NCBI GenBank assembly: GCA_964583975.1
Contig: CAZOXU010000011.1
Span: forward strand, 1-61,311
Source of the DNA: an uncultured Planctomycetales bacterium
Lineage (GTDB): Bacteria; Omnitrophota; Gorgyraeia; Zapsychrales; Fredricksoniimonadaceae
Length of the DNA: 61,311 nt
Direction of reading: 5' to 3'
The notes beneath the pieces were generated by a model. That model worked only from the letters and a program-made list of their open reading frames with translations. It was not told where the DNA came from and searched no databases. How positions within the stretch are numbered: position 1 is the first letter of the stretch; every line of letters starts with the position of its first letter. The translations under genes were made by a program, and so were the position numbers. Shown piece by piece: positions 1-61,311 of the stretch.

Positions 1-24
1 CCTTCAACCGCGATTCCACCACAT
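1..24. repeat. Terminal direct repeat, copy 1 (ccttcaaccgcgattccaccacat), identical to 61288..61311
   Basis: The first 24 nt of the window exactly equal the last 24 nt. Confidence 0.95.
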
Positions 25-616
25 ACGCTGTCCCTGCCTCGGCGTTCTCGTAAACCACCGCCTTCTCTGGAACGATCCACACCTTGTTAAAGGTATTCAC
101 TGGTATATTGGTTGTGTTGTACTTACTTTGGGCCTCTTCATAGATTCTCTTCCAAAACTTCTTTCCCACTTCATCTTCTGGATAAATGAGCGAGGCAGTG
201 ATTTGTTTGAGCATGTAGTCTTCTGCCAACAAATCTCGGCCCATCTCCGTTAAACCAAAGCTCTCTGGCACGATACGGTCTTTTTCGTAGGGAGATAGAT
301 TAACCCAGAGATCTCGCTCTGGCACGGTAAGGCTGGCGAGGAAATATTTGATGAGTCGATTGGCTTCATCATGTAGGGGCACAGCATGCTGTGCCCCTAC
401 ATCGCCCTGATCCATAATAAATTCAAATTGAAATGGATTATCCGGATGGACCTTGATGCCTTTCAAGATGGCTGGATTGACAGCGGGGCTGAGACTGACT
501 CGGACACCGGGTGTGGGTAAACGAATTTCCTGGGCCGAGGCAGGCAAAGGCCCAAAGGTATTAATTAAGAAAGCCACAAGGATGGCTATGTGGATTAATG
601 GGGTCGGTTTTCTCAT
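1..616 (-). CDS. 5' part (about 205 codons) of a giant-exoprotein family gene: signal peptide plus conserved N-terminal module; the ORF runs off the window start
   Basis: My own translation from the ATG at 616..614 reads MRKPTPLIHIAILVAFLINTFGPLPASAQEIRLPTPG...LWVNLSPYEKDRIVPE...NTFNKVWIVPEKAVVYENAEAGTAYVVESRLK. There is no stop before position 1. By eye it is clearly homologous to residues ~40-215 of the 33305..38098 protein. It is absent from the supplied ORF track because it has no stop in the window. Confidence 0.8.
   Translation of the reverse strand, partial: MRKPTPLIHIAILVAFLINTFGPLPASAQEIRLPTPGVRVSLSPAVNPAILKGIKVHPDNPFQFEFIMDQGDVGAQHAVPLHDEANRLIKYFLASLTVPERDLWVNLSPYEKDRIVPESFGLTEMGRDLLAEDYMLKQITASLIYPEDEVGKKFWKRIYEEAQSKYNTTNIPVNTFNKVWIVPEKAVVYENAEAGTAYVVESRLK
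373..400. repeat. 28-nt perfect GC-rich palindrome GTAGGGGCACAGCATGCTGTGCCCCTAC inside coding sequence
   Basis: The sequence is its own reverse complement. It shares the GTAGGGGC...GCCCCTAC termini with the 59-nt elements at 60939 and 61188. It encodes VGAQHAVPL in frame in a variable loop of the N-terminal module. Confidence 0.9.
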
Positions 617-691
617 ATCTATATAAAGTAAAGCATATATATTTTAGAAATCAAGACCTGGAAGCCTAATCTAAGATAACGCTTTCTTTAT

Positions 692-2275
692 CTATTTTTC
701 GATGTTAAATGAATCTGGGTTAGCGGTTTGAAAAGCACGAACGAACTCGGTAGGAAGCGGCTCTTTAAGCAGATCTCCATCTTTAATAAAAGGATAAATT
801 TCGCTGTAATCTTTAACTCTATCGGTAGACACGCGCCTTAAAAGATGCCATGGCCTTAACTGTTGCGGTCTTTCTAGTCCCATAGCTCCTAAAATCTCAG
901 CAAAACTTTTAACCGTGGTTCTATGAAAATTAGCTACTCTCTTATTTTTCTGTTCAACCACCAACCCCACCGTCAAATTAGGATCTTGAGTGGCAACCCC
1001 TGTGGGACAAGCATTGGTGTTACACTGCAGTGCTTGAATACATCCTAAAGCAAGCATCATGCCTCGAGAGGAATAACATAAATCTGCCCCCATGACCATA
1101 TGTTTGAGAATACCAAAACCAGAGTTAATTTTTCCTGAGGAAATGATCTTGATCTTATTACGTAAGGAAAGCCCTATTAAGGTATTATGTACAAAAATCA
1201 ATCCTTCATTGAGTGGAAAGCCAACATAATTAGAAAATTCCAAAGGAGCAGCACCCGTACCACCTTCACCTCCGTCCACCGTGATGAAATCAGGAGTGAT
1301 GCCAGTTTTCTGCATGGCTTTCGCAATCGCTACAAATTCGCGTGGTTTTCCAATACACAATTTAAAACCAATGGGCTTACCTCCGGAAAGTTCACGTAAT
1401 TTCTGGACAAATTGTAATAGTTCAACGGGTGTAGAGAATGCCGAATGTCCCGGCGGAGAAAGCACACTCTTGCCCATGGGTACGCCACGGATTTCAGCAA
1501 TTTCTTTAGTAAGTTTGGCAGCAGGTAAAATGCCTCCATGACCCGGCTTGGCTCCTTGGGATATTTTAATTTCAATCATCTTAACCTGAGGCAATTTGGC
1601 TTTGACAGAAAATTTCTCCGGTGAGAATTTACCATCTAGGTCACGACAACCAAAATACCCTGTTCCGATTTGCCAAATAACATCACCACCAGCCTCTAAG
1701 TGATAATGGCTTAAGCCACCTTCGCCAGTATTATGAGCAAAACCCCCCATCTTAGCACCCTGATTTAATGCACGAATAGCGTTCGAACTTAAAGACCCAA
1801 AACTCATAGCTCCAATATTAAAAATACTGGCCTTATAGGCTTGCTCTCCTTGGCCCACTACAACCCGTAAGGTTGCAGGATCCACATGCTTAGGCATAAT
1901 CGAATGTGTAACCCATTCGTAACCGACTTCGTAAACATTTTTCTGGGTCCCAAAAGGTATGGTATCTAATTCTCCTTTAGCTCGTTGATACACCAATGAA
2001 CGGTCTAAACGATTAAAAGGAGTGCCTGAGGTGTTGGACTCAACAAAATATTGATTGATTTCAGGACGTATGTGTTCCATGAAATAACGCAAATTACCGA
2101 TGACTGGAAAATTACGACGGATGGCTTGGTTTTTTTGAAGCATATCAACAAAACCAACATAGACTATAGGAGCAAAAATAACCCAAGACCACCATATGGG
2201 GGGAAATACAAATGCGATGGCCCAATTAATAATAATAAGAAAGAGAACTGAAAGAAGAAAAATTAATCTTACCAT
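692..2275 (-). CDS. FMN-binding glutamate synthase family protein (GltB central-domain-like) with an N-terminal membrane anchor
   Basis: 527-aa ORF. It has hydrophobic N-terminal helices followed by motifs typical of the GltS FMN-binding domain family (GAMSFGSLS, EGG, KISQGAKPGHGG, TVDGGEGGTGAAP). Confidence 0.8.
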   Translation of the reverse strand: MVRLIFLLSVLFLIIINWAIAFVFPPIWWSWVIFAPIVYVGFVDMLQKNQAIRRNFPVIGNLRYFMEHIRPEINQYFVESNTSGTPFNRLDRSLVYQRAKGELDTIPFGTQKNVYEVGYEWVTHSIMPKHVDPATLRVVVGQGEQAYKASIFNIGAMSFGSLSSNAIRALNQGAKMGGFAHNTGEGGLSHYHLEAGGDVIWQIGTGYFGCRDLDGKFSPEKFSVKAKLPQVKMIEIKISQGAKPGHGGILPAAKLTKEIAEIRGVPMGKSVLSPPGHSAFSTPVELLQFVQKLRELSGGKPIGFKLCIGKPREFVAIAKAMQKTGITPDFITVDGGEGGTGAAPLEFSNYVGFPLNEGLIFVHNTLIGLSLRNKIKIISSGKINSGFGILKHMVMGADLCYSSRGMMLALGCIQALQCNTNACPTGVATQDPNLTVGLVVEQKNKRVANFHRTTVKSFAEILGAMGLERPQQLRPWHLLRRVSTDRVKDYSEIYPFIKDGDLLKEPLPTEFVRAFQTANPDSFNIEK

Positions 2276-2306
2276 TGAGTGTATTCTAGAAGCACGACAA
2301 GAAAAA

Positions 2307-3119
2307 TCAAGCGCAGACTATACAAATTGAAGAATCATTGGCTAAATCTACCGTCGTTTGACGATCAATGATCAAAGTCTTGGCTGATTCAATAGCCAAG
2401 CAGGAAGCTTTGACCTTGGCCATGACCTTGATGGTTTTAGGACCAATGACAGGAATATCAAAGCGATGGTCTTGCTTAGGTTTACTTTGTTTAATAATCA
2501 CTGCTCCCTGATGAGCGATGCGTCCACCGCGTTCAATAGTGCGATCAGTGCCTTCCATTGCTTCAATAGCAACAATGGCTTTTTCTTTAATCACCACTGT
2601 TTGTCCGATATCGATACCGCCCATTAATTTGGCAATATTAATACCGAATTCGATGTCTTTTAATTCGCTAACCGTAGGACCACGCGATGTTAGCGTTCCC
2701 TGGGGAGCTAAATATTTCTTTAAAAGAAAGGTTGAATCTAAAAGACTCATACCTTCCTGGGCTAGGCGATCAGCCACTGCTGAAAATATAGTATCTGTTT
2801 TACGGTCCCTTAAAGCATCCGATAAAGCCTGGAATTCTTGATCTAATACAACGGATGGATTAAACAAATTATCTGGATTCACCTGTCCCGCCATGATGAT
2901 TTCTTTAATATTGAATCCTCGAAAATATTCAAACAGTCTTCTTAATTCACCAACTTTGAAATATTTAAATTGATCGACGTAAAACCTTAACAGAGGCGAG
3001 GTGTCTCCAATAACACCGGCTGCAACGATTTTATAACCTTGGTCACGCGCCGCACGGGCAAAAAGAAAGGGGAATTGATTATTACCAGCGATGAGTCCTA
3101 TGACCTTGGGAGAATTCAT
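2307..3119 (-). CDS. lpxI: UDP-2,3-diacylglucosamine pyrophosphatase LpxI (DUF1009 family)
   Basis: The N-terminus KVIGLIAGNNQFPFLFARAARDQGYKIVAAG and the C-terminal FDIPVIGPKTI are typical of LpxI. It lies directly downstream of lpxA. The start is trimmed to Met14 (MNSPKV) to remove the overlap with lpxA. Confidence 0.72.
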   Translation of the reverse strand: MNSPKVIGLIAGNNQFPFLFARAARDQGYKIVAAGVIGDTSPLLRFYVDQFKYFKVGELRRLFEYFRGFNIKEIIMAGQVNPDNLFNPSVVLDQEFQALSDALRDRKTDTIFSAVADRLAQEGMSLLDSTFLLKKYLAPQGTLTSRGPTVSELKDIEFGINIAKLMGGIDIGQTVVIKEKAIVAIEAMEGTDRTIERGGRIAHQGAVIIKQSKPKQDHRFDIPVIGPKTIKVMAKVKASCLAIESAKTLIIDRQTTVDLANDSSICIVCA

Positions 3120-3126
3120 CAAACTT

Positions 3127-3906
3127 TTAAGAGATCCCTCGTTTGGAGCTCTCAACAAACTCCAGAACCTTCATAACTTCAGGATGTTGACCTAATTGTT
3201 CTTGAACTTGAATCACAGCATTACTGCGGGCAAGACCAGAATTAAAAAGAATCTTGAAAGCTCGACGTAAAGCCAACAAAGCTTCGGAATTTAAATTAGC
3301 ACGTTTTAGACCAATAATATTTAAACCACGTAAGGTGGCAGGATTACCATCGACAATCGAATACGGAGGCACATCTTGATTAACCTTAGAACAACCACCA
3401 ATCATAGATAAATAACCGACCTTGGTAAACTGATGGACCCCTGAAAGACCGCCAATTACAGCCTTATCTTCAATCGTCACATGCCCGGAAAGTCCAACAT
3501 AATTAGCTAGCACACAATCATTGGCAATTTGACAATCATGCGCCACATGCGAACAAGCCATAAAAAGATTACCATTACCGATATTGGTTGTTCCTCCACC
3601 ATCCAATGTTCCTGGATTGACTGTCACATATTCACGAAAAATATTATCTCGACCGATTTTTAAATAAACCTTATCGGTTTTAGTATACTTTTTATCTTGA
3701 GGTGGAGAACCAATAACAGCACCTGTAAATAATTGGCAACCAGATCCCAAGGTTGTTCTTCCCTCGACCAAACAATGGTGGCCAATCGTAACATTATCCC
3801 CGATGGTCACGGGGCCTTCGATAACAGAGTAAGCTCCAATAATCACATTATTGCCTATTTGAGCATCACTGCTTATAACTGCTGTTTCATGAACTTGACT
3901 TGGCAT
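3127..3906 (-). CDS. lpxA: Acyl-ACP--UDP-N-acetylglucosamine O-acyltransferase
   Basis: 259 aa with left-handed beta-helix hexapeptide repeats and a C-terminal helical domain (GLNIIGLKRA). It sits within the lpxD-lpxC/fabZ-lpxA cluster. Confidence 0.9.
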   Translation of the reverse strand: MPSQVHETAVISSDAQIGNNVIIGAYSVIEGPVTIGDNVTIGHHCLVEGRTTLGSGCQLFTGAVIGSPPQDKKYTKTDKVYLKIGRDNIFREYVTVNPGTLDGGGTTNIGNGNLFMACSHVAHDCQIANDCVLANYVGLSGHVTIEDKAVIGGLSGVHQFTKVGYLSMIGGCSKVNQDVPPYSIVDGNPATLRGLNIIGLKRANLNSEALLALRRAFKILFNSGLARSNAVIQVQEQLGQHPEVMKVLEFVESSKRGIS

Positions 3907-3909
3907 AAA

Positions 3910-5211
3910 TTAACTCTTTAAATATTTGGCTTCCGTATAAGAAAACAACATATCCGCCTCGACAACTACTTCGCCAGCGACTTTACCAATACCTTTGACT
4001 TGGGCCGTTCTTTCACGGTCACGGATGATCTCTACTTCCATAACAAGTTGTTCTCCAGGAGAAACCACCTTACGAAATTTAACACCATCAATAGCCATGA
4101 ATAAAGCTACTTTATCAGGGTGTTCGCCACTTGTCAAAACAACAACACCTGCTGTTTGGGCCATAGCTTCAACCATTAAAACCCCAGGCATGACAGGCTT
4201 ACTAGGAAAATGCCCCTGAAAGAAATGTTCATTTATGGTGAGATTCTTGATTCCAATCCCCTTTTTACCTCTCTCAATCTCAACAACCTGGTCCACCAAT
4301 AAAAATGGATACCGATGAGGCAAAATTTTCATGATTTCGTTGATGTCAAAAACTCTTTGAGCTTTTGTCATAGCAGGATTCCTTTGCTGTTGTTCAATTT
4401 TCTTAATCAATACACGGTTTAAAGAATGGCCGCTCTTGGTAGCATACACCTTACCTTTGACGGCTCGGCCTAATAAAAAAAGATCTCCTACAATATCTAA
4501 CACTTTATGGCGAGCACATTCATTACTAAATCGAAGGGTGTTGTTTAACGGACCTCCTTCAGAAATAATCAAGGTATTTTGATGATTAGCCCCCTTACCC
4601 AAACCCCGTTCACGTATTTCGTTGGCTTCGCTTTCTAAACAAAATGTTCGCGCCGGTGCAATTTCTTTAAGAAAGTTGTCTCGATTAATACTAAAATCAA
4701 CGGTCTGTCGATTTAAAAACGGGTGTTCATAATCTAATGTATACGATACTGAAAAATTCTTATCTGGAATAATTACGATACTGGATTTCTCATTAGAAAC
4801 AACAATCGGCTGAAGCACTTCCAAATATCGATGAGGAGCATTTAACTCAACAATCCCCGCTGATTCAAGAATTTTAACAAACTCCAAACTACTACCATCT
4901 AACCCCGGAATTTCTGAACCATTAATTTCAATAAACACATTATCAATGCCCAAACCACTTAAGGCGGCCAACAAATGCTCCACAGTAATAATACGTACCC
5001 CCGAAGCCTCAATACAAGTACAACGGCTGACAGTCATGTCCATCACTACACTATCAGACTCGAGCTTGACAATAGGCTTACCTGAGATATCTACACGACA
5101 AAAACGAATACCTTCATCAACTTGTGCTGGCTTTAATGTCAGTGCGACGTTCTCTCCGGTGTGAAGGCCTGCTCCTGAAACAGTTACCGAATTTCTAATT
5201 GTCTTTTGCAT
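3910..5211 (-). CDS. lpxC/fabZ: Bifunctional UDP-3-O-acyl-GlcNAc deacetylase / 3-hydroxyacyl-ACP dehydratase (LpxC-FabZ fusion)
   Basis: The N-terminal ~280 aa are LpxC-like ([26 protein letters not shown]). The C-terminal ~150 aa are a FabZ hot-dog domain ([29 protein letters not shown]). Confidence 0.9.
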
Positions 5212-6241
5212 GCTTTTGTTCTAAATCTTCAATACGTTTCTTTAAATCCTGGATGGTCTGAACGTAATGATCTAATCGTTGAATATGCGCGTTATTCCTA
5301 AAAGCATTCTTTAAAGGCTGCGCAGGTGAACCAAAAACCTGTTCACCTGCTTTAATGGATTTGCTGACCCCTGATTGAGCAGCCACAATAGCACCATCAC
5401 CAATGCTTAAATGTCCTACAATTCCAGCTTGACCAGCTAATATGACATGATTACCTAAATGAGTGCTTCCTGAAATTCCTACTTGGGCAATAATTAAACA
5501 ATGTTTACCAATGGTCACATTATGGGCGATATGGACCAAGTTATCAATCTTTGTCCCTTCACCAATAATAGTTTTTTCAAATCTAGCCCGATCAATAGTA
5601 ACATTGGCCCCAATTTCCACATCATCTTCAATCACAACCGTTCCGATTTGAGGAATTTTAATATGTTTGCCATCAACGGTCACATACCCATAACCATCAG
5701 AACCTACGACTGTTCCTGAATGAATAATAATACGATTTCCGAGAGTTATTTTTTCTCGTAAAATCACATTGGGATAAATCAAACAATTAGCCCCGACTTT
5801 TGTATCATGCCCCATATAACTATGAGCATGGATCTTTGTTCCATCTCCAACTGTTGCTTTTGATTCTATAACTACATAAGGACCAATGGCTACATCTTTA
5901 CCAATAATTGCATCAGAAGCAATAATGGCCGTTGGATGGATACCGCTTAATGAGGAGGCTAGATCTTTAAAGAAATAATTAATCGCTTTAGAAAAAGCCA
6001 GCGATGGATGGTCAACCTTAATAACGGTTTTGCCAGGCAAAGAAATCTGACGAGGAACAATGATAGCACTGGCCTTACTTTCCTTTGCCAGCGCTTCATA
6101 CTTAAGGTTTGCTAAGAATGATAAATCCCCTTCTTTAGCTTCTTTGAGTCCAGCGCATCCTGAGAGCTCAAGTCCTGCGCTGCCGATGAGCTCCCCTTCA
6201 ACCAAACGTGCAATATCGGCAATTGTCGTATGCATAATCAA
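5195..6241 (-). CDS. lpxD: UDP-3-O-acylglucosamine N-acyltransferase
   Basis: 348 aa with an LpxD N-terminal domain ([12 protein letters not shown]), a long hexapeptide-repeat region and a C-terminal coiled coil. Confidence 0.9.
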
Positions 6242-6245
6242 TCAA

Positions 6246-6749
6246 TTATTTCTTGTAACCGTCATTCAGAGCTTTCAAAACTTTTTCTGTAATATTAGAC
6301 TCTGCTCCAGCATAAACAATAACGGTTTCATTAAAAATAAAATCATACCCTTCTTTTTTAGCTATATCGCTCGCGACTTTTTCGATCTCTAAAAGAATTT
6401 CTTTTCTCTTCTCCTCGAAATTTTTTCCTAATTCAGATCTTTTTTGTTTCTGAAATTCCATTAAATCCATTTTTTGTTTATCGATGTTAGCTTGTAATTT
6501 AGATTTTTCATCTTCTTTTAACAATGCCAATTTGCTTTCAGCATCACGATACTTCTTTAACATCTCTTCCATTTGCTTTTGAGCATCTTGGGTTTCTTTT
6601 TGCAACTTAGCATCGTAATCCTTAGTCTTATTATAATTATTAAAAACCCCACCTAATTCTACGTAGGCAATTTTAAACTCTTTGGCGTGAACTGGAGTTG
6701 CTAATAGTGAAATAAAAACAAATAAAAATAATAACTTTGCTGCTTTCAT
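6246..6749 (-). CDS. skp: OmpH/Skp-family periplasmic chaperone
   Basis: Signal peptide MKAAKLLFLFVFISLLATPVHA followed by a lysine/glutamate-rich coiled coil. It sits between bamA and lpxD. A strong RBS (AAGGAGGG) lies in front of the Met at 6749; the longer track ORF is an upstream extension. Confidence 0.78.
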   Translation of the reverse strand: MKAAKLLFLFVFISLLATPVHAKEFKIAYVELGGVFNNYNKTKDYDAKLQKETQDAQKQMEEMLKKYRDAESKLALLKEDEKSKLQANIDKQKMDLMEFQKQKRSELGKNFEEKRKEILLEIEKVASDIAKKEGYDFIFNETVIVYAGAESNITEKVLKALNDGYKK

Positions 6750-6777
6750 ACAACCCTCCTTGAGTTTGGTTAAATAA

Positions 6778-9204
6778 TTAGAAACCTCGACTGACACTGA
6801 AGTAAAATTTACCGCTTTTTCGTTCGCCATTGGATTGCTTGTTTAATGGAAAACCATAATCAAGATTGATGGGACCAATAGGGGTTTTTACTCTCAATCC
6901 AGGACCAACACCAGTTTTAAGGCCACCACTTCCGTAGTCCTTGGCCTTGGCCCAGACATTTCCAGCATCAAAAAAGACCGCTGCTTTCATGATATCAATG
7001 ACAGGAACAGTATATTCCACTGTGCCTAAAATAGTTGACTCACCACCGATCGAATCCTCGCTAATTGGATCCAAAGGACCTATCTTACGTTCTTCATAAC
7101 CACGTACTGTATCTTGTCCACCAGCGAAATAGCGTTCAAAAATAGGCACGCTACCTTTGTTGCCATAGGCTTTAATCACACCTGTTCGTCCACCAATTTT
7201 GACAGTACTGACATAGTCTTCATTAAATTTAAAAGGAATATAATAACTGGCAGTTGTATTAAAACGATAGAAATTCTTGTCTCCCCCTAATGCTCCTCCA
7301 GCCACATCCGCACTATTGACCCACAATAAACCTGTTGTAGGGTTCAAAGGATTGTCTCTGTAATCATGCGTAAAAGAAATCCCAGTTGAACTGACAACAT
7401 TTTCTCCTTCTTCCGCTCTTAAATCACTGGCAACATTGGAATCCAAATTACCAATTTTGATTTGTTCAAGTTTGTAATAGGTATTGGTAGAGAAATTATC
7501 ATTAAAACTTTTTCCTAATCGAACATCCCCACCTAAGCGTCTTTCATCATAAGCATAACCATTGCTGCTATCCTTAGTAATCTTAGTAAGGAATCCGTCA
7601 AACCCGGCAGACACTGGATAGTCAAACACCCATGGTTCAGTAAAACTTAAAAGGGCTTGTTGTTGCGTTGAACCTAGTTGTCCACGCAGTTTTAAATCTT
7701 GTCCACCACCGGTAAATGAAGGCCAGTTGGCAAAATCAAAATTCTTTTGTTCAACTTCCGCAAAACCAACAACCTTATCTACAGTTGAATATCCGCCACC
7801 AAAGGAAAATGTTCCTGTTTTGGCTTCTTTGACTTGCACAACTAAATCTTTGTGGTCAGCGACATCGGTATCTTCAATATCATAACCAACATCTTCAAAA
7901 TAGCCTAAATTGCGCAGGCGCTCTTTGGATTTACGCAACTGTTTGCCATCAAATTGATCTCCAGGATACATACGCAATTCACGTCGGACGACTAAATCTC
8001 TAGTATGGGTATTGCCTTGGATCTTGATTTGATTGACATAGGCTAAATTGCCTTCTGTAACTGAGATTTTAATATCCACTTTTCCTGATTCTGTGTTGAA
8101 TGAGGTCGCTTCTTCTACAGAAGCGGTAATGTAACCTCGATCAAAATAAGAATTACGGATATTGTTTAAATCATCTTCTAATTTTTCATGGCTAAAAATA
8201 TTACCTGTTTTGATGTGTTTGATGCTGCTTGTTACATCGTATTCTGTAAAGATTGAATTTCCTGAAACAGAAACATTACCTACATAATAACGCTTACCTT
8301 CAACAATAGTGATATTCACATTAACTAAACCATGACTAAGCTCCTCTATCTTATAAGTAGCTTTAGCATCAATAAACCCGTTTTGTTCATAAAATGTTTG
8401 GATGCGGGTCATATCTTCTTGCAAGACATCATCCTTTAAATACGCTTTATTAAACAACCAAGCCCAACGCGACTTAATTGTTTTTATAATCTTCTTATTC
8501 GAATAGGCTGTATTGCCATAAACATAAATATGTCGAATCTTTGTTCTATAGCCTTCACGAATAATAAAATGTAAAGTAGCTTTGTTGGTAACCTCATCAA
8601 TCGATGACTCAACATCCACCTTAACCTGGCTTAATCCTTTTTTGCTGTAGAGTTCTTCAATAGTATTAACGTCTTCTTTGAGGGTTTTATTATCTAAAAA
8701 CTTGTCTTTCTTGGTGTTCATCTTACTCTCAAGGAATTTCTTGTTGTAATAACGTATTTTGGAGAATGTAATCTGATCGACAATTGGTTTTTCTTTCAAT
8801 CTCACAACTACGCGATAACCGCCATCCACATCCTCATGGTCAATTTGAACATCGGAGAAATGTCCTGTATTATATAAGCGTTTAAGATCATCCGAAGCCA
8901 CATTTTCTTGGTATTCCTGGCCAACACGAGTCTTAATCTTTGCTAAAACTTGGGCCACGCCAATCGACTTATTTCCTTGGATATCAATAGATTTAACTAT
9001 TTTGCTCGCAGGTGATACAAGCTCAACAGGTGCTTGATTGGTGGTAGGTTCTTGAAGCGTTAAACCTTGATTTTCTTCACTGGTAACAGAGGAAGATTGA
9101 ACTTCTTGAGAATTTGTCGTAACTATTTGCGCCAAAACATCTTTAATTCCTAAACTAAAACTGCAAGAAAGTATCAAAACGAGAAATAAATGGTTTTTAT
9201 TCAT
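6778..9204 (-). CDS. bamA: Outer-membrane protein assembly factor BamA
   Basis: Signal peptide from the Met at 9204 (MNKNHLFLVLILSCSF), POTRA repeats and a C-terminal beta-barrel ending ...KFYFSVSRGF. The track ORF start (9306) overlaps the end of dnaB. Confidence 0.9.
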   Translation of the reverse strand: MNKNHLFLVLILSCSFSLGIKDVLAQIVTTNSQEVQSSSVTSEENQGLTLQEPTTNQAPVELVSPASKIVKSIDIQGNKSIGVAQVLAKIKTRVGQEYQENVASDDLKRLYNTGHFSDVQIDHEDVDGGYRVVVRLKEKPIVDQITFSKIRYYNKKFLESKMNTKKDKFLDNKTLKEDVNTIEELYSKKGLSQVKVDVESSIDEVTNKATLHFIIREGYRTKIRHIYVYGNTAYSNKKIIKTIKSRWAWLFNKAYLKDDVLQEDMTRIQTFYEQNGFIDAKATYKIEELSHGLVNVNITIVEGKRYYVGNVSVSGNSIFTEYDVTSSIKHIKTGNIFSHEKLEDDLNNIRNSYFDRGYITASVEEATSFNTESGKVDIKISVTEGNLAYVNQIKIQGNTHTRDLVVRRELRMYPGDQFDGKQLRKSKERLRNLGYFEDVGYDIEDTDVADHKDLVVQVKEAKTGTFSFGGGYSTVDKVVGFAEVEQKNFDFANWPSFTGGGQDLKLRGQLGSTQQQALLSFTEPWVFDYPVSAGFDGFLTKITKDSSNGYAYDERRLGGDVRLGKSFNDNFSTNTYYKLEQIKIGNLDSNVASDLRAEEGENVVSSTGISFTHDYRDNPLNPTTGLLWVNSADVAGGALGGDKNFYRFNTTASYYIPFKFNEDYVSTVKIGGRTGVIKAYGNKGSVPIFERYFAGGQDTVRGYEERKIGPLDPISEDSIGGESTILGTVEYTVPVIDIMKAAVFFDAGNVWAKAKDYGSGGLKTGVGPGLRVKTPIGPINLDYGFPLNKQSNGERKSGKFYFSVSRGF

Positions 9205-9265
9205 GCGGTGATTATAAAGTTTGTTATCTTCTGTGTCAACGAACATCACGGTTATTTTCCTTAAT

Positions 9266-10603
9266 TTATTGTTGGTAAGCGGTCTCAAGATTGGCAAAAC
9301 TGACAAATTCTTTGAAGAATTTCAATTTCACGGAACCAGTAGGGCCATTACGTTGCTTAGCAATGATGGCTTCGGCAATACCACGGTTTTCTTCGGTAGG
9401 GTTATAGTATTCCTCACGCATCAAAAGAACAACCACGTCCGCATCCTGCTCTATAGCTCCTGATTCACGTAAATCGGACAATTGAGGTCTATGATCCTGG
9501 CGACTCTCCACAGCGCGTGAAAGCTGGCTAATCGCTATTAAAGGAACGCTTAACTCACGTGCCAAAGCTTTTAACGAACGAGAAATTTCAGAAATTTCTT
9601 GCTGGCGGCTATCGGTTTTAACTGAAGCTTGCATCAACTGTAAATAATCGACAATAATAAGCCCAATGCCATGAGCTGCTTTAAGCCTGCGGGCTTTCGC
9701 ACGCAATTCCAATACAGAAATGGCTGGGGTATCATCAATATACATAGGGATATTGGATAATCTCCCGGCAGCCTTGGTTAACATAGGCCACTCGGCTGGT
9801 GACAGAAAACCTGTACGCACCTTATGGGCATCAACACGGGCTTGTGAACAAAGCATACGTTGTACCAATTGTTCTTTAGACATTTCTAAAGAGAAAATAG
9901 CAACGGGAATATTCTTCTCCACACAAGCATACTCGGCTATGCTAACGGCAAACGCACTTTTACCCATCGAAGGACGCCCTGCAATAACGATCAAGTCTGC
10001 CTTTTGCAAACCAGAAGTCATTCGGTCAAAGTCCACAAAGCCAGTAGGTACCCCTGTAATCGATTCTTTGCGCTGATAAAGCTGGTCAATATTTTCTATC
10101 GTTGTACGGATAATATCTTTAAGGGCGACGGCTTGCTGTTTTTGCTTGGCAGTTGCAATTTCAAAAATTAAACGCTCAGCCTCATCAACTAAATCATCGA
10201 TATTTACATCGGTGGAGTAACTTTTGCTGACGATATCCGTAGAATTCTTAATAAGTTGGCGTTGAATCCCTTTTTGTTTAACGATATCAACGTAATATTG
10301 AACGTTAGCTGCAGTTGGAACAAAATCAGCCAACTGAGTCAAATAGGTCAAACCACCAATGGGATCTAAAAGTGATTTATTTTTGAGAGAATCTGAAAGA
10401 GTGATGAGATCAACATTCTTGCGGCTCGCATAAAGGTCTTTGATCGCTTCAAAAATCTTTTGATGCGATGTTTCATAAAAATAAAAGCTATCGATGTGTT
10501 CGATAGCCACACCGATAGCTTCTTCTGATATCATCATCGCACCCAAGACTGCCTTTTCAGCATCTACGTTTTGGGGCGGAATTCTTATTTCTTCGTTACC
10601 CAT
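9266..10603 (-). CDS. dnaB: Replicative DNA helicase DnaB
   Basis: PPQNVDAEKAVLGAMM N-terminal motif, Walker A GRPSMGKSAF and the IIVDYLQLM motif. 445 aa. Confidence 0.93.
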   Translation of the reverse strand: MGNEEIRIPPQNVDAEKAVLGAMMISEEAIGVAIEHIDSFYFYETSHQKIFEAIKDLYASRKNVDLITLSDSLKNKSLLDPIGGLTYLTQLADFVPTAANVQYYVDIVKQKGIQRQLIKNSTDIVSKSYSTDVNIDDLVDEAERLIFEIATAKQKQQAVALKDIIRTTIENIDQLYQRKESITGVPTGFVDFDRMTSGLQKADLIVIAGRPSMGKSAFAVSIAEYACVEKNIPVAIFSLEMSKEQLVQRMLCSQARVDAHKVRTGFLSPAEWPMLTKAAGRLSNIPMYIDDTPAISVLELRAKARRLKAAHGIGLIIVDYLQLMQASVKTDSRQQEISEISRSLKALARELSVPLIAISQLSRAVESRQDHRPQLSDLRESGAIEQDADVVVLLMREEYYNPTEENRGIAEAIIAKQRNGPTGSVKLKFFKEFVSFANLETAYQQ

Positions 10604-11028
10604 AAGCGGATTTTAGCAATAACCTCAGGATGGAGTTGAACACCAACTTCAAAAATCCCCAACTCTTCGATTTGTTTTTCAATCACCAAAGATTTTTTGT
10701 CGATCTTCTGGCCTTCCGCTTCCAAAGCTTTGAGAATTTCTGTTTCAGTTACAGCGCCATAAAGTTTTTCTTGGTCATTGACTTCAACAGCAACTGTGAT
10801 CGAAATCTTAGCTAAATCATCGGCCTTTTTCTGAGCTTGTTTCTTTTGCTCTTCATAAAGGGCCAATTTTTTGGCTTTTTCTTTTTCAATACGATTGATA
10901 TTAGCTTGTGTTGCTGTGATTGCTAATGAACGTGGTATTAAAAAATTACGAGCATAGCCGTCTTTGACTTTTTTAATATCTCCAACCTTACCCAACTTTG
11001 CTACATTTTCAGTTAAAATAATGTCCAT
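10585..11028 (-). CDS. rplI: 50S ribosomal protein L9
   Basis: MDIILTENVAKLGKVGDIKKVKDGYARNFLIP is the canonical L9 N-terminus. Confidence 0.9.
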   Translation of the reverse strand: MDIILTENVAKLGKVGDIKKVKDGYARNFLIPRSLAITATQANINRIEKEKAKKLALYEEQKKQAQKKADDLAKISITVAVEVNDQEKLYGAVTETEILKALEAEGQKIDKKSLVIEKQIEELGIFEVGVQLHPEVIAKIRLWVTKK

Positions 11029-11030
11029 AA

Positions 11031-11354
11031 TTACTTCCTTTTTGATGATCCGACTGGTAATAGACCTAAGAAACGAGCCAGCTTCACAGCTTCAGCCAAT
11101 TGGCGCTGTTGTTTAGCATTAGCACTGGTCATACGGCGAGAGAAAATCTTACCGCGTTCTGTTAAACATTTTTGCAAAAATGCAATGTTCTTGTAGTTAA
11201 TATCTGTTCCCTTAGGAATTGAAAAGCGAGGTTGGCGCAAGCTGTTTGAACGACGATTGCCACCAGGAGCATCCCCATCTCTGTTAAAGGGTTTTCTCTC
11301 ATCTCTCGATGATGATCTTCCACCAAAACTTCTTTTTGTACTTTTACGTTCCAT
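11031..11354 (-). CDS. rpsR: 30S ribosomal protein S18 with a basic N-terminal extension
   Basis: The C-terminal half, INYKNIAFLQKCLTERGKIFSRRMTSANAKQQRQLAEAVKLARFLGLLP, is canonical S18. ATG at 11354 is preceded by GGGAGGAA, 3 nt after the ssb stop. Confidence 0.85.
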   Translation of the reverse strand: MERKSTKRSFGGRSSSRDERKPFNRDGDAPGGNRRSNSLRQPRFSIPKGTDINYKNIAFLQKCLTERGKIFSRRMTSANAKQQRQLAEAVKLARFLGLLPVGSSKRK

Positions 11355-11356
11355 GT

Positions 11357-11785
11357 TTATTCCTCCCAAGCTATATCTTCGGGGCTAATAACGTCCCCTT
11401 CATGTGAATCTTTAGCTGCACTTTCTGAGGCGGCAGCACCTTGTCCTTCTGCTCGTGGTCCACCTAAGAATTGGATTCTCTCAGCACGCACATCAATGGT
11501 TGAGCGTTTCTGACCATCACCCGTTTCCCAGGAACGACTTTGTAAAATTCCTTCAACAAAAACAGCCCGACCCTTTTGTAAATATTGATTACAAATTTCT
11601 GCCTGCTTATCCCATGCGGTGATGGTAATGAAACATGTATCTTCTTTTAATTCACCACTGCGGTCTTTGAATTTACGGTTAACTGCAATGCGCAAATTAG
11701 TAACGGCAGTTCCGTTAGGGGTATAGCGTAGTTCTGGGTCTTTTGTCAAATTTCCAATCAATAAAACTTTATTTAAACTTGCCAT
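11357..11785 (-). CDS. ssb: Single-stranded DNA-binding protein
   Basis: OB-fold N-terminus MASLNKVLLIGNLTKDPELRYTPNGTAV. The acidic C-terminal tail ends EDIAWEE rather than the canonical DDDIPF. Confidence 0.9.
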   Translation of the reverse strand: MASLNKVLLIGNLTKDPELRYTPNGTAVTNLRIAVNRKFKDRSGELKEDTCFITITAWDKQAEICNQYLQKGRAVFVEGILQSRSWETGDGQKRSTIDVRAERIQFLGGPRAEGQGAAASESAAKDSHEGDVISPEDIAWEE

Positions 11786-11795
11786 ACAACGCTCC

Positions 11796-12086
11796 TTAAG
11801 CTTCCTGACGCACAGTTAAAAAACGCAGGATTTGTTCATTAATTCTTAATAGCGACTGCATTTTATTAATTGCTGAAGATTTAGCTTCGACATTCAACAT
11901 ATAATAGGCCCCTTCCCAAACTTTATTAATAGGAAAGCTCATCTTATGTTTATCGAGCCATAACTGGCTGTTGATTATTTTAACTTCTGCTTTAGCAGCC
12001 GTATCCGCAACTTGTTTGGCTACTTCATCTTTAATAGTTTGCGACGCATGCGCATCGACGATATAAACAAATTCGTACTTGTTCAT
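11796..12086 (-). CDS. rpsF: 30S ribosomal protein S6
   Basis: MNKYEFVYIVDA... is S6-like, and it sits in the classic rpsF-ssb-rpsR-rplI order. Confidence 0.85.
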   Translation of the reverse strand: MNKYEFVYIVDAHASQTIKDEVAKQVADTAAKAEVKIINSQLWLDKHKMSFPINKVWEGAYYMLNVEAKSSAINKMQSLLRINEQILRFLTVRQEA

Positions 12087-12661
12087 TCACTCTTCCTTTT
12101 CTTGTTATATTGATTCATGGTTGCTTGCGTTCCCTGTATTACCCAGCTAGCAAGACAGGCAACAGCTTCATTAATAAAATCCGGCAAAATTTTCTTTTCG
12201 CCAGAGGTGAAATCAGACAATACATAGTCGGCCGTATCGATTTTGGGAGACGGATTACCAATTCCTAAGCGTAATCGAGCAAAATCTTTACTCCCCAGAT
12301 GATCGATCACTGACCTAATTCCATTATGACCACCATGGCTACCCGATCGCCTTAAACGTATCTGACCAAATTCTAGGGCCAGATCATCACAGACGATTAA
12401 AAGGTCTTCTAAAGCAAGTTCCTTTTTTTCACACCACGATCGAACCGCGACCCCTGAATTATTCATGTAGGTCAAAGGCATCATCAAAGAACATTGTTGG
12501 CCCTCTAAAACTATCTTTGTTTCTAAGGCCTGGGCCACGGCACTTTTTTTATATTTTGAATCGTATTGCTTGGCTAAGTTTGTAAGAACTAAAAACCCTA
12601 AATTGTGACGGGTATATTCGTACTGGCTCTCTGGATTGCCAAGGCCAACGATCAGTTTCAC
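12083..12661 (-). CDS. pth: Peptidyl-tRNA hydrolase
   Basis: KLIVGLGNPESQYEYTRHNLGF and HGGHNGIRS motifs. It appears to start at a GTG overlapping the rplY stop (TAGTG). Confidence 0.9.
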   Translation of the reverse strand: MKLIVGLGNPESQYEYTRHNLGFLVLTNLAKQYDSKYKKSAVAQALETKIVLEGQQCSLMMPLTYMNNSGVAVRSWCEKKELALEDLLIVCDDLALEFGQIRLRRSGSHGGHNGIRSVIDHLGSKDFARLRLGIGNPSPKIDTADYVLSDFTSGEKKILPDFINEAVACLASWVIQGTQATMNQYNKKRKSE

Positions 12662-13377
12662 TATTTCTTTTCTTCCTTCTTAGCTGCAGGAGCATCAGCC
12701 TTCTTACCAGCAGCATCGCCTTCTTCCTTCTTCTTTTCTTTTAATACTTCAGGTTCTGTTGCAGTTGCGCCAGCTTCGCCTTCAGCTGCAGTGGCAGACT
12801 CTTCACGCATAGAACCAGAAACAGTAGCCACTACAGAATCAGGATCATGTTTGGTACGAACGCCTTTAGGCAAAACTAAATCTTTGACGTGAACTGCATC
12901 GTGAATTCCTAAATTGGTAATGTCAACTTCGATATGATGAGGGATATTATTAGGCAAACAGATAATGTCCAATTCCCACATGGTGTGATCAAGTGTACCG
13001 CCATCACGTTTAACGCCAATGGCTTCACCTTTGATAACAACCTTAACTTTGATTTCAATTTCTTTATCTAAGGAGATGCGGTTAAAATCCAAATGAATGA
13101 CTTGGTCAGTGACTGGGTGGAGTTGAACATCTTTGACGATCGCTGGAAAATCAGCTACTTTTTTACCGTTATCCAAGACGTTTAAATGATAAATTAAACT
13201 TTCACCGGCATGCTGACGAGAGATACGGTCGTAAGTTTTTCGATCAGCTTGAATTGTTGTAGGCTCAGCTTTTCCACCATAGATCACAGCGGGAATAAAA
13301 TTGGCCCGTCTTAACTTTGCAGCTTGAGCAGAACCTAAACCATTTCTTAATTGAACGTCTAAATTAATCTGTTCCAT
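12661..13377 (-). CDS. rplY: 50S ribosomal protein L25 / general stress protein Ctc, with a long Ala/Lys/Glu-rich C-terminal tail
   Basis: RRANFIPAVIYGG motif and a two-domain Ctc-type length (238 aa). Confidence 0.85.
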   Translation of the reverse strand: MEQINLDVQLRNGLGSAQAAKLRRANFIPAVIYGGKAEPTTIQADRKTYDRISRQHAGESLIYHLNVLDNGKKVADFPAIVKDVQLHPVTDQVIHLDFNRISLDKEIEIKVKVVIKGEAIGVKRDGGTLDHTMWELDIICLPNNIPHHIEVDITNLGIHDAVHVKDLVLPKGVRTKHDPDSVVATVSGSMREESATAAEGEAGATATEPEVLKEKKKEEGDAAGKKADAPAAKKEEKK

Positions 13378-13454
13378 GTAATACCTACCTTTTCTTTTAC
13401 TTTCGCCTGCTTTGCCTAAATCTTAGAGAATCAGGCTTGCTGCAGAGGCTATCA

Positions 13455-14408
13455 TTAGTTTCTAATTTCATCAAACAAACTACTTATACTTTCCGCATTA
13501 TGTGTTCGCGCAATAGCTTCAGCTAAAAGAGGAGCTACAGTCAACGCTTTAATCTTAGAACAACCTGAAGGATTCTTAAAACCAATGCTGTTGGTAATAA
13601 TCACTTCCTGTAATTCTGTGCATTTGACGATACGATCAATGGCCGGGCCTGATAAAACACCGTGAGTGGCCACCGCATAAACACCCTTAACACCAAATCT
13701 TTTTAACGCATCTACGGCTTCAATCAAAGAACCTGCGGTCGCAATGATATCATCGACTAAAACTACATTCTTATCTTTGACTTCTCCAAGAATATTCATA
13801 ACTTCAGTTTTCTCAGGAGAAAAACGACGCTTATCAACAATCGCCAGACCAGCGTTTAAACGCTTGGCATATGCGCGGGCCATCTTAATTCCGCCAACAT
13901 CCGGCGAAACAACAACCAAATCTTTAATTTGTTTTTCTTTAAAATAATCACAAAGAACATTAATCGCATAAAGATGATCTACAGGAATATCAAAAAAACC
14001 TTGGATCTGGGCTGCATGCAAATCCATGGTCAAAACGCGATTAGCTCCAGCTGCTACAATTAAATTTGCTACTAACTTAGCCGTGATAGGAACACGTGGC
14101 TGATCCTTTCGATCTTGACGCGCGTAACCATAATACGGCAACACCGCTGTGATACGATCAGCTGAAGCACGACGAACAGCATCAATTAAAACCAAAAGTT
14201 CCATGATGTTTTCATTGACCGGAGTGCAGGTCGGCTGAACAATAAAAACATCCTTACCACGGATATTTTCTTTAATATGAACGCGAATTTCGCCTTCAGA
14301 AAAACGTCCTACTAAAACTTCTGTCTGCTTTATTTTTAAAGCTTCACAAATCTCAGCTGTCAGAGCTGGATTGGCATTCCCACCTAAAATCGCTAAACCT
14401 GTCGACAT
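13455..14408 (-). CDS. prs: Ribose-phosphate pyrophosphokinase
   Basis: FSEGEIRVHI, YYGYARQDRK and DLHAAQIQGFF motifs, and the PRPP-binding loop VLVDDIIATAGS. Confidence 0.93.
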   Translation of the reverse strand: MSTGLAILGGNANPALTAEICEALKIKQTEVLVGRFSEGEIRVHIKENIRGKDVFIVQPTCTPVNENIMELLVLIDAVRRASADRITAVLPYYGYARQDRKDQPRVPITAKLVANLIVAAGANRVLTMDLHAAQIQGFFDIPVDHLYAINVLCDYFKEKQIKDLVVVSPDVGGIKMARAYAKRLNAGLAIVDKRRFSPEKTEVMNILGEVKDKNVVLVDDIIATAGSLIEAVDALKRFGVKGVYAVATHGVLSGPAIDRIVKCTELQEVIITNSIGFKNPSGCSKIKALTVAPLLAEAIARTHNAESISSLFDEIRN

Positions 14409-14417
14409 CTCTGGCCT

Positions 14418-15674
14418 CTATCTTGGTTTTGGAAAAACTTTTGCTGGTACTCCCCTTGCAATCGCATGGGCTGGTACCTTTGTATTTTTTGTTACAACTG
14501 AACCTGCCCCTATTAAAGCTTTTTCACCTATGTCCACAGGAGCCACTAAAATCGAATCGGAACCTATGAATGCGCCTCGACCAATGATTGTTTTATTTTT
14601 GGCCACTCCATCATAATTCGCTGTGACCACCCCAGCACCAATATTGGTATTGGATCCTATAGTTGCATCTCCTAAAAACGAAAAATGTTTGACTACCACA
14701 TGAGAAGCTAGGGTTGTTCTGGAAACTTCAGCATAATTACCAATCTCAACTTCATCTGCTATTCGACTTCCTGGACGAATGTGGGCAAAAGGTCCAATTT
14801 TACAATTTTGACCTATAACCACATTGTTGTTAATGACGGTGCATGGAAAAATGGTTGTATCTCGACCAATTTTAACATCCGCTTCAATATATGTTGTCAG
14901 AGGATCTACAATCGTCACTCCATCTTCCATATGAGCATCTAAAATGCGCTTACGAACAATCGCTTCAGCCTGTGCTAGATCGGCACGATTATTGACTCCA
15001 AAAGCTACATTCGCATCGCTCGTAGTTAACGTATCAACTTTATCACCATTATTTAAAAGCAGCTCAATGACATCGGTTAAATAAAACTCTTTTTTCTTTG
15101 GATTAAGTTTTACTTTCTTTAACGTTTCAAAAAGCTTTCGACTTTCGAAACAATACACACCGACATTAATTTCATTGATCATGACTTCTTGGGGATTAGC
15201 ATCTTTTTCTTCACGGATCGCCAAAAATGATTTAGATCGATCTCTGATGATCCGGCCGTAGCCTTGAGGATTATTAATGAGAGCTGTCAAAACCGTAACT
15301 GATGCTTTACTTCGATGGTGTTGTGCTAACAAAGCTTTAACAATCGCTTTGGATAACAGCGGTGTATCGCCACAAAGCACAAGTACTGTACCCCGATAGC
15401 TTTTAAGATGTGGCCAGACTCGTCGAACAGCATCGCCTGTGCCTAGCAATTTGTCTTGAAGAACAAATTCCACATCATTGCCCACGGATTGCTTAACTTT
15501 ATCAGCTCCATGACCAGTCACAACATAGGTTTTCAAAGAACGTAATGAACGGGTAATGTCCAGAACATATTCGATAATTGGCCTGCCGCATACGGGATGC
15601 AAAACTTTAGGCACGTCGGATTTCATACGTGTCCCACGACCAGCCGCCAAAATAATCGAACGAAAATTTACCAT
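14418..15674 (-). CDS. glmU: Bifunctional GlcNAc-1-phosphate uridyltransferase / glucosamine-1-phosphate acetyltransferase
   Basis: The start is set at Met28 of the track ORF (MVNFRSIILAAGRGTRM, the canonical nucleotidyltransferase G-loop). The C-terminus has hexapeptide repeats. The 27 upstream codons of the track ORF are the tRNA-Gln gene read as protein. Confidence 0.9.
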   Translation of the reverse strand: MVNFRSIILAAGRGTRMKSDVPKVLHPVCGRPIIEYVLDITRSLRSLKTYVVTGHGADKVKQSVGNDVEFVLQDKLLGTGDAVRRVWPHLKSYRGTVLVLCGDTPLLSKAIVKALLAQHHRSKASVTVLTALINNPQGYGRIIRDRSKSFLAIREEKDANPQEVMINEINVGVYCFESRKLFETLKKVKLNPKKKEFYLTDVIELLLNNGDKVDTLTTSDANVAFGVNNRADLAQAEAIVRKRILDAHMEDGVTIVDPLTTYIEADVKIGRDTTIFPCTVINNNVVIGQNCKIGPFAHIRPGSRIADEVEIGNYAEVSRTTLASHVVVKHFSFLGDATIGSNTNIGAGVVTANYDGVAKNKTIIGRGAFIGSDSILVAPVDIGEKALIGAGSVVTKNTKVPAHAIARGVPAKVFPKPR

Positions 15675-15683
15675 AATATCAAA

Positions 15684-15754
15684 TTGCCCAGCCAGGACTC
15701 GAACCTGAACAACGAGATCCAAATTCTCGGGTGCTACCATTACACCACCGGGCA
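15684..15754 (-). tRNA. tRNA-Gln (anticodon UUG), no encoded CCA
   Basis: Hand-folded cloverleaf from the minus-strand sequence TGCCCGG TG GTGT AATGGTA GCAC C CGAGA ATTTGGA TCTCG TTGT TCAGG TTCGAGT CCTGG CTGGGCA A. It has a 7-bp acceptor stem, 4-bp D stem, 5-bp anticodon stem with the loop reading TTG at positions 34-36, and a T-loop TTCGAGT. Confidence 0.85.
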
Positions 15755-15767
15755 ATAAAATCCTAAA

Positions 15768-16664
15768 TCACCTAGTTCTGACCACAAAAACTTGAGAAAA
15801 ACGCCTGTCAAATTGGGCCCGGAGGCTTAAAGCATGTTTACGTGATTTAGCTAAAGCAAAAACCGACGGTCCACTGCCTGAAAAACACACCCCGATAGCA
15901 CCAGCGTCGATAAAAACGTCTTTCAACCGCCCCAAATGGGGCTGTAATTTCAAAATTGCAGGCTCTAAATCATTGAATAAACTAGAGCTTATAGAATATA
16001 AATTATTCTCCCTCAAAAAGGGAAGCAGAATATTAACATCATCCTTTTTTCTTGTCAACTTTAAATTCCGGCCCGCTGAAGCCGCTGAAAGGCAGGCCTG
16101 CCTGCCGGACAGGCAGGCAAAAACATCCTTGGTATAGACTTTAAGTCTTGGGGTGACAAGCACATGCCACAATTTGGTCTTAATGGGCAAGACCTTAATT
16201 TTCTCTCCTCTACCCTCTCCTAAAGCGTAGGAAGCCCCATAAAGGAAAAAAGCCACGTCCGATCCAATGGCTGAGGCGTACTCCACTAACCTTTTTTGCG
16301 GTAAGTTAAGATTCCACAATCGGTTTAATCCCTGCAAAACTGTAGCCGCATTGCTAGAACCTCCAGCCAGGCCAGCAGCCACTGGTATGCGCTTTTGAAT
16401 GATGATTTCTACACCTTCTTTAAGTCCAAAATCATCCCTAAACTTTTGAGCCACCCGATAAACCAGGTTCTTAGACCCTTTAGGCACATCTGGATTTGAA
16501 CAACGAATACGAATTCCCTGAGGTATTTTTCGTAAGACAATGGTATCGTGCAAATCAATGCGTTCAAAAACAGTTTGCAACTCATGAAAACCATCAGGCC
16601 TTTTTCCTAAGACTTTTAAGACAAGATTGAGTTTTGCATATGATTTAAGGGCAATTGACTTCAT
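15768..16664 (-). CDS. ispE: 4-diphosphocytidyl-2-C-methyl-D-erythritol kinase
   Basis: The start is set at Met34 (MKSIALKSYAKLNLVLKV, the canonical IspE N-terminus). GHMP kinase motif IPVAAGLAGGSSNAA. It carries an in-frame GC-rich insert (see the repeat at 16068..16118). Confidence 0.85.
   Translation of the reverse strand: MKSIALKSYAKLNLVLKVLGKRPDGFHELQTVFERIDLHDTIVLRKIPQGIRIRCSNPDVPKGSKNLVYRVAQKFRDDFGLKEGVEIIIQKRIPVAAGLAGGSSNAATVLQGLNRLWNLNLPQKRLVEYASAIGSDVAFFLYGASYALGEGRGEKIKVLPIKTKLWHVLVTPRLKVYTKDVFACLSGRQACLSAASAGRNLKLTRKKDDVNILLPFLRENNLYSISSSLFNDLEPAILKLQPHLGRLKDVFIDAGAIGVCFSGSGPSVFALAKSRKHALSLRAQFDRRFSQVFVVRTR
16068..16118. repeat. GC-rich palindromic cluster (CCTGCCTG/CAGGCAGG and GGCAGG/CCTGCC) plus a 9-nt tandem repeat, in frame inside ispE
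   Basis: The minus strand reads gcc tgc ctg tcc ggc agg cag gcc tgc ctt tca gcg gct tca gcg ggc cgg. It encodes ACLSGRQACLSAASAGR (ORF residues 216-232). The local GC content is far above the surrounding AT-rich coding sequence. Confidence 0.7.
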
Positions 16665-16668
16665 GACA

Positions 16669-17679
16669 TTATTTTGTGGAAAGAGGAATGGATTCTTGAA
16701 TCTTAGCCGTACGCTTATTAAGCAAATCCAGTTTCTGAGACAATTTAGGTTGATCGGGATCAAGTTCTAATGATTTTAACCAAAATTTCCTGGCCAATGA
16801 AGGTTCACCGGTTGTCTGATAAACTTCCCCGATATGCTCGTAAATGACTGGATCAGTCACATAATTTAAAGCTCTTTGTAAAGCCATCAGCGCTTGGGTA
16901 TTCAATCCTTTTTTAAACAATACCCATCCTAATGTATCATGATACGCACCATTAGCAGGATCTAATTCAACAGCCCGTTTGGCCATTTTGAACGCTTCAT
17001 CTAAATTAACTCCTTCTTCAGCATACACATAGGCTAACGAATTAAGCGATTCATCATGATCTGGCTCGAGCGCCAATACCTTACGAAAATTCTCCTTAGC
17101 TTTTTCTTTTTCTCCTGAATCCAAATAAATAGCTCCTAACAAAAATAAGGCTGATACATTTTTAGCTTGAAACTGTAAAATTTGATTAACCTGTTCAATG
17201 GCCTGAACATATTTGTGCTGGGCGTAGAACAATTGGGCTAAATAGGTATGGATTTCAAAATTCTCTGGATCAGTATCTGAGGCCATCTTTAAAATCGTCT
17301 CGTACTCACTAGAAGCCAGGGTATATTTCTTCTGGGAAGAATAAATCAAAGCTAACAAATAATGCGCTTGGGAAGATTCAGGATGTAATTTTAAGACGAG
17401 CTTTAAATGTTTAACAGCTTCATCTAAACGCCCCATACGCACATCATAAGCAGCTATTCTTAAATGTGGTCGGGGTTGTTGGCGGTCTAATTTCGAGGAT
17501 TTTTGATATTCGACTAATGCACTTCGGCTATCACTATTAAGATCGTAGATATTACCCATAATGTAATGGGCAAGGGCTTTAGACTGAGTCACAATGCGTC
17601 CTTCATCAGCAAAACATGATCCTGATGCGAACATCAGGATCATGCCTATCCAAAAAACGCATTGGCGATCTTTAACCAT
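16669..17679 (-). CDS. Secreted tetratricopeptide-repeat protein
   Basis: Signal peptide (WIGMILMFASGSCFA) followed by multiple TPR-like 34-aa repeats (e.g. AHYLLALIYSSQKKYTLA, ALFLLGAIYLDSGEKEKA). Confidence 0.7.
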   Translation of the reverse strand: MVKDRQCVFWIGMILMFASGSCFADEGRIVTQSKALAHYIMGNIYDLNSDSRSALVEYQKSSKLDRQQPRPHLRIAAYDVRMGRLDEAVKHLKLVLKLHPESSQAHYLLALIYSSQKKYTLASSEYETILKMASDTDPENFEIHTYLAQLFYAQHKYVQAIEQVNQILQFQAKNVSALFLLGAIYLDSGEKEKAKENFRKVLALEPDHDESLNSLAYVYAEEGVNLDEAFKMAKRAVELDPANGAYHDTLGWVLFKKGLNTQALMALQRALNYVTDPVIYEHIGEVYQTTGEPSLARKFWLKSLELDPDQPKLSQKLDLLNKRTAKIQESIPLSTK

Positions 17680-17711
17680 GACAGCCTCTCTACCAAAAAA
17701 ATAAAACTTAA

Positions 17712-17813
17712 TTATCTTGTTGTGCGTTTCTTCAAGTGTCGTAAAGCCTTACGTAATTTCTTACGTTTGTGCGTGCGAATCTTGACGCGTTTTCTTTTTT
17801 TACCGCAGGGCAT
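17712..17813 (-). CDS. 33-aa highly basic peptide resembling the small ribosomal protein bS22 (AURKAIP1/COX24-like); not in the ORF track
   Basis: My own translation reads MPCGKKRKRVKIRTHKRKKLRKALRHLKKRTTR*. It is preceded by GGAGAGAAG. It resembles, from memory, the MPSGKKRKRHKMATHKRKKRLRKNRHKK-type peptides of Bacteroidota and the mycobacterial bS22. Confidence 0.55.
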   Translation of the reverse strand: MPCGKKRKRVKIRTHKRKKLRKALRHLKKRTTR

Positions 17814-17874
17814 CTTCTCTCCTTAAGTATATCATGAAACAATTCCCCCTTTCAAAGGCAGGGGTCAAGCCTGA

Positions 17875-18750
17875 TTAATGAATTAACTTATTCAAAGAAT
17901 ATTCAATAATTCCCTCTGCACCAGCATCTTTCAGTGCAGGGATAATTTGACGGACAGTGGACTCTTCAATCACCGTTTCTAAAGCCACCCAAGAATCATT
18001 CGCTAAGGGAGCGACCGTTGGATTTCTCAAAGAAGTCAGCACCTTTAAGACTTTATCTAAATTCTTACGGGCTACATTCATCTTAAGGCCAACCATATTC
18101 TTGGCATCCAAAGCTCCTCGAAGAAGCAATAAAATCTGTTCCATTTTCTTTCGTTTCCAAGGATCTTTGATCGCTTTATGATTCGCGATAAATTGAGTGC
18201 TCGATTCACATAAAGTCTCCACAATACGCAGTTTATTGGCACGAAGCGAAGAACCTGTTTCGGTCAATTCCACAATCGCATCGACTAAACCAGAGGTAAC
18301 CTTGGCTTCGGTGGCTCCCCAAGAAAACTCGACATGAGCTTTGACTTTGTGTTTGGACAAATATTTCTTAGTGATGTTTACAACTTCAGTAGCAATTTTC
18401 TTACCTTCTAACCCTTTGGCAGACTTAATTGGGGAATCTTCCGGAACCGCCAAAACCCAACGCACCTTATTAGAGGTAGCTTTAGAGTATTGCAATTCAG
18501 ATAAACGTTTTACATCCGAAGAGTTTTCTTCAATCCAATCATTACCTGTAATACCACAATCCAATGTTTCATCCTCGACATAACGAGACATTTCCTGGGC
18601 GCGCAACAGCACAGGGGAGATTTCAGAATCATCAATTTGGGGGAAATAAGAACGTGAGGACACGATAACCTTAAACCCTGCTTTTTCAAAAAGGGCTACG
18701 GTCGCATCCTGCAAACTTCCCTTAGGAAGCCCAAGTTTTAATTTTTTCAT
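17875..18750 (-). CDS. hisG: ATP phosphoribosyltransferase (long form)
   Basis: [27 protein letters not shown]-terminus. The length fits HisG-long with a C-terminal regulatory domain. The track ORF appears to begin at a TTG 12 nt upstream; ATG at 18750 is preferred. Confidence 0.87.
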
Positions 18751-18774
18751 AAGATAATCCAATCAAACGAGTTA

Positions 18775-18792
18775 ACCTGCCGGCAGGCAGGT
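18775..18792. repeat. Intergenic GC-rich hairpin ACCTGCC-GGCA-GGCAGGT (same CCTGCC/GGCAGG core as 16068 and 23395)
   Basis: 7-bp perfect inverted repeat with a 4-nt loop in an otherwise AT-rich spacer between the methyltransferase gene and hisG. Confidence 0.7.
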
Positions 18793-18826
18793 AAAAATTT
18801 TAGGCCTCGATTATAGCAAACGAATA

Positions 18827-19528
18827 TTAATTGTAAAGCAGTAAAAACAGAGTCGGCTTCTTAGGAAGGCTGGTCGCTTGTTTTTTCCAGTGACCAACAC
18901 TCTGTGTACGGATCATTTGATCTGGCCCGGTCATATCACAAGCCACACAAAGAAGCGTTCTTGGCTGGCAGCTGGCCAATAAATCCTCAAAAAGACTCTG
19001 GCTTCGATAAGGCGCCTCCATCACAATCTGGGTCTGCCCTTCATTCATCGATCGCTGCTCCAATATTCTAATCTTTTTGACACGCTCATCCTTGTCCTTA
19101 GGAAGATAGCCGTTAAAGGCAAAGTTCTGTCCATTAAGTCCCGAGCCAGCTAAGGCTAATATAATAGAGGAAGCTCCAGCCAAAGGAATGACCTGCCCGC
19201 CTGCCTGATGAATAAGCCGAACCAAACCAGCTCCCGGATCAGCCACACAGGGATAACCTGCCTCGGAAATAATAGCCATGTCCTGTCCGACAAGTTCTTG
19301 AAGCTGCTTTTCAATCTCGAGCGGCTCGGTATGTTCATTTAGATCAATGTACTGGCACGCAGATAAAGGGAAATCAGGCGCAATTTTCTTCAATAAAGCA
19401 CGGGCAGACTTAGGTTCCTCCACAAAAAAAACTCGAATATCCTTAATGATATGAGCAATATAGGCAGGAATGACATCATTCTTAGCTTGGTCGGATAAAA
19501 TATTAGGAATTAAATATAATTTAGGCAT
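18827..19528 (-). CDS. RsmI-like SAM-dependent methyltransferase (tetrapyrrole-methylase fold)
   Basis: ISEAGYPCVADPGAGLVRL...VIPLAGASSIILALAGSGLNGQNFAFNGYLP matches the RsmI/YraL-type motif layout. Confidence 0.7.
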   Translation of the reverse strand: MPKLYLIPNILSDQAKNDVIPAYIAHIIKDIRVFFVEEPKSARALLKKIAPDFPLSACQYIDLNEHTEPLEIEKQLQELVGQDMAIISEAGYPCVADPGAGLVRLIHQAGGQVIPLAGASSIILALAGSGLNGQNFAFNGYLPKDKDERVKKIRILEQRSMNEGQTQIVMEAPYRSQSLFEDLLASCQPRTLLCVACDMTGPDQMIRTQSVGHWKKQATSLPKKPTLFLLLYN

Positions 19529-20217
19529 TACTTTCGACCTTGGACTCCCCCATAAAGATCAGGAGTAGGATCAGATTGCCAGTACTCTTTAGTGTGAATA
19601 TCCATAATTGTCAGCTTGCCGCGCCAGCCTGCCCCTGTATCTAAGGCCCAAACATTACCCAAATGTAACGGCAGGTGGCTTTGGAAATTTTGTACAGGAG
19701 TGTGTCCTAAAAAAATTTCTTCATAAATACTAAATTTAAAATCATTGCCTTCCTTAGAATGTTTCCAAGCATTTGTAATCAATTCCCTGTCCCAGACAAA
19801 TTTATCTCTTGCCTGCTTTTCAATGGGAAAATTAGGGTCAAACCCTCCATGAACAAAAACTTTATTCTCTAGAAGCAGCCACAAGTGTGCTTTTTGTAAG
19901 AAATGAATGTGTTCTTGAGGTGGCGTCTCATTATCATAAGAATTAATCGTAGCTAATCCACCTTGCGAAATCCAAGCCCGCTCTTTTTTGCCTGACTGAG
20001 CCCATTCCAAGGTCCATAAATCATGATTACCTATAATGTAATCACAATACCGGATCATTAAAAGCTCATCAATACAACCGCAAACTTCCGGATAACCATC
20101 ACAAACATCGCCTAAAACAATTAAGCGATCTTGGGAATAACTAAAGCCACTACGCTCTAAACATTGTTTAAGTGCTTTTAAAGCTCCATGAATATCACCG
20201 ATGACAAATGTACGCAT
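19528..20217 (-). CDS. Metallophosphoesterase (PPP-family Ser/Thr phosphatase-like)
   Basis: GDIHG ... LGDVCDG ... GNHD motif series. Confidence 0.8.
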   Translation of the reverse strand: MRTFVIGDIHGALKALKQCLERSGFSYSQDRLIVLGDVCDGYPEVCGCIDELLMIRYCDYIIGNHDLWTLEWAQSGKKERAWISQGGLATINSYDNETPPQEHIHFLQKAHLWLLLENKVFVHGGFDPNFPIEKQARDKFVWDRELITNAWKHSKEGNDFKFSIYEEIFLGHTPVQNFQSHLPLHLGNVWALDTGAGWRGKLTIMDIHTKEYWQSDPTPDLYGGVQGRK

Positions 20218-20256
20218 AAGAGATTAAGTATATCATTCAAGGTTTCAAATATCTAG

Positions 20257-20285
20257 TTGTCAAAGCTAAATGGCTCGTATATAAT
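20257..20285 (+). promoter_or_regulatory. Sigma70-type promoter for the ppiD-like gene
   Basis: TTGTCA (20257..20262), a 17-nt spacer, then a perfect TATAAT (20280..20285). It lies 45 nt upstream of the ATG at 20330, and AAGGA lies before the start. Confidence 0.5.
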
Positions 20286-20329
20286 CACGCCATTCTTTCA
20301 ACAACATTTCTAAAGCTTAAGGAAAATTT

Positions 20330-21799
20330 ATGCTTAATGTACTTCGTCATAAAGGTGTTGCCAAAAAAGTCCTTTGGTTTGTAACCGCTATCATTGTCCT
20401 GTCTTTTGGATTCTTTGGAGTAGCTAATCGTATTGATAATTCCATTAATAGTGCTGGCAAAATGTATGGCAAGAGCGTTTCCATCCGTGATTTTGAAAAA
20501 GCCTATTATGATACCCGCGACCAAGCGATTATGCTTTATGGCGATCAATTCTTTAAATATGGCGCTCGTTTAGACCTTGAAAACCAAACCTGGGACCATC
20601 TGATCCTCTTACGTGAAGCTAAAAAACGTGGGATCAAGACATCTGATCAAGAAGTCATTAATTTCATAGCTGCTGTTCCCTTTTTCCAAACCAACGGAAA
20701 ATTTGATCAGTTCCAGTATCAGATGATCGTCCAAAATTCCCAAATCTTTAATCGCAAAACCCATGATTTTGAACAAGGCATCCGTTCTCAAATTACAATC
20801 AATAAACTCTTAGAACAAATCACTGGTTCTAATGCCATCAGTGATACTGAACTCAAAAAAGAATTCACACTTAAAAATGAAAAAATTAAGCTAATCTATG
20901 CACTGTTTGAGCCCCTCGCAGCAGCCAAGGACATCAAAATCTCAGATGAAGAAATCAGCAAATACTACGATACCAACAAAGAACAATTCCGCAAACCTGT
21001 GATGGTGGATGTGGAATATGCCGCATTGAATTATCCTGCGAAAGCAACTGATCAACAAAAAGAAGCTGTTAAAAAATCCATCCAAGCTTTGGCTAAAGAA
21101 CTCAAAGCTGATAGTGATTTTAAAACCTTAGGCCAAAACCATAAAATTGAAGTTAAAGAAAGCGGCTTATTCACTCAAGGGCAACCTTTATTGACCTTTG
21201 CATGGTCACCTGAACTAGTAGAAAACATATTCACCATGAAACAAGGCGAATATAGTCCTGCTCTGGAAACACCCGATGGTTGGATGATCGTAAAACTTAA
21301 AGAACGCAAAGATTCCATCGTTCCTGAATTTAATACCATTAAAAATGATGTCAAAACTGCTCTTTTAACTGACCGTGGTTATGCTCTGGCACAAACCAAG
21401 GCGAATGATGCTCTAAAAGTTATTAGTGAAGGTCTTAAACAAAATAAAGGTTTCAAAGAATTGGCCGAATCTCAGGGAGCTAAGGTAGAAACCACTCCTT
21501 TATTTAGTCGTGGAGAGTTTATCGCAAATATGGGCCTTATTTCAGAATTTCAAGAAGTCACCTTGAAAATGAATATGGACAATCGCCTTAGCGATGCCCT
21601 TTCTACCTCGCAAGGACCTGCCATCGTTTATCTAGATAGCATCCAAGCTATCGATGAAAAACAATATGAAGCTGATAAAGAAAGCTTCAAGCAGCAGATG
21701 TTAGCTCAAAAGAGAAATCAGGCTATTGTAGGATTTGTTACCAAGCTAAAGATTGAAGCGAACGTGCAGAGTCAAATCAATCGTGGAAAAGCAAAATAA
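20330..21799 (+). CDS. PpiD/SurA-N-like periplasmic chaperone (membrane-anchored, parvulin-type region degenerate)
   Basis: The N-terminus MLNVLRHKGVAKKVLWFVTAIIVLSFGFFG is typical of PpiD, followed by a SurA_N-like region. 489 aa. One of only three plus-strand genes. Confidence 0.68.
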   Translation: MLNVLRHKGVAKKVLWFVTAIIVLSFGFFGVANRIDNSINSAGKMYGKSVSIRDFEKAYYDTRDQAIMLYGDQFFKYGARLDLENQTWDHLILLREAKKRGIKTSDQEVINFIAAVPFFQTNGKFDQFQYQMIVQNSQIFNRKTHDFEQGIRSQITINKLLEQITGSNAISDTELKKEFTLKNEKIKLIYALFEPLAAAKDIKISDEEISKYYDTNKEQFRKPVMVDVEYAALNYPAKATDQQKEAVKKSIQALAKELKADSDFKTLGQNHKIEVKESGLFTQGQPLLTFAWSPELVENIFTMKQGEYSPALETPDGWMIVKLKERKDSIVPEFNTIKNDVKTALLTDRGYALAQTKANDALKVISEGLKQNKGFKELAESQGAKVETTPLFSRGEFIANMGLISEFQEVTLKMNMDNRLSDALSTSQGPAIVYLDSIQAIDEKQYEADKESFKQQMLAQKRNQAIVGFVTKLKIEANVQSQINRGKAK

Positions 21800-21801
21800 A
21801 T

Positions 21802-21822
21802 TAGGGACAGCTCCCTATTTTT
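21802..21822 (+). terminator. Rho-independent terminator of the ppiD-like gene
   Basis: TAGGGA-CAGC-TCCCTA followed by TTTTT, starting 3 nt after the stop. Confidence 0.55.
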
Positions 21823-21832
21823 AAACAAACAA

Positions 21833-21859
21833 CACAAATAGAAATAGGGAGCTTCCCTA
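21833..21859 (-). terminator. Putative terminator of the convergent thiol-disulfide oxidoreductase gene
   Basis: The minus strand reads TAGGGA-AGC-TCCCTA then TTTCTATTTG. The hairpin includes the TAG stop codon and is nearly identical to the 21802 hairpin. Confidence 0.45.
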
Positions 21860-22378
21860 ATTTTTTAATCTTACCTCGTAGTCTTGCGGAAACTCGTGCG
21901 CAGCGTCACGAATCATACCTTTTTCATCAATCAAAAAGATTGCTGGAATTCCAATCACATTATATTGTTCGGCAACCACAGTATCTTCGTCTACAAAGCT
22001 ACTTAAAGGTATCTCTTGATGCTGCAAATACGCCTTGGCTTTTTCTTGGCTCTCACCAATATTGACCAAAACAATTTCAAGACCTTTTTGCTTATATGTA
22101 TCTAAATTTTGTCTAACCATCTCTAACTCTTCATGGCAATGTGGACACCATGTGGCCCAAAAAAACAAAGCTGCACACTTTCCCTGTCGGGCTTGGTTTA
22201 AACTCATATTTTGACCTGCTGTGGTTGGCAAATTAAACTCTGGTGCTAGCATATCGGTCTTCATATTCTCAGCAGGCATATTGCTCATGGCATATGAATG
22301 TATAGGCATCAACATAAGAAAAAACACTGTGATAAAACGTATGCTCATAACTCTCCTAATGTTAAGTAACCTCATCAA
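21857..22378 (-). CDS. TlpA/redoxin-family thiol:disulfide oxidoreductase (secreted)
   Basis: Signal peptide plus the WATWCPHCHEE thioredoxin-fold CxxC motif. The true start may be the internal Met (MSIRFITVFF). Confidence 0.8.
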   Translation of the reverse strand: MMRLLNIRRVMSIRFITVFFLMLMPIHSYAMSNMPAENMKTDMLAPEFNLPTTAGQNMSLNQARQGKCAALFFWATWCPHCHEELEMVRQNLDTYKQKGLEIVLVNIGESQEKAKAYLQHQEIPLSSFVDEDTVVAEQYNVIGIPAIFLIDEKGMIRDAAHEFPQDYEVRLKN

Positions 22379-22679
22379 TCCATTTCAAATAAGGCCAGCT
22401 ACCAGCTGCTAAAGGCAAAGCAATGATTTCAGGATTCTCATAGCTATGCAATTGCTTGACCTTCGTTACAATCTCTTCAAAAAGCTTTTGCCGACTTTTA
22501 ATAATTAATAAGACTTCATTAGCCTTATCAATCTTTCCTTGCCAGCAAAAATGCGATTCAACACCATCTACTATATTAACACAAGCCACCAACTGTTTCT
22601 TAAGAAGCCCTTGGGCAATCTTGCGAGCTTCTGCTTTGTTTTTGACAGTTACCAGTATAACAATGTATTGATTTTTCAT
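22362..22679 (-). CDS. cutA: Divalent-cation tolerance protein CutA
   Basis: 105 aa with a VACVNI ... W.GKI ... YENPEIIALP pattern. Confidence 0.85.
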   Translation of the reverse strand: MKNQYIVILVTVKNKAEARKIAQGLLKKQLVACVNIVDGVESHFCWQGKIDKANEVLLIIKSRQKLFEEIVTKVKQLHSYENPEIIALPLAAGSWPYLKWIDEVT

Positions 22680-23365
22680 AGGAGCATCATCAAGGAGATC
22701 ATTCGTCCTGACTTATCTGCATCTCGGCGAAATGAAGGGTATTTAACATTACAGCAGGTACAGATCCCTGAATTATAGATATTTTCTTTCTTCAAACCAG
22801 CTTTGAGCAGTTGTTTATAATTATTTTTAGTCACATCGACATAAAGCTTACCCGCTCGATCAATGATCTCTTGGGGAAAATACTGATGAAATTCTTCGCC
22901 AACCTCATAACAACATGGCTGAATAGCTGGCCCCAAAACAGCTTGGATATCCTTAACCTGAGAGCCAAAAATTTCAATCATGCGAAGTACCGTTTTATAG
23001 GTGATCTCTTTGACTGTTCCCTTCCATCCAGCATGAACCACACCAACAGCTGGTTTGGTAGGATCAAATAACAGTACAGGCACACAATCCGCTGTACGAA
23101 TAGCGATAGGTAAATTCTTCTGATGAGTGATATAAGCATCCGCATCCGGGCAACCATGACAAGAGCTGACGGAATTCTTGGCTACCAAGATATCATCACC
23201 ATGCACCTGCTTGCGCCAGAATACTTGAGGAATATCTTGGCCGCATTCTTGGCTTAAATAATCTCTTTGGGCCTGAGTCAGCGAAGAATCAAAATCGGTC
23301 GGCTGAAAGTCCATCCGAGCATCACCAATAAAAGCTACAACTTTTTGATCTTCAAAGAATCTCAT
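22676..23365 (-). CDS. pgeF: YfiH/PgeF family (peptidoglycan editing factor / purine nucleoside phosphorylase, laccase-domain) protein
   Basis: QVHGDDI, TADCVPVLL and VHAGWKGT motifs and the C-terminal CTCC...FPSFRRD. Confidence 0.85.
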   Translation of the reverse strand: MRFFEDQKVVAFIGDARMDFQPTDFDSSLTQAQRDYLSQECGQDIPQVFWRKQVHGDDILVAKNSVSSCHGCPDADAYITHQKNLPIAIRTADCVPVLLFDPTKPAVGVVHAGWKGTVKEITYKTVLRMIEIFGSQVKDIQAVLGPAIQPCCYEVGEEFHQYFPQEIIDRAGKLYVDVTKNNYKQLLKAGLKKENIYNSGICTCCNVKYPSFRRDADKSGRMISLMMLL

Positions 23366-24486
23366 ACTTCCTCAACTAATAAAGGTTTATCCTTGGATGC
23401 GGGCAGGCCTGCCCCGGCAGGTAAATCTTGCACATCACGCAGCTTACGTTCAATCGTACGACTTTTGCGTGTAGCATCTTCAATGTTCTTGCTAGCAGAC
23501 TCCAGTTTTTCCTTAGTTTTCTCTAAAAGATCCCCAAACTTGCCAAATTCTCCTTTCACTGTTCCCAACATGGCCCAAACTTCCGAGGCGCGCTTTTCAA
23601 CAGCTAAGGTACGAAATCCCATTTGCAGACTATTAAGCAAGGCTGCAATGGTGGTGGGACCAGCCACGATAATCTTGTATTGGTTTCTTAAGCCATCGGC
23701 AAAACCAGGCCTACGCAACACTTCCGCATAAAGACCTTCGGTGGGAAGATAAAGAATTCCAAAATCGGTAGTCAATGGTGGCTCAATGTATTTCTCATGA
23801 ATATTCTTAGCTTCTAATTTTAACCGAGCATCCAAGGCCTTGGCAGCTGCCTCGATCAAATCCAATTGCCCTAATTCCTGAGCATTTTGTAAACGCTCAT
23901 AATCTTCCGTTGGAAATTTAGCATCAATAGGCAAATACACCGGCCTTGAACCATCTCCTGGTAATTTAATAGCAAACTCGACTGCATCACGACCAGTAGA
24001 TTTTGTCACACAGTTGCGTTCGTATTGCTCTGACGTTAAGATTTGCTCCAAAAGATTCCCTAATTGAACTTCTCCCCATGTCCCTCGTGTTTTGACATTA
24101 ATTAAAACCTTCTTAAGATCTCCTACACCGGTTGCCAAATGCTGCATCTCACCTAAACCCTGATGGACCTTTTCTAAACGATCACTAACCAACTTAAAGG
24201 ACTCACCCAAACGTTTCTCTAAAGTTGCATGCAATTTCTCATCGACCGTCTGACGCATCTGATCTAACTGTCGCGAATTATCTTGCTGGATCTCACCTAA
24301 TTTCTTTTCTACCGACTCACGGATGCGCTCAAGTTTTTGTTCATGCATTTGGGCAAAAGAACTTAAATTCTGCGCCATCATCTGTTGGCTGCGGTCCTGA
24401 TTTTTCTCCAATGCCGTTTGACGAACAAGCACCATAACCAAAAGCACCAGAGCTAATGCGATGAGGATTAAAGAGACTAAAACCAT
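23362..24486 (-). CDS. rmuC: DNA recombination protein RmuC
   Basis: N-terminal TM segment, a long coiled coil and the RmuC nuclease-like core (VEFAIKLPG...YLPIDAKFP...ILYLPTEGLYAE). Confidence 0.88.
   Translation of the reverse strand: MVLVSLILIALALVLLVMVLVRQTALEKNQDRSQQMMAQNLSSFAQMHEQKLERIRESVEKKLGEIQQDNSRQLDQMRQTVDEKLHATLEKRLGESFKLVSDRLEKVHQGLGEMQHLATGVGDLKKVLINVKTRGTWGEVQLGNLLEQILTSEQYERNCVTKSTGRDAVEFAIKLPGDGSRPVYLPIDAKFPTEDYERLQNAQELGQLDLIEAAAKALDARLKLEAKNIHEKYIEPPLTTDFGILYLPTEGLYAEVLRRPGFADGLRNQYKIIVAGPTTIAALLNSLQMGFRTLAVEKRASEVWAMLGTVKGEFGKFGDLLEKTKEKLESASKNIEDATRKSRTIERKLRDVQDLPAGAGLPASKDKPLLVEEV
23395..23427. repeat. GC-rich palindrome cluster (ACCTGCC GG GGCAGG CCTGCCC) in the C-terminal tail codons of rmuC
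   Basis: Encodes DLPAGAGLPAS. GGGCAGG/CCTGCCC and CCTGCC/GGCAGG are inverted repeats. It lies 30 nt upstream of the overlapping pgeF start. Confidence 0.6.
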
Positions 24487-24872
24487 TCGATTCGTTCCTG
24501 TTCGTGTTTGATTAATTTACCTTGATCATCAAAATACAAATATACCTTATCCTTAGCTTCTCTAATTAAAGCATAACGATACATCCATTGCTGCTGCTTT
24601 TTACCATTAACTTCTATATCTTTGATTGTGATTGGATCGCCAAATTTATTACGGATATCAACTTGATTTGCGTAGGAATTCATCTGGTTGGTATTGATCG
24701 CAACCACCAGAGCATCATAATTACTTTTAGCCTGATCAATAATCTTCTTCTCATCGCTCTTTTCTCGAGCAAACTCTCCCATGGTAGAAAGCTGATCTAA
24801 ATGGCCAATAATGCTACAGCCGCTGCAGACTAACAACATCAGGAACAAGAAAACTTTTATCATGGGTATCAA
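24477..24872 (-). CDS. Hypothetical small lipoprotein
   Basis: Signal peptide with a cysteine-containing lipobox-like end (LLVCSGC). I recognise no family. Confidence 0.55.
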   Translation of the reverse strand: MIPMIKVFLFLMLLVCSGCSIIGHLDQLSTMGEFAREKSDEKKIIDQAKSNYDALVVAINTNQMNSYANQVDIRNKFGDPITIKDIEVNGKKQQQWMYRYALIREAKDKVYLYFDDQGKLIKHEQERIEWF

Positions 24873-26816
24873 CTATTTAGAGATATCAATTTTTTCTTGC
24901 TGCAATTTGTCTAATGTTACTACTATTTCCCTTAAACGTCTTTGAATTTCTTTCAGGCGAATACCATAGTCTTTAATAATCTGTGGGTCACGCCCAAAAG
25001 AGTCACTTAAGAAACGTGATTTCACATACGATTCAGTTTCTAAATCAGCTTTTTCTTTTTCTAAAGATTTGGTTTCTTTCTTTATTTCTTCAAGCCGGCG
25101 CAAAGCTTGATTGTGTTTGGCGTGGGCATCAACCACCTGAGACGGTGGTTTAACACTTTGTTTTTCCTGACGATGCTTCTGGTTTTCTTGAGCCATGATC
25201 TTGGCAGCATCAATCTTCTGTTTACCAGATGCTTCAATACCTGCCTTCTTTTCCAGATAATAATCCAAACCACCATGGTAGTGTTTTAAGACACCATTAT
25301 TTACCTCTACCATGTGAGTGGCGATTTCTTTCATGAAAAACAAATCATGACTGATAAATAACAATGTGCCTTGATAATTCTTGAAACAACTTGTTAAGGC
25401 TTCAACCCCATCGATATCCAAGTGAGTGGTGGGTTCATCGAGGCAGATAAAATTAGGAGGATTTAATAATAGCTTGGCTAATATCAAACGGCTCTTTTCA
25501 CCCCCCGAAAGCACATTAACGGGCTTAAAAACATCATCGCCTCTAAAATTAAATACGCCAAGTAGGGTTCGAGCCTGCGCCTGAGGAACTGAACGTTCAG
25601 TGGCTGACATCAATTCTTCGAAAGCAGTCCTGTTAGGATTAAGCACATCTAAACGAGTCTGGGAGAAATAACCAAGATCCACCTGGTGACCGAGCTTTCG
25701 CTCTCCACTATCAAAAGGCACCATTCCAGCTGCCATTTTAAGCAAGGTGGATTTACCAGCCCCGTTGGCACCTACTAAACAAATCTTTTGGCCGCGGGTG
25801 ATTTCAAACTCCATATCGTTATAAATCTTCTTTTCTCCATAAGCCTTACAAATCTTATTCATGGTTAAGACAGTGTAGCCACTCTCGCGGGTAGCTGGAA
25901 AATCAAAATCACGGATAGAATGTTTCTCTTGGGGGATATCAATCTCATCTAAACGTTCAAGCTGGCGACGTTTATTGCGCACAGCACCAGAGAAATTAGG
26001 CTGGGCATGAAAACGCTCGGCAAAACGCTCGAGCTGCTCACGTTTTTTCTCCACAACCTTGGCCTGCTTCTCTAAAGATTTTAAACGAACAGCCTTAGCC
26101 TCTTCGTATTCTTCATAATTACCCTTAATCTTAGTGGCTCGGCCATCTTCTAAAACAATGGTGTAATTAGTGACAGAATTAAGGAAAACCTTATCGTGAG
26201 AAATCATCAAAAATGTACCAGGATAATCCGCTAGATGACTTTTAAGCCACAAGGTTGCTTCCAAATCCAAATAGTTAGTCGGTTCATCGAGCATCAAAAC
26301 ATCATATTGATATACTAAAAGCTTGGCTAACTGGGCCCGCATCTGCCATCCACCTGAAAGATGAGCAATGGGCTTATGAAACTCCTCTTCTTTGAATCCC
26401 AAACCGCTTAAGATCTTCTCAGCTTTATGTTCCAAATCATAGATTCCATTTTTCTCGAGCAGCTCTAAAACATCCCCATATCTAGGAGAATCAGCCTTAT
26501 TTTCATCTTCAAGCTTATGTCTTTCTTCCAATAATTTTCTAACCTCATCATTACCGGAGGTCATTTCATCCATCACAGTTCGCTCGGAAGGATAACTTGC
26601 TTCCTGGGCCATATAACCAATTTTAAGGCCTTTTTGAATTTGTACGGACCCTGAAGAAGCTTCTTGCTGTCCTAATAAGATTTTAAAAAGGGTTGTTTTT
26701 CCAGCCCCGTTAGGACCGGTCAAACCAATGCGTTCATTGGCAAAAATACTTAAGGTTATGTTCTTAAGCAATAAACGCTGGTCAAAATTTTTTGAAATAT
26801 TCAGTAAAGTAATCAT
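24873..26816 (-). CDS. ABC-F family ATPase (Uup/EttA-like translation factor type)
   Basis: Two ABC cassettes (GPNGAGKTT, GANGAGKST, LSGG signatures), no TM domain and a charged C-terminal coiled coil. Confidence 0.9.
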   Translation of the reverse strand: MITLLNISKNFDQRLLLKNITLSIFANERIGLTGPNGAGKTTLFKILLGQQEASSGSVQIQKGLKIGYMAQEASYPSERTVMDEMTSGNDEVRKLLEERHKLEDENKADSPRYGDVLELLEKNGIYDLEHKAEKILSGLGFKEEEFHKPIAHLSGGWQMRAQLAKLLVYQYDVLMLDEPTNYLDLEATLWLKSHLADYPGTFLMISHDKVFLNSVTNYTIVLEDGRATKIKGNYEEYEEAKAVRLKSLEKQAKVVEKKREQLERFAERFHAQPNFSGAVRNKRRQLERLDEIDIPQEKHSIRDFDFPATRESGYTVLTMNKICKAYGEKKIYNDMEFEITRGQKICLVGANGAGKSTLLKMAAGMVPFDSGERKLGHQVDLGYFSQTRLDVLNPNRTAFEELMSATERSVPQAQARTLLGVFNFRGDDVFKPVNVLSGGEKSRLILAKLLLNPPNFICLDEPTTHLDIDGVEALTSCFKNYQGTLLFISHDLFFMKEIATHMVEVNNGVLKHYHGGLDYYLEKKAGIEASGKQKIDAAKIMAQENQKHRQEKQSVKPPSQVVDAHAKHNQALRRLEEIKKETKSLEKEKADLETESYVKSRFLSDSFGRDPQIIKDYGIRLKEIQRRLREIVVTLDKLQQEKIDISK

Positions 26817-26820
26817 AAAA

Positions 26821-27522
26821 TTAAGTTCTTCTTAAAGCCTCCACTTCCTGGTTTGATAACATGCGCCACTGGGAAGGTTTCAAATCTCCTAAAACCAGCG
26901 ATCCTATGCTAATACGTTTTAAAAAAATCACCTGATGGCCAACACTCTGAAGCATACGACGAATTTGCCGTTTTTTTCCTTCGTGAATGACCATTTGAAA
27001 TTCGGTTTGTGCGTCATTATAGCGAAGTTCTTTGATCAGGCAAGGAGCAGTTTTCTCATCATCAATCAATACCCCTTGTTTCAAATGCTTGATACTTTCT
27101 TTCGTTAAGTGACCCTTAACCTGTACTAAATAGGTCTTATCCAAATGAAACTTAGGGTGCGTTAATTTATAAGCAAAATCTCCATCATTGGTCAATAATA
27201 AAAGCCCTTCACTATCCCGATCCAGCCGTCCCACCGGTGATAAATAATGCAGATGTTTGGGTAGCAAATCTAATACTGTTTTCTCTGCATGTGGATCATC
27301 CTTGGTTGTGGTATACCCCGAAGGCTTATGCAGCATGATATAGGTGTTGTTATGAACTGAAACTTTCTTACCATCAACCGTAATATCTTCCTGGCCTGTG
27401 ACATCAGTTGAAGGTTCTCGTTGGATCAAACCATCGACCCTGACTCGCCCTGACTGAATCAAGTCCATAGCTTCTCTACGTGAGCAAACACCATTATGGG
27501 AAAGGAACACTTGTAAACGCAT
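26821..27522 (-). CDS. Pseudouridine synthase, RsuA/RluB family
   Basis: S4 domain (MRLQVFLSHNGVCSRREA) and the catalytic GRLDRDSEGLLLLTNDG motif. Confidence 0.88.
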   Translation of the reverse strand: MRLQVFLSHNGVCSRREAMDLIQSGRVRVDGLIQREPSTDVTGQEDITVDGKKVSVHNNTYIMLHKPSGYTTTKDDPHAEKTVLDLLPKHLHYLSPVGRLDRDSEGLLLLTNDGDFAYKLTHPKFHLDKTYLVQVKGHLTKESIKHLKQGVLIDDEKTAPCLIKELRYNDAQTEFQMVIHEGKKRQIRRMLQSVGHQVIFLKRISIGSLVLGDLKPSQWRMLSNQEVEALRRT

Positions 27523-27528
27523 AAAGAA

Positions 27529-28368
27529 TCAGTATTTTTTTGCAGAACGTCGAAAAACGGATGGAGCCTGTTTGAGGCTTCGTTGACGCATAGCTTCATA
27601 AATGACAATGGCGGCACATACCGACACATTTAGCGAGTCAGCCTTACCTCGCATAGGAATTTTCATGCTGGCCGTTGAATTCTTTCGCCAAAAATCGCTT
27701 AAACCTTTATCCTCACTACCTAGCACAATGGCCAAAGGTCCCGCTAAATCAACTTCAGTATAATCCTTTTCGCTTTCAGGAAATAAACTACAACTGGAGA
27801 TCTTAAATCGATCTAGAAAAGCTAAAATGGCTCTATTATCGGCAATGGCGGTCGGCACACTAAAGACAGTACCTGTACTGGCTCGGATTACATTGGGATT
27901 ATAAAGGTCTGTTTTGCTATCTACCAATATCAGACCATCTACACCAGCTGCATCACAAGTTCTTAAAATAGCACCAATATTACCTGGCTTCTCTAGTCCC
28001 TCGGCAATAACGTACAAGGAATTGGCTATAGGCTTAAAATCAGAAAGAACCTTTTTAGGAATCCGAGTAACAGCCAATAACCCTTCCAACCTTTGACCAT
28101 AGGCTATTTTCTGAAATACGGAGTCGATAACTTCAATGGTCTTAACCCCTCGCTTTTTAAGTAAGCTTAATAATTCATATTCTTCCTTACCTTGAATCAA
28201 ATCCGGACAGAAGAAAACCCGTTCGATTTCAACTTGGGCATTGTAGGCCCGTTGGATCTCACGAATGCCATCAATCAGGGTCAAATGATTTTCTTTTCTA
28301 GCTTTAACATCTCTTAAAGCGACAGCGTCTTTAATGAGAGGATTTTGTAAACTTGTTATTTTTTCCAT
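27529..28368 (-). CDS. TrmH/SpoU-family RNA 2'-O-methyltransferase
   Basis: SpoU methylase motifs (GNIGAILRTCDAAG, LGSEDKGLS, IPMRGKADSLNVS). Confidence 0.85.
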   Translation of the reverse strand: MEKITSLQNPLIKDAVALRDVKARKENHLTLIDGIREIQRAYNAQVEIERVFFCPDLIQGKEEYELLSLLKKRGVKTIEVIDSVFQKIAYGQRLEGLLAVTRIPKKVLSDFKPIANSLYVIAEGLEKPGNIGAILRTCDAAGVDGLILVDSKTDLYNPNVIRASTGTVFSVPTAIADNRAILAFLDRFKISSCSLFPESEKDYTEVDLAGPLAIVLGSEDKGLSDFWRKNSTASMKIPMRGKADSLNVSVCAAIVIYEAMRQRSLKQAPSVFRRSAKKY

Positions 28369-28386
28369 AAATTGCCTTAAGAATTA

Positions 28387-29565
28387 TTAAAATTGGGCTG
28401 CTTTTTGTAATTGCTCAATAACATGCGTATTAATATTAAAAGCCTTGGTATTCCATGAAGAGACCATAGACTTTCGTTCTTTAGGCCAAAATTCTTTCCA
28501 TCGGTGCCATCCTGTCACAGGGCCAGGCCTATGCACCCAAAGACTGTTAGGATAATAACTGAAAATCCCGTCAGGAAACATATAATTCTTAACTGCTTTA
28601 TAAGTCCAGTAATTCCAGTGGAATCCAAAATCGTTAAAACATTTTAGCTCGTCTTTAAGGTACTCGCACTCATTATAGAGACCTTCTCGATAGTGGACAC
28701 CAAACTCGCCCACATGAATAGGCCTCTGCTTGATCTTAGAGAATTGATAATACCCCTCCAGCCTTCGGCGCATCACCTTCTTGTCCCATCCAGAAAGTGG
28801 GTATTTTAAAAATGGCACAAAATTAAAGGTATACTCCAGAGGTTCATAAAAATGAATACTGTAAACTAAATTATCATCTGAAAAATCATCCAAAGCCTCA
28901 ACATCTTGGGCCCAACGATTCGCTTCAACAAACAAAATATGATTCTTATCAACACTACGAATAGCTTTAATGACTTCTCGATAAAATTCATTTAAGAGCT
29001 TCACATTCCCTAGAACAGCTTCATTGAGCAAATCATATCCAGCAATGGTTGGTTCATTCTTATATCGATCGGCCAGCATCGACCATAAATCATAAGTCTT
29101 CTGTCGATTAATCTTCTTAGTCCATAATTCTGCCTTGCCATTACTGTCTGAATGCCAGTCGTGATTTTGGGCTCCGTAAGCAGCATGTAAATCCAGAATA
29201 ATGTATAGGTTATATCGTTTGGCCCAAGCAATGGCTTGATCTAGGTATCGGATGGTTTTAGGGTCAGCAGCAATTTTATAATGAAATGGCAGACGAATGC
29301 AATTCATTCCCCAGCGCGCCACCTGTTTAAAGTCATCTTCGGTTATAAAACTATCCCTAAAACACCTCAGAAGATCCTCAAGCATCGTCTTAGAGTGCTG
29401 TTTGATAAATTCTTTTTCAAACACGTGCTGCGCCAAATTAGGTGCATGCATAAAATAGGCTTCCATCATTAGCCATCCACCAAAGTTTACTCCGCGCAAC
29501 TTAAGCGGTCGATCGCTAGCATCGACAATAGAAGTTTTTTTAACTTTTAAAAATCGATTCTTCAT
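28387..29565 (-). CDS. Glycoside hydrolase family 5 (cellulase/exo-glucanase-like), no signal peptide
   Basis: RGVNFGGWLMME, IRLPF, the acid/base region LLNEA, HFYEP and the nucleophile region HVGEFG. Confidence 0.8.
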   Translation of the reverse strand: MKNRFLKVKKTSIVDASDRPLKLRGVNFGGWLMMEAYFMHAPNLAQHVFEKEFIKQHSKTMLEDLLRCFRDSFITEDDFKQVARWGMNCIRLPFHYKIAADPKTIRYLDQAIAWAKRYNLYIILDLHAAYGAQNHDWHSDSNGKAELWTKKINRQKTYDLWSMLADRYKNEPTIAGYDLLNEAVLGNVKLLNEFYREVIKAIRSVDKNHILFVEANRWAQDVEALDDFSDDNLVYSIHFYEPLEYTFNFVPFLKYPLSGWDKKVMRRRLEGYYQFSKIKQRPIHVGEFGVHYREGLYNECEYLKDELKCFNDFGFHWNYWTYKAVKNYMFPDGIFSYYPNSLWVHRPGPVTGWHRWKEFWPKERKSMVSSWNTKAFNINTHVIEQLQKAAQF

Positions 29566-30383
29566 AACAAAGAATGTTTCTGTAAAAACACGAGTAGTTG
29601 TTCTTTGATTTTTGGATCACTCACCAAGGCGCCTTCATTATGTCCTCCATGAGTGGTAATAAATATTTTAGGTTCCTTGGCTCGATTATACAGAGCCTGT
29701 CCCATACTATAAGGAACTGTTTGATCTTCTTGGCTATGTAAGAAAACCTTTGGAGCAGTAATCTTGTCCATCTTAGAAATCAAATCAAACTTAATACTCA
29801 TCATAAATGTGGGGAGACCAGGATAAATCCGACGGGCCATATCACGAGCGCAAGTAAAAGAAGACTCTATGATTAAACCTGCTACCTTTCTGCGCATAGC
29901 CAGTTCACTCATCACCGCCCCACCTAAGGAAGCTCCATAGGCAATGATACGAGAGTGATCCATATCATCACGCCCTTGAAGGTAATCATAAACAGCCTGA
30001 GCGTCTAGATAAACTCCACCTTCACTAGGAGAACCGCTGCTTCGTCCATATCCTCGATAATCAAAAATCACAATGTTAAATCCTAAGTCATGAAAAAATT
30101 TAACCTTCATGACTCTCTGCCCCATGGTGCCAGCATTGCCATGAGCAAAAATTACAATCGGCGCTGTAGGAGAAGATTTAACCAACCAGGCATTAATAGT
30201 TAGCCCATCAGTAGTTTTTAAGAATAAATCCTCATACTTCATACCTGCGCTAGCAGGAGTAGAGTCTATATTCCTGCTTGGATAGAACACAGAAGTACCT
30301 TCCAAAAATCTAATGAGCAGAAATAAACCTACGAAGACAACTGAAAAAATGATCAATAGACCAGGCATAAACCGAGGTAACAT
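29562..30383 (-). CDS. Membrane-anchored alpha/beta hydrolase
   Basis: N-terminal TM helix, HGNAG, nucleophile elbow GASLGG and the C-terminal HGGHN. Confidence 0.8.
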   Translation of the reverse strand: MLPRFMPGLLIIFSVVFVGLFLLIRFLEGTSVFYPSRNIDSTPASAGMKYEDLFLKTTDGLTINAWLVKSSPTAPIVIFAHGNAGTMGQRVMKVKFFHDLGFNIVIFDYRGYGRSSGSPSEGGVYLDAQAVYDYLQGRDDMDHSRIIAYGASLGGAVMSELAMRRKVAGLIIESSFTCARDMARRIYPGLPTFMMSIKFDLISKMDKITAPKVFLHSQEDQTVPYSMGQALYNRAKEPKIFITTHGGHNEGALVSDPKIKEQLLVFLQKHSLL

Positions 30384-30384
30384 A

Positions 30385-30777
30385 CTAGGTATTTCTTAGC
30401 GGGATTAATGTCATCATGACTTTAATGGCTTTAATAATATCTTCAAGCTTGCAAGGTTTAATCAAATAATGGTCGGCTTGCAAATCCAAGGTCTTTTGCA
30501 CGCTTTGCATCTCCCCCAGAGCTGAAATAATGATCACAGGAATCCATTTCTTAGAAGGAGGTGAAGAACGTAGTTTACTCAAGACCGAATACCCATCCAT
30601 TTCTGGCATGACTAAATCTAAAAGAATAATATCGGGATTTTCTTGCTGAATTTTTTCCCAAGCTTCTTTGCCATTGGAAGCCTTAATAACATCATATCCT
30701 GAATTCGCTATCCTTTTGGCCATGATTTCCAAGACAGCAAACTCATCATCAGCCATCAAAATTTTAATTGCCGCCAT
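30385..30777 (-). CDS. Stand-alone response regulator receiver domain
   Basis: ILMADDE ... ILLDLVMPEMDG ... KP pattern. 130 aa with no output domain. Confidence 0.85.
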   Translation of the reverse strand: MAAIKILMADDEFAVLEIMAKRIANSGYDVIKASNGKEAWEKIQQENPDIILLDLVMPEMDGYSVLSKLRSSPPSKKWIPVIIISALGEMQSVQKTLDLQADHYLIKPCKLEDIIKAIKVMMTLIPLRNT

Positions 30778-30793
30778 ATATTTATCCTAATCT

Positions 30794-30861
30794 GTCATTC
30801 CCGAATGATTCTATCGGGAATCTAGTTCACTGGATCCCCGATTAAAACATTCGGGGATGAC
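30794..30861. repeat. 68-nt nested palindromic intergenic element (two TCCCGA/TCGGGA-type hairpins with GTCAT...ATGAC termini)
   Basis: GTCATTCCCGAATG attcta TCGGGAATC tagttcactg GATCCCCGA ttaaaa CATTCGGGGATGAC. Each half folds on itself (TTCCCGA/TCGGGAA; ATCCCCGA/TCGGGGAT), and the outer and inner arms also pair with each other. Confidence 0.75.
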
Positions 30862-30869
30862 TCTACAAG

Positions 30870-31340
30870 TCATCTCGCGGATGGATATAAGTTAAGATCG
30901 TAACGGATTTCTTTTTGAGGCATGGCGATACGGTCAATCGTAACCGAAGCTTTGGCAAAAAAGGTTTCCGCCATCGTGTCATGATAATCAGAGAAAATAA
31001 CAATTCTCTTAACGCCTGCCGTAATCAAGGCTTTAGCACAGTTGGTGCAAGGCATATTAGTAATGTAAGCGGTGGAATTTTCCATAGCATGACCGCGGCG
31101 GGCAGCTTGAATTAAAGCATTCATCTCAGCATGTACGGTACGTACACAATGATTGTCGACAATGATACAACCCACATCTTCGCAATGGTCATCACCTGGG
31201 ATGGAACCATTGTAGCCTGTAGCAATGACATTCTTATCTTTCACCAAGACACAGCCACAGTGCATACGAGGACATGTGGCTCGCTCAGAAGCAAGCATGG
31301 CTAACTTTAAAAAATATTCATCCCAATTCGGTCGTTTCAT
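30870..31340 (-). CDS. dCMP deaminase (ComEB-like cytidine/deoxycytidylate deaminase)
   Basis: HAEMNAL and PCTNCAK zinc-binding motifs. 156 aa. Confidence 0.88.
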   Translation of the reverse strand: MKRPNWDEYFLKLAMLASERATCPRMHCGCVLVKDKNVIATGYNGSIPGDDHCEDVGCIIVDNHCVRTVHAEMNALIQAARRGHAMENSTAYITNMPCTNCAKALITAGVKRIVIFSDYHDTMAETFFAKASVTIDRIAMPQKEIRYDLNLYPSAR

Positions 31341-31355
31341 ATTTGTATTTTACAT

Positions 31356-32513
31356 TTATTTCTTTAATCTGCGAGTAATTCTTTCAACAGCTTGATTAAA
31401 AACCTGAGAATCAGGCAAAAGGCTTACAACTAAATATCCTTCCTCTTGAAAATCAAAGAAATACCCTGGATGAATCACCACATGATCTTCTTTTAATATT
31501 TTCAATACCATATCTTCTTCTTGAATAGATGGAGCTTTAATGACAGCATACCAACCGCCCTCTACAGAACAAATATCTAGACCCTGCTGTTTTAAAACAT
31601 TCAAATTTTCTCTAATGCGCTTTAAGATTTGCTGTTGAATATCACCACTTTGAAGCAACCAAGTAGCCAAAGCATTTTGGACTGGTGTATTCACAGAAAG
31701 ATATGTATCTGAAATAATCTCTAATTTCTCTAAAGCTGCCTGAATGAATATCGGAGGTCCATTAACAGCAACCCATGAAAGTTTCATCTGCGGCAATCCA
31801 AGAATTTTTGATATTCCACTTAAAACAAAGGTTGGCACTTCTTTATTGTTGGCCAAACTTTCTCCATCGGGAGATTCCAACAATGGATAATCTAAAAACA
31901 CCTCATCAGAAATAATGCTCATCTTATATTTCTGACACATTTGATTTAAGAACAAACGATCATCGGGACTAATATAAGAACCTGTTGGATTATTAGGATT
32001 AACCACAATGACACAGCGCGTTTGTGGAGTAATTAATGCCTCAAAAGCCTTAGTATCGATTTGCCAAACTCTCCCATATTGCAAAGGATAATAATCAAAT
32101 TCCACATCATGAAGCTCGAGAAGAAATTGAAATAACGGATAACTAGGCCGAGGGATCAACACATGATCACCGCTATTGGTAAGAAGTTTTAACAAGAATG
32201 AGTAGCCTTCGGAAGTGCTAGACGTTAATACAAGATTCTCGGGATCAACGTTAAGATTTCTTTTTGAATAGTATTGAGCAATGGCTTCTCTAGCTTCCAA
32301 AATACCTTTAGCTAAAGGAGAATAGGTTAAATTAGACGAACTAGAAAGTGAATCCATTAAGCTGTCAGGATACTTAAAACCACAGCAAGTGGGGTTTGAT
32401 TCAGTCAGATCCAGCAATTTAATACCCTTAGACTGAAGTTCTTCTAGGGCTTGACTCAAAGGATTATTTTGTAAAGACCAGTTGGTACGATGGGCAAAAT
32501 CAAAATCAGACAT
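31356..32513 (-). CDS. Class I/II PLP-dependent aminotransferase
   Basis: NPNNPTG motif and the SGISK PLP-lysine region. 385 aa. Confidence 0.85.
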   Translation of the reverse strand: MSDFDFAHRTNWSLQNNPLSQALEELQSKGIKLLDLTESNPTCCGFKYPDSLMDSLSSSSNLTYSPLAKGILEAREAIAQYYSKRNLNVDPENLVLTSSTSEGYSFLLKLLTNSGDHVLIPRPSYPLFQFLLELHDVEFDYYPLQYGRVWQIDTKAFEALITPQTRCVIVVNPNNPTGSYISPDDRLFLNQMCQKYKMSIISDEVFLDYPLLESPDGESLANNKEVPTFVLSGISKILGLPQMKLSWVAVNGPPIFIQAALEKLEIISDTYLSVNTPVQNALATWLLQSGDIQQQILKRIRENLNVLKQQGLDICSVEGGWYAVIKAPSIQEEDMVLKILKEDHVVIHPGYFFDFQEEGYLVVSLLPDSQVFNQAVERITRRLKK

Positions 32514-32516
32514 ATT

Positions 32517-33251
32517 TTATGAAGGGCCAGGATTAGAATTCTTAAGACGAATTATTTCCTGTTCTTTGGACTGTAATTGTTTTTTTAACTCTTCATGTTC
32601 AGTTTTAGCAACCCACTGAATATCTTCACGCTTTTCTTTAAGCTTTGCATTCTCTTGTTTTAATTCCCTTAATTCTTTATTAAGTTGCTCTAATGAAGTT
32701 TCAAGACTACTAGCTTTTGTTGAAAGTGTCCTTTTTTCTTCTTTAAGCGCTTCAAATTGTATTTTAATCTCAGTAAATTGCCCTTCCACACGAATACGAT
32801 TGGAGTGTTCTTTCTCCAAATCTTTCTCGGTGCGATAAATCTGGTCTTTTAATTCTTTTTCATGCAATTTAGATTTATCCAAATTGACCTGCTCTTTTTC
32901 ACGCCAGCTTTTTTCTTGGGACAATTTATCCAATAAATCTTTTTCGTGTACTTTATTGTCAGCTGTTTTCTTCTCTAATTCTTTATATTGGATCTTTAAT
33001 TTCTCAATATCCCCTAATAAGGCATTATTATTTCTTTCCCAACGTTCAGCAATAGCCTTCCAATCCTTGGAAGCTTGTTCCTTGGCTTGGGCTTCAGCCA
33101 ATAGTTGAGCTTTAGCTTCCTTAGCCTTCTTCTTCACCCCATTACTAGAATCAGTAGGCAAGGTGTAAATGACAATGGCAAAAGCCACCAAAACTATAAA
33201 AACTAAAATAATAATCCAAAACATAATTCTCCTAAAAACAAACCCTCGCAA
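32517..33251 (-). CDS. Membrane-anchored coiled-coil protein (hypothetical)
   Basis: One N-terminal TM helix (IMFWIIILVFIVLVAFAIVIY) followed by about 200 aa of K/E/L-rich heptad-like sequence. It lies 53 nt downstream of the giant ORF. Confidence 0.6.
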   Translation of the reverse strand: MRGFVFRRIMFWIIILVFIVLVAFAIVIYTLPTDSSNGVKKKAKEAKAQLLAEAQAKEQASKDWKAIAERWERNNNALLGDIEKLKIQYKELEKKTADNKVHEKDLLDKLSQEKSWREKEQVNLDKSKLHEKELKDQIYRTEKDLEKEHSNRIRVEGQFTEIKIQFEALKEEKRTLSTKASSLETSLEQLNKELRELKQENAKLKEKREDIQWVAKTEHEELKKQLQSKEQEIIRLKNSNPGPS

Positions 33252-33304
33252 ATTTTTCTAATCATACACGAAAAATGCGAGGGTCTAAAATAAATTAATG
33301 ATCG

Positions 33305-36300
33305 TTATACTTTCGCTAATAACTCTTCCCTACCAGGCACCAAACCTAACAAAGGTCGCATATCAACAATAGGTGTAATATTGAGAATTACTGGACGAAC
33401 GCCAGAAAAATCACCCGCCTGGAACTGCTTAATCATCGCAGGGTCAAAACGGATATCAATCTTCTGACCATCTACATCTATCTTCATATTCTTAGAATTA
33501 AGGTCGATACCACCCTTAGTATCATCATTCTTAGTTGCCATAGCATTATCTGAGAATTTAATTGTTCCACTCGCATTAATCTCTATTTCAACATTGTCTA
33601 AACGGACGGTATCTCCTCTTGTTAATCCATATTTCACTCGAAAAGCTTCAAAGAAATCTTCCAAAGCAATATTTCGACCAGTTTTATTAATAATACTCAC
33701 ATGGTCTCCAATTTGGAAAACTCGAGGATTAATTTGAACACTACTAGGAATAGTATTAGTACCGACCATGGCTGCATCGCTATTAAATTTCCCATCCTTA
33801 ATTAAACCGCTTTGAATTAATTCCTCATCACTTCGCTTCAAAAAAGCTACACCATCATCAATATTTTTTGGCTCCTTCAAATCATGAATATCTTCCCCAG
33901 AGCTTACAAATGCGGCCTTGGTTGATGGCAATTGAGTCACATCCCCTGTTACAGCTTCAAGATAAAAATATCCATCTTTAAACCGCAAATTAAAAGGCAA
34001 TTGATTTTTTAAAATAGTTCTTAATTTATCTACCGCATACACCAGTCTAAAAGCATTGTAGGGCGCACCTTTTTTACCTGCTTCATCTAAAAGTCCAACC
34101 AAGGCAGGACTCGCCTTCACATTGGATGTTTCAATGAGAAAGCTTCTGCCAGTTTTTGTGTTTTTCAAAACATTGCCACCTTTTTGTTTGCTAGGATTAT
34201 TCACCAGCTCTCCGACAACACCATAGCCTCGATCTATTTGGGCCAAAGCAAAGGCAATTTTATCAATACTAACAACACTGTCTTTGGAAAATTTAGTCAG
34301 ATCATTAATGCGGTGACTAGAGATAACCTCAAAATCAGAAAATTCATCAATTAAAGCCCCAGTTATATATTTTCGTTGGCCTTGGCTATCTAAACGAAAT
34401 GCTTGGCCATTTTCTGCTAATTGCATGAAATTATGGCCATGTCCATAAGGCACAGTAGGGCTATTAGGATCAAATTCTAAAACTCCATTGTTGAATTTAA
34501 ATCCATGAAAAGTTGGTTGAACAACAAAGAATATATTGGCAGGAGAAAATCCATAGAAGTTATTTCTGATGAAATCCTCTAAAACGTCTTTTTCGATATC
34601 AGCATTCACATTTACAATTATTTTTTGTTGAGTCAAAACTTCCTGAATATTTCTTTTATTGTCTTTAGCGAGCTGCTCTATGGCCAAACGATAAGCCAAA
34701 ATTTGTCGAGGCCCCATTCCTAGGCGAAGTTTGGCATCTGTAGCGCTAGCCTTACCTAATTCTTGAGCTAATTCCCAAATGTCTAAACCATACATCGGAC
34801 CTCTCTTCAATCGAGTAGCAGCACCAGCAAAAATAAATTGTGGAATATAAGCTCCATTTAACAAAGTATTCTTTGCATGCTGTTGAAATTCTGCTGCTTG
34901 ATCAGAACTCAAAAAGCTAGATAAACTAACAACATCATCAGCAAGTTTTAAATCATCAGCTTTGGATTGAGCATATATATTTGATCCATCGACAATTTTA
35001 TTAATCTCCCCATCTAAACGTTTAACCTCATCTACATTATTGGTAGTCACAGCTTGATAATAGGCATCCAATAGCGGCTGAATACTTGCTTTAACCGATA
35101 TTACTTTATCAGACAAAGCTTTTTCTAAGCTTGCAATAGGTTTTCCAACCATAGCTCTATCTAAATTCCTTACGCGAAGAAAATCCCCAATATTAGTACC
35201 TCCTTCAGATTGCCATTGATAAAAATCTCCTAAAAGGGTATTTGCATTCAAATCATCTCTCTCTGCTATTTCAGTGATTCTTTCCCTAACATTTTGAGAA
35301 ACTTCCTCGATTGATTTTGGCCGGCCACTTGCTTTAGCTTCAACCGTTCTTTCTTGAACAAAGGCTTGAAGATTATTATTTCCTGTAGATTGTATGGCAC
35401 GAAATACTTCTAAAAGCTTTCCTCGTTGAAGACCTGCCCCTTCTGCTTGCTGCCATATTCCTTCCATTTCCAAATCTTTCATTTCACTAGCTGGTTGCAG
35501 TATTTTATTTCTCACAGTAGTAATTTTAGCCAAAACAAAACTCCTTAAATCAGCCGCACCCGCCATAGATTGTCTTCTTTGAAATTCTAAAAGTAAACGG
35601 CCTCGGCTTAACCCCACATTTTCTGCCTGTTGCCAAATATCTTCGGTAACAGAAGTATTCGGCACATCACCACCATCAATATCTCCTTCATTTAATAATC
35701 GACTAGCAACAGCAGCAGCGACTGCTGCACCAACAGCGGAAGCATTCTCAACCTTTACAATCTCTACATCTTCTGGAGTAAAACCTTCTAATTTTAAAGC
35801 TTCCTCAAATCCTTGTTTCACTAATTCATTCTTCCAATAGACGCTGCCATCAATCACAATTTTCTTTTTTCCAGAAACTGTCACATTTTTTAAAACCTGA
35901 GCAATGGCTGAACCTAATAGAAGTCCAGATCTCTTAAGTAAAGTCTGGCTAATATTCTGCATTTCAAATGCTTCAGCTTCTGAAACAGAGATATCCTCTC
36001 CTAAATACTCCTTAATCAAACTAATTAATTCCAACTTGTCATTGGCAATAGCTAGCTTACCTAATAATACGCTCTCTAAATCATCCCATTTTGAACTTTG
36101 TGCAATTTGGAGGTAATTCCCTTCTTTCGCAGACTTGGCAAGATTTCTAATATTCTCACGCAAAAGCTGAACTAGATATTTTCCTGAAATCATCTTCTCA
36201 AACATTTGTTTTCCCTGAGGCTCTGAATCTCTCAAAACGACTTCATCGCTTTCAGTTCGTAAACTTTCGGGAATATTATTGGTCGAACCTGCCTCTAAAT

Positions 36301-38098
36301 TAATGATATTGCCCTGCGCATCTGTGATTGAAAAATTAGAACCTGTCCCTAAAATGATTCCACTGACAGCTCCAGGAGAAGCTAATTGAGTGGCAATCGT
36401 ATCGTTTAAGACGCCAACAACCTCTAATTTTCTATTATTAAGAGCTGTTTCTAACAATGCTCCTGGATTTTTATTTTGAATATCTTGAAGTTCCCAACCT
36501 TTAGCGAGACGTAAAACTGTTGCACCTCCCATAGATTGATGTGACATAGGAAAAGCAAAAGACAAACCAATCTTATAATCTTTCGATGTTTCTAAAGGTA
36601 ATTCCTTAATTTTGGAAGCCACAAAACTAAAAACATCTGCACTAGTTCTCATTTTTAACTCTTCAGGGAATTTTGCGTCTATTTGTTGAATGGTCGTAGG
36701 TTTTTGACCTGGCTGCATCCTTACTAAAACAATCTTTAAATTTGTTCCACTAAAATCAACTCCAATATAATCTCCAGATTCTCTTCCATTCGCAGGTTTA
36801 AAATATGAATTTAAATAACTCACCCCACCCACACCGCTTTTGCCATTTAATGTTGTTATTAAATTTTCCGCAAAAACATTAGACACTCTTCTAATCGATT
36901 CCGTATCCAACTCAAAACTACTTCTCATAGCTAAATCTGTTTTAGATTTCGGAGTCGTGACTCTTATATTAAAAAGACGTCCTTTTGCAGGATTTACGAT
37001 AAATCTAGCTGCATCGTTATCCCTAGGATTACTCGTTTGAGCTAGATCTAATTTTCCAAGCACCCCACCAGAGAAATATTTTCTTGGGATTACCTGTCCA
37101 TTTTGTACGTCTTCCTTAATATAGTTAAATACACCCTTCTTATACGCCTTTAAGTATTCCTTATAAATCTTCTCCTTAATGGTCTTATCTGCAGTGTCCA
37201 CCCCATTAACCTTAGCTTTATTGCTGTAAACTTGATTAAGCAACGCATCTTTAAGATTTTTCTTATACCAAGCTGCTAAAATCATCGAGTGAAAAATTTG
37301 ACGGAGATTAGCAAAATTCTTTCCCGTATTAACTTCTTTTTCCAGCTCAGGAAGAACGATATCGCGAACGATCTGGGATCCTAAATTATTGGTATCTTGG
37401 GCAACCTGATTCACGGTTTGTTTCTGCGAGGCCAAATAATCTTCTTCCAACATCACCTTCAAATGGCTTGCCACAACGAATGCTGTGTTATCATGCACAA
37501 AAACTTTAGCCTTATCAGCCACAATCCATACCTTATTAAATGTATTTACTGGAATCTCAGTTGATCCATAGAGTGCCTGAGCTTTAGCGTAAACCTTGTT
37601 CCAAAACGCCTTGCCTAATTCTTTCTCGGGATAGATCAATGATGCTGTTAATTGCTTGAGGATATAGTCTTGGGCCAGCATGTCACGTCCCATATCGGTC
37701 TGTCCTAATTCATTAGGAATAATGCGGTCTTTTTCATAAGGTGAAAGGTTAACCCATAAATTTTCTTCGGGAATGGTTAACGAAGCTAAAAAATATTTGA
37801 TGAGCTTTTCAGATTCTGTTTTTAATTGCTCTTGACCGTTGGACAAACCTGAATTTCCTGTATCCACAATAAAATCAAATAAGATGGGGTTCTCTGGATG
37901 AACGCGCAAGCCCTTAACCATCATAGGCACATAATTCTCGGTTAAACTGATCATGGTACCTGGTATGGGAAGACCCAATTCTGCGGGAGATTGAGCTAGA
38001 GCTCGAACTGGAGAAAGAAAGCTAACAATAAAACATACATTAATAACAATTGTTAAACAACGAAAAGCAAACGATTCTTTTTGTCGAGGATTCAACAT
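33305..38098 (-). CDS. Giant modular exoprotein 1 (1,597 aa): signal peptide, shared N-module, hexokinase domain, 3x repeat, UDP-sugar pyrophosphorylase-like domain, small module, shared C-module
   Basis: Uninterrupted 4.8-kb ORF. Its N- and C-terminal modules are homologous to the 54890..61311 ORF. Domain motifs are listed in the sub-features and findings. Confidence 0.88.
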   Translation of the reverse strand: MLNPRQKESFAFRCLTIVINVCFIVSFLSPVRALAQSPAELGLPIPGTMISLTENYVPMMVKGLRVHPENPILFDFIVDTGNSGLSNGQEQLKTESEKLIKYFLASLTIPEENLWVNLSPYEKDRIIPNELGQTDMGRDMLAQDYILKQLTASLIYPEKELGKAFWNKVYAKAQALYGSTEIPVNTFNKVWIVADKAKVFVHDNTAFVVASHLKVMLEEDYLASQKQTVNQVAQDTNNLGSQIVRDIVLPELEKEVNTGKNFANLRQIFHSMILAAWYKKNLKDALLNQVYSNKAKVNGVDTADKTIKEKIYKEYLKAYKKGVFNYIKEDVQNGQVIPRKYFSGGVLGKLDLAQTSNPRDNDAARFIVNPAKGRLFNIRVTTPKSKTDLAMRSSFELDTESIRRVSNVFAENLITTLNGKSGVGGVSYLNSYFKPANGRESGDYIGVDFSGTNLKIVLVRMQPGQKPTTIQQIDAKFPEELKMRTSADVFSFVASKIKELPLETSKDYKIGLSFAFPMSHQSMGGATVLRLAKGWELQDIQNKNPGALLETALNNRKLEVVGVLNDTIATQLASPGAVSGIILGTGSNFSITDAQGNIINLEAGSTNNIPESLRTESDEVVLRDSEPQGKQMFEKMISGKYLVQLLRENIRNLAKSAKEGNYLQIAQSSKWDDLESVLLGKLAIANDKLELISLIKEYLGEDISVSEAEAFEMQNISQTLLKRSGLLLGSAIAQVLKNVTVSGKKKIVIDGSVYWKNELVKQGFEEALKLEGFTPEDVEIVKVENASAVGAAVAAAVASRLLNEGDIDGGDVPNTSVTEDIWQQAENVGLSRGRLLLEFQRRQSMAGAADLRSFVLAKITTVRNKILQPASEMKDLEMEGIWQQAEGAGLQRGKLLEVFRAIQSTGNNNLQAFVQERTVEAKASGRPKSIEEVSQNVRERITEIAERDDLNANTLLGDFYQWQSEGGTNIGDFLRVRNLDRAMVGKPIASLEKALSDKVISVKASIQPLLDAYYQAVTTNNVDEVKRLDGEINKIVDGSNIYAQSKADDLKLADDVVSLSSFLSSDQAAEFQQHAKNTLLNGAYIPQFIFAGAATRLKRGPMYGLDIWELAQELGKASATDAKLRLGMGPRQILAYRLAIEQLAKDNKRNIQEVLTQQKIIVNVNADIEKDVLEDFIRNNFYGFSPANIFFVVQPTFHGFKFNNGVLEFDPNSPTVPYGHGHNFMQLAENGQAFRLDSQGQRKYITGALIDEFSDFEVISSHRINDLTKFSKDSVVSIDKIAFALAQIDRGYGVVGELVNNPSKQKGGNVLKNTKTGRSFLIETSNVKASPALVGLLDEAGKKGAPYNAFRLVYAVDKLRTILKNQLPFNLRFKDGYFYLEAVTGDVTQLPSTKAAFVSSGEDIHDLKEPKNIDDGVAFLKRSDEELIQSGLIKDGKFNSDAAMVGTNTIPSSVQINPRVFQIGDHVSIINKTGRNIALEDFFEAFRVKYGLTRGDTVRLDNVEIEINASGTIKFSDNAMATKNDDTKGGIDLNSKNMKIDVDGQKIDIRFDPAMIKQFQAGDFSGVRPVILNITPIVDMRPLLGLVPGREELLAKV
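33899..34921 (-). other. UDPGP/UAP-like nucleotide-sugar pyrophosphorylase domain within giant protein 1
   Basis: FAGAATRLKRGPMYG (compare AGGQGTRLG), VPYGHGHNF (compare P-x-G-x-G) and NPSKQKGGNVL (the K-GG region). Residues ~1060-1400. Confidence 0.55.
35699..36901 (-). other. Hexokinase-family (actin-fold sugar kinase) domain within giant protein 1
   Basis: Ordered motifs IGVDFSGTNLKIVLV, GLSFAFP, LAKGW, VLNDTIAT, ILGTGSN, NLEAGS, QMFEKMISGKYL, IDGSVY and ASAVGAAVAAAVA (residues ~400-800). Confidence 0.85.
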
Positions 38099-38257
38099 TC
38101 ATAATCTCCATAAAATAGATTCATAAATGGGAAAAACTAAGAACTAATTAAATATGCTGAAAGTATAACATACTCTTATCAAAAATCCAACCTATGGACT
38201 ATTCATAATAAGATGTAAAGTATTGAAATATAACATCTTATAGAAATATCAATTAAA

Positions 38258-39826
38258 TTATAAGAGTTTATTTAAATTGTCGCGCGCAGGGATATAGTTA
38301 GGATTAATTCCTAAGGCTGACTTCAAAATAGCTTCTGCTTGGACCTTCTCTCCTTTAAGAATATGACATACCGCCACATTATTAAGCAAAACTACATCTT
38401 TCGGGGTTATGCCTAAGGCTTTATTAAGAGCATCAATTGCTTCATCCAAACGTCCATTTTGCATATAAATGCTAGATAAATCAGAATAAATTTCTTTGAT
38501 ATACCCCAAATAAAAATCTCGGGCCTTCTCATTGCTGGCTTTCTTTACATAGGTCTGCATGATTGCAAGGGCTCTTTGGTAAGAAACGATGGCAGCATCG
38601 TATTGCTTATCACCATAATAAGTCTTAGCTAAAAGAATATGCCCCCGAGCAAATTTATTCTCATAAGCCATGGTCCGTTCAAATAAAATTACCTGACTCC
38701 TCCAAAAAGTGTTTTGGTAAATGGCTAAACCCATTAAATAAACACAAATCATCACACTCAACCCTAAAATCATTTTAGGAGATGTGATACGTTTAAGAAC
38801 TATGGCCAAGACCAACACAATACCTACCATCGGTAGATAAAGAAAATGTTCGGCTGTTAAAATCAAAGAATACTCATTAATGAGAGGCACTATATTTAAT
38901 ACAGGAAAAAGACAAACAATAAACCAAAGTAGACCAAATACGATATCTTTTCGAGTATCAACAAATTTCCTTATAAAAATGTACAAACTAGCTGCCAGTA
39001 TCCCTAAACCTAAGAAGCCACCCCGAGGGTCTGCGAGAATATCGGTGTTACGATAATAATGAAGATCATTTGGCAAAATCAACAAACGTAGATACATGAC
39101 AATGGTATTAGGAATCGAAAGAAGTCTTAAATAAAACTCTTTGGGAGAAGCAAGGATATCATCTATCAAATGTGAACCGCTCACTACCTGACGAAGTATT
39201 AGAAATCCTACGGTTAAAATAGTAAAAATCAACCACATCACAAAACGGTCTTTTTTGTTCCTATACCAATCGATCAGAACAATCAAAGGCAATACAATAA
39301 TAGCCTGCTCCTTGGTTAGAAGAGCAAAAACAAAATAGACACAAGTTAATATAGGACGTTGTTGAAGATATCCTCGTAAAGTGAGTAATATAAAAAATGT
39401 ACAGGCTAAATTAGAAAATCCTGATATGCATGCGACCGCTTCTGTTTGTATAGGATGAATTAAAAATAACAAACTGATCCCAAAGGTCATCATCTGGGAG
39501 AATTTCAAGGTCCTTAATAACGAGCATAATAAAAGACCATTGAAAAGATGAACGATCACATTGACGCTATGAAAATAGAACGCATTAAACCCAAAGAAAT
39601 AATATTGCAGACGGTTAAGAAATTCTAAGAACGGCCTATAGTACGAATTAAGTCCAGATCCTAGCGCTGCACTATTATTGGGTTGGAAAAAGATCTCAGA
39701 TAAGTTTAAACCACTAATTTGAGTATTTTGGAGAATAAAAATAATATCATCGTGAACGAACGGATGATTGAGGGCGTTAAAGAAAACTAAAAATGTAGCC
39801 GTCGCAAGAATCAGAAGCAAAGGCAT
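38258..39826 (-). CDS. TMTC-like polytopic membrane protein with C-terminal TPR repeats (GT-C-fold protein O-glycosyltransferase-like, DUF1736 type)
   Basis: N-terminal FNALNHPFVHDDIIFILQN motif typical of TMTC-type proteins, about 10 TM helices and then TPR repeats (AKTYYGDKQYDAAIVSYQRAL...). Confidence 0.68.
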   Translation of the reverse strand: MPLLLILATATFLVFFNALNHPFVHDDIIFILQNTQISGLNLSEIFFQPNNSAALGSGLNSYYRPFLEFLNRLQYYFFGFNAFYFHSVNVIVHLFNGLLLCSLLRTLKFSQMMTFGISLLFLIHPIQTEAVACISGFSNLACTFFILLTLRGYLQQRPILTCVYFVFALLTKEQAIIVLPLIVLIDWYRNKKDRFVMWLIFTILTVGFLILRQVVSGSHLIDDILASPKEFYLRLLSIPNTIVMYLRLLILPNDLHYYRNTDILADPRGGFLGLGILAASLYIFIRKFVDTRKDIVFGLLWFIVCLFPVLNIVPLINEYSLILTAEHFLYLPMVGIVLVLAIVLKRITSPKMILGLSVMICVYLMGLAIYQNTFWRSQVILFERTMAYENKFARGHILLAKTYYGDKQYDAAIVSYQRALAIMQTYVKKASNEKARDFYLGYIKEIYSDLSSIYMQNGRLDEAIDALNKALGITPKDVVLLNNVAVCHILKGEKVQAEAILKSALGINPNYIPARDNLNKLL

Positions 39827-39828
39827 TA

Positions 39829-40182
39829 TTATGAGGCAAATTCAGTTTTTAGTTTGGCTGTATTAGCTTTAATTTCTTCAAATTGACCATCAATGGTTTT
39901 GGTTAAATCAACCATCCCATCGGTGCTATTGGCCCTGGCTAACTGTTCAAGTTTAAGACACGAATCATACATACGTTTAGCTGAAATATTTCCAGAAGCA
40001 CCTTTCATGGAATGAGCCACCTCTTTGATCTTAGTAAAATCGCTGGCTGAGACTGCCTCTCCCAGATCTTTGCGCTTATTTACAAAATCCTCGATATAAA
40101 TATCTAGTAACTCTAAAAGCAATTCTTTGTCATCCTGGACTCTGTCTAACACATCTTTTAAATCAATGATATCTTCTGCCAT
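39829..40182 (-). CDS. Histidine phosphotransfer (Hpt) protein
   Basis: 117 aa with the HSMKGASGNISA phospho-His motif. Confidence 0.8.
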   Translation of the reverse strand: MAEDIIDLKDVLDRVQDDKELLLELLDIYIEDFVNKRKDLGEAVSASDFTKIKEVAHSMKGASGNISAKRMYDSCLKLEQLARANSTDGMVDLTKTIDGQFEEIKANTAKLKTEFAS

Positions 40183-40186
40183 AACA

Positions 40187-41788
40187 TTACCCTTTCAATC
40201 TTTGAGATACTAAGGTTACTATTTCATTATAAAGCAAACTGCGATCAATTGGTTTTGATACATAACCATCCATTCCACCTGCTATATAACGCTCACGATC
40301 ACCAGCCATGGCATTAGCCGTCATGGCAATAATCGGGATATGTAAACCTGTCTGTTTCTCTTCTCGACGAATAACTTGGGTTGCAGCTACGCCATCTAAA
40401 ACAGGCATGTGATCATCCATCAAAATAACATCAAAAGATTGCTTAGCAAGAAGGTCTAAAACTTCTTGTCCGTTAGTGACTGCTGTCACCTGCCAACCAA
40501 ATTTCTCTAAGGTCTTCATCGCCACCCGTTGGTTAACCATATTGTCTTCGGCTAACAAGATGCGTATATTCTTCACTTCTTCGGGGATAGATTCACCGTC
40601 TACAGCTTTCCTTGTATCTGACTGCGATTTCTTATTAAGCTCTGGATTAAAACCAAAAATAATGGTGAAACGAAATGTACTGCCTTTACCTTCAATGCTT
40701 TCCACCACAATCGATCCACGCATCATCTCGACAAGTTTTTTGCAAATCGCTAACCCTAACCCAGTTCCCCCATAACGACGGGCCGTAGTATTATGGGCTT
40801 CTGTAAAAACGTCAAAAATAGTGTCTAAGTTCTTCTTAGGGATACCAATTCCCTGATCGATCACATCAAACTTAACCACACAATCTTTTTCAGAAATAGA
40901 TTCCATTTTCACAATAACTTCAACCTTACCCTTGTGTGTAAACTTCACTGCGTTGCTGACTAAATTAACCAAAATCTGACGAAGCCTGACCGGATCTCCC
41001 ATTAAAATACGTGGAATTTGCGGATCAATAGTCCAAACCAGATCGATTTGTTTATTGCGAGCTAAAACAGCCAGACCTTTGCAAATATTTTTAATAATGT
41101 CTGGAACTTGAATCTCCATCTCTTCAATAACCACCTTGCCTGCTTCGGCACGAGAAAGGTCCAAAATATCATTAATGAGACTTAAAAGATTCTGAGCTGA
41201 ATCCTTAGCAACCACCAAATTATCTTTTTGTTCCTCGGATAAAGCAGTATCTAGCGTTAAATCCAACATCCCAATGACCGCATTCATAGGTGTACGAACT
41301 TCATGCGACATCTTGGCTAGAAATACACTCTTAGCATGATTCGCTTCTTCAGCGATCAATTTGGCTTGGACTAATTCTTGTTCGGCTAGTTTTTGCTTAG
41401 ATATGTCGTAGAGAATACCGATGGAACCAACAATATCTCCCTTGCTGTTCTTAAGGACGGCAACAGAAGCGTTGATATCTAATAAGGAACCATCCCGACG
41501 AATGACCTGGGTATTGATATCAGAAAGCATGCCCTTCTTGCGGATATCTAACGCTCGGATACGTTTCCATTCTACTTCGGGGTAAAGATCTTGGACGGGT
41601 TTGTTGAAAAGATCACTGCCACTCATTCCAAACATTCGCTCTGCCATCTGATTCCAAGCGACGATGCGTTCTTGAGCATCGGTCACCGTGATAGCTGAGG
41701 GAGAGTTTTCGAAAATAATTCGAAACATCTCCTTCGACTGCAAAACATCATCGTCTATCTGGTTTTGAGCGCTTTTTTTATGGATCAT
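40187..41788 (-). CDS. Hybrid sensor histidine kinase (PAS - HisKA - HATPase_c - REC)
   Basis: PAS region, H-box MSHEVRTPMNAV, N/G boxes (NLVSNAVKFT, DQGIGI, GGTGLGLAI) and a C-terminal receiver (ILLAEDN...ILMDDHMPVLDG...KP). Confidence 0.9.
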   Translation of the reverse strand: MIHKKSAQNQIDDDVLQSKEMFRIIFENSPSAITVTDAQERIVAWNQMAERMFGMSGSDLFNKPVQDLYPEVEWKRIRALDIRKKGMLSDINTQVIRRDGSLLDINASVAVLKNSKGDIVGSIGILYDISKQKLAEQELVQAKLIAEEANHAKSVFLAKMSHEVRTPMNAVIGMLDLTLDTALSEEQKDNLVVAKDSAQNLLSLINDILDLSRAEAGKVVIEEMEIQVPDIIKNICKGLAVLARNKQIDLVWTIDPQIPRILMGDPVRLRQILVNLVSNAVKFTHKGKVEVIVKMESISEKDCVVKFDVIDQGIGIPKKNLDTIFDVFTEAHNTTARRYGGTGLGLAICKKLVEMMRGSIVVESIEGKGSTFRFTIIFGFNPELNKKSQSDTRKAVDGESIPEEVKNIRILLAEDNMVNQRVAMKTLEKFGWQVTAVTNGQEVLDLLAKQSFDVILMDDHMPVLDGVAATQVIRREEKQTGLHIPIIAMTANAMAGDRERYIAGGMDGYVSKPIDRSLLYNEIVTLVSQRLKG

Positions 41789-41867
41789 AATTTGAGCATT
41801 AATCTATTTCCAATTTGACTCATCATATCATTGAAATTACAACCCAACAAACACAGATACAAACTTT

Positions 41868-42476
41868 TTAACGTTCAAACTTAACAACATTTTGCCACCA
41901 GGAATGGCTGTCCCATTTTAAAGCAGCCTTCCAAAGGGCTTTGGCTGTCCGAGTTTTAAGATGACTAGGCGCTCGGTTGAAAAATGTTTTAGCAACCGGA
42001 TAACCATTATCTAAATATTCTTTGGCCTGAATGAGGCATTCTAAAATATCCGCGTCGCGAGCCACGATACTTTCACGGGTCTTTTGTTGATCATACGATT
42101 TGCGCAAATCAGAAAGAGCAGCTTTAAACTTGACGTTGAGATCTTTGATTTGGTCTGCAAAAACCTTTTGTTCGGCGTTACGAAAATCAATATAGTAGTG
42201 ACCCATTTTATGTAAATCATTAATACGAGCTTCATGTATGTCATTAAATAGAGTCATGGCAACCACCTTGGCAGGATCAACACCTTCACAAAAGGCAATG
42301 TAATAGCCAATCACCGCACAGCGAAAACAATGCTCGGCCACGGTTTCAGGATTTTCAATACCAGCCACCCACCAGCCACTTCGTTTGACTCTCTTTAATA
42401 AGCCTGCTTCGGCAAAGAAATTAAGAGCGTTGACGGACGATTTCGTAGCAGAAGATGCTCGATGCGTGCGCGACAT
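41868..42476 (-). CDS. HD-domain phosphohydrolase (YfbR-like)
   Basis: LKRVKRSGWWVAGIENPETVAEHCFR and NDIHEARINDL motifs. The start is uncertain (ATG at 42476 or 42494), and either start overlaps the upstream gene by 56-74 nt. Confidence 0.72.
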   Translation of the reverse strand: MSRTHRASSATKSSVNALNFFAEAGLLKRVKRSGWWVAGIENPETVAEHCFRCAVIGYYIAFCEGVDPAKVVAMTLFNDIHEARINDLHKMGHYYIDFRNAEQKVFADQIKDLNVKFKAALSDLRKSYDQQKTRESIVARDADILECLIQAKEYLDNGYPVAKTFFNRAPSHLKTRTAKALWKAALKWDSHSWWQNVVKFER

Positions 42477-43137
42477 TAAGCGACATCCTTTCATGTTTCA
42501 TAGGGATCACAACTTCCTGATCCAATCTTTTTCTAATAATTTCCCGCACCCCTTTGTCTTCTGATCCTAAAACCAAGCCTAAAGGAAACTGTAACTTAAC
42601 ATCAAATACCGATTTGCCTTCCTTAGTTGAGGTGCCCATGATCCAAAAGCCAAGTTTCTTGGCTTTTTCAATAGCATTACCTAAATTTGATACGCGAGCA
42701 ACTGTGACAAAATTATCGCCTCCACAGGCCACCCTTAGAACTGTTTCTGTCACTCCTACTGATTCTGTAGTTGGCAATACAATGGCAAAACCACCCAAAC
42801 TGCCACAGGTACGCATAATTCCACCAAGATTTTGAGGGTCGGTCAAATTATCCAAGAAAATAACTGACCATCGTTTATCAATAGCCATTGGCAATAAATC
42901 ATCAATATTCATATAAGGAAATTCGTCAACTTCGGCAATGATTCCCTGACTATTCAAATTACGAGCAAGCTTCTGGATTTTGGTATAGGGCACAGCTGAA
43001 ACAGCGAAGCCAAATTGTTTGCCTTTCATATGGATATAAGATGATTCGCTGTGTCCCTGTTCAATGAGGACCATTTTAATACTTTTGGGATTAGTTTTAA
43101 TTCTCTCTAAAACTGGATTCTTTCCGTAGAGTTTCAT
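42421..43137 (-). CDS. RlmB-like 23S rRNA 2'-O-methyltransferase (SpoU family)
   Basis: The start is set at MKLYGKNPVLERIK. SpoU motifs TDPQNLGGIMRTC, LGSEDKGV and IPMKHERMSLNVA. Confidence 0.85.
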   Translation of the reverse strand: MKLYGKNPVLERIKTNPKSIKMVLIEQGHSESSYIHMKGKQFGFAVSAVPYTKIQKLARNLNSQGIIAEVDEFPYMNIDDLLPMAIDKRWSVIFLDNLTDPQNLGGIMRTCGSLGGFAIVLPTTESVGVTETVLRVACGGDNFVTVARVSNLGNAIEKAKKLGFWIMGTSTKEGKSVFDVKLQFPLGLVLGSEDKGVREIIRKRLDQEVVIPMKHERMSLNVAHASSIFCYEIVRQRS

Positions 43138-43145
43138 AAATTCCT

Positions 43146-43883
43146 TTATTTTTTGATGCCTAATTTCAAATAAAACAATGGTTTTAAAATGCTCCACCAG
43201 CTAATTAACGGAGTCATTTTTGTATACCCACCTAATTGTTTGGGCGGATAGATCTTGGTTACAAACGCTTCCTTAAATTTAAATTTAAGTGTAACAACCT
43301 TCCAAAGAATATAGGGTTCGAGCTCATAGGTATTCAACCATTCCTGGCGCAAATTAATACGTGGATCATCAAAGATTGAAAGGCGGATTGCACGAAAACC
43401 ATTGGTCGTATCCGTTACCTTGCGTCCAGTTAAAATTGAAAATACCCATGGATGAAGACGTGTGGCTAATTTTCTATAAAACGGCATCTGTCCTCCCGAG
43501 CCAACCTTACCTAAATAACGCGACCCTTGGATCAAATCATAGCCTTCATTGATAATAGGCCCAATAACTACAGGAATTTCTTGTGGGTTATCCTTATCAT
43601 TGCCAGCCATAATAACAATAATATCATAGTTGGCGCTACGTCCATGCTCAATGGCGGTACGAATAGCTGCCCCAACCCCGCTACGTTTAGCATGCTTGAT
43701 TGTCTGCACACCACGGTCTTTATATTCAGCAATCATTTCGGTTGTGCCATCATCAGAACCATCATCTACAATCAAATAGTCCATCTTGCCCAAGAAACCA
43801 GTCTTGAGAAATCTCTCGATGACACTACGTAATTTGACTTGCTCATTAAAAGCTACAGGACAGACCAAAATTTTAGAAGCCAT
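43146..43883 (-). CDS. Family 2 glycosyltransferase (polyprenyl-phosphate sugar synthase-like, DPM1/ArnC type)
   Basis: ILVCPVAFNE, the IVDDGSDDGT DxD region, and a size and single C-terminal hydrophobic region typical of the type. Confidence 0.82.
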   Translation of the reverse strand: MASKILVCPVAFNEQVKLRSVIERFLKTGFLGKMDYLIVDDGSDDGTTEMIAEYKDRGVQTIKHAKRSGVGAAIRTAIEHGRSANYDIIVIMAGNDKDNPQEIPVVIGPIINEGYDLIQGSRYLGKVGSGGQMPFYRKLATRLHPWVFSILTGRKVTDTTNGFRAIRLSIFDDPRINLRQEWLNTYELEPYILWKVVTLKFKFKEAFVTKIYPPKQLGGYTKMTPLISWWSILKPLFYLKLGIKK

Positions 43884-43886
43884 AAA

Positions 43887-44444
43887 TCAATTCTTAGGAA
43901 TTAAATGATTTTTGTCGATTGAATAGCTTAACCCACAGCTACAAAACAAATCATCATTGAGTTTGCGGCCACAACGACAGGCATATCCAATCAATTGGGC
44001 AGGGTTACCAACAACAATAGTATACGCAGCAACATTCTTGGTCACCACACAACCAGCACCTATCACCGCATACTCTTCGATCGTGACGCCACACAGAATG
44101 GTAGAATTGGCCCCCAAGGTCGACCCTTTTTTAACCATGGTTTTTTCTAAAACCCAGGCATCTTTGCGATTGCTGCGAGGATAGCGATCATTGATGAAGG
44201 TGGTATGGGCTCCAATAAAAACATCATCTTCAATAGTTACACCATTAAACACTTCCACGCCATTTTTTATTGTCACATGATTGCCAATAACGGCGCCTGA
44301 CTCGATGAAACAACCATCGCAAATGTTGCAATGTTCGCCAATCACAGCTCCTTCGAGCACATTGGCAAAAGCCCAGATGCGCGTGTGATCACCAATCTTA
44401 GCTTTAGGATGGACAAGGGCGTTTTCATGTTTGAAGAAACTCAT
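43887..44444 (-). CDS. Hexapeptide-repeat sugar N-acetyltransferase (WbpD/WlbB-like)
   Basis: Left-handed beta-helix repeats throughout. The N-terminus [23 protein letters not shown] resembles WbpD-type enzymes. It lies adjacent to a WbpB-like oxidoreductase. Confidence 0.75.
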
Positions 44445-45460
44445 AGTTTAACCAACTCCCCCTTGCGATTAATCGATTCAGTAATAGCCACCAAGGTACG
44501 AACTACATCGTAAGCCTTTTGAGCATTGGCAATTTCAGGGTCTTTGTGGTTCGCAATGCAATCGACGAAATACAAGGCTTGATTCTTTAAAGGTTCATTG
44601 ATCCCAATCTTTGGGATCATAATACTTCCTTCACGCGACAAAAGTTGAAATTCACCGTAGGTAGCGTAATACACATCGGTTTTCTCGACATGCTTATCAT
44701 AAAGCCTGATAGGCCCTTCAATGTCCAAATCATCCCATGTCACCATTTTCTTATCGCCCACAATAATGATATCGCGCACCTTCTTGGGATCCAACCAGCT
44801 GACGTGAATATTGACCATAATATTATTAGGATAATCTAAGGTTGCAAAAGCTAGGTCTTCTAATTTACCACCTAAACATTTATGCCCACGGGCCGAGACA
44901 CTGATCGGTGGTGAATCAAATAGATAATTAAAAATAGAAATATCATGGGGCGCTAAATCCCACAGAGCATTGACATCATAACGAAAAGGACCAAGATTAG
45001 TACGTTGCGAATTAGCATAATGCACCTTACCTAATTCACCCTTTTGGATATACTCTCGAAGTTTGACAACCCCTTGGTTAAATACAAAAATATGACCAAC
45101 CATCAGCAATTTCTTCTGCTTTTGGGCCAATTCTTTTAATTCAAGACATTCTTGGGAAGAAAGCGAGAGAGGTTTCTCACACAACACATGCTTGCCTGCT
45201 AAAAGCGCTTCTCGAGTAACTTGGACGTGATAATTAGTTGGGACAGCAACAACAACGGCATCAATGGTTGGATTATTAAGAATATCTTCATAATTTTTGA
45301 CTGCTTGAATTTGAGGATAGAGCGCTGACATGGAAGCCAGACGTCGCTCATCAAGGTCAGCACACATCAGTACTTTCGAACCGGGTAACTGTGAAAAAAT
45401 ACGAATATGATTGGGGCCCCAATGTCCACAACCGATAACACCGATAGAAATCATATGCAA
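44441..45460 (-). CDS. Gfo/Idh/MocA-family sugar oxidoreductase (WbpB-like)
   Basis: Rossmann N-terminus [13 protein letters not shown], the EKP motif (VLCEKPL) and a C-terminal alpha/beta domain. Confidence 0.83.
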
Positions 45461-45523
45461 ATTATACTGAAACTGGCCTCGGCCGCAAACTATTTATTCG
45501 GCATATTCTCAATGACCTTTTAC

Positions 45524-45552
45524 TTGCATTGCAAGACTTAAGCCAGTAGAAT
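45524..45552 (+). promoter_or_regulatory. Candidate sigma70 promoter giving a leaderless mRNA for the 45559 gene
   Basis: TTGCAT (45524..45529), a 17-nt spacer, then TAGAAT (45547..45552). The ATG begins 7 nt after the -10 element and there is no Shine-Dalgarno sequence. Confidence 0.4.
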
Positions 45553-45558
45553 CCCCCC

Positions 45559-45972
45559 ATGCATCAAACGGTTGCCATTTTATTAAGCCTCTGTATCGTC
45601 TTTAATGTTTACACGTTGGGCTCGCAAGTCATCCAACATCAACAACAGCCTTCCAATATGCAATTTCACAATTTGGGAGATCAATTTAAAGAAATCGCGC
45701 CGCTTTTTAATAAAATATCCAAAGCAGGTTATTATACGGATAAAGATACTAATATACCGGTCGTAATTGCTCAGTTTGAGCAAGCCCAATATCACCTTGC
45801 CCCTACTATTTTGGACCTTAATAATACTGATTACCCTTTAGTTATTTTTGACTGCACCTTACCAGCGATTGCTTTAACTAAAATGCGAGAACTAGGGCTT
45901 CAACCTATTAAAGCCAATAAATTTGGAACCATTTTGGCCGTAAACCCAAAATTTAGTGAATTAAAACCATGA
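45559..45972 (+). CDS. Hypothetical secreted protein
   Basis: 137 aa with an N-terminal signal-like segment (VAILLSLCIVFNVYTLGS). Its end overlaps the downstream start (ATGA). I recognise no family. Confidence 0.55.
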   Translation: MHQTVAILLSLCIVFNVYTLGSQVIQHQQQPSNMQFHNLGDQFKEIAPLFNKISKAGYYTDKDTNIPVVIAQFEQAQYHLAPTILDLNNTDYPLVIFDCTLPAIALTKMRELGLQPIKANKFGTILAVNPKFSELKP

Positions 45973-47261
45973 TGTATCTTTTAGCACTTACCATTGCAGT
46001 CTCAATTGGCGTTTTAGCGATCCGACTTATCACTCAAAATCGCCTAGCTCGGGAATTAAATTTCTTTCTGGGGGCTGCCTTAGGATTAGGCATCACTAGT
46101 CAGATCATCTTCTACGTGCAGCTGGTTGGCTATAACTTCAATCATTTCCTGCCCGTAGCCATTAGCTTTGCTCTTTTAGGCGTCTTATTATGGCTTAACA
46201 AAACTAGTGCCAGGCACCAGATTCCTAGACATCCACAAAAAAACTGGTGCCTGGCACTAGTTTTATCTGCCGTAGCTATTCCTTTGTGGCTTGAAGCTAA
46301 TCACTATCCCCTAGGTGGCTGGGATGCTTGGTCGTGCTGGAATTTAAAATCCAAATTCATCTACCTAGGGGAACATGCTTGGAAGGATATGTTTGATCCT
46401 GTTTTGTGGCGCAGCAATACGGGTTATCCTTTGGCCCTACCAACACTAAATGTCTGGTTCTGGCAATGGACGGGATGGACCCAGCAAGTAAGCATGTACA
46501 ATGCCATTGTTATAACCCTATTAAATGCTGGAGTTTTGCTTTCGGGTCTTTGCGTACTTGGAGTGTCTACACTTTATGCATCCTTAATCACCTTTTGTAT
46601 ATTCACTCTGAGTTTTGGCAATACTCTGTGCATCAGTCAGTATAGTGACATCCTTTTTAGCCTTTATCTACTTTCTGCATTTGTTTGCTATTTTTATTTT
46701 GAAAAATCTAAAGACAATCGCCTGCTAATACTGACTGCTATTTTCATTGGATTACTCAGTTTTACTAAGAATGAAGGAATTGCAGCCTCTGGCATCTTAA
46801 GCTTACTTATTCTTCTACGTCGCCCCCAGCCATGGTTATTCATCATTGCCTTAGTAATTTCAGCTCTGCCAACTATTATCTTCACCCTTACCATGGCTCC
46901 ACATGGTGGGGTTTTTATTAATGGTTTACTGTCGGCGGATCACCCTTCAAGCGGATCAAGACTTATTTATATTCTGACAAATACCTTATACGAATTTATT
47001 TCTATGAAATGGGCCGGACTTTGGATCATCGCAGCCATAGGACTGACTCTTTCGAAAGGCCGATCTTTAAAACAACCCTTGGTCACGGTTGGTCTATTTA
47101 TGATCTGCTTCTTGACCGTTACCTTAACTTACTATCAAATCAACACCTTCTTTGATGATATCCGATGGTGGATGGACAATACACTCAATCGCATTGTCTT
47201 TGCGCTCATGCCGAGTGTATTTCTTTGGATGGGTTTAAGTCTTTTTAAGAAGGACGCTTGA
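45969..47261 (+). CDS. Polytopic integral membrane protein, possibly a GT-C-type glycosyltransferase
   Basis: 430 aa with about 11-12 hydrophobic helices and aromatic-rich loops. The function is inferred only from topology and from the neighbouring GT2 and sugar-modification genes. Confidence 0.5.
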   Translation: MMYLLALTIAVSIGVLAIRLITQNRLARELNFFLGAALGLGITSQIIFYVQLVGYNFNHFLPVAISFALLGVLLWLNKTSARHQIPRHPQKNWCLALVLSAVAIPLWLEANHYPLGGWDAWSCWNLKSKFIYLGEHAWKDMFDPVLWRSNTGYPLALPTLNVWFWQWTGWTQQVSMYNAIVITLLNAGVLLSGLCVLGVSTLYASLITFCIFTLSFGNTLCISQYSDILFSLYLLSAFVCYFYFEKSKDNRLLILTAIFIGLLSFTKNEGIAASGILSLLILLRRPQPWLFIIALVISALPTIIFTLTMAPHGGVFINGLLSADHPSSGSRLIYILTNTLYEFISMKWAGLWIIAAIGLTLSKGRSLKQPLVTVGLFMICFLTVTLTYYQINTFFDDIRWWMDNTLNRIVFALMPSVFLWMGLSLFKKDA

Positions 47262-47724
47262 TTTTCTTAATCTTATAATTAAGAGTTCCCGCAGGCACCT
47301 TGATGGCCAAGGTGTCTTTTTCTTTATGTCCTAATAATGCTTTTCCAATGGGAGAAAAAATAGAAATTTTATTTTCTTCGTAGCTAGCTTCTTCGGGAGA
47401 GACAAGCATGTAGGTCAACTCTTCGTCGTTATCTAAATCTTCTAACGTAACAATGGCGCCAATAAATACTTTATCAGAAGGGATATTTTCATTTTCAATA
47501 ATACGAACATTGGCTAGTTGCGCTTCTAACGTGGCAATGCGAGCTTCATTGTGTGCCTGCGCATCTTTCGCTGCATCATATTCAGCATTTTCAGAGATAT
47601 CTCCTTGCGCACGTGCCTCGCCAATAGCCTTGGCAATTTTCTGACGTTCAGTTGTCTTTAAAACTTCCAACTGTTCTTGTATTTTTTGAAAACCTTTTCG
47701 AGTTAAATAAACTTCATTTCCCAT
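47245..47724 (-). CDS. greA: Transcription elongation factor GreA
   Basis: The start is set at MGNEVYLTRKGFQKIQEQLEVLK. Acidic finger tip GDISENAEYDAAK. Confidence 0.9.
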   Translation of the reverse strand: MGNEVYLTRKGFQKIQEQLEVLKTTERQKIAKAIGEARAQGDISENAEYDAAKDAQAHNEARIATLEAQLANVRIIENENIPSDKVFIGAIVTLEDLDNDEELTYMLVSPEEASYEENKISIFSPIGKALLGHKEKDTLAIKVPAGTLNYKIKKIKRPS

Positions 47725-47806
47725 AAATTCACCTCTGGTTAATAAAAACATATCCCGCTTCAAAATATAAGCGGGATATTGTCAAACCTCTGCTTCGATC
47801 AAATAA

Positions 47807-48037
47807 TTACATTGTTGCAATAGCTTTGGTCAAAATAGGAGCAACAGCAATTGCTTCATCTTTGGATAAACGGCCAAGTTTCGTATAGCTCCAAGCCCCA
47901 TCAATTAAATTTTCGCGGCTTATTTGCAATTTTTTAGGCGCACCATTGTATGAAAAAACACCGACAGTCAAACGAGTATTCTCAAAATCAAGCACTTCTT
48001 TGAAGGTTGAAGCATCTAAACTGGCATCATAAGGCAT
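47807..48037 (-). CDS. Small conserved hypothetical protein, possibly a PC4/YdbC-like ssDNA-binding fold
   Basis: 76 aa. The pattern VFSYNGAPKKLQISRENLIDGAWSYTKLGRLSKDEA is reminiscent of PC4-like K-x-I-S/D-IRE...G...KKGI-L proteins. The family call is weak. Confidence 0.4.
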   Translation of the reverse strand: MPYDASLDASTFKEVLDFENTRLTVGVFSYNGAPKKLQISRENLIDGAWSYTKLGRLSKDEAIAVAPILTKAIATM

Positions 48038-48062
48038 ATCTTTTATCCTTTCAAACTGGTTA

Positions 48063-48359
48063 TTACGATAAACCTGGAATATTTAAACCAGGCATGCTTT
48101 TCATTTTATTGGCTGCGGCTTGCTGCGATTTCTTGACCGCGCTATTAATACTGCGCAACAAATCCATCTGAATACGGTTCTTTTGGGCTGGATTCAGAAG
48201 ACTCTCATCAACTTCGATAGACTGGAAAATCTGAGCACCATTAATCTTAACCTTAATCGGACGCACATCATTGACTTCAATGGTGATTGCTTCCAACTCT
48301 TTCTTTAACTGATCTGCTTTCTTTTTGAGCTCCATGAGCTCTTTAACTTTATCAAACAT
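48063..48359 (-). CDS. ybaB: YbaB/EbfC-family nucleoid-associated protein
   Basis: 98 aa with the N-terminal helix MFDKVKELMELKKKADQLKKELE and the typical ~100-aa size. Confidence 0.78.
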   Translation of the reverse strand: MFDKVKELMELKKKADQLKKELEAITIEVNDVRPIKVKINGAQIFQSIEVDESLLNPAQKNRIQMDLLRSINSAVKKSQQAAANKMKSMPGLNIPGLS

Positions 48360-48426
48360 AAATTTCCTTTCTAAAGATTCTTAATTATATACATTAAAGT
48401 ATGATTATTTGCAAGCAATTGTCTTT

Positions 48427-48720
48427 CTACTGTAAACGTGTTGCGATATCCGACAATGTCTTGACCAAAAATTGCCTTAAAAAAATAATCCCTAAAAACG
48501 CAACGATCGGTGAAAAATCAATCGGCATTTGAGGCAAAATGCGACGAATGGGTTCTAAAATAGGCTCTGTGGCACGATGCAAGAACTGCACAATAGGGTT
48601 AAATGGATCAGGTGAAACCCAGCTAATTAAAGCCCTGATCAATATTAGCCAATACATCACAGACAAAAGAATATTGACCAATACGGCTAATGCGTTTACA
48701 AAATTACCCATTACAAACAT
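48427..48720 (-). CDS. yggT: YggT-family membrane protein
   Basis: LILIRALISWVSPDPFNPIVQFLHRATEPILEPIRRILP is the YggT signature region. Confidence 0.82.
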   Translation of the reverse strand: MFVMGNFVNALAVLVNILLSVMYWLILIRALISWVSPDPFNPIVQFLHRATEPILEPIRRILPQMPIDFSPIVAFLGIIFLRQFLVKTLSDIATRLQ

Positions 48721-48734
48721 ATGAACCCCTTATA

Positions 48735-49328
48735 TTAAAATATTTTAAATAAACTACCTTCAATTAATTTATTCTCAAAACGATTAATCAAACGCTTACT
48801 TTTCTTGGAAATATACTTCCACTCATCTAACACTTCACTTAAATCGGCTGTTGTCTGCTGAATTGAAATCGCGGTACGGGTAATCACAGCAGCCATATCT
48901 TCCACGTTTAAAGGATCTTCTCCGATGATAGGTTTATTCATATCAAACATCTTATGCGCATGATCCTCACTGATCTCCACAAGTTTCTGACCTAACACAC
49001 CCTCTGTTTTAATAGCCACCCTGGAACATTTACGAAATTGAAATTCATATTTCTTGAAGATATTTAAAGTAACCTTTAAACTTCTATCTTCCAAAGGCTG
49101 CGTTAAAAAATCAATATTGCCTACCACACCAACATTGACCCCCGACATACGTATAGGAGCTCCATCCACCAATCCACCAACCTCATTAAAAAGAACAATG
49201 GCTTGGAACTTTGGTTGGGTTAAACCACGATCAAAACCAATGACAAAAATGGCCCCTACAATTAACCCTATACCAAATATAAAAAACAAACCCGCAAGAA
49301 TCCTTTTTAACTGACTATGATCCTCCAT
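48735..49328 (-). CDS. mlaD: MlaD-like MCE-domain protein
   Basis: N-terminal TM helix and an MCE domain (VLFNEVGGLVDGAPIRMSGVNVGVV). It sits in the operon with mlaE and mlaF. Confidence 0.8.
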   Translation of the reverse strand: MEDHSQLKRILAGLFFIFGIGLIVGAIFVIGFDRGLTQPKFQAIVLFNEVGGLVDGAPIRMSGVNVGVVGNIDFLTQPLEDRSLKVTLNIFKKYEFQFRKCSRVAIKTEGVLGQKLVEISEDHAHKMFDMNKPIIGEDPLNVEDMAAVITRTAISIQQTTADLSEVLDEWKYISKKSKRLINRFENKLIEGSLFKIF

Positions 49329-49345
49329 AATTCTCTCCTAACAGG

Positions 49346-49383
49346 GCCCCAACGTCTTGCTGTCGCAAGACAGCAGTTGGGGC
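49346..49383. promoter_or_regulatory. Strong GC-rich stem-loop in the mlaF-mlaD spacer
   Basis: GCCCCAAC ... GTTGGGGC forms an 8-bp outer stem. An inner stem TGCTGTC/GACAGCA carries a GCAA loop. It begins 2 nt after the mlaF stop and ends just before the mlaD RBS (GGAGAG). No T-run follows. Confidence 0.6.
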
Positions 49384-49385
49384 GA

Positions 49386-50120
49386 TTATACTGATACCAC
49401 CGACGGTTTTAGAAATTCTTTAACAAATGGATGTTGGCATTTTAATAAATCTTCCTTACAACCAATCACTTCAATACGCCCTTCATTAAGGATCGCTAAT
49501 CGATCAGCTATCCTAAAAGAATTAACAACATCATGCGAAGTAATGACAGTCGTAGCCCCTATTTTTTTGACTACTTGACGGATTAAATTAGAAATATCAT
49601 AACTGCGAACCGGATCCAAACCAGATGTCGGCTCATCACATAAAAGTATTTTAGCCCCTAAAACAATAGCTCGAGCCAACCCCACACGTTTTTTCATACC
49701 CCCCGAAAGCTCAGAAGGCATCTTACTTTCCACATCCTCTAAATCCACCATGTTTAAAACTTCACGAACCTTGTCACGAATCTGTTGTGGATTTAAACTC
49801 GTATGTTCTCGCAAAGGGAAGGCCACATTATCAAAAACATCCATAAAATCATACAAAGCCCCTTCTTGAAAAAGGTAACCAAAATTCTTACGTATTTCTA
49901 ATTGATCTTTTTGTGTTAAATGGGTAATGTCCTGGCCATCAATCATAACCGAACCAGCCTCAGGCTTTAAAAGCCCTATTAAGTGTTTCAATAATACCGT
50001 TTTACCCGTACCACTAGGTCCCAAAAAGACCAAAATCTCACCTGCAGCTACTTCAAAGCTAATATCATCTAGAACCTTCTCACTACTAAAAGATTTTGTT
50101 AAGTGCTCAACCTTAATCAT
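49386..50120 (-). CDS. mlaF: MlaF-like ABC transporter ATP-binding protein
   Basis: The start is set at MIKVEHLTKSF. Walker A GPSGTGKT, signature LSGGMKKR and Walker B LLCDEPTSGLD. Confidence 0.88.
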   Translation of the reverse strand: MIKVEHLTKSFSSEKVLDDISFEVAAGEILVFLGPSGTGKTVLLKHLIGLLKPEAGSVMIDGQDITHLTQKDQLEIRKNFGYLFQEGALYDFMDVFDNVAFPLREHTSLNPQQIRDKVREVLNMVDLEDVESKMPSELSGGMKKRVGLARAIVLGAKILLCDEPTSGLDPVRSYDISNLIRQVVKKIGATTVITSHDVVNSFRIADRLAILNEGRIEVIGCKEDLLKCQHPFVKEFLKPSVVSV

Positions 50121-50463
50121 GGTCCCTTTTTTCAAAATATCGGAATTTATTCTTAGCAAATTTTGTATAAAGACGTTTATATGGTTTGGTATCTACCTTA
50201 TCTACAAAGATTTGAACGCCTTTGTATTCACTGACCTGATAAACTTCCATATCCAATAAAACTTCCACATCATTAATGGGATACCATCGTTTCCCTTCAT
50301 ATTCGATCGGTTGACCTTCACGAATCCAACCAGCTTCAACATCAGGAACGCGGTAACTTTGCAACTGTCCTTCATTTTGATTTGGCGTGTGTGAACAGCC
50401 CACCAACCATGCACTAAGAGTTATCGTTCCTAAACTTCCCATCATCAATCTTTTGAAAATCAT
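50113..50463 (-). CDS. Hypothetical lipoprotein encoded between mlaE and mlaF
   Basis: Lipobox LVGC|S after a signal peptide. 116 aa. It overlaps the mlaF start by 8 nt. Confidence 0.55.
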   Translation of the reverse strand: MIFKRLMMGSLGTITLSAWLVGCSHTPNQNEGQLQSYRVPDVEAGWIREGQPIEYEGKRWYPINDVEVLLDMEVYQVSEYKGVQIFVDKVDTKPYKRLYTKFAKNKFRYFEKRDHD

Positions 50464-50464
50464 A

Positions 50465-51241
50465 TTAACCCCAAACTGTTAAAATAAGTATTGTTAATAA
50501 TGCATTTGATAAAATTACAGCCATATACGAATTAGCAACTGCACGGGTCGTAAATCGTCCGACTCCCAATGCCCCTCCCGATGTAAAAAACCCTTGATAG
50601 CAACAAATCCAAGCAATAATAATAGAAAAAAAGAATGCTTTAATCATGCCACTTAAGAAATCTACATAATGAATAGATTGAATCGTATGTTTTAAGTAAA
50701 TTGCTCCCGACAATTGAGCATGAAAAACACCCACTAAGTACCCTCCCCAAATACCAACTAATTCGGAAATAATCACCAAAACCGGCATCACGAGCACGCA
50801 AGCTAAAAAACGCGGCACTACCAAGAATTCAATAGGATCTACACCTAACGCTCGCGTCGCTTGAATCTGTTCATGTGTATTCATGGTCCCTAATTCAGCC
50901 GTGATTCCTGCCCCAGATTTTCCTGAATAAATAAAAGCTGTAAATACAGGGCTCAACTCACGCACTAATGATAACGCAACTAACGGAGCTATAAATTCTC
51001 GTGCGCCAAAACGCTGCAAGGTGATTGACCCCTGCAATCCCAACACCACACCAGAAGCTATTGATGATAAAATAATGATGACAACCGACTGCACACCCTG
51101 GTAATACACCTGCTGTAACACTTGATCGAATCTCACCTTTCCAGAAAATATGACCTTAAGCACATCCCCCAGAAAGAACACCGCATCTCCAGCAGCCATA
51201 ATACGTTGATTTGTCTTTTTTAAAAAAGCAGATTTCATCAT
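50465..51241 (-). CDS. mlaE: MlaE-like ABC transporter permease
   Basis: 258 aa with MlaE-type conserved stretches (REL.P...A....GRSGA-like SGKSGAGITAELGTM, MP.L). Confidence 0.87.
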   Translation of the reverse strand: MMKSAFLKKTNQRIMAAGDAVFFLGDVLKVIFSGKVRFDQVLQQVYYQGVQSVVIIILSSIASGVVLGLQGSITLQRFGAREFIAPLVALSLVRELSPVFTAFIYSGKSGAGITAELGTMNTHEQIQATRALGVDPIEFLVVPRFLACVLVMPVLVIISELVGIWGGYLVGVFHAQLSGAIYLKHTIQSIHYVDFLSGMIKAFFFSIIIAWICCYQGFFTSGGALGVGRFTTRAVANSYMAVILSNALLTILILTVWG

Positions 51242-51726
51242 TTTGATTTAATCCAAATCTTTTCAAATTCTTGTGTGATCTTAGCTTGCTGAGTCAGCGA
51301 AATATATTTCGAGGTTTTTTCCTGTTTACCAGCCGAAACCATCTTCGATTTCTTCGCGATCTTCCCTATAAATTCCTGCACACTCAATACTTGGGCCCCT
51401 AAAGCCCTAACATAAAACTTAATTCCCTTATCATTACTGACAACCACAAATTTCTTTTTGGGGCTCGCTTCAACTATGTTTCTAATCACATCATCGGCTG
51501 ATTCGCCTTTACTAAAAATAACTTTTATGCCATGCACGGATTGAAAGCTAGAAAACTCTTCCTTACCATCAAAAACAACTGTCATTTCATTACGTGAATT
51601 GCTCTGCGATCCATGAATACTGATCCAATTTAAAAGAGCCAGACGCTGGACTTCAAGCGTTCCGTGATTCAAGCTGGACGTCTGTTTGATGATGTTGTAC
51701 CCGTCTAGCAGAAAATGTAGTGACAT
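51238..51726 (-). CDS. NYN/PIN-like YacP (Rae1-type) domain protein
   Basis: N-terminal LLDGYNIIK and VVFDG motifs. 162 aa. Confidence 0.72.
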   Translation of the reverse strand: MSLHFLLDGYNIIKQTSSLNHGTLEVQRLALLNWISIHGSQSNSRNEMTVVFDGKEEFSSFQSVHGIKVIFSKGESADDVIRNIVEASPKKKFVVVSNDKGIKFYVRALGAQVLSVQEFIGKIAKKSKMVSAGKQEKTSKYISLTQQAKITQEFEKIWIKSK

Positions 51727-52645
51727 ACCAAAGCCCTCCCAGGAGTCCTACCAACACCATAAAAGTAAAATTGAGCAGACTCAAAGCTAAAGCCACATTT
51801 TGTGGCACCCCCACCTTGGCCAACAAATAGACCCAACCAATTTCTCTGACTCCCAAACCACCAATCGAAGGCAAGGAAGTGACCACACAGACCAAAGGGG
51901 AGAAAATAATAAAATAAACAAATGGGATATCTTGATGCAATCCCTGGGCTACCAAATAAAAATCATACGCCAGCATCACTTGGGCCAGCATGGAAAGCCC
52001 CAAGGTCATGGCAAATTCCTTCTTTCTATCTCTCATCAAAATAAGGTCATGGTGAAGCTTCATGAGCGCTTCCCTCACCTTAGGCAAAGACTCAAACAAC
52101 TTGCATACAAAAGCAAAAACTCGACGACTAAATAAAATAACGCCTAAAACCACAATGACTCCAGTCAAACTAGCAATAGATGTCAAAAGTGATGCATCCC
52201 CAACAATCTTACGACTAAAAAAGAACGAAACAGAAGCTACTAATACAATCCCTACCATACCTGTCAAACGATCTAAAACAATAGACGCAAATACTTTTGG
52301 TTTATTGCCTGTCTGGCTCGCTATCCCAAAAGCTTTTATGACATCCCCACCTACCGAAGTTGGTAAGAATAAATTAAAAAACTGTCCGATAAAAAACCAT
52401 CGGGCAGCATTTAAACGGTCAAATTTTAAATTTAATGCTTTTAAGAAAATAATCCAACGCCATAAGATCACGGCACAGGTGCTAAAGAAAATCAGGAAGG
52501 CCATTAATAAATATGCAGGGTCTGCTTCTTTGACAGCGGCCCAAGTGTGTTTGTAATCGATGCGGCTAAATAACCATCCTAAAAGGATTCCGCTTAGACC
52601 AAAACGTAAAAACAACGTCCAAATTGTTTTAAACTTTTCTTTCAT
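51653..52645 (-). CDS. UPF0104 / lysylphosphatidylglycerol-synthase-TM-region (flippase-like) membrane protein
   Basis: The N-terminus FLRFGLSGILLGWLFSRIDYKHTWAAVKEADPAYLL and about 8 TM helices are typical of the family. Confidence 0.72.
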   Translation of the reverse strand: MKEKFKTIWTLFLRFGLSGILLGWLFSRIDYKHTWAAVKEADPAYLLMAFLIFFSTCAVILWRWIIFLKALNLKFDRLNAARWFFIGQFFNLFLPTSVGGDVIKAFGIASQTGNKPKVFASIVLDRLTGMVGIVLVASVSFFFSRKIVGDASLLTSIASLTGVIVVLGVILFSRRVFAFVCKLFESLPKVREALMKLHHDLILMRDRKKEFAMTLGLSMLAQVMLAYDFYLVAQGLHQDIPFVYFIIFSPLVCVVTSLPSIGGLGVREIGWVYLLAKVGVPQNVALALSLLNFTFMVLVGLLGGLWYVTTFSARRVQHHQTDVQLESRNA

Positions 52646-53565
52646 CGACCTAAAGCCTCGCTGTAACCTTTTTCAGCAATGTAAGAACTACGCACCAAAG
52701 GACCGCTTTCAACATATTTAAATCCCATTTCCAGACCTAAAACACGAAAATCTTCAAACTCAGCAGGGGTGACGAATCTTTGAACCGGTAAATGTCTTTT
52801 CATGCGGGTGGGAGCCAGATATTGTCCAATAGTTAAAATTTGACAGCCGCTGTCTAAAAGCTGCTGCATTAATTCAAGAACTTCTTGCCTGGTTTCGCCT
52901 AAGCCCACCATAAAAGAAGATTTTACAAACGAGGTAGGATTTAATTGAGCAAAGCGTTGCAAAACTCTTAAAGATCTTTCATGCGACGCTTGGGGGCGAA
53001 TATTATCACTTAATCGGCTGACGGTTTCGATATTATGCCCTATCACCTCTGGCGCAGCCTTGCTTAAAATCTCTAAAGACTCCTCTTTGGCTGAGAAATC
53101 AGGTATTAAAACTTCAATCTTCACCTCAGGAGTCAGTGTGCGTATCGCCTTAATCGTATCGGCAAAATGATTGGCCCCTTCATCTTTAAGATCATCTCGA
53201 GCTACCGAAGTGATCACCACATACCTAAGTTTAAGTTTCTGGACTGCAAGCGCTACTTTTTGAGGTTCATCAATATCTAAAACATCTGGTCTGCCAGCTG
53301 GTACAGAACAAAAACGACAGGCACGTGTGCAGGTCCCACCTAAGATCATAAAAGTAGCCACCCCGGCCTTCCAGCAGGTACCCATATTAGGACAATTGGC
53401 ACTCTCGCAAACCGTATGCAATCCTGAAGAACGAAACAAAGCCTTCATGGAATTGATCTGGTCCATTTCTGGTAGCGGCTGCTTAAACCACTCAGGGAGC
53501 ACATTTAAACCATTATCAAATTTCTTAAGCGCGGTCGTGTTCATTGTCTTGGTCTTTTCCAACAT
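52642..53565 (-). CDS. lipA: Lipoyl synthase
   Basis: CESANCPNMGTCW and TCTRACRFC cluster motifs. Confidence 0.92.
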   Translation of the reverse strand: MLEKTKTMNTTALKKFDNGLNVLPEWFKQPLPEMDQINSMKALFRSSGLHTVCESANCPNMGTCWKAGVATFMILGGTCTRACRFCSVPAGRPDVLDIDEPQKVALAVQKLKLRYVVITSVARDDLKDEGANHFADTIKAIRTLTPEVKIEVLIPDFSAKEESLEILSKAAPEVIGHNIETVSRLSDNIRPQASHERSLRVLQRFAQLNPTSFVKSSFMVGLGETRQEVLELMQQLLDSGCQILTIGQYLAPTRMKRHLPVQRFVTPAEFEDFRVLGLEMGFKYVESGPLVRSSYIAEKGYSEALGR

Positions 53566-54043
53566 AAATCCCGTCTTTAATCTCTTTGAGGACTATTTTG
53601 CGCTCCGAAGGTGTGAGGTAATCCAAAATCAACTTGCCTTGCAAATGGTCGTTTTCATGCTGAAAAACCTTGGCTAAAAGTCCGGAAACTTTGGCCCTCA
53701 CTACTTCATTGTTTTCATCGATAAATTCAACTTCTAAATCCTTAGCTCTTTTGACGTTCACATGAAGATTAGGAATGCTTAAACACCCTTCTTCAGATTC
53801 TTCCGAGCCAGAGGACTTTATGATTTTAGGATTAATAATAGCCAAAGCATCCTTACCCGTATCTACGACAAAAATCTGTTCATTAATGCCCACTTGAGGG
53901 GCTGCCAACCCGATTCCTTTTTGCGCACGCATCGTATCAAACATCGATGCAATCAAAATACGTTCAGCAGGACCAACTTCTTTGACCGGCTTAGATTTGG
54001 CCCTCAGACAAGAATCTCCGTATAAACGAATTTTCAGCTGCAT
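53525..54043 (-). CDS. def: Peptide deformylase
   Basis: GIGLAAPQVG, EGCLS and HENDHL motifs. Confidence 0.92.
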   Translation of the reverse strand: MQLKIRLYGDSCLRAKSKPVKEVGPAERILIASMFDTMRAQKGIGLAAPQVGINEQIFVVDTGKDALAIINPKIIKSSGSEESEEGCLSIPNLHVNVKRAKDLEVEFIDENNEVVRAKVSGLLAKVFQHENDHLQGKLILDYLTPSERKIVLKEIKDGIYVGKDQDNEHDRA

Positions 54044-54048
54044 AGGGC

Positions 54049-54402
54049 TTACACTTTTTTTAATTTGTTATTGGAATCCAGATAAACAACCTTGGGTTTC
54101 AAGGTCTTGGCTTCTTTTTGGGTACAAATAGCGTAACTTAAAATGATAAGCTTGTCTCCCACATACCCTTGACGGGCGGCAGGGCCATTAAGGCATATCT
54201 CTCCCGAACCAGCTCGACCTGCAATGACATAGGTTTCCAAGCGATTGCCATTATTCACATTAAGCACATGGACTTTTTCGCCAGGAATCATACCGACTGC
54301 TTTAATAAGGTTTGAATCAATGGTAATGCTGCCTTCATAATAGAGTTCTGCAGCGGTCAATGTGGCTTGGCCAATTTTAGATTTTAGCACTTCAATTTGC
54401 AT
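54049..54402 (-). CDS. panD: Aspartate 1-decarboxylase
   Basis: LKSKIGQATLTAAELYYEGSITID with the G-S self-processing site. 117 aa. Confidence 0.92.
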   Translation of the reverse strand: MQIEVLKSKIGQATLTAAELYYEGSITIDSNLIKAVGMIPGEKVHVLNVNNGNRLETYVIAGRAGSGEICLNGPAARQGYVGDKLIILSYAICTQKEAKTLKPKVVYLDSNNKLKKV

Positions 54403-54468
54403 TACAAACTCCTAAATGAGTCCTGCAACTTAACAGGACGAATTTATCCCGAGCTATCGGCGAGGGAT

Positions 54469-54789
54469 CTATAAATGCGGATTTAATTTCGCTAATAATT
54501 TATCCTTAGGCATGGCCCCCACAAACTGGTCTACTGGCTCGCCTTTTTTGAACACAATCAGGGTTGGAATCGACATAACGTTAAATTGACCTGCCAAATC
54601 AGGCGATTCATCGACATTAAGCTTGGCAACCTTCAATTTACCCGCCAATTCGGTCGCGACTTGGTCAAGAATGGGGCTAAGCATCTTGCAAGGTCCACAC
54701 CATTCAGCCCAAAAATCCACCAAAACTGGGATCGAGCTGTCTAAAACCTCAGTTTTAAAGTTATTTTGATCTAAGTGTACTGCTGCCAT
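54469..54789 (-). CDS. trxA: Thioredoxin
   Basis: WAEWCGPCK active site. 106 aa. Confidence 0.93.
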
Positions 54790-54838
54790 AGTGTTACTCC
54801 TTTGATAAGAGGATCTGAAAGATCCAAATTGAGCTCGT

Positions 54839-54867
54839 ATTATATAGGCTCATTAATTATATATCAA
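54839..54867 (-). promoter_or_regulatory. Sigma70-type promoter for trxA
   Basis: The minus strand reads TTGATA (54867..54862), a 17-nt spacer, then TATAAT (54844..54839). The ~45-nt leader contains a GGATC-tgaaa-GATCC hairpin and an AAGGAG RBS. Confidence 0.5.
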
Positions 54868-54889
54868 ATAATATTATAAAGGGTTGGAG

Positions 54890-57800
54890 TTATGATGCCG
54901 CTGCCAGCTGGGTGACTGGTGTCTGGGTACTGATCCCTAAAAACTTCCTGAGATCAGTCATGGGCTGGATATTGATAATCACGGGATAAAAACCTGGGGC
55001 GTTTTGCAGTTGGGCAAGCTGTGCTGGGTCTAAATTAAACTTTATACCTCCATTAGCATTTTGGGTTTGTAGAAATTTGTCAGAGGTAAGGTCAATACCA
55101 CCTTTTTTGATCATTGCGCTATCTCTGACTAATGAACCTTTCTTAAATAAACTTGAAGCATTAGTCATAGCCGCATCTTCTGCCTTAGACATATCTAAAA
55201 TCTTCGGAAGGATTTCAACACCCAAAGACAATATTCCTGACAGATGCGCGCTAGGCGATCCTGGAATACCTTTTCCTTGAAAATAACTCGGCGGCTTTCC
55301 TAAAGAGCCGAAAAGTCTCTGACTATCTTCGGCAGGCGTCAACTCATCATCTACGACAGTGGCAAGCAAAACATTCTGACCATCCTTGGATGGCACTGCA
55401 GAAGCCAATTGATCCAAGTTTAAATCTCTCATAACTGAATCGACATCTTCTGGAACGAGCCCTTTTTGACGGAATAATTCTTGAATACCCGCATATCGAT
55501 CTCCCTGACTCCAAAGAAGGTGAGAATAATTAACGATAGGGACTATTGTGAAAAGATTTCGCACTAATGGATCTATCAGGTAGGTGCTTGTTGCCACACT
55601 ACCCGTAATGCTTTGCCCTGTTACAGATATTCTAGAGGGATCTATTTCTGGACGATCAGCAAGCCATCGTACAGAAACCAAGGTATCGGCAATCGATTGC
55701 ATAATAAAAGTTTTAAACTTTTCTGCATCAAAATCCAAAGCCACATATCGTTGTACAGAATTCATTCCTTGTGTTCCAGCAGCTGAACGTTTAGCGTATA
55801 AAGGCATTCCTACTTCCAATACCGCAACGCCTTTGCTAGCTAAATAAATAGAAATAAGACGGGCCAGCGTATCTTGTTCATAAAAACTACACAAAACGAC
55901 TCCGGGTAAAAGTTTTCCATCAGTTGTTTTAGGAAGGAAATATCTCGCATAAACATGTTCTGAATTAGGAAAGGCGGATTTATTAAAGGCAGATCGATAG
56001 GTTAGTTCTTGAATAGAAAACGGCTGAGCTTCAGGTGGAGATGTCTTTAATCTTTCTACCATTTGAAGCAGATCAGCAAGCAAAGGAGAATTTTTCATCA
56101 ATTTCTTTAACTGACCGAGAATATAATTAAGAGCTGCATCATCAGTTAAGGCCAAAATTTCTTCTTGTGTCAATGAGCGCAATTGATAATCAACGGTGTT
56201 AATATTTCCCTGAGGATCTCGATCTATCTTTAAATTCGTATCAGTTGGAAGAAATGCGATGTTCTGAGATAGATTTAAACCTGTTAGTTGAGATAATTCT
56301 TCTACAACATCTCTACCTTGTGCCATCGCAGCATCTTGCTTAGGATCGCTCTCCGCTTCCCAATTACCTTTAAAATCTGGAACGACTTCAAAATCATAAT
56401 CAAAAATGTCAAAAGTAATGGTTGATTCAATTAATACCGGTACTGGAAACTCTCCTTCGCGAGAGGGCGCCAACCATTGTAAATCAAAATTTCCAAGAAC
56501 ATCTTGGTCTAAATGAATACCCACCTTATTCAAACGTGCGACAAGAAGTTGAAAATCATGCCGAATGAGTTCATAAACATACGTTTGAAATTCTTCCCAT
56601 CTATTAGGATCTATTCCATAGGCCGCTAAGACATCACGATACCTTTCATCTTCTTTCAACAAGTCATAAGCTTGTTCACGTCCAGAATTATTGGAAAAGA
56701 ACGAAGAACTACCGATACGGGTACTCTGAATCCAGGATGGAGATCTAGAAAAATCTGGATCAGGTTCAAACTTACCGGTTTTTAAATTTCCTCGAAATAA
56801 AAAACGACTTTCGTAAGATTTTCCGTCTAATTTAAAAGCGTTAAAAACAGATTCCATTCCTCCAGAATCATAAATTCTTTCATTCAAAACAACTAATTTC
56901 CATAAACCATCTAAAATCTCAACGGCATCGGTTGTTGAGGTATCTAATGTAAAATGCATACTGTTTAAATCTGGGTCTCTATAAGGAGTAATTTTGTAGT
57001 TATCAAAATACTTAATGACTTTCTCTTGATAAGGATCTTGAAATGAAGGTGAATTGGTATAAGAAAATGTGATGGTCAGATTAGAATCTTTTCCTTTATG
57101 AATATAAAAAATTCCTCTTCCATAGGAACCCGTGTTGGGTTTGAAAATAACTGGCAAAGAAATCTCACCAGACACAATTTGTTGGGCTACTTCTCTAAAA
57201 TTAGCGACATCTCTTGGGTCTGTTAAAGCTTGTAAATAGGATTCGTCTGAAAAACGCATTTCGTCTAATTCTTGAATCACATCAGAATCTCTTTTAAAAG
57301 CAACAAACCAATCGGGCTGACGAACCTTACCGCCCTTAAGTAATTCCCTCATCCCCCACTTACTAGCCAAAAGTCGCTGTATATCAAGAATACTAACCTT
57401 GGCGCTTTGCATTGCTGCATCAACTTTGTAAACTTCTCGCTTCATAGAATCATAAAAAACCGGCTCAGCATTACTCAACTTCTTCCTTCTCCAATTGATG
57501 ATTCCCACTTGAGGGTCAACCATAGATTGGACACCTAGATTAACCATAAGGGCACTCGCTTGAATGCTATGGACAAAAGCTACAACGATGATCTTCCTTC
57601 CTCCATTAAATTTCTTTCTTAATTTCATCCTAGCTTTAAAATCATCCAATCCTTTCTTAGTTCGAATCAGAAGATTTAAATAACTTTCCGAAGGAGAATG
57701 ACCTGAAATACTAGGTAATGTTGCAGTCGCATCCATGCCTCTATTAAAACGATATAAGAACTCTCGCACACCTCTTCCTTCTTTTTGAATATCTGCTACC

Positions 57801-60800
57801 CCTTTTTCATCGAGCAATCCCAAGGATATCTCATCTAAAAAGCTTTCCACATTTGGTTCAATCTTATGCCCTGTTTTATCTTTAACTAGATCCAGAAAAT
57901 CTTGGGCAGTTTGTTGAGTACGATCTTTGGAACTAGTTATAACAACCACATCTGCATTAGATTCAATGTCAGGCCTTAGTTTAGAAAACAAAATCTTTGC
58001 CCCCGCTAGTGACTGTTCCTTACCTTTTAGAGTTAATAAATTTCTTCTTCCTGGAATTAAAATACCTGCATTAGAGTATGTTTGCCCATGTCTTTCCCAA
58101 TAAAAACTAAAATCATCTTGCGAAATTGAAACAAGAGGATCTATTCCATTGAATTTAATTTGACCAGATCCATTAACTAAAACCTTCTCATCTAACTCTT
58201 TTAAGGGTTTCCATTCCGATGGTCTGAGTAAATAAAATCGTGAGATTCCTTTAAAATTTCTCAATACCACCTCTCCTAATTTAATTTCATTAGGATTAAT
58301 TTTCGCAAATCGAATACGCAGCACCGCACCGTCTTCATCTCGCAAAACATCCCTTCTGTCTAAAAGACTCACCTCCGCTTCAGGATGAATTTTCTGAGCA
58401 TAAGAACGCATACTTAATAGACCTTCACCTTTTCCTCCAATTCTGTGATTACCAGCTAACTTTTGAGCTAATTTCTCTTCAGTAGTTTCAGCCTCTTTGA
58501 TAGATAATCCATTGTTTACTACATCAATATTTACAAAACCATCTTTTTCATAAACATAAAAATCAATTTTTAAACTTTTGTTGTCTGGTATTTTACCAAT
58601 GTCTATTCCATGTATAAAAGCATCCGCAGAATTTTCTATGGCATGAATAAATATAGATTCTAACAAAGAAACCACAAGTCTTTGATGACCGTCTTTATGG
58701 ACGACCAGCATTTTCTGGGATCCAAAATCTGAACTCTGATTTCCTAAAATAGAGGCAATTTTGTGATCCATAGGAAGGACGATTTCTTCTAATCTTCCCC
58801 ATACTCTTTGTAGTCCTTCTTTTTTAGAAAGGCTGGTTAATATTGGGAAATCTTCTTTAGAAAATTCGATCGTTCCTAAAGAAAATAACTTTTCCGCCTC
58901 CATCGCTGCATCTTTTGTGGTCGATCTTAATAAGGATTCCAAATCTTGTCTTACGCTCTTATCTTTAGGATCAAGCTCTATTGCTTTTCGAAAGGCCGCT
59001 TCTGCCCTCTTAAAATCATGTAACTTGGTTAGCACGCGTCCAAGACTTTTATAGGCATTTGTATACCGGGGGCTCTCTTCTATTGCTTTTAAATAAGCCT
59101 CCTCCGCTCCTTCTAAGTCACCTTTATTTTCCAATAAAAATCCTAAATTGTAACGTAGCCAAGAATTTCTTGAATCAAGCTTTATGCCTGTTCGAAAAGA
59201 CGCTTCAGCTCGTGCTAAATCACCCTTCTTCATCAATAGAAGTCCAAGATTGTTATAAGCGATTTGGTATTTAGGATTTATCTTTAATGCTGTTAAATAT
59301 GCTGTTTCAGCTCCTGTTAAATCACCTTTACTGTCTAACAAATCCCCTAAAGAAACGTATGCACTCATATCTTTAGGATCAAGCTCTATTTCTTTATGAT
59401 GCGCAGCCTCTGCTCCTGCCAAGTCTCCTTTATGCATCAGAAAAATTCCTAAATTCTGATAAAAACTTCCAATTATTCCTAATTGCCACGGTAAAATCCT
59501 AACAACCTGCAAATCATTCTTTCCTTTAAAATCAAATGTTAAACCTTCATTAGAGATATCTTTTTCGATTGGCAATTTCACAATAAAACTAAAATCTAAT
59601 TCTCCCGAAGGCCTCAACTCCTCAGAAGGTTCTGCGATATAGTATCGTCCATCAGATAACCTAACTAATATAAAGACATGATCTATTTCTGAAACCAGGT
59701 AAACCTTCTTAATTCCAATTGCATCCAAGTACAATGCCATTAAAGCACTTCTGCCGACACAATTAATTTCCTTAGTAAGTCGTATCCGAATTGGAGAGGC
59801 TTCATTTAAAGCAGAATAATCTTTATCTGTCCACCCGTGCATTTTGATAATTAACCGCATAATTTTATTGATGGCTTGGATTTCAAGCTCTGCACCAGCT
59901 AAAGGCGATCTCTCTCTTGCCTTTTGTATTTCTGCCTTTAATTGCTCTGTATCAATCTGATCAAAACGCTTAGCTTTCCTTTGAAACCCAAACGACTCTA
60001 ATGAAGAGAGCTTTGGTGACTCATTCTTAGATCTTGCTAAATCTTCTTTTAATAAATGCATCCCTCTTAAATAAGTTTGATTTTCTATATCAATCTGGAC
60101 ATGGCGTACGGTCAATTGAATGGCTTTGGTCATAAGAGTCTGCAGCTCATCAAGTTTCTGTGAATCTTTTAACCCAAGCCATTCTTTAATCTCTCTTTCT
60201 TGCTCCAAATCTAGGGGCTTTTGATTTGAAGAAACATGATCCACATGAAATCCATCCGGGATTTTCAAGTCACTATTGTCTTGAGCCAAAATGTATCCTA
60301 AAGCATCAAATAGACCAATAACCTGTTCATGTTCTTGAGTTTTTTGATTCTCATATCTCTGAGCCAAATACCTTGCAGCGTCTCTAAACTTTCCAGAAAT
60401 TCTAGGCAAGGTTCGTTCCTTATCGCTCAAAGGAAGATCCCTAATCTTTTGTGTTAATTCTATAGTTTCTTTAACGTTTATGTCTTCTGGCAACTTGAAA
60501 TGATAAAAAATTTCCCCATTGGTATTCGCAAGCTTTTCAGGTACTAGAAAATCAACCGCTTCTTGACCTCGCGGAACAAATTGCACAACAATATGATCTG
60601 TTAATGGCAGCCAGGCGTATTGATCCTTCTGTCCTTTCTGCGAGCCCGCAAAACGCTTGCGTTCTTGCTCAGTTTCCCATACTGGTTTACTTAAAACTTG
60701 ATCAAGTTTAACTTCTATTCTCATTTTCCCTGCAAGACTAGTCATGGCCGAATCACCAATCACAGATGGGTCTTGACTAATTCTCATAGCTTGAGAAGGT

Positions 60801-61311
60801 TGCAACAACATTCCTCCAGAGAAATATTTGCGAGGCACAGGCTGCTGGGTTATAGGATCAGGCTCTTCTTTGATGTAGTTGTACACGCCTTTTTTGAATG
60901 CTTGGAGGTACCGTTGATAAATTGATTCAACATCCTCGGTAGGGGCAGGCCCCTGTGCCTGCCCGGCTTGAGGGCGACCACGGGGGGTCGCCCCTACGAT
61001 TTTATTCTTATCCGTATACACCCGAGCCAGGATGCTGTCCTTTATTTTCTTCTTGTACCACGTAGCTAGGATTAAAGAATTGTAAACTTGTCTAAGTTGG
61101 GCGAAGTTTTGTCCTTCATTGACTTCGCGGGTGAGTTCGGGGATGACGATTTCACGGATGATGTTATTTCCCAATATATTGGTATCCGTAGGGGCAGGCC
61201 CCTGTGCCTGCCCTTCTTGAGGGCGACCACGGGGGGTCGCCCCTACACCGTTTTTGGATTCCGATAAATAATCTGCCTCTAGCATCACCTTCAACCGCGA
61301 TTCCACCACAT
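54890..61311 (-). CDS. Giant modular exoprotein 2 (>2,139 aa, 5' end off the window edge and apparently continued at 616..1): shared N-module, unknown region, transglutaminase-like Cys protease, TPR, GHKL ATPase-like, histidine phosphatase, ATP-grasp-like, alpha/beta hydrolase-like, shared C-module
   Basis: Uninterrupted 6.4-kb ORF open at the window end. The first codon in the track is an edge GTG, not a real start. Its N- and C-terminal modules are homologous to the 33305..38098 protein. Confidence 0.88.
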   Translation of the reverse strand, partial: VVESRLKVMLEADYLSESKNGVGATPRGRPQEGQAQGPAPTDTNILGNNIIREIVIPELTREVNEGQNFAQLRQVYNSLILATWYKKKIKDSILARVYTDKNKIVGATPRGRPQAGQAQGPAPTEDVESIYQRYLQAFKKGVYNYIKEEPDPITQQPVPRKYFSGGMLLQPSQAMRISQDPSVIGDSAMTSLAGKMRIEVKLDQVLSKPVWETEQERKRFAGSQKGQKDQYAWLPLTDHIVVQFVPRGQEAVDFLVPEKLANTNGEIFYHFKLPEDINVKETIELTQKIRDLPLSDKERTLPRISGKFRDAARYLAQRYENQKTQEHEQVIGLFDALGYILAQDNSDLKIPDGFHVDHVSSNQKPLDLEQEREIKEWLGLKDSQKLDELQTLMTKAIQLTVRHVQIDIENQTYLRGMHLLKEDLARSKNESPKLSSLESFGFQRKAKRFDQIDTEQLKAEIQKARERSPLAGAELEIQAINKIMRLIIKMHGWTDKDYSALNEASPIRIRLTKEINCVGRSALMALYLDAIGIKKVYLVSEIDHVFILVRLSDGRYYIAEPSEELRPSGELDFSFIVKLPIEKDISNEGLTFDFKGKNDLQVVRILPWQLGIIGSFYQNLGIFLMHKGDLAGAEAAHHKEIELDPKDMSAYVSLGDLLDSKGDLTGAETAYLTALKINPKYQIAYNNLGLLLMKKGDLARAEASFRTGIKLDSRNSWLRYNLGFLLENKGDLEGAEEAYLKAIEESPRYTNAYKSLGRVLTKLHDFKRAEAAFRKAIELDPKDKSVRQDLESLLRSTTKDAAMEAEKLFSLGTIEFSKEDFPILTSLSKKEGLQRVWGRLEEIVLPMDHKIASILGNQSSDFGSQKMLVVHKDGHQRLVVSLLESIFIHAIENSADAFIHGIDIGKIPDNKSLKIDFYVYEKDGFVNIDVVNNGLSIKEAETTEEKLAQKLAGNHRIGGKGEGLLSMRSYAQKIHPEAEVSLLDRRDVLRDEDGAVLRIRFAKINPNEIKLGEVVLRNFKGISRFYLLRPSEWKPLKELDEKVLVNGSGQIKFNGIDPLVSISQDDFSFYWERHGQTYSNAGILIPGRRNLLTLKGKEQSLAGAKILFSKLRPDIESNADVVVITSSKDRTQQTAQDFLDLVKDKTGHKIEPNVESFLDEISLGLLDEKGVADIQKEGRGVREFLYRFNRGMDATATLPSISGHSPSESYLNLLIRTKKGLDDFKARMKLRKKFNGGRKIIVVAFVHSIQASALMVNLGVQSMVDPQVGIINWRRKKLSNAEPVFYDSMKREVYKVDAAMQSAKVSILDIQRLLASKWGMRELLKGGKVRQPDWFVAFKRDSDVIQELDEMRFSDESYLQALTDPRDVANFREVAQQIVSGEISLPVIFKPNTGSYGRGIFYIHKGKDSNLTITFSYTNSPSFQDPYQEKVIKYFDNYKITPYRDPDLNSMHFTLDTSTTDAVEILDGLWKLVVLNERIYDSGGMESVFNAFKLDGKSYESRFLFRGNLKTGKFEPDPDFSRSPSWIQSTRIGSSSFFSNNSGREQAYDLLKEDERYRDVLAAYGIDPNRWEEFQTYVYELIRHDFQLLVARLNKVGIHLDQDVLGNFDLQWLAPSREGEFPVPVLIESTITFDIFDYDFEVVPDFKGNWEAESDPKQDAAMAQGRDVVEELSQLTGLNLSQNIAFLPTDTNLKIDRDPQGNINTVDYQLRSLTQEEILALTDDAALNYILGQLKKLMKNSPLLADLLQMVERLKTSPPEAQPFSIQELTYRSAFNKSAFPNSEHVYARYFLPKTTDGKLLPGVVLCSFYEQDTLARLISIYLASKGVAVLEVGMPLYAKRSAAGTQGMNSVQRYVALDFDAEKFKTFIMQSIADTLVSVRWLADRPEIDPSRISVTGQSITGSVATSTYLIDPLVRNLFTIVPIVNYSHLLWSQGDRYAGIQELFRQKGLVPEDVDSVMRDLNLDQLASAVPSKDGQNVLLATVVDDELTPAEDSQRLFGSLGKPPSYFQGKGIPGSPSAHLSGILSLGVEILPKILDMSKAEDAAMTNASSLFKKGSLVRDSAMIKKGGIDLTSDKFLQTQNANGGIKFNLDPAQLAQLQNAPGFYPVIINIQPMTDLRKFLGISTQTPVTQLAAAS
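55310..55942 (-). other. Alpha/beta-hydrolase-like domain in giant protein 2
   Basis: LLPGVVLCSFYEQ..., the IDPSRISVTGQSITGSVA nucleophile-elbow-like segment, and the later VVDDELTP. Confidence 0.42.
56390..57172 (-). other. ATP-grasp-like domain in giant protein 2
   Basis: LPVIFKPNTGSYGRGIFYI (K-P-x-x-G-S-x-G-x-GI) followed by a ~250-aa alpha/beta region. Weak, motif-level only. Confidence 0.4.
57515..58117 (-). other. Histidine phosphatase (phosphoglycerate-mutase-like) domain in giant protein 2
   Basis: The FYWERHGQTYSN RHG motif, with a downstream IVVAFVHSIQASAL second-His region. Confidence 0.5.
58385..58657 (-). other. GHKL (HATPase_c-like) ATP-binding domain in giant protein 2
   Basis: N-box-like IHAIENSADA, G1-like VVNNGLSI and G2-like GGKGEGLLSM, in the canonical order. 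Confidence 0.45.
58940..59482 (-). other. Five to six tandem TPR repeats in giant protein 2
   Basis: Recurrent 34-aa units: GDLAGAEAAHHKEIELDPKD, GDLTGAETAYLTALKINPKY, GDLARAEASFRTGIKLDSRN, GDLEGAEEAYLKAIEESPRY, HDFKRAEAAFRKAIELDPKD. Confidence 0.85.
59636..59830 (-). other. Transglutaminase-like / papain-fold cysteine protease core in giant protein 2
   Basis: INCVGRSALMALYLDAIGI (Cys517) ... IDHVFILVRLSDGRYYIAEP (His544, then an acidic residue). This is the typical C-H-D/E spacing of transglutaminase-like domains. Confidence 0.5.
60939..60997. repeat. 59-nt GC-rich double-hairpin element, copy A, in frame in giant gene 2
   Basis: GTAGGGGCAGGCCCCTGTGCCTGCCCGGCTTGAGGGCGACCACGGGGGGTCGCCCCTAC. 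Stems GGGCAGGC/GCCTGCCC and GGGCGACC/GGTCGCCC, with terminal inverted repeats GTAGGGG/CCCCTAC. It encodes VGATPRGRPQAGQAQGPAPT. Confidence 0.92.
61188..61246. repeat. 59-nt GC-rich double-hairpin element, copy B, in frame in giant gene 2
   Basis: Identical to copy A except for 2 nt in the linker (CCCTTCTTGAGG versus CCCGGCTTGAGG). It encodes VGATPRGRPQEGQAQGPAPT. Confidence 0.92.
61288..61311. repeat. Terminal direct repeat, copy 2, identical to 1..24
   Basis: The last 24 nt of the window exactly equal the first 24 nt. Confidence 0.95.

What the first reader, a model, noticed from the sequence alone, without database searches (positions are those of the whole stretch)
54890..61311. Second giant paralogue strings six unrelated enzyme or interaction domains between the same N- and C-terminal modules
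Between the shared end modules, this ORF of more than 2,139 aa carries a series of domains I recognise only at motif level. They are a transglutaminase-like Cys protease core (C517/H544), 5-6 TPR repeats, a GHKL ATPase-like domain (IENSADA / NNGLSI / GGKGEGL), a histidine phosphatase (WERHGQTYSN plus a VHS second His), an ATP-grasp-like module (VIFKPNTGSYGRGI) and an alpha/beta-hydrolase-like module (ISVTGQSITGS). None of the central domains is shared with giant protein 1. The architecture is therefore constant ends with a swappable enzymatic payload, which is the logic of polymorphic toxin or effector families, although no known toxin or secretion marker is visible here. This is the best candidate for an undescribed system in the window.
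Basis: partly seen in the sequence, partly recalled or inferred. Interest (0 to 1): 0.85.

Follow-up and report, generated by a model that had tools for sequence, protein, structure and literature searches.

The report
Swappable enzyme cassettes between constant protein ends
This giant gene belongs to a large, apparently undescribed Omnitrophota protein family that strings interchangeable enzyme cassettes, separated by a four-residue motif, between a constant exported N-terminal domain and a constant C-terminal tail. What the family does is not yet known.

Summary
The ORF is real. It lies on the minus strand at 54890-61311, runs off the window end, and a 4.5-kb stretch is 100% identical in an independent assembly. 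It shares only its N-terminal and C-terminal modules with giant protein 1.

Domain calls:
- HMMs confirm TPR, histidine phosphatase and alpha/beta-hydrolase.
- GHKL gets moderate profile support.
- ATP-grasp support is weak.
- The transglutaminase-like call is unsupported.

"Constant ends, swappable payload" holds. The N-module has a Sec-type signal peptide plus about 330 aa, with no Pfam, NCBIfam or structural match. It occurs in at least 1,428 proteins, almost all labelled Omnitrophota, several per genome and often in tandem. 48 of 57 complete members end in the about 65-aa C-module. Only 10 of 1,653 payload pairs are similar.

In a syntenic relative, the positional orthologue of giant protein 1 keeps both ends at 76% identity, but its payload is unrelated.

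New here: payloads are divided by a peptide motif, [DN]xAM, about 12-fold enriched, and cassette homology between members starts and stops at that motif.

Payloads are housekeeping-type metabolic and signalling enzymes, not toxins. No toxin, immunity or secretion marker was found.

Most likely this is an exported modular enzyme carrier. Its localisation, any processing and its function are inferred, not shown.

The parts
54890..61311 (-). Giant ORF 2. It has 2,139 codons inside the window and is open at the window edge. If the 24-nt end overlap is real, it is 2,337 aa.
   Evidence: 100% identical independent contig over 53984-58532
60812..61311 (-). N-module, C-terminal half. This is residues 199-364 in full-length (2,337-aa) numbering, which is used in all rows below. 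It ends in PRKYFSGG.
   Evidence: 46% identical to giant protein 1; family alignment A1
1..616 (-). N-module residues 1-205 with a signal peptide (MRKPTPLIHIAILVAFLINTFGPLPASA|QE). Either the missing start of ORF 2 or a third paralogue cut by the window edge.
61188..61246 (-). In-frame palindromic insert, GTAG-headed and REP-like, in an N-module loop. It encodes VGATPRGRPQEGQAQGPAPT.
   Evidence: (repeat family D2, 95% identical copies)
60939..60997 (-). Second copy of the same in-frame palindromic insert.
60743..60754 (-). [DN]xAM motif 1 (DSAM, residues 384-387). It ends the N-module and linker.
58913..60742 (-). Cassette A (residues 388-997): about 300 aa unassigned, then the Cys/His motif region, then TPR.
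59624..59767 (-). Proposed transglutaminase-like Cys/His core (residues 713-760). Motif-level call only.
   Evidence: no HMM or PDB sequence hit; pairwise E 0.069
58922..59488 (-). TPR array, five 34-aa repeats plus a capping helix.
   Evidence: Pfam TPR_1 E 4e-27; 102-nt DNA periodicity (family D1)
58901..58912 (-). [DN]xAM motif 2 (DAAM, residues 998-1001).
57422..58900 (-). Cassette B (residues 1002-1494): GHKL-like domain plus histidine phosphatase. The whole cassette is conserved as one unit in P0336 (39% identical).
58295..58711 (-). GHKL-like ATPase region (HAxENxxDA, NG, RxGGKGxGL).
   Evidence: hhalign probability 58%, E 1e-4 against the window's own HATPase_c; PDB histidine kinase E 0.064
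57575..58093 (-). Histidine phosphatase, branch 1.
   Evidence: Pfam His_Phos_1 E 5e-7, above the cut-off
57410..57421 (-). [DN]xAM motif 3 (DAAM, residues 1495-1498).
56336..57409 (-). Cassette C (residues 1499-1856): an uncharacterised domain family, possibly ATP-grasp-like. It recurs at 53-55% identity in family members P0332 and P0333.
56324..56335 (-). [DN]xAM motif 4 (DAAM, residues 1857-1860).
55178..56323 (-). Cassette D (residues 1861-2242): alpha/beta-hydrolase. The AXE1 match is at 55334-55966. It recurs at 39-52% identity in P0334, P0335 and P0338.
55166..55177 (-). [DN]xAM motif 5 (DAAM, residues 2243-2246).
55112..55123 (-). [DN]xAM motif 6 (DSAM, residues 2261-2264), just before GGIDL.
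54890..55111 (-). C-module (GGIDL ... DPAQ ... PVIINIQP ... FLG) plus the stop codon.
33305..38098 (-). Giant protein 1, the paralogue: same N- and C-modules, a hexokinase payload, and [DN]xAM at residues 388, 980, 1441 and 1517.

Best explanation
ORF 2 belongs to a large family found almost only in Omnitrophota. I read the family as modular, Sec-exported multi-enzyme carrier proteins.

Each member has four elements:
1. A cleavable-looking signal peptide.
2. A highly conserved N-terminal domain of about 330 aa with no known fold, ending in PRKYFSGG.
3. One to many payload cassettes separated by the peptide motif [DN]xAM.
4. A conserved, probably non-globular C-terminal element of about 65 aa (GGIDL ... 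DPAM ... PVIxxIxP ... LLGL).

Shown:
- The two ends are coupled and constant.
- The cassettes are the units of exchange, and homology blocks begin and end at the motif.
- Payloads are replaced in place between related genomes.
- The motif is selected at the protein level.

Inferred:
- The ends serve export, anchoring or delivery, and the cassettes are cargo.
- [DN]xAM is a recognition or processing site.
- Many cargo enzymes need ATP or UTP (hexokinase, PGK, UDPGP), so they would be useful only where nucleotides are available. For these putatively host-dependent or predatory nanobacteria, that points to a host or prey cell, or to a surface-bound reaction zone.

In ORF 2 the cargo is a TPR cassette, a GHKL-like plus histidine-phosphatase cassette, a possible ATP-grasp cassette and an esterase-type hydrolase cassette.
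For: Family size and taxonomy:
- 1,428 proteins at E<=1e-5, with the top 120 at 50-78% identity.
- At least 569 confirmed loci in reference genomes, with up to 5 among the best 80 from a single genome.
- 98 family ORFs in 62 of 80 loci, often in tandem.

Coupled ends: 48 of 57 complete ORFs carry the C-module at the extreme C-terminus.

New domains: no Pfam or NCBIfam hit for either module. The N-module model has pLDDT 73 and its best Foldseek matches are E 1.6 (PDB) and 0.5 (BFVD).

Signal peptides are read directly from the sequences: a K/R-rich start, about 15 hydrophobic residues, then AxA.

Payload diversity: 10 of 1,653 pairs are similar.

Replacement in place: seven upstream genes are 56-87% identical between the window and L001. 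The family gene there matches g1 residues 1-365 and 1527-1597 at 76%, with nothing in between.

Cassette reuse: exhaustive HMMER finds cassettes B, C and D separately in other proteins. Block ends coincide with [DN]xAM, for example g2 1494-1861 against P0333 545-915, with motifs at 1495 and 1857 in g2 and at 546 and 911 in P0333.

The motif:
- 90 observed against 7.5 expected in payloads, z=30; it is the top-ranked gapped tripeptide with a meaningful expected count.
- 137 observed against 8.9 expected when C-modules are included.
- Synonymous sites are free and there is no upstream nucleotide signal.
- It is absent from 29 non-family long proteins that share cassettes.

Context in the literature: exported multi-enzyme giant proteins are already reported in this phylum.
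Against: - No experiment or proteomic datum shows export, localisation or cleavage.
- ATP-dependent glycolytic enzymes are unexpected outside the cytoplasm, and some cassettes look fully functional and housekeeping-like. One PGI scores E 4e-199 and is 50-56% identical to enterobacterial and Bacteroidota PGIs.
- No secretion, protease or other partner gene is conserved next to family genes.
- The C-module model has low confidence (pLDDT 68, pTM 0.22, mostly coil), so its nature is unknown.
- Many payloads have no recognisable domain.
- I found no close orthologue of the ORF 2 payload as a whole.
Confidence: 0.55

Rival explanations
1. Membrane-tethered cytoplasmic metabolons. The N-terminal hydrophobic segment acts as an uncleaved anchor, or is not used for export. 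The family arrays the cell's own sugar-phosphate, nucleotide-sugar and signalling enzymes on a scaffold formed by the N- and C-modules.
For: - Payloads are classic cytoplasmic, nucleotide-dependent enzymes with strong scores: PGI 4e-199, PGK 1e-107, hexokinase 1e-32.
- g1 and its positional orthologue both carry sugar-phosphate enzymes: g1 a hexokinase, the orthologue a PGM/PMM domain plus, by eye only, a UDPGP-like motif.
- Family genes sit among housekeeping genes.
Against: - The N-termini look like canonical cleavable Sec signals: positive start, hydrophobic core, AxA. With a positively charged N-terminus the bulk of the protein would be outside.
- A metabolon would not be expected to swap its payload between close relatives, nor to show 0.6% payload relatedness among paralogues.
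- The one PGI cassette I examined has its best 80 matches, apart from its own contig, in other phyla, which suggests capture rather than a resident housekeeping gene.
Confidence: 0.2
2. A polyprotein precursor. The long chain is cut at [DN]xAM, either by a trans-acting protease or by the N-module itself, for example through a Ser/Lys dyad formed by its invariant Ser and Lys residues. This releases free enzymes and leaves the N- and C-modules behind. It is a specific version of the main explanation.
For: - The motif sits exactly at cassette borders and is family-specific.
- The N-module has invariant S119, S153, K148, K189 and K279, and no invariant His or Cys.
- Processing of Omnitrophota giant proteins has been proposed by others.
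Against: - There is no protease homology and no structural match for the N-module.
- The motif also occurs inside the C-module as DPAM. That fits a binding motif as well as a cleavage site.
- No cleavage data exist.
Confidence: 0.15
3. A polymorphic toxin or effector family in the classical sense, with the payload acting as toxin domains paired with immunity proteins.
For: Constant and variable parts, many paralogues, and fast payload turnover.
Against: - No toxin domain appears among the Pfam hits.
- The variable region is internal.
- No conserved small downstream gene that could be an immunity gene was found.
- Downstream of ORF 2 are thioredoxin, PanD and Def.
- No PADLOC hit except a spurious match inside the TPR array.
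Confidence: 0.05
4. An artefact: a chimeric assembly, a fused pseudogene, or a mis-joined contig that creates an apparent giant ORF.
For: - The window ends share 24 nt inside a multi-copy gene family, so at least the contig ends are affected by repeats.
- Some family members are split by frameshifts.
Against: - A 6.4-kb frame open without a stop.
- An independent assembly is 100% identical over 4.5 kb.
- The same grammar appears in dozens of complete ORFs from unrelated assemblies.
Confidence: 0.03

Closest known systems
MARTX toxins (multifunctional autoprocessing RTX toxins of Vibrio and relatives); comparison from my own knowledge
   Same: - Very large proteins with conserved N- and C-terminal regions flanking an array of unrelated effector domains.
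- The effector array differs between strains through recombination.
- The effectors are separated by linkers that serve as processing sites.
   Different: - MARTX ends are glycine-rich repeats exported by a type I system without a Sec signal, and a cysteine protease domain in cis does the cutting.
- Here there is a Sec-type signal, an N-domain with no known fold, a 65-aa C-element, no RTX repeats and no CPD.
- The punctuation motif is [DN]xAM.
- The payloads are metabolic and signalling enzymes, not cytotoxic effectors.
Giant multi-enzyme proteins of Omnitrophota ('Archaeovorins' and multi-enzyme long proteins; bioRxiv 10.1101/2023.11.21.568195 and 10.64898/2026.06.07.730766)
   Same: - Same phylum.
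- Signal peptides.
- Polypeptides tiled with sugar-metabolism domains (PGM/PMM, hexokinase, PPDK) and signalling domains (HATPase, receiver, HD, GNAT).
- Very little sequence relatedness between members.
   Different: [quoted passage not shown]
- This family is 0.4-3.7 kaa or more, with its own N- and C-modules and the [DN]xAM punctuation.
- The 29 non-family long proteins that share cassettes with ORF 2 lack the modules and the motif.
- Neither paper mentions these modules.
Polymorphic toxin systems (Rhs, CDI and related); comparison from my own knowledge
   Same: A constant trafficking part, a variable part, many paralogues, and displacement of the variable part by recombination.
   Different: - There, the variable toxin is at the extreme C-terminus and is followed by a cognate immunity gene.
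- Here the variable part is internal, is made of several cassettes, consists of housekeeping-type enzymes, and has no conserved small partner gene nearby.
Type IX secretion cargo (Sec signal plus conserved C-terminal sorting domain); comparison from my own knowledge
   Same: An N-terminal Sec signal combined with a conserved element at the extreme C-terminus of otherwise unrelated proteins.
   Different: - T9SS C-terminal domains are folded beta-sandwiches found in Bacteroidota.
- The C-module here is predicted to be mostly coil at low confidence.
- It comes together with a 330-aa conserved N-domain that T9SS cargo lacks.

Membership tests
Omnitrophota N/C-module family (defined here) | N-module of about 330 aa after a signal peptide, ending in PRKYFSGG | tested here: met
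   The part of ORF 2 inside the window aligns to g1 at 46% identity and to family members at 47-60%. The first 205 aa are present only if the left end of the window belongs to the same gene.
Omnitrophota N/C-module family (defined here) | C-module (GGIDL ... PVIxxIxP ... LLG) at the extreme C-terminus | tested here: met
   Residues 2265-2337 (full-length numbering); 42% identical to g1; present in 48 of 57 complete members.
Omnitrophota N/C-module family (defined here) | Payload punctuated by [DN]xAM at cassette borders | tested here: met
   Six motifs in ORF 2. Homology blocks end at them. Family-wide enrichment has z=30.
TPR repeats (Pfam clan) | Tandem 34-aa helix-turn-helix repeats matching the TPR HMMs | tested here: met
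   TPR_1 E 4e-27, TPR_2 E 9e-25.
Histidine phosphatase superfamily, branch 1 | HMM match above the curated cut-off, including the RHG motif | tested here: met
   His_Phos_1 30 bits against 21.7, E 5e-7. The ERHGQT motif is present. Catalytic activity was not tested.
Alpha/beta-hydrolase (AXE1-like esterase) | HMM match above the cut-off, with the nucleophile elbow GxSxG | tested here: met
   AXE1 32.8 bits against 21, E 4e-8. GQSITG is present. The Asp and His of the triad were not mapped.
GHKL ATPase (Bergerat fold) | N box, G1 box and G2 box in order, with a fold or HMM match | tested here: inconclusive
   No Pfam hit. hhalign against the window's own HATPase_c gives probability 58%, E 1e-4, with the three boxes aligned. 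The G1 box is degenerate (NG instead of DxGxG). No structure model was made.
ATP-grasp | HMM or fold match to the ATP-grasp domain | tested here: inconclusive
   ATPgrasp_YheCD E 0.019, below the cut-off. 2 of 31 alignment members (30 of them homologues) score E about 0.003. A profile search against the PDB finds nothing.
Transglutaminase-like cysteine protease | Cys-His-Asp core matching Transglut_core or a related HMM or fold | tested here: not met
   No Pfam or PDB sequence hit even at E<=5-10. Only a 31-aa pairwise match at E 0.069. The Cys/His spacing is suggestive but unverified.
Polymorphic toxin systems | C-terminal toxin domain with an adjacent immunity gene | tested here: not met
   No toxin Pfam. 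The C-terminus is the constant module. No conserved neighbour gene. The downstream genes are trx, panD and def.
MARTX toxins | Glycine-rich RTX-type repeat regions at both ends and a cysteine protease domain | tested here: not met
   No RTX, CPD or related Pfam hit. The N-module is a novel alpha/beta domain.
Type IX secretion cargo | Folded beta-sandwich C-terminal domain and T9SS genes in the genome | tested here: inconclusive
   The C-module model is mostly coil with pLDDT 68. The genome-wide gene content could not be examined.

The most novel reading that the evidence does not exclude
The signal peptide plus N-module, the [DN]xAM punctuation and the C-module together form the grammar of a previously undescribed protein-delivery or surface-display system of Omnitrophota. 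In this reading, enzymes captured from other bacteria are loaded as interchangeable cargo cassettes. The tetrapeptide is the site at which cargo is recognised or released. The purpose would be to manipulate the metabolism of a host or prey cell.
Probability: 0.3. Interest if true: 0.85.

Novelty: new variant of a known kind. Interest (0 to 1): 0.72.

Why it matters
Omnitrophota are uncultured nanobacteria thought to live on or prey upon other microbes. How they interact with hosts is an open question, and attention so far has gone to their very largest genes.

This family is smaller and far more numerous. Its anatomy is cleaner: two conserved end modules with no match in Pfam or NCBIfam, the N-module also matching no known structure; a four-residue punctuation mark; and cassettes that can be seen being exchanged between related genomes.

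That makes several questions directly testable. Is the protein exported? Is it cut at the motif? Are the cassettes active? Where do they end up?

If the ends prove to be a portable export or delivery signal with a defined cargo junction, the family would be a new secretion or display principle and a natural scaffold for enzyme fusions. If instead the proteins stay inside the cell, they would be an unusual way of organising central metabolism.

Tried and rejected
1. Searching the whole ORF 2 payload against the 5.8-billion-protein set returned only TPR proteins. It showed only that no close full-length orthologue surfaced.
2. Single-sequence PDB searches of the unassigned segments gave nothing useful. 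Profile searches were marginal.
3. The C-module structure prediction came out low-confidence and mostly coil, so I did not run a fold search on it.
4. I considered that D-x-A-M might reflect internal ribosome-binding sites and start codons, or a DNA recombination signal. I rejected this: there is no purine-rich signal upstream, and the synonymous positions of the Asp and Ala codons vary freely.
5. A guilt-by-association search for a conserved partner gene around 80 family loci found none beyond the family itself.
6. Attempts to settle the 24-nt end overlap all failed:
   - The junction sequence and the 24-mer are absent from the metagenome collection, and the 24-mer also from the viral and genome collections.
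   - The neighbouring gene is not on record.
7. No relatives of cassette A's non-TPR part were found in reference genomes.
8. My recollection that the last cassette of giant protein 1 is UDP-glucose-pyrophosphorylase-like was not supported by Pfam, so I dropped it.
9. I rejected a true 61-kb plasmid or phage as the likelier reading:
   - The window carries lpxA/C/D/I, bamA, dnaB, prs, glmU, L25, mlaEF and lipA.
   - GC skew is monotonic across the window.
   - Seven genes are syntenic with a 272-kb contig of a related genome.
10. The short 'C-module only' proteins are probably fragments: most sit on contigs of about 1 kb, and the one whose context I read (P0329) is the tail of a frameshift-split family gene.
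Full report
**What is at the coordinates**

A minus-strand frame is open from the right edge of the window to a stop at 54890-54892, 2,139 codons. A contig assembled independently from run SRR12487046 is 100% identical to window 53984-58532. It covers the last 1,213 residues and the downstream thioredoxin and panD genes.

The genes after the ORF are housekeeping genes: thioredoxin, panD, def and lipA. The rest of the window carries lpxA/C/D/I, bamA, dnaB, ribosomal protein L25, prs, glmU and mlaEF.

Homologues of the end modules are almost all labelled Omnitrophota, so the window is a chromosomal stretch of an Omnitrophota bacterium.

**Shared ends**

Against giant protein 1 (33305-38098, minus strand, 1,597 aa), the ORF shares an N-terminal block (46% identity over 168 aa, E 3e-37) and a C-terminal block (42% over 60 aa, E 4e-7). 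It shares nothing else; the next best match has E 0.38.

**The window ends**

The first and last 24 nt of the window are identical. The left end (616-1, minus strand) encodes residues 1-205 of an N-module, with a signal peptide. Joined through the overlap, the two pieces give a seamless 2,337-aa protein. I use that numbering below; it equals the truncated numbering plus 198.

In favour of one gene:
- Both halves have the same nearest relatives.
- The only three GTAGGGGC...GCCCCTAC palindromes in the window lie in these two pieces.

Against a real 61-kb circle:
- The gene content is chromosomal.
- GC skew is monotonic across the window.
- Seven genes are syntenic with a 272-kb contig of a relative.

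I could not resolve this. Either the contig closed falsely on a repeated gene family, or two paralogues share the 24-mer.

**Domain calls for ORF 2**

- Confirmed by HMM: TPR (E 4e-27, five repeats plus a cap), histidine phosphatase branch 1 (E 5e-7, above the curated cut-off), and an AXE1-type alpha/beta-hydrolase (E 4e-8, above the cut-off).
- GHKL-like segment: no Pfam hit. A profile of its homologues aligns with the genuine HATPase_c domain of the window's own histidine kinase, with the N, G1 and G2 boxes in register (probability 58%, E 1e-4). A PDB histidine kinase appears at E 0.064. I rate this moderate support.
- ATP-grasp call: rests on E 0.019 for ORF 2 and about 0.003 for two homologues. 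The domain belongs to a sizeable uncharacterised family with invariant Lys, Glu, Arg and Asp residues. I rate this weak.
- Transglutaminase-like core: no HMM or PDB sequence support. There is only a 31-residue match at E 0.069. I rate this unsupported.

**The family**

The N-module of giant protein 1 finds 1,428 proteins at E<=1e-5, the best 120 at 50-78% identity. Degenerate-pattern scanning of one genome per species finds at least 569 confirmed loci, several per genome.

The module has no Pfam or NCBIfam model. Its AlphaFold model (pLDDT 73) has no match in the PDB (best E 1.6) or in BFVD (best E 0.5).

All N-termini I read have a positively charged start, a hydrophobic core of about 15 residues and an AxA site. 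This is the usual look of a cleavable Sec signal; that reading rests on established knowledge and was not tested.

In 80 fetched loci:
- 57 family ORFs are complete. They are 431-2,819 aa long, median 1,349. Truncated ones exceed 3,700 aa.
- 48 of the 57 end in the C-module.
- 98 family ORFs sit in 62 loci, often in tandem.
- No other gene is a regular neighbour.

The C-module alone models poorly (pLDDT 68, mostly coil).

**Payloads**

Only 10 of 1,653 payload pairs show any similarity at E<1e-5.

Recognisable domains are UDPGP, PGM/PMM, receiver, PGI (E 4e-199), PGK (E 1e-107), NAPRTase, PPDK, transketolase/E1, HD, NUDIX, GNAT, HEAT and TPR. Also found are NAD-epimerase, URO-D and HPr, and hexokinase in giant protein 1. 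Many payloads have no Pfam domain at all.

The one PGI cassette I examined is 50-56% identical to PGIs of Gammaproteobacteria, Bacteroidota and several other phyla. Apart from its own contig, no other Omnitrophota record is among its best 80 matches. This suggests capture from outside the phylum.

**Replacement in place**

Locus L001, from Omnitrophota MAG_AAO_H125.54, has the same seven upstream genes as giant protein 1, at 56-87% amino-acid identity.

Its family gene matches giant protein 1 at 76% over residues 1-365 and 76% over residues 1527-1597. The roughly 1,160 residues in between (about 1,780 in L001) have no detectable similarity. The break points lie within about 20 residues of the first and about 10 residues of the last [DN]xAM.

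ORF 2 itself has no orthologue at the corresponding place. That genome has three smaller family genes and four other genes upstream of thioredoxin instead.

**The motif**

D-x-A-M occurs 90 times in payloads against 7.5 expected (z=30). Among gapped tripeptides with a meaningful expected count it ranks first, and N-x-A-M ranks second. Including C-modules, the count is 137 against 8.9 +/- 3.0.

There is no conserved nucleotide signal upstream, and the synonymous positions vary. The motif is therefore a peptide signal, not a ribosome-binding site or a DNA site.

In ORF 2 the motifs at residues 384, 998, 1495, 1857, 2243 and 2261 delimit four cassettes.

An exhaustive HMMER search with residues 1002-2200 found 337 relatives, and they match cassette by cassette:
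- Cassette C at 53-55% identity in family members P0332 and P0333.
- Cassette D at 39-52% in P0334, P0335 and P0338.
- The phosphatase in P0395.
- All of cassette B in P0336, which has a different N-terminus.

Where the partner is a family member, the homology blocks start or stop at the motif in both proteins in most cases. For example, ORF 2 residues 1494-1861 match P0333 residues 545-915, with motifs at 1495 and 1857 in ORF 2 and at 546 and 911 in P0333.

Of 30 long proteins that share cassettes, 29 lack the end modules and show little or no excess of the motif (0-3 copies each). The thirtieth, P0395, is a family member with eight copies. The motif therefore belongs to this family's grammar. 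A DPAM also sits inside the C-module.

**Interpretation**

Shown:
- Coupled constant ends.
- Cassettes as the units of exchange.
- Fast payload turnover.
- A protein-level junction motif.

Inferred:
- The ends serve export, anchoring or delivery.
- The motif is a recognition or cleavage site.
- The nucleotide-dependent cargo acts where nucleotides exist, plausibly in or on a partner cell. This fits the host-dependent or predatory lifestyle proposed for the phylum (PMC10066038, read).

The main rival is a membrane-tethered cytoplasmic enzyme scaffold. The housekeeping nature of the cargo favours it. The signal peptides and the payload turnover disfavour it.

The classical polymorphic-toxin reading finds no support: no toxin domains, no conserved partner gene that could be an immunity gene, no PADLOC hits, and an internal rather than terminal variable region.

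**Relation to what is known**

Two preprints describe very long, signal-peptide-bearing, multi-enzyme proteins in Omnitrophota with a similar domain repertoire. Neither mentions these end modules or the motif.

The logic resembles MARTX toxins: constant ends, a variable effector array, and linkers that are processed. None of the MARTX defining features is present.

I therefore class this as a new variant of a known kind, built on two protein modules that match no Pfam or NCBIfam model.

Noticed in passing
window 1-24 and 61288-61311: The first and last 24 nt of the window are identical, inside the coding sequence of a multi-copy gene family. The contig looks circular (61,287 bp), but it carries chromosomal housekeeping genes and has a monotonic GC skew. 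It is more likely a false closure or a break at a repeat.
   Followed up: partly
window 373-400, 60939-60997, 61188-61246: GTAG-headed, GC-rich palindromes (REP-like) are inserted in frame in N-module loops. They add about 7-20 residues, for example VGATPRGRPQEGQAQGPAPT. These are the only three such elements in the window. Another family member, P0025, has different repeat-derived inserts in the same loops.
   Followed up: partly
window 35147-35710 (giant protein 1, residues about 797-984): By eye, there are three copies of a helical unit of about 45 aa (consensus roughly WQQAExxGLxRGxLLxxFxxxQ...LxxFV) between the hexokinase and the next [DN]xAM. A similar unit occurs in family member P0001. 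There is no Pfam match.
   Followed up: no
L058 3724-14215 (JBGAJA010000003.1): The closest related genome has three family genes in tandem (1,104, 1,033 and 945 aa) where the window has ORF 2. A further N-module starts right after the orthologue of giant protein 1 in L001 (16674-16973).
   Followed up: partly
L082 6095-8270 (also L083, L084): A family gene is split into three consecutive ORFs (209, 425 and 89 aa, the last being a bare C-module). The 89-aa product is on 14 contigs, and the same split is seen in the three loci read, each from a different sample. It is a stable frameshifted pseudogene or a recoding site.
   Followed up: no
proteins P0371, P0372, P0380, P0385, P0397: Long proteins (3-7 kaa) that share cassettes with ORF 2 have a different conserved leader, roughly K-x-I-A-x-x-V-V-C-x-F-L-x-N-x-x-A-W-A-x-P. 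This hints at a second carrier family that draws on the same cassette pool.
   Followed up: no
window 38258-39826 (minus strand): The TPR protein just upstream of giant protein 1 is only 56% identical to its syntenic counterpart, whereas the six genes beyond it are 80-87% identical.
   Followed up: no
window 46200-46264: A near-perfect 24-nt inverted repeat (96% complementary, 17-nt spacer) lies inside the plus-strand ORF 45969-47261. That ORF is one of only a handful of plus-strand ORFs in the window (5 of 49 at >=150 aa) and has no Pfam match.
   Followed up: no
window 15684-15754 (minus strand): A tRNA gene (Rfam, 54.5 bits) overlaps the mechanically called TTG start of the glmU-like ORF 14418-15755. 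The real start of that gene must lie further downstream.
   Followed up: no
L027 4645-6552: A phosphoglucose isomerase cassette bounded by [DN]xAM is 50-56% identical to PGIs of Vibrio, Escherichia, Chitinophaga and other non-Omnitrophota. No other Omnitrophota is among its best 80 matches. It looks like a captured foreign housekeeping gene.
   Followed up: partly

What the first reader, a model, noticed from the sequence alone, without database searches (positions are those of the whole stretch)
54893..55123. Shared ~75-aa C-terminal module (D-x-A-M ... KGGIDL ... PVI-NI-P ... LG) as a possible sorting or anchoring signal
The last ~75 residues of both giants align. Giant 2 reads DSAMIKKGGIDLTSDKFLQTQNANGGIKFNLDPAQLAQLQNAPGFYPVIINIQPMTDLRKFLGI. 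Giant 1 (33305..33550) reads DNAMATKNDDTKGGIDLNSKNMKIDVDGQKIDIRFDPAMIKQFQAGDFSGVRPVILNITPIVDMRPLLGL. A small conserved extreme C-terminal domain on otherwise unrelated large proteins is how T9SS CTDs, PEP-CTERM, LPXTG and similar sorting tags behave. This one matches none of those consensus sequences.
Basis: partly seen in the sequence, partly recalled or inferred. Interest (0 to 1): 0.65.

Follow-up and report, generated by a model that had tools for sequence, protein, structure and literature searches.

The report
Omnitrophota C-terminal bookend module
The tail shared by the two large proteins is real: it is the fixed C-terminal end-piece of a very large, undescribed protein family of the phylum Omnitrophota, in which an export signal, a conserved head domain and this tail bracket exchangeable strings of metabolic enzymes, so the tail is probably a new kind of targeting or docking signal.

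Summary
Window 54893..55123 (-) and 33308..33550 (-) encode homologous C-terminal modules (42% identity, E 4e-7). A profile of the module finds 5157 cluster representatives among 1.84 billion proteins. In every case examined the match ends 0-53 residues from the stop codon and never lies internally. No Pfam, NCBIfam, PDB-sequence or fold match exists.

The carriers are not "otherwise unrelated". All also share a Sec-type signal peptide plus a ~320-residue N-terminal domain with no fold match in the PDB. Of 92 N-domain ORFs that reach a stop, 81 end with the module, and 6 of the 11 exceptions are split genes. Between the two bookends lie hypervariable cytoplasm-type enzyme domains (hexokinase, PGI, PGM, UDPGP and others). 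These are delimited by [DN]xAM, which is about 20-fold enriched in the family.

At a collinear locus in a related MAG both bookends are 76% identical, while the whole cargo is replaced. The family is confined to Omnitrophota, has several copies per genome and has no conserved gene neighbours.

The module alone does not fold confidently (pLDDT 64). My best reading is a fold-on-binding C-terminal recognition signal used after Sec export. That function is inferred, not shown. Docking to the head domain and a role in processing remain open.

The parts
54893..55102 (-). C-terminal module of giant 2 (subtype A). It runs from GGIDL through a variable loop, IKFNLDPAQLAQLQ, NAPGFYPVIINIQP and MTDLRKFLGI to a 13-residue polar tail.
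   Evidence: Translation. HMM match at residues 2068-2131 of 2139, i-E 3.9e-27. Column conservation over 269 unique modules.
55112..55123 (-). DSAM delimiter immediately upstream of the giant 2 module.
   Evidence: Motif scan. Such a delimiter lies within 40 aa upstream of 124/247 modules.
33308..33514 (-). C-terminal module of giant 1 (subtype B: GDFSGVRPVILNITPI...LLGL, tail ...LLAKV). It contains an internal DPAM at 33434-33445.
   Evidence: Translation. HMM match at residues 1527-1591 of 1597, i-E 8.2e-26. 76% identical to the module of the collinear L011 protein.
33539..33550 (-). DNAM delimiter upstream of the giant 1 module.
33305..38098 (-). Giant 1, complete, 1597 aa. Order: signal peptide, N-domain, DLAM, eukaryote-type hexokinase, three ~45-aa repeats, DRAM, unassigned 460-aa module, DAAM, 73-aa module, DNAM, C-module.
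   Evidence: Hexokinase versus PDB, E 6e-51.
37052..38098 (-). Signal peptide (about residues 1-35, ...VRALA|QS) plus the conserved N-terminal domain of giant 1 (residues ~36-349, ending PRKYFSGG).
   Evidence: 46% identical to giant 2 (E 3e-37). 1404 homologues. AF2 pLDDT 79.9, pTM 0.76. No fold relative. Signal-peptide features in 93 members.
54890..61311 (-). Giant 2, at least 2139 aa; its N-terminus runs off the right end of the window. Order: second half of the N-domain, DSAM, unassigned region + TPR, DAAM, unassigned region + His_Phos, DAAM, unassigned module with weak sub-threshold ATP-grasp hits, DAAM, alpha/beta hydrolase, DAAM, DSAM, C-module.
   Evidence: N-domain HMM positions 204-350 match residues 1-171.
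2..643 (-). Third family member. Only the signal peptide and first half of the N-domain (HMM positions 13-210) lie in the window; the gene runs off the left end.
   Evidence: N-domain HMM, i-E 8.2e-86.
36926..36937 (-). DLAM delimiter. The Pfam hexokinase match begins at the next residue (392).
35150..35161 (-). DRAM delimiter in giant 1.
33767..33778 (-). DAAM delimiter in giant 1.
60743..60754 (-). DSAM delimiter after the N-domain of giant 2.
58901..58912 (-). DAAM delimiter in giant 2, at the end of the TPR block.
57410..57421 (-). DAAM delimiter in giant 2.
56324..56335 (-). DAAM delimiter in giant 2.
55166..55177 (-). DAAM delimiter in giant 2.

Best explanation
The stretch encodes the C-terminal 'bookend' of an Omnitrophota-specific family of modular exported proteins. 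Each member has five parts. (1) A Sec-type signal peptide. (2) A conserved ~320-residue N-terminal domain with no fold match in the PDB. (3) A hypervariable string of one to several complete, cytoplasm-type enzyme or regulatory domains, in many lineages separated by the tetrapeptide [DN]-x-A-M. (4) This ~65-residue module: GGIDL, a variable loop, I-x-F-x-h-D-P-A-h-h-x-Q-h-Q, then G-h-x-P-V-I-h-N-I-x-P-h-x-x-h-x-x-h-L-G. (5) A short polar tail. These points are shown: the module is strictly C-terminal, strictly coupled to the N-domain, under purifying selection at the protein level, and retained when the whole cargo between the bookends is swapped. The following is inferred. Because the module is cargo-independent, must sit at the chain end and is not predicted to fold on its own, it most likely acts as a fold-on-binding recognition peptide. 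It would be read in a handling step common to all family members after Sec export. That step could be targeting or translocation beyond the periplasm, or retention at the envelope. In function it would resemble a T9SS CTD or a T1SS C-terminal signal, with the [DN]xAM sites as likely processing or module boundaries.
For: Real and C-terminal only. Coupled to the N-domain: 81/92 complete N-domain ORFs end with the module; 6 of the 11 exceptions and all 7 N-domain-less carriers are halves of split genes. Apparent N-domain-less or stand-alone carriers are contig-edge truncations or frameshifted nanopore assemblies. Sec signal: 97% of 93 members have K/R before the run, the median uncharged run is 18 residues, and 90% have an AxA-like site. 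The window encodes BamA, Skp, LpxA/C/D/I, Mla and SurA, so the organism is diderm and export leads first to a periplasm. Cargo independence: cargo Pfam families are diverse, and the cargo of neither giant matches any of 81 family proteins. At the collinear L011 locus the flanking genes are 57-86% identical, the N-domain 76% and the C-module 76%, with zero cargo similarity. Protein-level selection: pN 0.16 against saturated pS 0.74 for the module, the same as for the N-domain. Not an autonomous fold: AF2 with 36 sequences gives pLDDT 63.6, mostly coil plus a helix at DPAQLAQLQ. Several homologues tolerate insertions in the loop after GGIDL. Transcribed: three contigs at >=99% identity in an activated-sludge metatranscriptome, one over the module.
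Against: No receptor, peptidase or secretion apparatus is linked. Among 124 immediate neighbours no Pfam family recurs more than 3 times, and wider clustering gave only generic histidine kinases, MacB-type ABC transporters and TPR proteins in <=12 of 90 loci. Because every carrier also has the N-domain, distribution alone cannot show that the tail, rather than the head, is the signal. Paralogues in one genome differ a lot in the module (42% identity between giants 1 and 2), which is loose for a single shared receptor. The cargo is ATP-dependent, cytoplasm-type enzymes, and it is not obvious why these would be exported. The signal peptide was judged by simple rules, not by a trained predictor. 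The AF2 result is low confidence rather than a positive prediction of disorder.
Confidence: 0.4

Rival explanations
1. The module is the binding partner of the family's own N-terminal domain. It would close the protein into a loop (an intramolecular clasp) or dock onto the head of the next molecule (head-to-tail chains or arrays of enzymes). In that case it is an assembly element, not a sorting tag.
For: The N-domain and C-module co-occur strictly. Their pairwise distances co-vary (Mantel r 0.54, p 0.001). They are equally conserved at the collinear locus, 76% each. The module does not fold alone. The most conserved N-domain motifs, WVNLSPYEKDR and PRKYFSGG, lie in low-confidence, non-regular parts of the model, as an unoccupied binding site might.
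Against: The covariation is what simple co-inheritance of the two ends of one gene predicts. Nothing shows physical contact.
Confidence: 0.25
2. The family are polyproteins cut at [DN]xA|M. The C-module would be the last released piece or the handle by which the processing protease engages the chain, acting as a pro-peptide or degron-like element. It need not have any role in localisation.
For: D.AM occurs at 1.76 per 1000 aa in the family against 0.09 in 531 background ORFs. The motif sits exactly at domain starts. Hexokinase begins at residue 392, right after DLAM 388-391. PGI (628-1108) and PGM (1172-1586) of L039 each lie within their own motif-bounded module, with motifs at 507, 1147 and 1738. 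The module is itself preceded by the motif in half the cases and contains a DPAM/DPAQ. The P1 = Ala style resembles the sites of Ser-Lys and signal-peptidase-like proteases (my own knowledge). West-Roberts et al. suspected cleavage of Omnitrophota giant proteins but had no cleavage points.
Against: No protease domain is found in the two giants or their neighbours. Some lineages have almost no [DN]xAM outside the module: L083 and L008 each have one. In the AF2 model the D of DPAQ simply caps a helix, so the motif may be structural. There is no proteomic evidence.
Confidence: 0.2
3. The bookends are conserved mainly as DNA homology arms that let cargo cassettes recombine between paralogues. On this view the peptide has no function of its own.
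For: Wholesale cargo replacement between conserved ends at a collinear locus. Several paralogues per genome, often in tandem: 23 of 91 sources carry two or more.
Against: Synonymous sites are saturated (pS 0.74) while non-synonymous change is low (pN 0.16). Nucleotide identity is only 71%, and paralogues in the window are 42% identical in protein. Conservation is therefore at the protein level, and there are no long identical DNA tracts.
Confidence: 0.04
4. Chance similarity or low-complexity artefact between two long ORFs.
For: None beyond the short length of the alignment.
Confidence: 0.01

Closest known systems
Type IX secretion C-terminal domain (T9SS CTD; Por_Secre_tail)
   Same: Cargo proteins have an N-terminal Sec signal. 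A conserved module of fewer than 100 residues sits at the extreme C-terminus on very diverse cargo. The logic is cargo-independent.
   Different: There is no HMM match and no beta-sandwich in the model. All carriers here also share a large N-terminal domain. The phylum is Omnitrophota, not Bacteroidota. No T9SS genes were seen in the window.
MARTX toxins (multifunctional autoprocessing repeats-in-toxin)
   Same: Conserved N- and C-terminal regions bracket an array of enzyme domains that is reshuffled between strains. Short inter-domain sites are where the array is cut.
   Different: MARTX bookends are glycine-rich repeats and include a cysteine protease domain. MARTX is exported by T1SS without a Sec signal. 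None of these was detected here. The cargo here is metabolic enzymes (hexokinase, PGI, PGM), not known toxins.
Two-partner-secretion / polymorphic toxin proteins (TpsA, CdiA, Rhs)
   Same: A signal peptide is followed by a conserved N-terminal domain on large exoproteins. A short peptide motif (VENN, DPxGL) demarcates exchangeable cargo. Cassettes are replaced at orthologous loci.
   Different: In those systems the variable part is the C-terminal tip and is paired with an immunity gene. Here the middle varies and the C-terminus is fixed. The N-domain is alpha/beta with long helices, not a beta-helix TPS domain, and has no Pfam match. No immunity-like neighbour was seen.
Sortase / exosortase-type C-terminal signals (LPXTG, PEP-CTERM, GlyGly-CTERM and similar)
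   Same: A family-wide tag at the extreme C-terminus of exported proteins.
   Different: Those signals are a short motif followed by a hydrophobic transmembrane helix and a basic cluster. The module here has no such helix (its sequence PVIINIQPMTDLRKFLGISTQTP is interrupted by N, Q, D, R and K) and no NCBIfam hit.
Omnitrophota giant 'multi-enzyme' proteins (Archaeovorins; bioRxiv 10.1101/2023.11.21.568195 and 10.64898/2026.06.07.730766)
   Same: Same phylum and the same cargo repertoire: PGM, hexokinase, HATPase_c, methyltransferase, GNAT, HD, response regulator, HEAT/TPR, PPDK_N. Both have signal peptides, and cleavage is suspected in both.
   Different: Those proteins are 10-147 kaa with many transmembrane helices. 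The passages of the two preprints that I searched mention no N-terminal domain, C-terminal module or [DN]xAM motif. I could not test whether the giants carry them.

Membership tests
T9SS C-terminal domain | Match to the CTD profile (Pfam Por_Secre_tail / NCBIfam T9SS type A or B sorting domain). | tested here: not met
   Both modules were scanned alone and inside the full proteins. NCBIfam gave 0 families at E<=1; Pfam gave only noise at E 0.1 or weaker.
T9SS C-terminal domain | Seven-stranded beta-sandwich fold of 70-100 residues. | tested here: inconclusive
   AF2 with 36 sequences gave pLDDT 63.6, no strands and two short helices. A low-confidence model cannot exclude a fold.
T9SS C-terminal domain | T9SS machinery (SprA/PorV/PorU and others) in the same genome. 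| not tested
   Only 61 kb of the genome is available, and none was seen in it.
T9SS C-terminal domain | N-terminal Sec signal peptide on carriers. | tested here: met
   Rule-based inspection of 93 members. No trained predictor was available.
Sortase/exosortase/rhombosortase tripartite signals | Signature motif + transmembrane helix + basic C-terminal cluster. | tested here: not met
   The sequences show no uninterrupted hydrophobic stretch of about 20 residues and polar, non-basic tails. No NCBIfam CTERM model matched.
T1SS substrates / MARTX | GGxGxD nonapeptide or MARTX A/B/C repeats, a CPD domain, and no Sec signal. | tested here: not met
   No RTX, MARTX or CPD Pfam/NCBIfam hit. A Sec-type signal is present. 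GGIDL does not fit GGxGxD.
Two-partner secretion TpsA | N-terminal TPS (haemagglutination activity) beta-helix domain. | tested here: not met
   No Pfam hit for the N-domain. The AF2 model is alpha/beta with long helices. There is no PDB relative.
The bookended Omnitrophota family defined here | Signal peptide + N-domain (WVNLSPYEKDR ... PRKYFSGG) at the start and the GGIDL...PVIxNIxP...LG module at the end of the same ORF. | tested here: met
   Giant 1 has both. Giant 2 has the second half of the N-domain (the rest is off the window) and the module.

The most novel reading that the evidence does not exclude
Omnitrophota, ultra-small and probably host-dependent bacteria, carry a phylum-wide system of Sec-exported 'effector polyproteins'. 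A head domain and this C-terminal signal would drive delivery out of the cell, possibly into a host or prey cell. [DN]xA|M sites would be cut to release complete, ATP-using sugar-phosphate enzymes and regulators, and the cargo cassettes would be swapped between fixed bookends. The same grammar may also parse the unexplained 10-150 kaa giant proteins of the phylum.
Probability: 0.15. Interest if true: 0.9.

Novelty: new variant of a known kind. Interest (0 to 1): 0.72.

Why it matters
Omnitrophota are widespread, uncultured and thought to live off other cells. Their very large multi-enzyme proteins are an open puzzle. A 2023 preprint states that the lack of known cleavage or boundary points blocks their analysis.

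This finding gives three sequence handles: an N-terminal domain, a C-terminal module and a [DN]xAM delimiter. Together they define thousands of related proteins, and in many lineages [DN]xAM marks the domain boundaries. They also show that cargo is exchanged as cassettes between fixed ends.

If the tail is a secretion or docking signal, it is a new class of signal. It would mark which enzymes these cells send outside themselves. Either bookend would be a simple marker for annotating a family that is now labelled 'hypothetical protein'.

Tried and rejected
- **Known families.** Pfam and NCBIfam scans of the modules, the N-domain and both whole giants found only cargo domains.
- **Conserved neighbours.** All-against-all clustering of 1192 flanking ORFs and a Pfam census of 124 immediate neighbours found no recurrent partner. 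The hybrid histidine kinases, MacB-type ABC transporters and TPR proteins seen in 5-12 loci are generic.
- **Internal translation starts at the Met of [DN]xAM.** Rejected as the main explanation. Synonymous positions vary and there is no purine-rich or AT-rich signal upstream. Real gene starts in the window are AT-rich upstream, with weak SD use.
- **DNA homology arms.** Rejected.
- **Stand-alone small module proteins.** The 42-141-aa hits are fragments from short contigs or frameshifted nanopore contigs.
- **N-domain-less long carriers.** Two were checked (one search list); both are cut by contig ends.
- **Shared cargo blocks to map recombination breakpoints.** Only 11 blocks were found, too few to use.
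- **Combined alignment for a full-length model.** MAFFT misplaced the C-terminal fragments onto the N-domain, so the two bookends were modelled separately. No head-tail co-fold could be run.
- **Cargo labels dropped.** I first read the second cargo of giant 1 as UDPGP-like, but neither Pfam nor PDB supports that. HATPase-like and transglutaminase-like readings of giant 2 by eye also have no HMM support. All three labels were dropped.
Full report
**1. The observation**

The finding's coordinates are exact. Window 54893..55123 on the minus strand encodes the last 77 residues (DSAMIKKGGIDL...LAAAS) of an ORF that runs from 54890 to beyond the right end of the window ("giant 2", at least 2139 aa). 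33308..33550 (-) encodes the last 81 residues (DNAMATKNDDTKGGIDL...LLAKV) of a complete 1597-aa ORF, 33305..38098 ("giant 1"). BLASTP aligns the two tails at 42% identity over 60 residues (E 4e-7).

A motif scan of all six frames finds GGIDL followed by PVIxNIxP only in these two ORFs. There is no meaningful ORF on the opposite strand. Downstream lie a promoter-like site, a 106-aa ORF with a thioredoxin-type WCGPC motif and a 117-aa ORF; neither was scanned against a family library.

**2. How widespread the module is, and where it sits**

A two-sequence profile already retrieved 38 proteins. All carry the module 10-34 residues from their end.

In representative GTDB genomes the module was found in 10 loci. 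Six are labelled Omnitrophota; the other four are MAGs labelled Planctomycetales (three) or Tangfeifania (one), and I take these labels as probably wrong. I built an HMM and scanned every stop-to-stop ORF of the window and 90 fetched loci. Ninety-five ORFs carry the module, always at the extreme C-terminus (0-53 residues after the match) and never internally at a significant score.

The exhaustive search of 1.84 billion cluster representatives found 5157 proteins at E<=1e-3 and 2044 at <=1e-10. In all 150 best hits the match ends within 24 residues of the C-terminus, in proteins of 72 to 2927 aa.

Over 269 unique modules the conserved core is:
- G-G-I-D-L (100/100/98/95/82%);
- a loop of variable length;
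- I-K-F-x-h;
- D-P-A (84/77/81%), which starts a short helix;
- G (94%) - x - x - P (92%) - V - I (98%) - x - x - I - x - P (95%);
- L - x - G (87/88%);
- a non-conserved polar tail.

**3. What the carriers are**

The two giants are not otherwise unrelated. They also share an N-terminal domain (46% identity, E 3e-37). That domain has 1404 homologues in the word-indexed search. Nearly all of those that carry a source name are "hypothetical protein, Candidatus Omnitrophota/Omnitrophica". It also has at least 590 copies in representative genomes.

Of 92 N-domain ORFs that reach a stop inside a locus, 81 end with the module. Six of the 11 exceptions have a module-bearing ORF immediately downstream, so they are split genes. 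All seven 5'-bounded module ORFs without an N-domain are halves of split genes, six of them those same downstream halves. Long module-bearing proteins that seemed to lack the N-domain are cut by contig ends. Short "stand-alone" module proteins come from frameshift-ridden assemblies. Head and tail are therefore the two ends of one architecture.

A third member starts at window 643 (-) and runs off the left end. Genomes carry several copies, at least 10 in one MAG, and these are often in tandem.

The N-terminus looks like a Sec signal peptide. In 93 members, 97% have K/R first, the median uncharged run is 18 residues, and 90% have an AxA-like site, for example ...PLAQA|QG. This is rule-based inspection, not a trained predictor.

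The window also encodes BamA, Skp, LpxA/C/D/I, the Mla system and a SurA-like chaperone. The organism is therefore diderm, and export leads first to a periplasm.

The N-domain models well (pLDDT 79.9, pTM 0.76). It has no relative in the PDB by fold or by sequence and no Pfam or NCBIfam model.

**4. The cargo and the [DN]xAM delimiter**

Between head and tail lie domains of cytoplasmic type.
- Giant 1 has a eukaryote-type hexokinase (Pfam E 1e-32; best PDB match human hexokinase-2, E 6e-51).
- Giant 2 has TPR, histidine phosphatase and alpha/beta hydrolase domains, plus weak sub-threshold ATP-grasp hits.
- Thirty-two relatives carry phosphoglucose isomerase (E 6e-199), phosphoglucomutase, UDP-glucose pyrophosphorylase, a PPDK/glucan-water-dikinase domain, receiver domains, HD, methyltransferases, a deaminase, CofD, GNAT and HEAT.

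This is the same repertoire that two preprints report for the 10-147 kaa giant proteins of the phylum.

The tetrapeptide D-x-A-M occurs ten times in the two giants and in no other real ORF of the window. Across the family it reaches 1.76 per 1000 aa, against 0.09 in 531 background ORFs. Asn can replace Asp, and the flanks are not conserved.

The motif falls at domain starts.
- The hexokinase match begins at residue 392, right after DLAM 388-391.
- In L039 the motifs at 507, 1147 and 1738 bracket PGI (628-1108) and PGM (1172-1586) separately.

The motif acts at the protein level. Synonymous positions vary and there is no ribosome-binding signal upstream. It is lineage-dependent, and some members have none outside the module. 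It precedes GGIDL by 0-32 residues in only half of the modules. The module also contains its own DPAM/DPAQ, which caps the predicted helix.

**5. Cargo is exchanged between fixed bookends**

Locus L011 (MAG JBGAJA01) is collinear with window 48042..33320. The flanking genes are 57-86% identical in protein. The N-domain is 76% identical (residues 1-365) and the C-module 76% identical (residues 1527-1597). The 1160-aa cargo of giant 1 and the ~1775-aa cargo of the L011 protein (PGM, not hexokinase) share nothing.

The cargo of neither giant matches any of 81 family proteins. Both bookends are under purifying selection: pN is 0.13 and 0.16 against saturated pS of 0.75 and 0.74. Their conservation is therefore functional at the protein level, not a by-product of recombination arms. 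Head and tail distances co-vary (Mantel r 0.54), as expected for two ends of one gene.

**6. What the module probably does**

Shown:
- It is strictly terminal and cargo-independent.
- It is coupled to an exported head domain.
- It is under selection.
- It has no linked partner gene.
- It is not confidently folded on its own (pLDDT 63.6; coil plus a helix at DPAQLAQLQ and a short one at DLRKF).
- Its first loop tolerates insertions.

Inferred: a short terminal element with these properties is most simply a recognition peptide that folds on binding. I put 0.40 on a targeting or translocation signal used after Sec export. That would work like a T9SS CTD or a T1SS signal, but the module is a member of neither.

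The rivals are:
- 0.25 on a docking partner of the family's own head domain, either as a clasp or in head-to-tail assembly.
- 0.20 on a role in processing at [DN]xA|M, as the last released piece or the protease handle.
- Under 0.05 on DNA homology arms or chance.

The awkward fact for any export model is that hexokinase and similar cargo need ATP. That would make sense if the proteins end up in another cell. This fits the proposed host-dependent lifestyle of the phylum (PMC10066038) but is speculation here.

**7. Comparison with known systems**

Functionally the nearest are the T9SS CTD, the MARTX toxins and the TpsA/CdiA-type polymorphic exoproteins. The T9SS CTD shares the Sec signal plus a terminal tag on diverse cargo. 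MARTX toxins have conserved ends bracketing a reshuffled array of enzyme domains cut at inter-domain sites. The polymorphic exoproteins have a conserved post-signal head and a short motif demarcating exchangeable cargo.

Every membership test that could be run failed. There are no profile matches, no transmembrane-helix-plus-basic tail, no RTX or CPD, no TPS beta-helix and no beta-sandwich.

The searches I ran in the two Omnitrophota giant-protein preprints and in the 2023 phylum survey turned up neither the head domain, the tail nor the delimiter. One preprint states that missing cleavage-point information blocked analysis.

**8. Verdict**

The feature is a new variant of a known kind, namely a terminal signal or bookend on modular exoproteins. 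It belongs to an undescribed, phylum-wide family.

Weak expression evidence exists. Three contigs at >=99% identity in an activated-sludge metatranscriptome match giant 1, one of them over the module. The organism occurs in wastewater, sludge and freshwater metagenomes.

Noticed in passing
window 60936-60997 and 61185-61246: A 62-nt GC-rich element occurs twice (95% identical) in frame inside the N-domain of giant 2. By eye it holds two short hairpins (GGGGCAGGCC..GGCCTGCCCC and GGGCGACC..GGTCGCCC), although repeat finder listed no inverted repeat. Each copy adds 'GATPRGRPQxGQAQGPAPT' at a loop that is short in giant 1. There are no other copies in the window.
   Followed up: partly
homologues P0015, P0018, P0021, P0025-P0027, P0032, P0036 (the loop after GGIDL of the C-module): Several homologues carry an in-frame insertion of the 'MDSRFRGND'/'SRLRGND'/'ARNDT' type at the same loop of the module. 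It looks like a small repeat element that lands in tolerated loops, as in giant 2's N-domain.
   Followed up: no
window 2-643 (-): A third family member lies here: signal peptide plus the first half of the N-domain, i-E 8e-86. It runs off the left end of the window and is not listed by the ORF tool for that reason.
   Followed up: yes
window about 35160-35660 (-), giant 1 residues about 815-980: Three tandem ~45-residue repeats (..IWQQAE.xGLxRGxLLxxFxxxQSxG..L..FV..) lie between the hexokinase and the next DRAM. They have no family match.
   Followed up: no
L011 versus window 48042-33320; L068 versus window ~54800: The MAG JBGAJA01 contig is collinear with the window over at least 30 kb. The family loci are the variable spots. 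The cargo of giant 1 is fully replaced, a further family gene follows directly in L011, and three tandem ~1000-aa members stand where the window has giant 2.
   Followed up: partly
L083 18749-18751: A single in-frame TAG splits a family gene into an N-domain ORF (16130-18748) and a module ORF (18752-19084). It may be a sequencing error, a pseudogene or read-through; this was not resolved.
   Followed up: no
L083 and L008 family proteins: Some lineages have no [DN]xAM outside the C-module. L083 (2012 aa) and L008 (1799 aa) each have one site, whereas L031 has 10 in 1643 aa. The delimiter is therefore lineage-dependent.
   Followed up: partly
window, 34 gene starts: Only 13 of 34 starts have any SD-like 4-mer upstream. 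Upstream regions are AT-rich, so the organism seems to use weak or non-SD initiation.
   Followed up: no
window 33414-33603, 35731-35837, 37519-37672: An activated-sludge metatranscriptome run (X12) holds three short contigs at >=99% identity to giant 1, including the module. DNA runs from wastewater, sludge and freshwater hold the gene. Depth rises over the conserved N-domain stretch, with many partly matching contigs that I take to be paralogues.
   Followed up: partly
P0065/P0071 (short full-length members), cargo region: Their ~110-residue cargo contains a hydrophobic stretch ending ...LVALMTGL(S/F)AC. This looks like an internal lipoprotein-type signal.
   Followed up: no

Follow-up and report, generated by a model that had tools for sequence, protein, structure and literature searches.

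The window, by which we mean the whole analysed stretch of 61,311 nucleotides (GCA_964583975.1, CAZOXU010000011.1:1-61311), carries two giant reading frames, ORF1 and ORF2, and part of a third related gene (Table 1). All three belong to a very large protein family of Omnitrophota that was undescribed until we delineated it here; 8,404 representative clusters match its N-terminal module at E<=0.001. Members consist of a putative signal peptide, a conserved N-module of ~350 aa, variable cargo and a C-module of ~60 aa that starts with GGIDL. The N-module is recognizable by the sequence WVNLSPYE and by its end, PRKYFSGG. It is complete in ORF1, its last 166 residues are present in ORF2, and the third paralogue holds another copy. 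ORF2 starts at the position equivalent to residue 208 of ORF1, with the N-terminal rest lying beyond the window. The C-module, with the pattern GGIDL..(F.DPA)..PVI.NI.P...LG, is found at the extreme C-terminus of both ORF1 and ORF2. No Pfam or NCBIfam model exists for these conserved ends, and the N-module has no match among solved folds.

Cargo in the family includes hexokinase, PGK, aldolase, PEPCK, isocitrate lyase, HPr, receiver domains and helicases. ORF1 contains, in order, a putative signal peptide (aa 1-35), the N-module (36-345), hexokinase (392-797), more cargo and the C-module (1527-1597). On direct reading, its N-terminus appears to have a basic n-region, a hydrophobic core and a putative cut between ALA and QS, for which the family consensus is A.AQ. 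The N- and C-modules of ORF1 are 76% identical to those of its closest relative, L001, and the cargo of the two proteins is unrelated. In ORF2, a His_Phos_1 match (aa 1073-1245) reaches profile position 147 of 194, and an AXE1 match (aa 1782-1992) reaches position 278 of 321. The neighbours of both genes in the window are housekeeping genes, among them peptide deformylase downstream of ORF2.

An earlier, sequence-only reading of this DNA reported six copies of the tetrapeptide D-[A/S]-A-M in ORF2, one at every domain boundary, and judged that they were unlikely to be there by chance. A pattern search finds all six in exactly the same places (aa 186, 800, 1297, 1659, 2045 and 2063). In 1000 residue shuffles of ORF2, D[AS]AM occurred 0.017 times on average and at most once, and D.AM occurred 0.19 times on average and at most three times, as compared to six observed, which bears out the judgement on chance. 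When all six frames of the window are searched, the only further D[AS]AM is in ORF1. Stop-free segments that are 100 aa or longer contain 11 copies of the more general D.AM, every one of them in ORF1 or ORF2. The junction positions given in the earlier reading hold, but since each cassette contains several domains, 'every domain boundary' goes too far. The motif marks cassette boundaries, and many junctions between domains within cassettes lack it. For example, no motif separates the TPRs of cassette A from the preceding ~420-aa region, which contains the putative Cys-His region of the earlier reading.

Table 1. Family genes, modules, cassettes and delimiter sites in the window (positions counted from its first nucleotide)
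Feature	Position	Strand	Remarks
Giant ORF2	54890..61309	-	2139 aa plus stop; family member, N-terminus cut by window edge
Partial N-module, ORF2 aa 1-166	60812..61309	-	Ends PRKYFSGG; 47% identical to ORF1 aa 208-347
SQAM, aa 172-175	60785..60796	-	Weak seventh site, 6 residues past N-module; read from translation; S.AM variants known in family
Delimiter 1, DSAM, aa 186-189	60743..60754	-	Pattern search
Cassette A, aa 190-799	58913..60742	-	~420-aa region without family match, then TPR block 612-795
Delimiter 2, DAAM, aa 800-803	58901..58912	-	TPR block ends ~795
Cassette B, aa 804-1296	57422..58900	-	~270-aa region without assigned domain, then histidine phosphatase
Delimiter 3, DAAM, aa 1297-1300	57410..57421	-	Pattern search
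Cassette C, aa 1301-1658	56336..57409	-	Sub-threshold ATP-grasp matches only, E 0.017-0.019
Delimiter 4, DAAM, aa 1659-1662	56324..56335	-	Pattern search
Cassette D, aa 1663-2044	55178..56323	-	Alpha/beta-hydrolase, AXE1-type esterase
Delimiter 5, DAAM, aa 2045-2048	55166..55177	-	Pattern search
14-aa spacer between delimiters 5 and 6	55124..55165	-	TNASSLFKKGSLVR
Delimiter 6, DSAM, aa 2063-2066	55112..55123	-	GGID (aa 2070) 3 residues on
ORF2 C-module	54893..55111	-	IKKGGIDLTS...FNLDPAQLAQLQNAPGFYPVIINIQPMTDLRKFLGI plus tail
Giant ORF1	33305..38098	-	Complete paralogue of ORF2, 1597 aa
DLAQ, ORF1 aa 351-354	37037..37048	-	Variant straight after N-module; same DLAQ in relative L001
Delimiter DLAM, ORF1 aa 388-391	36926..36937	-	Hexokinase_1 match one residue on; pLDDT <50
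Delimiter DRAM, ORF1 aa 980-983	35150..35161	-	
Delimiter DAAM, ORF1 aa 1441-1444	33767..33778	-	
Delimiter DNAM, ORF1 aa 1517-1520	33539..33550	-	GGID 8 residues on
DPAM within ORF1 C-module	33434..33445	-	Fixed structural position ~20-30 residues past GGID; not a linker site
Third family paralogue, N-terminal 214 aa	2..643	-	Leaves window at left edge; 54% identity to ORF1 aa 14-214

The ORF2 repeats exemplify a wider D-x-A-M punctuation between enzyme cassettes in the Omnitrophota family. Across 80 GTDB loci, we found 242 D.AM sequences in 117 family ORFs, a density of 1.51 per 1000 aa. The corresponding density in neighbouring non-family ORFs (n=586) is 0.17 per 1000 aa. In the 117 family ORFs, each of D, A and M is enriched 6.6- to 10.4-fold when the remaining two are fixed, and x is unconstrained. 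In a second, independent sample of 121 representatives, in which no pair exceeds 50% identity, the cargo has 2.37 D.AM per 1000 aa.

The sites cluster 1-60 aa past PRKYFSGG and 1-20 aa ahead of GGID. None of 86 sites is inside a Pfam-matched stretch, although 15.7 would be expected there, and none of 20,000 permutations gave a count as low. The residues P, S, T and A are enriched in the flanks and W, Y, F and C are depleted, and the family comparison revealed no flank conservation around the sites. Sites often occur 1-11 residues upstream of profile position 1-6 of HPr, REC, PGK or hexokinase, and also 6 residues beyond the end of URO-D. Homology blocks between family members also begin and end at the motif. 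Together with the exchange of cargo between ORF1 and L001, these block edges support the earlier proposal that modules were added as cassettes.

Such block edges, and the swapping of cargo between relatives as close as ORF1 and L001, could also be expected if the tetrapeptide were the in-frame footprint of a recombination site for cassette swapping. However, this DNA-level signal would be only 12 nt long. Moreover, D is encoded by GAT (59%) or GAC (41%), A by all four of its codons, x is free and the Ser of the ORF2 DSAM sites is written as both TCG and AGC. We find a recombination site scarcely credible. Given that D and A are each written with the full set of their synonymous codons, selection acts at the protein level, and the motif is a conserved inter-module delimiter under such selection.

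Other delimiters take the place of D-x-A-M in some genomes. Among members without D.AM, an unbiased analysis of enriched 4-mers yielded SSPV (16 versus 1 in the background) and SAAM (13 versus 1). SAAM and SSP[V/L/I] occur at the D.AM positions, namely past the N-module, directly ahead of GGI[DN] and 3 residues upstream of REC position 1. The three types are nearly exclusive per genome. SSP is present in both L038 paralogues, and the C-module subtype 'IKRDG' is associated with D.AM in L032, L040 and L056, and with SSP in L064 and L038. Which delimiter a protein carries goes with its genome and not with the subtype of its module. Since the type is set genome by genome and is common to paralogues with different C-module subtypes, whatever reads it may act in trans. 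All three types end in a small residue and then a hydrophobic one, [A/P]-[M/V/L/I], which resembles the non-prime side of serine-protease substrates such as AAPV, AAPM and AAPF.

These alternative delimiters also bear on the idea of a fusion scar, in which M is a fossil start codon or a still-used internal start and D-x-A derives from conserved upstream sequence. Cassettes that are whole proteins, with the motif shortly ahead of the first profile positions of HPr, REC, PGK and hexokinase, would fit this idea, as would the existence of small ORFs with a C-module alone, in which D-x-A-M precedes GGID too. However, a Met is missing from the corresponding position in lineages with SSP[VLI], and selection on D and A is for the amino acids themselves. 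The motif is also found ahead of the C-module and of 14-aa spacers, neither of which is a former gene. Finally, SD-like 4-mers are upstream of 5% of motif ATGs, versus 8.5% of other internal Met codons and 31% of annotated starts in the window. A fusion scar is therefore very unlikely.

The motif is non-random, family-wide and selected as protein sequence, is situated in linkers at cassette borders, and is switched genome by genome. Our tentative reading, to which we give slightly less than an even chance, is that D-x-A-M is a site for a trans-acting endopeptidase, which would make family members polyproteins. D-x-A-M would be a four-residue recognition site in flexible linkers of exported modular proteins. 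The parts set apart by it would be the conserved carrier module at the N-terminus, the conserved C-terminal module and, between them, the individual cargo cassettes, which are either entire enzymes or small proteins of several domains. The cutting enzyme would be encoded elsewhere in the genome, and would probably cut past the hydrophobic last residue, such that P4-P1 is D-x-A-M. S-A-A-M or S-S-P-[V/L/I] would be the equivalent sites elsewhere. The cargo enzymes and end modules of the long ORFs may thus be parted after export. One trait expected of a processed polyprotein is present, in that a conserved site lies outside domains, where one independently folding unit borders on the next. The sequence-only reading had also proposed a processing site. 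That proposal gains comparative support from the linker placement, the avoidance of Pfam matches and the genome-wise swap to SAAM or SSP[VLI], while cleavage itself is something we infer.

Alternatively, the motif might remain uncut. It could be a short linear motif to which a partner binds, such as a TPR protein, a chaperone or adaptor for export, or the family's own N- or C-module. It could also be a favoured helix-cap or linker element that lets each cassette fold on its own. In either case the proteins would be tethered multi-enzyme arrays. We consider this rather unlikely. TPR proteins do recur beside family genes, both in the window (38258..39826) and in 6 loci. In addition, many members lack any motif: no delimiter is detectable in 28 of the 121 representatives (about a quarter) or in the whole genomes L037, L033 and JAEUSC, and processing is therefore not obligatory for the family. 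We made two structure models in all. In one of these, D-P-A-M/Q of the C-module is predicted to begin a helix inside a folded part (pLDDT 73-86), which would allow the copies in linkers to be structural caps as well. A short helix is likewise predicted at the DLAM of ORF1, where pLDDT is <50, and the model covering two ORF2 sites is poor (mean pLDDT 50.6). A structural cap, however, leaves unexplained the genome-wide swap to the chemically different SSP[VLI] and the missing flank conservation. It also does not explain tandem copies. Across the family, 81 of the 408 gaps between motifs are spacers of at most 40 aa (8-40), and redundant sites fit these better than domain caps do. The version with a binding partner is compatible with the same data, and is inseparable from cleavage by sequence alone.

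With regard to the protease required for cleavage, no peptidase recurs beside family genes in the 80 loci and none is nearby in the window, which would also suit an uncut motif. The sequence-only reading named a transglutaminase-like Cys protease domain within ORF2 itself, with C517 as the relevant cysteine, as a speculative candidate for cutting the protein in cis. On direct reading, aa 514-560 (NCVGRSAL...IDHVFILVRLSDGRYYIAEPSE) could form a Cys-His-acidic arrangement, followed by the TPRs. However, the region around C517 has no Pfam match at E<=1 and no PDB sequence match at E<=10, and an NCBIfam search of this cassette matched the TPR part only. Pfam and NCBIfam give no peptidase domain in ORF2, nor in ORF1, which carries four linker sites. 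Pfam also detected none in nine other motif-bearing family proteins (six of the D.AM type and three of the SSP[VLI] type). Since ORF1 and these relatives lack a detectable protease domain, a protease domain at C517 could not be the general enzyme, and we give cutting in cis next to no weight.

Several known systems resemble parts of this arrangement. MARTX toxins of Vibrio and relatives are long exported proteins whose conserved N- and C-terminal regions surround an array of effector or enzyme domains that fold independently and can be exchanged. Their unstructured linkers serve as processing sites and are cut in cis after Leu, beyond which the specificity is low. As in our family, conserved ends bracket exchangeable cargo that is joined by linkers and differs between close relatives. 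By contrast, our family has a defined tetrapeptide, no cis protease and cargo of housekeeping-type metabolic enzymes. ORF1 and ORF2 have no RTX or glycine-rich repeats and no C80 cysteine protease domain (Pfam, NCBIfam), and no type I secretion genes are near them in the window.

Polymorphic toxins, which are often encoded in paralogous gene arrays, have demarcation motifs such as VENN in CdiA and PxxxxDPxGL in Rhs. There too, a short conserved peptide borders a conserved delivery part and variable cargo that is exchanged between strains. However, the variable part is central in our family, the C-terminus is conserved and each protein can have several motif-flanked cassettes. No immunity gene is evident downstream of ORF2, and the cargo includes no recognizable toxins.

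Dedicated peptidases cut off C-terminal sorting domains, as with PorU for the T9SS CTD and exosortase for PEP-CTERM. The similarity is a small conserved C-terminal domain with a putative site 1-20 residues ahead, in our case of GGID. The difference is that the same site also occurs past the N-module and between internal cassettes, and T9SS CTD and PEP-CTERM models (Pfam, NCBIfam) have no match in ORF1 or ORF2. The P97/P102 adhesin paralogues of Mycoplasma hyopneumoniae have the motif S/T-X-F-X-D/E, cut after F, and their processing was demonstrated experimentally. This is also a short motif common to a paralogous surface-protein family, for endoproteolytic cutting into fragments, but the proteins are unrelated, the motif differs and processing is inferred for D-x-A-M. 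In the PVC group, chlamydial Pmp-type autotransporters have GGA(I/L/V) and FxxN repeats and a C-terminal autotransporter barrel. Pfam gives no Pmp or autotransporter match in ORF1 or ORF2, and D-x-A-M is found in linkers, not in a repeat fold.

[quoted passage not shown] For the giant proteins of this phylum, post-translational cleavage has been suggested, and another preprint says that information on cleavage points is lacking (bioRxiv 10.1101/2023.11.21.568195). These proteins share with ours the phylum and the tiling of many unrelated metabolic Pfam domains, and their signal peptide has a putative counterpart in our family. Term searches gave no delimiter motif in either text, and the words 'motif', 'linker' and 'cleavage' are absent from the first. 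It is conceivable, although we think it unlikely, that the family represents an unrecognized effector-polyprotein system of Omnitrophota. In such a system, a Sec-exported carrier would bear strings of complete cytoplasmic-type enzymes, with a lineage-specific 'cleavage code' read by a co-evolving dedicated protease. If so, the N-module and the GGIDL C-module would be the carrier, and the enzymes would be exported, possibly into host or prey cells, and released by the protease at D-x-A-M, S-A-A-M or S-S-P-[VLI]. The code might then supply the missing cleavage map for the very long proteins of the phylum. Among the neighbours of family genes, a MacB-type ABC transporter, absent from the window, recurs in 10 of the 80 loci.

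The strict tetrapeptide D[AS]AM occurs six times in the giant ORF2, which starts at the window edge and lacks its N-terminus. A sequence scan placed all six copies exactly where the sequence-only reading had put them. Translating the 61-kb window in all six frames gives a single further copy, in the paralogue ORF1. The relaxed form D-x-A-M (D.AM), which we call the delimiter, has 11 copies when stop-free stretches of 100 aa or longer are counted, and each of them lies in ORF1 or ORF2. Residue shuffles of ORF2 give an expectation of 0.017 D[AS]AM and 0.19 D.AM versus 6 observed, which rules out a chance origin and puts a figure on what had been a qualitative judgement. The motif had also been said to mark every domain boundary. 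This holds for the boundaries of cassettes, but not inside cassettes A (aa 190-799) and B (aa 804-1296) of ORF2, each of which joins a region without a family match to a recognizable domain with no motif between them. Because of these motif-free internal junctions, the wording should be "every cassette boundary". The ORF2 motif turns out to be a local view of a family-wide feature.

ORF1 and ORF2 are paralogues of one family. Their N-modules (the conserved N-terminal part ending in PRKYFSGG) are 47% identical over 168 aa, and their C-modules (the conserved end part opening with GGID) are 42% identical over 60 aa. ORF1 is complete. Its N-terminus, basic and then hydrophobic with an ALA|QS cleavage site, is by reading a predicted Sec signal peptide. 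A module of ~310 aa ending in PRKYFSGG follows, then the cargo, then an end module of ~70 aa that reads GGIDLN..F.DPAM...PVILNITPI...LLGL. No Pfam or NCBIfam model matched the end modules of ORF1 and ORF2. The window holds at least three family genes, the third of which runs off the left edge and is 54% identical to ORF1 over its N-terminal 214 aa.

Coordinates of the family genes, motifs, repeats and neighbouring features in the window
Feature	Position (nt)	Strand	Description
Third paralogue	2..643	-	Truncated at left edge
ORF1	33305..38098	-	1597 aa
D[AS]AM copy in ORF1	33767..33778	-	
~55-aa repeats in ORF1	~35150..35700		aa ~800-980
TPR protein	38258..39826		Between ORF1 and ORF2
PAS-HisKA-HATPase-REC kinase	40187..41788		Between ORF1 and ORF2
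Peptide deformylase	53525..54043	-	Downstream of ORF2
Gap	54044..54889		~850 bp
ORF2	54890..61309	-	2139 aa
DSAM	55112..55123	-	ORF2
DAAM	55166..55177	-	ORF2
DAAM	56324..56335	-	ORF2
DAAM	57410..57421	-	ORF2
DAAM	58901..58912	-	ORF2
DSAM	60743..60754	-	ORF2
62-nt repeat, copy 1	60936..60997		ORF2 N-module
62-nt repeat, copy 2	61185..61246		ORF2 N-module

Omnitrophota, ultra-small, host-dependent and mostly uncultured bacteria, are noted for multi-enzyme proteins of great length. The present family is very large and specific to this lineage. A word-indexed search returned 1,514 matches, and the named ones are Omnitrophota/Omnitrophica except for two labelled as archaeal MAGs. Among GTDB species representatives the family is present at at least 581 loci, and its genes are frequently in tandem arrays. 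The N-module occurs in 8,404 clusters (50% identity, E ≤ 0.001), invariably at the protein N-terminus. ORF1 had no exact match on record among public assemblies, yet its sequence is a cluster representative (P0173). The N-module, modelled with AlphaFold2 (mean pLDDT 78), matched nothing significantly in a Foldseek search of the PDB. The best hit is of the NheA/ClyA type (E 0.15, TM about 0.11-0.15), and we treated this likeness to alpha-pore-forming toxins as no match. A homologue search with ORF2 cargo (aa 804-2139) found one match, another multi-enzyme protein (P0164) that has no N-module, C-module or motif.

The 117 family ORFs from 80 loci contain 242 D.AM, or 1.51 per 1000 aa; the density in 586 ORFs outside the family at these loci is 0.17 per 1000 aa. 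With two of the fixed residues in place, the third is over-represented 6.6-fold (D), 6.7-fold (A) or 10.4-fold (M), while position 2 is free. The remaining enriched patterns in family ORFs are all fixed pieces of the N-module. A second, independent sample of 121 cluster representatives has 2.37 D.AM per 1000 aa of cargo. About three quarters of the sampled family representatives carry the tetrapeptide, and about one quarter are without any delimiter. The flanks are nearly information-free and modestly linker-like (P, S, T and A up; W, Y, F, H and C down). M tends to be followed by an aliphatic residue or Ala and then by S, G or T.

D.AM is concentrated 1-60 residues past PRKYFSGG and 1-20 residues ahead of GGID. 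Among 96 full-length representatives, 51% have the motif right after the N-module and 44% right before the C-module. In 11 family proteins, none of the 86 delimiters in cargo regions lies within a Pfam-matched stretch, versus 15.7 expected under random placement, and none of 20,000 permutations equalled this result; these motifs lie outside the matched domains, in keeping with the linker position first proposed. The register to the adjacent Pfam domain is often tight. In ORF1, DLAM (388-391) is followed by Hexokinase_1 from 392 (profile position 6). In locus L046, DKAM (2401) stands between the end of URO-D (2395, profile position 345 of 346) and HPr (from 2411, profile position 2). REC domains begin at profile position 1 after DRAM in L032 (motif 1143, domain from 1153) and after SSPI, a delimiter form of other genomes, in L064 (1458 and 1464). 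SSPI also precedes PGK in L038 (1104; domain from 1118, profile position 3).

What lies between two motifs is a whole protein or a small multidomain protein rather than a single domain. Of the cargo homology blocks, 32% begin no more than 20 residues from a motif, versus 12% for randomized positions (maximum 22%), and 33% end that close to one, versus 11% at random; 47 blocks cross an internal motif, versus 125 expected. ORF1 and its closest relative, L001 (JBGAJA010000003.1), share N-modules and C-modules that are each 76% identical, and their cargos (~1200-1800 aa) have no detectable similarity. Whole-cargo replacement has occurred between these close relatives. The junctions of L001 read DLAQ and N-x-A-M.

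Many family members lack any D.AM. An unbiased 4-mer enrichment in these members recovered SSPV (16 copies versus 1 in a background of 225,626 aa) and SAAM (13 copies versus 1), both of which are absent from D.AM-rich members. SSP[VLI] and SAAM occupy positions equivalent to those of D.AM. L064 and L065 have nine or ten SSP[VLI], the first after the N-module and the last abutting GGINLNP, and three tandem paralogues at L058 have 7, 3 and 3 SAAM sites. The types are nearly exclusive per genome (D.AM/S.AM/SSP counts: DATDQB 24/0/0; L071 27/0/1; L058 0/13/0; L064 0/0/9; L065 0/0/10). The motif type tracks the genome, not the module subtype. The L038 paralogues have different C-module subtypes and SSP in both, and proteins with the "LQIKRDG.GVPLP" subtype of the C-module use D.AM in L032, L040 and L056 but SSP in L064 and L038. 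All nine L064 sites are kept in L065 (86% identity). A search for another delimiter in the motif-less L037, L033, JAEUSC, CAIUQE, CAIOTT and CAZYOA gave nothing convincing.

Our best explanation is that the delimiter would be recognized, or cut, by a processing enzyme acting in trans, and that the family proteins would be exported modular polyproteins. We hold it tentatively, at somewhat less than even confidence. If one trans-acting factor per genome reads the site, the motif should be exchanged as a set in all paralogues of a genome, with its position kept and its chemistry changed, and this is the pattern seen. All three types end in a small and then a hydrophobic residue (A-M, A-M and P-V/L/I), which would resemble P2-P1 of serine-protease substrates. 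By a different account, the delimiter would not be cleaved, and would act in recognition or structure as a docking motif or linker element. We consider this rather unlikely, but it stays a serious rival because D-P-A-M/Q starts a helix inside the folded C-module in a structure model and because of the delimiter-less members. The AlphaFold2 model of ORF2 aa 1663-2139, whose alignment depth is confined to the C-module, has a mean pLDDT of 50.6, and its C-module core alone is usable.

A DNA-level recombination signal was rejected. The codons of the motif are degenerate (GAT 59% and GAC 41% for D, any of the four codons for A, no constraint at x, and both TCG and AGC for Ser in ORF2), and therefore selection acts on the peptide. 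Internal translation starts at the motif Met were also rejected: an SD-like 4-mer lies ahead of 5% of motif ATGs, whereas the share is 8.5% for the remaining internal Met codons and 31% for start codons annotated in the window, and the SSP lineages have no Met in the motif.

As processing enzyme, the sequence-only reading had offered an in-cis transglutaminase-like protease with C517 as its cysteine. We rejected that proposal: Pfam (E ≤ 1), NCBIfam and PDB sequence searches gave no match to such a domain, and ORF1 and the other scanned motif-bearing proteins have no peptidase domain. No dedicated neighbouring protease recurs across the 80 loci. The window neighbours of the giants are housekeeping genes. 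Peptide deformylase is separated from ORF2 by a gap in which no ORF reaches 150 aa; this adjacency is probably coincidental housekeeping context. We dismissed the enzyme as a link to the motif Met, as it is a housekeeping protein and not among the recurrent neighbour families. Those are hybrid histidine kinases, a MacB-type ABC transporter, TPR proteins, a GT2 glycosyltransferase and a GFO/IDH/MocA oxidoreductase; the top cluster of the neighbour clustering is an antisense artefact. The fused transporter (ABC_tran + MacB_PCD + FtsX, ~680 aa) adjoins family genes at 10 of the 80 loci (L011, L018, L021, L028, L029, L033, L039, L052, L060 and L061), and hybrid histidine kinases do so at another 10.

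In its logic the system resembles MARTX and polymorphic toxins: the ends are conserved, the cargo can be swapped and a motif marks the border. However, unlike MARTX, the family has no RTX repeats and no C80 domain, and unlike polymorphic toxins it has no C-terminal toxin and no immunity gene. We assign the delimiter system to bacterial modular polyprotein or effector arrays.

The cargo consists mostly of cytoplasmic-type enzymes and signalling domains. Central carbon metabolism is represented by hexokinase, phosphoglycerate kinase, class I aldolase, PEP carboxykinase, isocitrate lyase and malate synthase, and sugar-nucleotide metabolism by UDP-sugar pyrophosphorylase and NAD-dependent epimerase. 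Other enzymes are uroporphyrinogen decarboxylase, cytidine deaminase, methyltransferase, histidine phosphatase and esterase; HPr, receiver domains, protein kinase, SNF2 helicase, TPR and ankyrin also occur. By reading, the ORF1 hexokinase retains what we take to be the hexokinase motifs IGLSFAFP, NDTIAT and GTGSN. Between it and a DRAM delimiter lie two to three repeats of ~55 aa (…WQQAE.(V/A)GL.RG.LL..F…) without a family match. With such cargo, one may ask why whole ATP-dependent enzymes of the cytoplasm sit behind a signal peptide.

Cleavage of Omnitrophota giants has been proposed, with the cleavage points stated to be unknown, in bioRxiv 10.1101/2023.11.21.568195. Long "multi-enzyme metabolic cluster" proteins with signal peptides were described in Omnitrophota in bioRxiv 10.64898/2026.06.07.730766, where a term search did not find the words "motif", "linker" or "cleavage". 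In motif-bearing sequences the tetrapeptide brackets the tested cargo cassettes and switches as a unit between genomes. It offers a concrete, testable prediction of the division points in giant proteins, and a rule for cutting them into units for structure prediction and annotation. The motif type per genome is a handle for finding the responsible enzyme by co-variation. The analysis also defines a very large family: its conserved ends are covered by no Pfam or NCBIfam model, and its N-module matches no solved structure.

In C-module-only proteins (15 read; e.g. P0003, P0027 and P0028), D/N-x-A-M often stands just upstream of GGID. Five ORFs of ~110-155 aa (P0001, P0004, P0007, P0009 and P0016), on contigs of 27-218 kb, have a C-module behind a short unique region and neither N-module nor signal peptide; among them, loose variants occur only in P0001 (NMAM) and P0016 (DPVM). 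Some N-modules of L067, L057 and L036 end in ...RKYFSGGID.., ..GGIDAAM or GGVDAAM. In these members GGID, otherwise the opening of the C-module, closes the N-module as well, which suggests that the two modules adjoined in an ancestor and that cargo entered at GGID.

The N-module of ORF2 contains two in-frame copies (95% identical) of a GC-rich 62-nt repeat with two hairpins, translated as VGATPRGRPQ(E/A)GQAQGPAPT and located at two family-variable loops. Its 23-nt core has no further copy within the window. The repeat recalls Rickettsia palindromic elements, which insert into coding regions. Similar in-frame GC-rich insertions (…DSRFRGND…) break the C-modules of P0027, P0038 and P0042.
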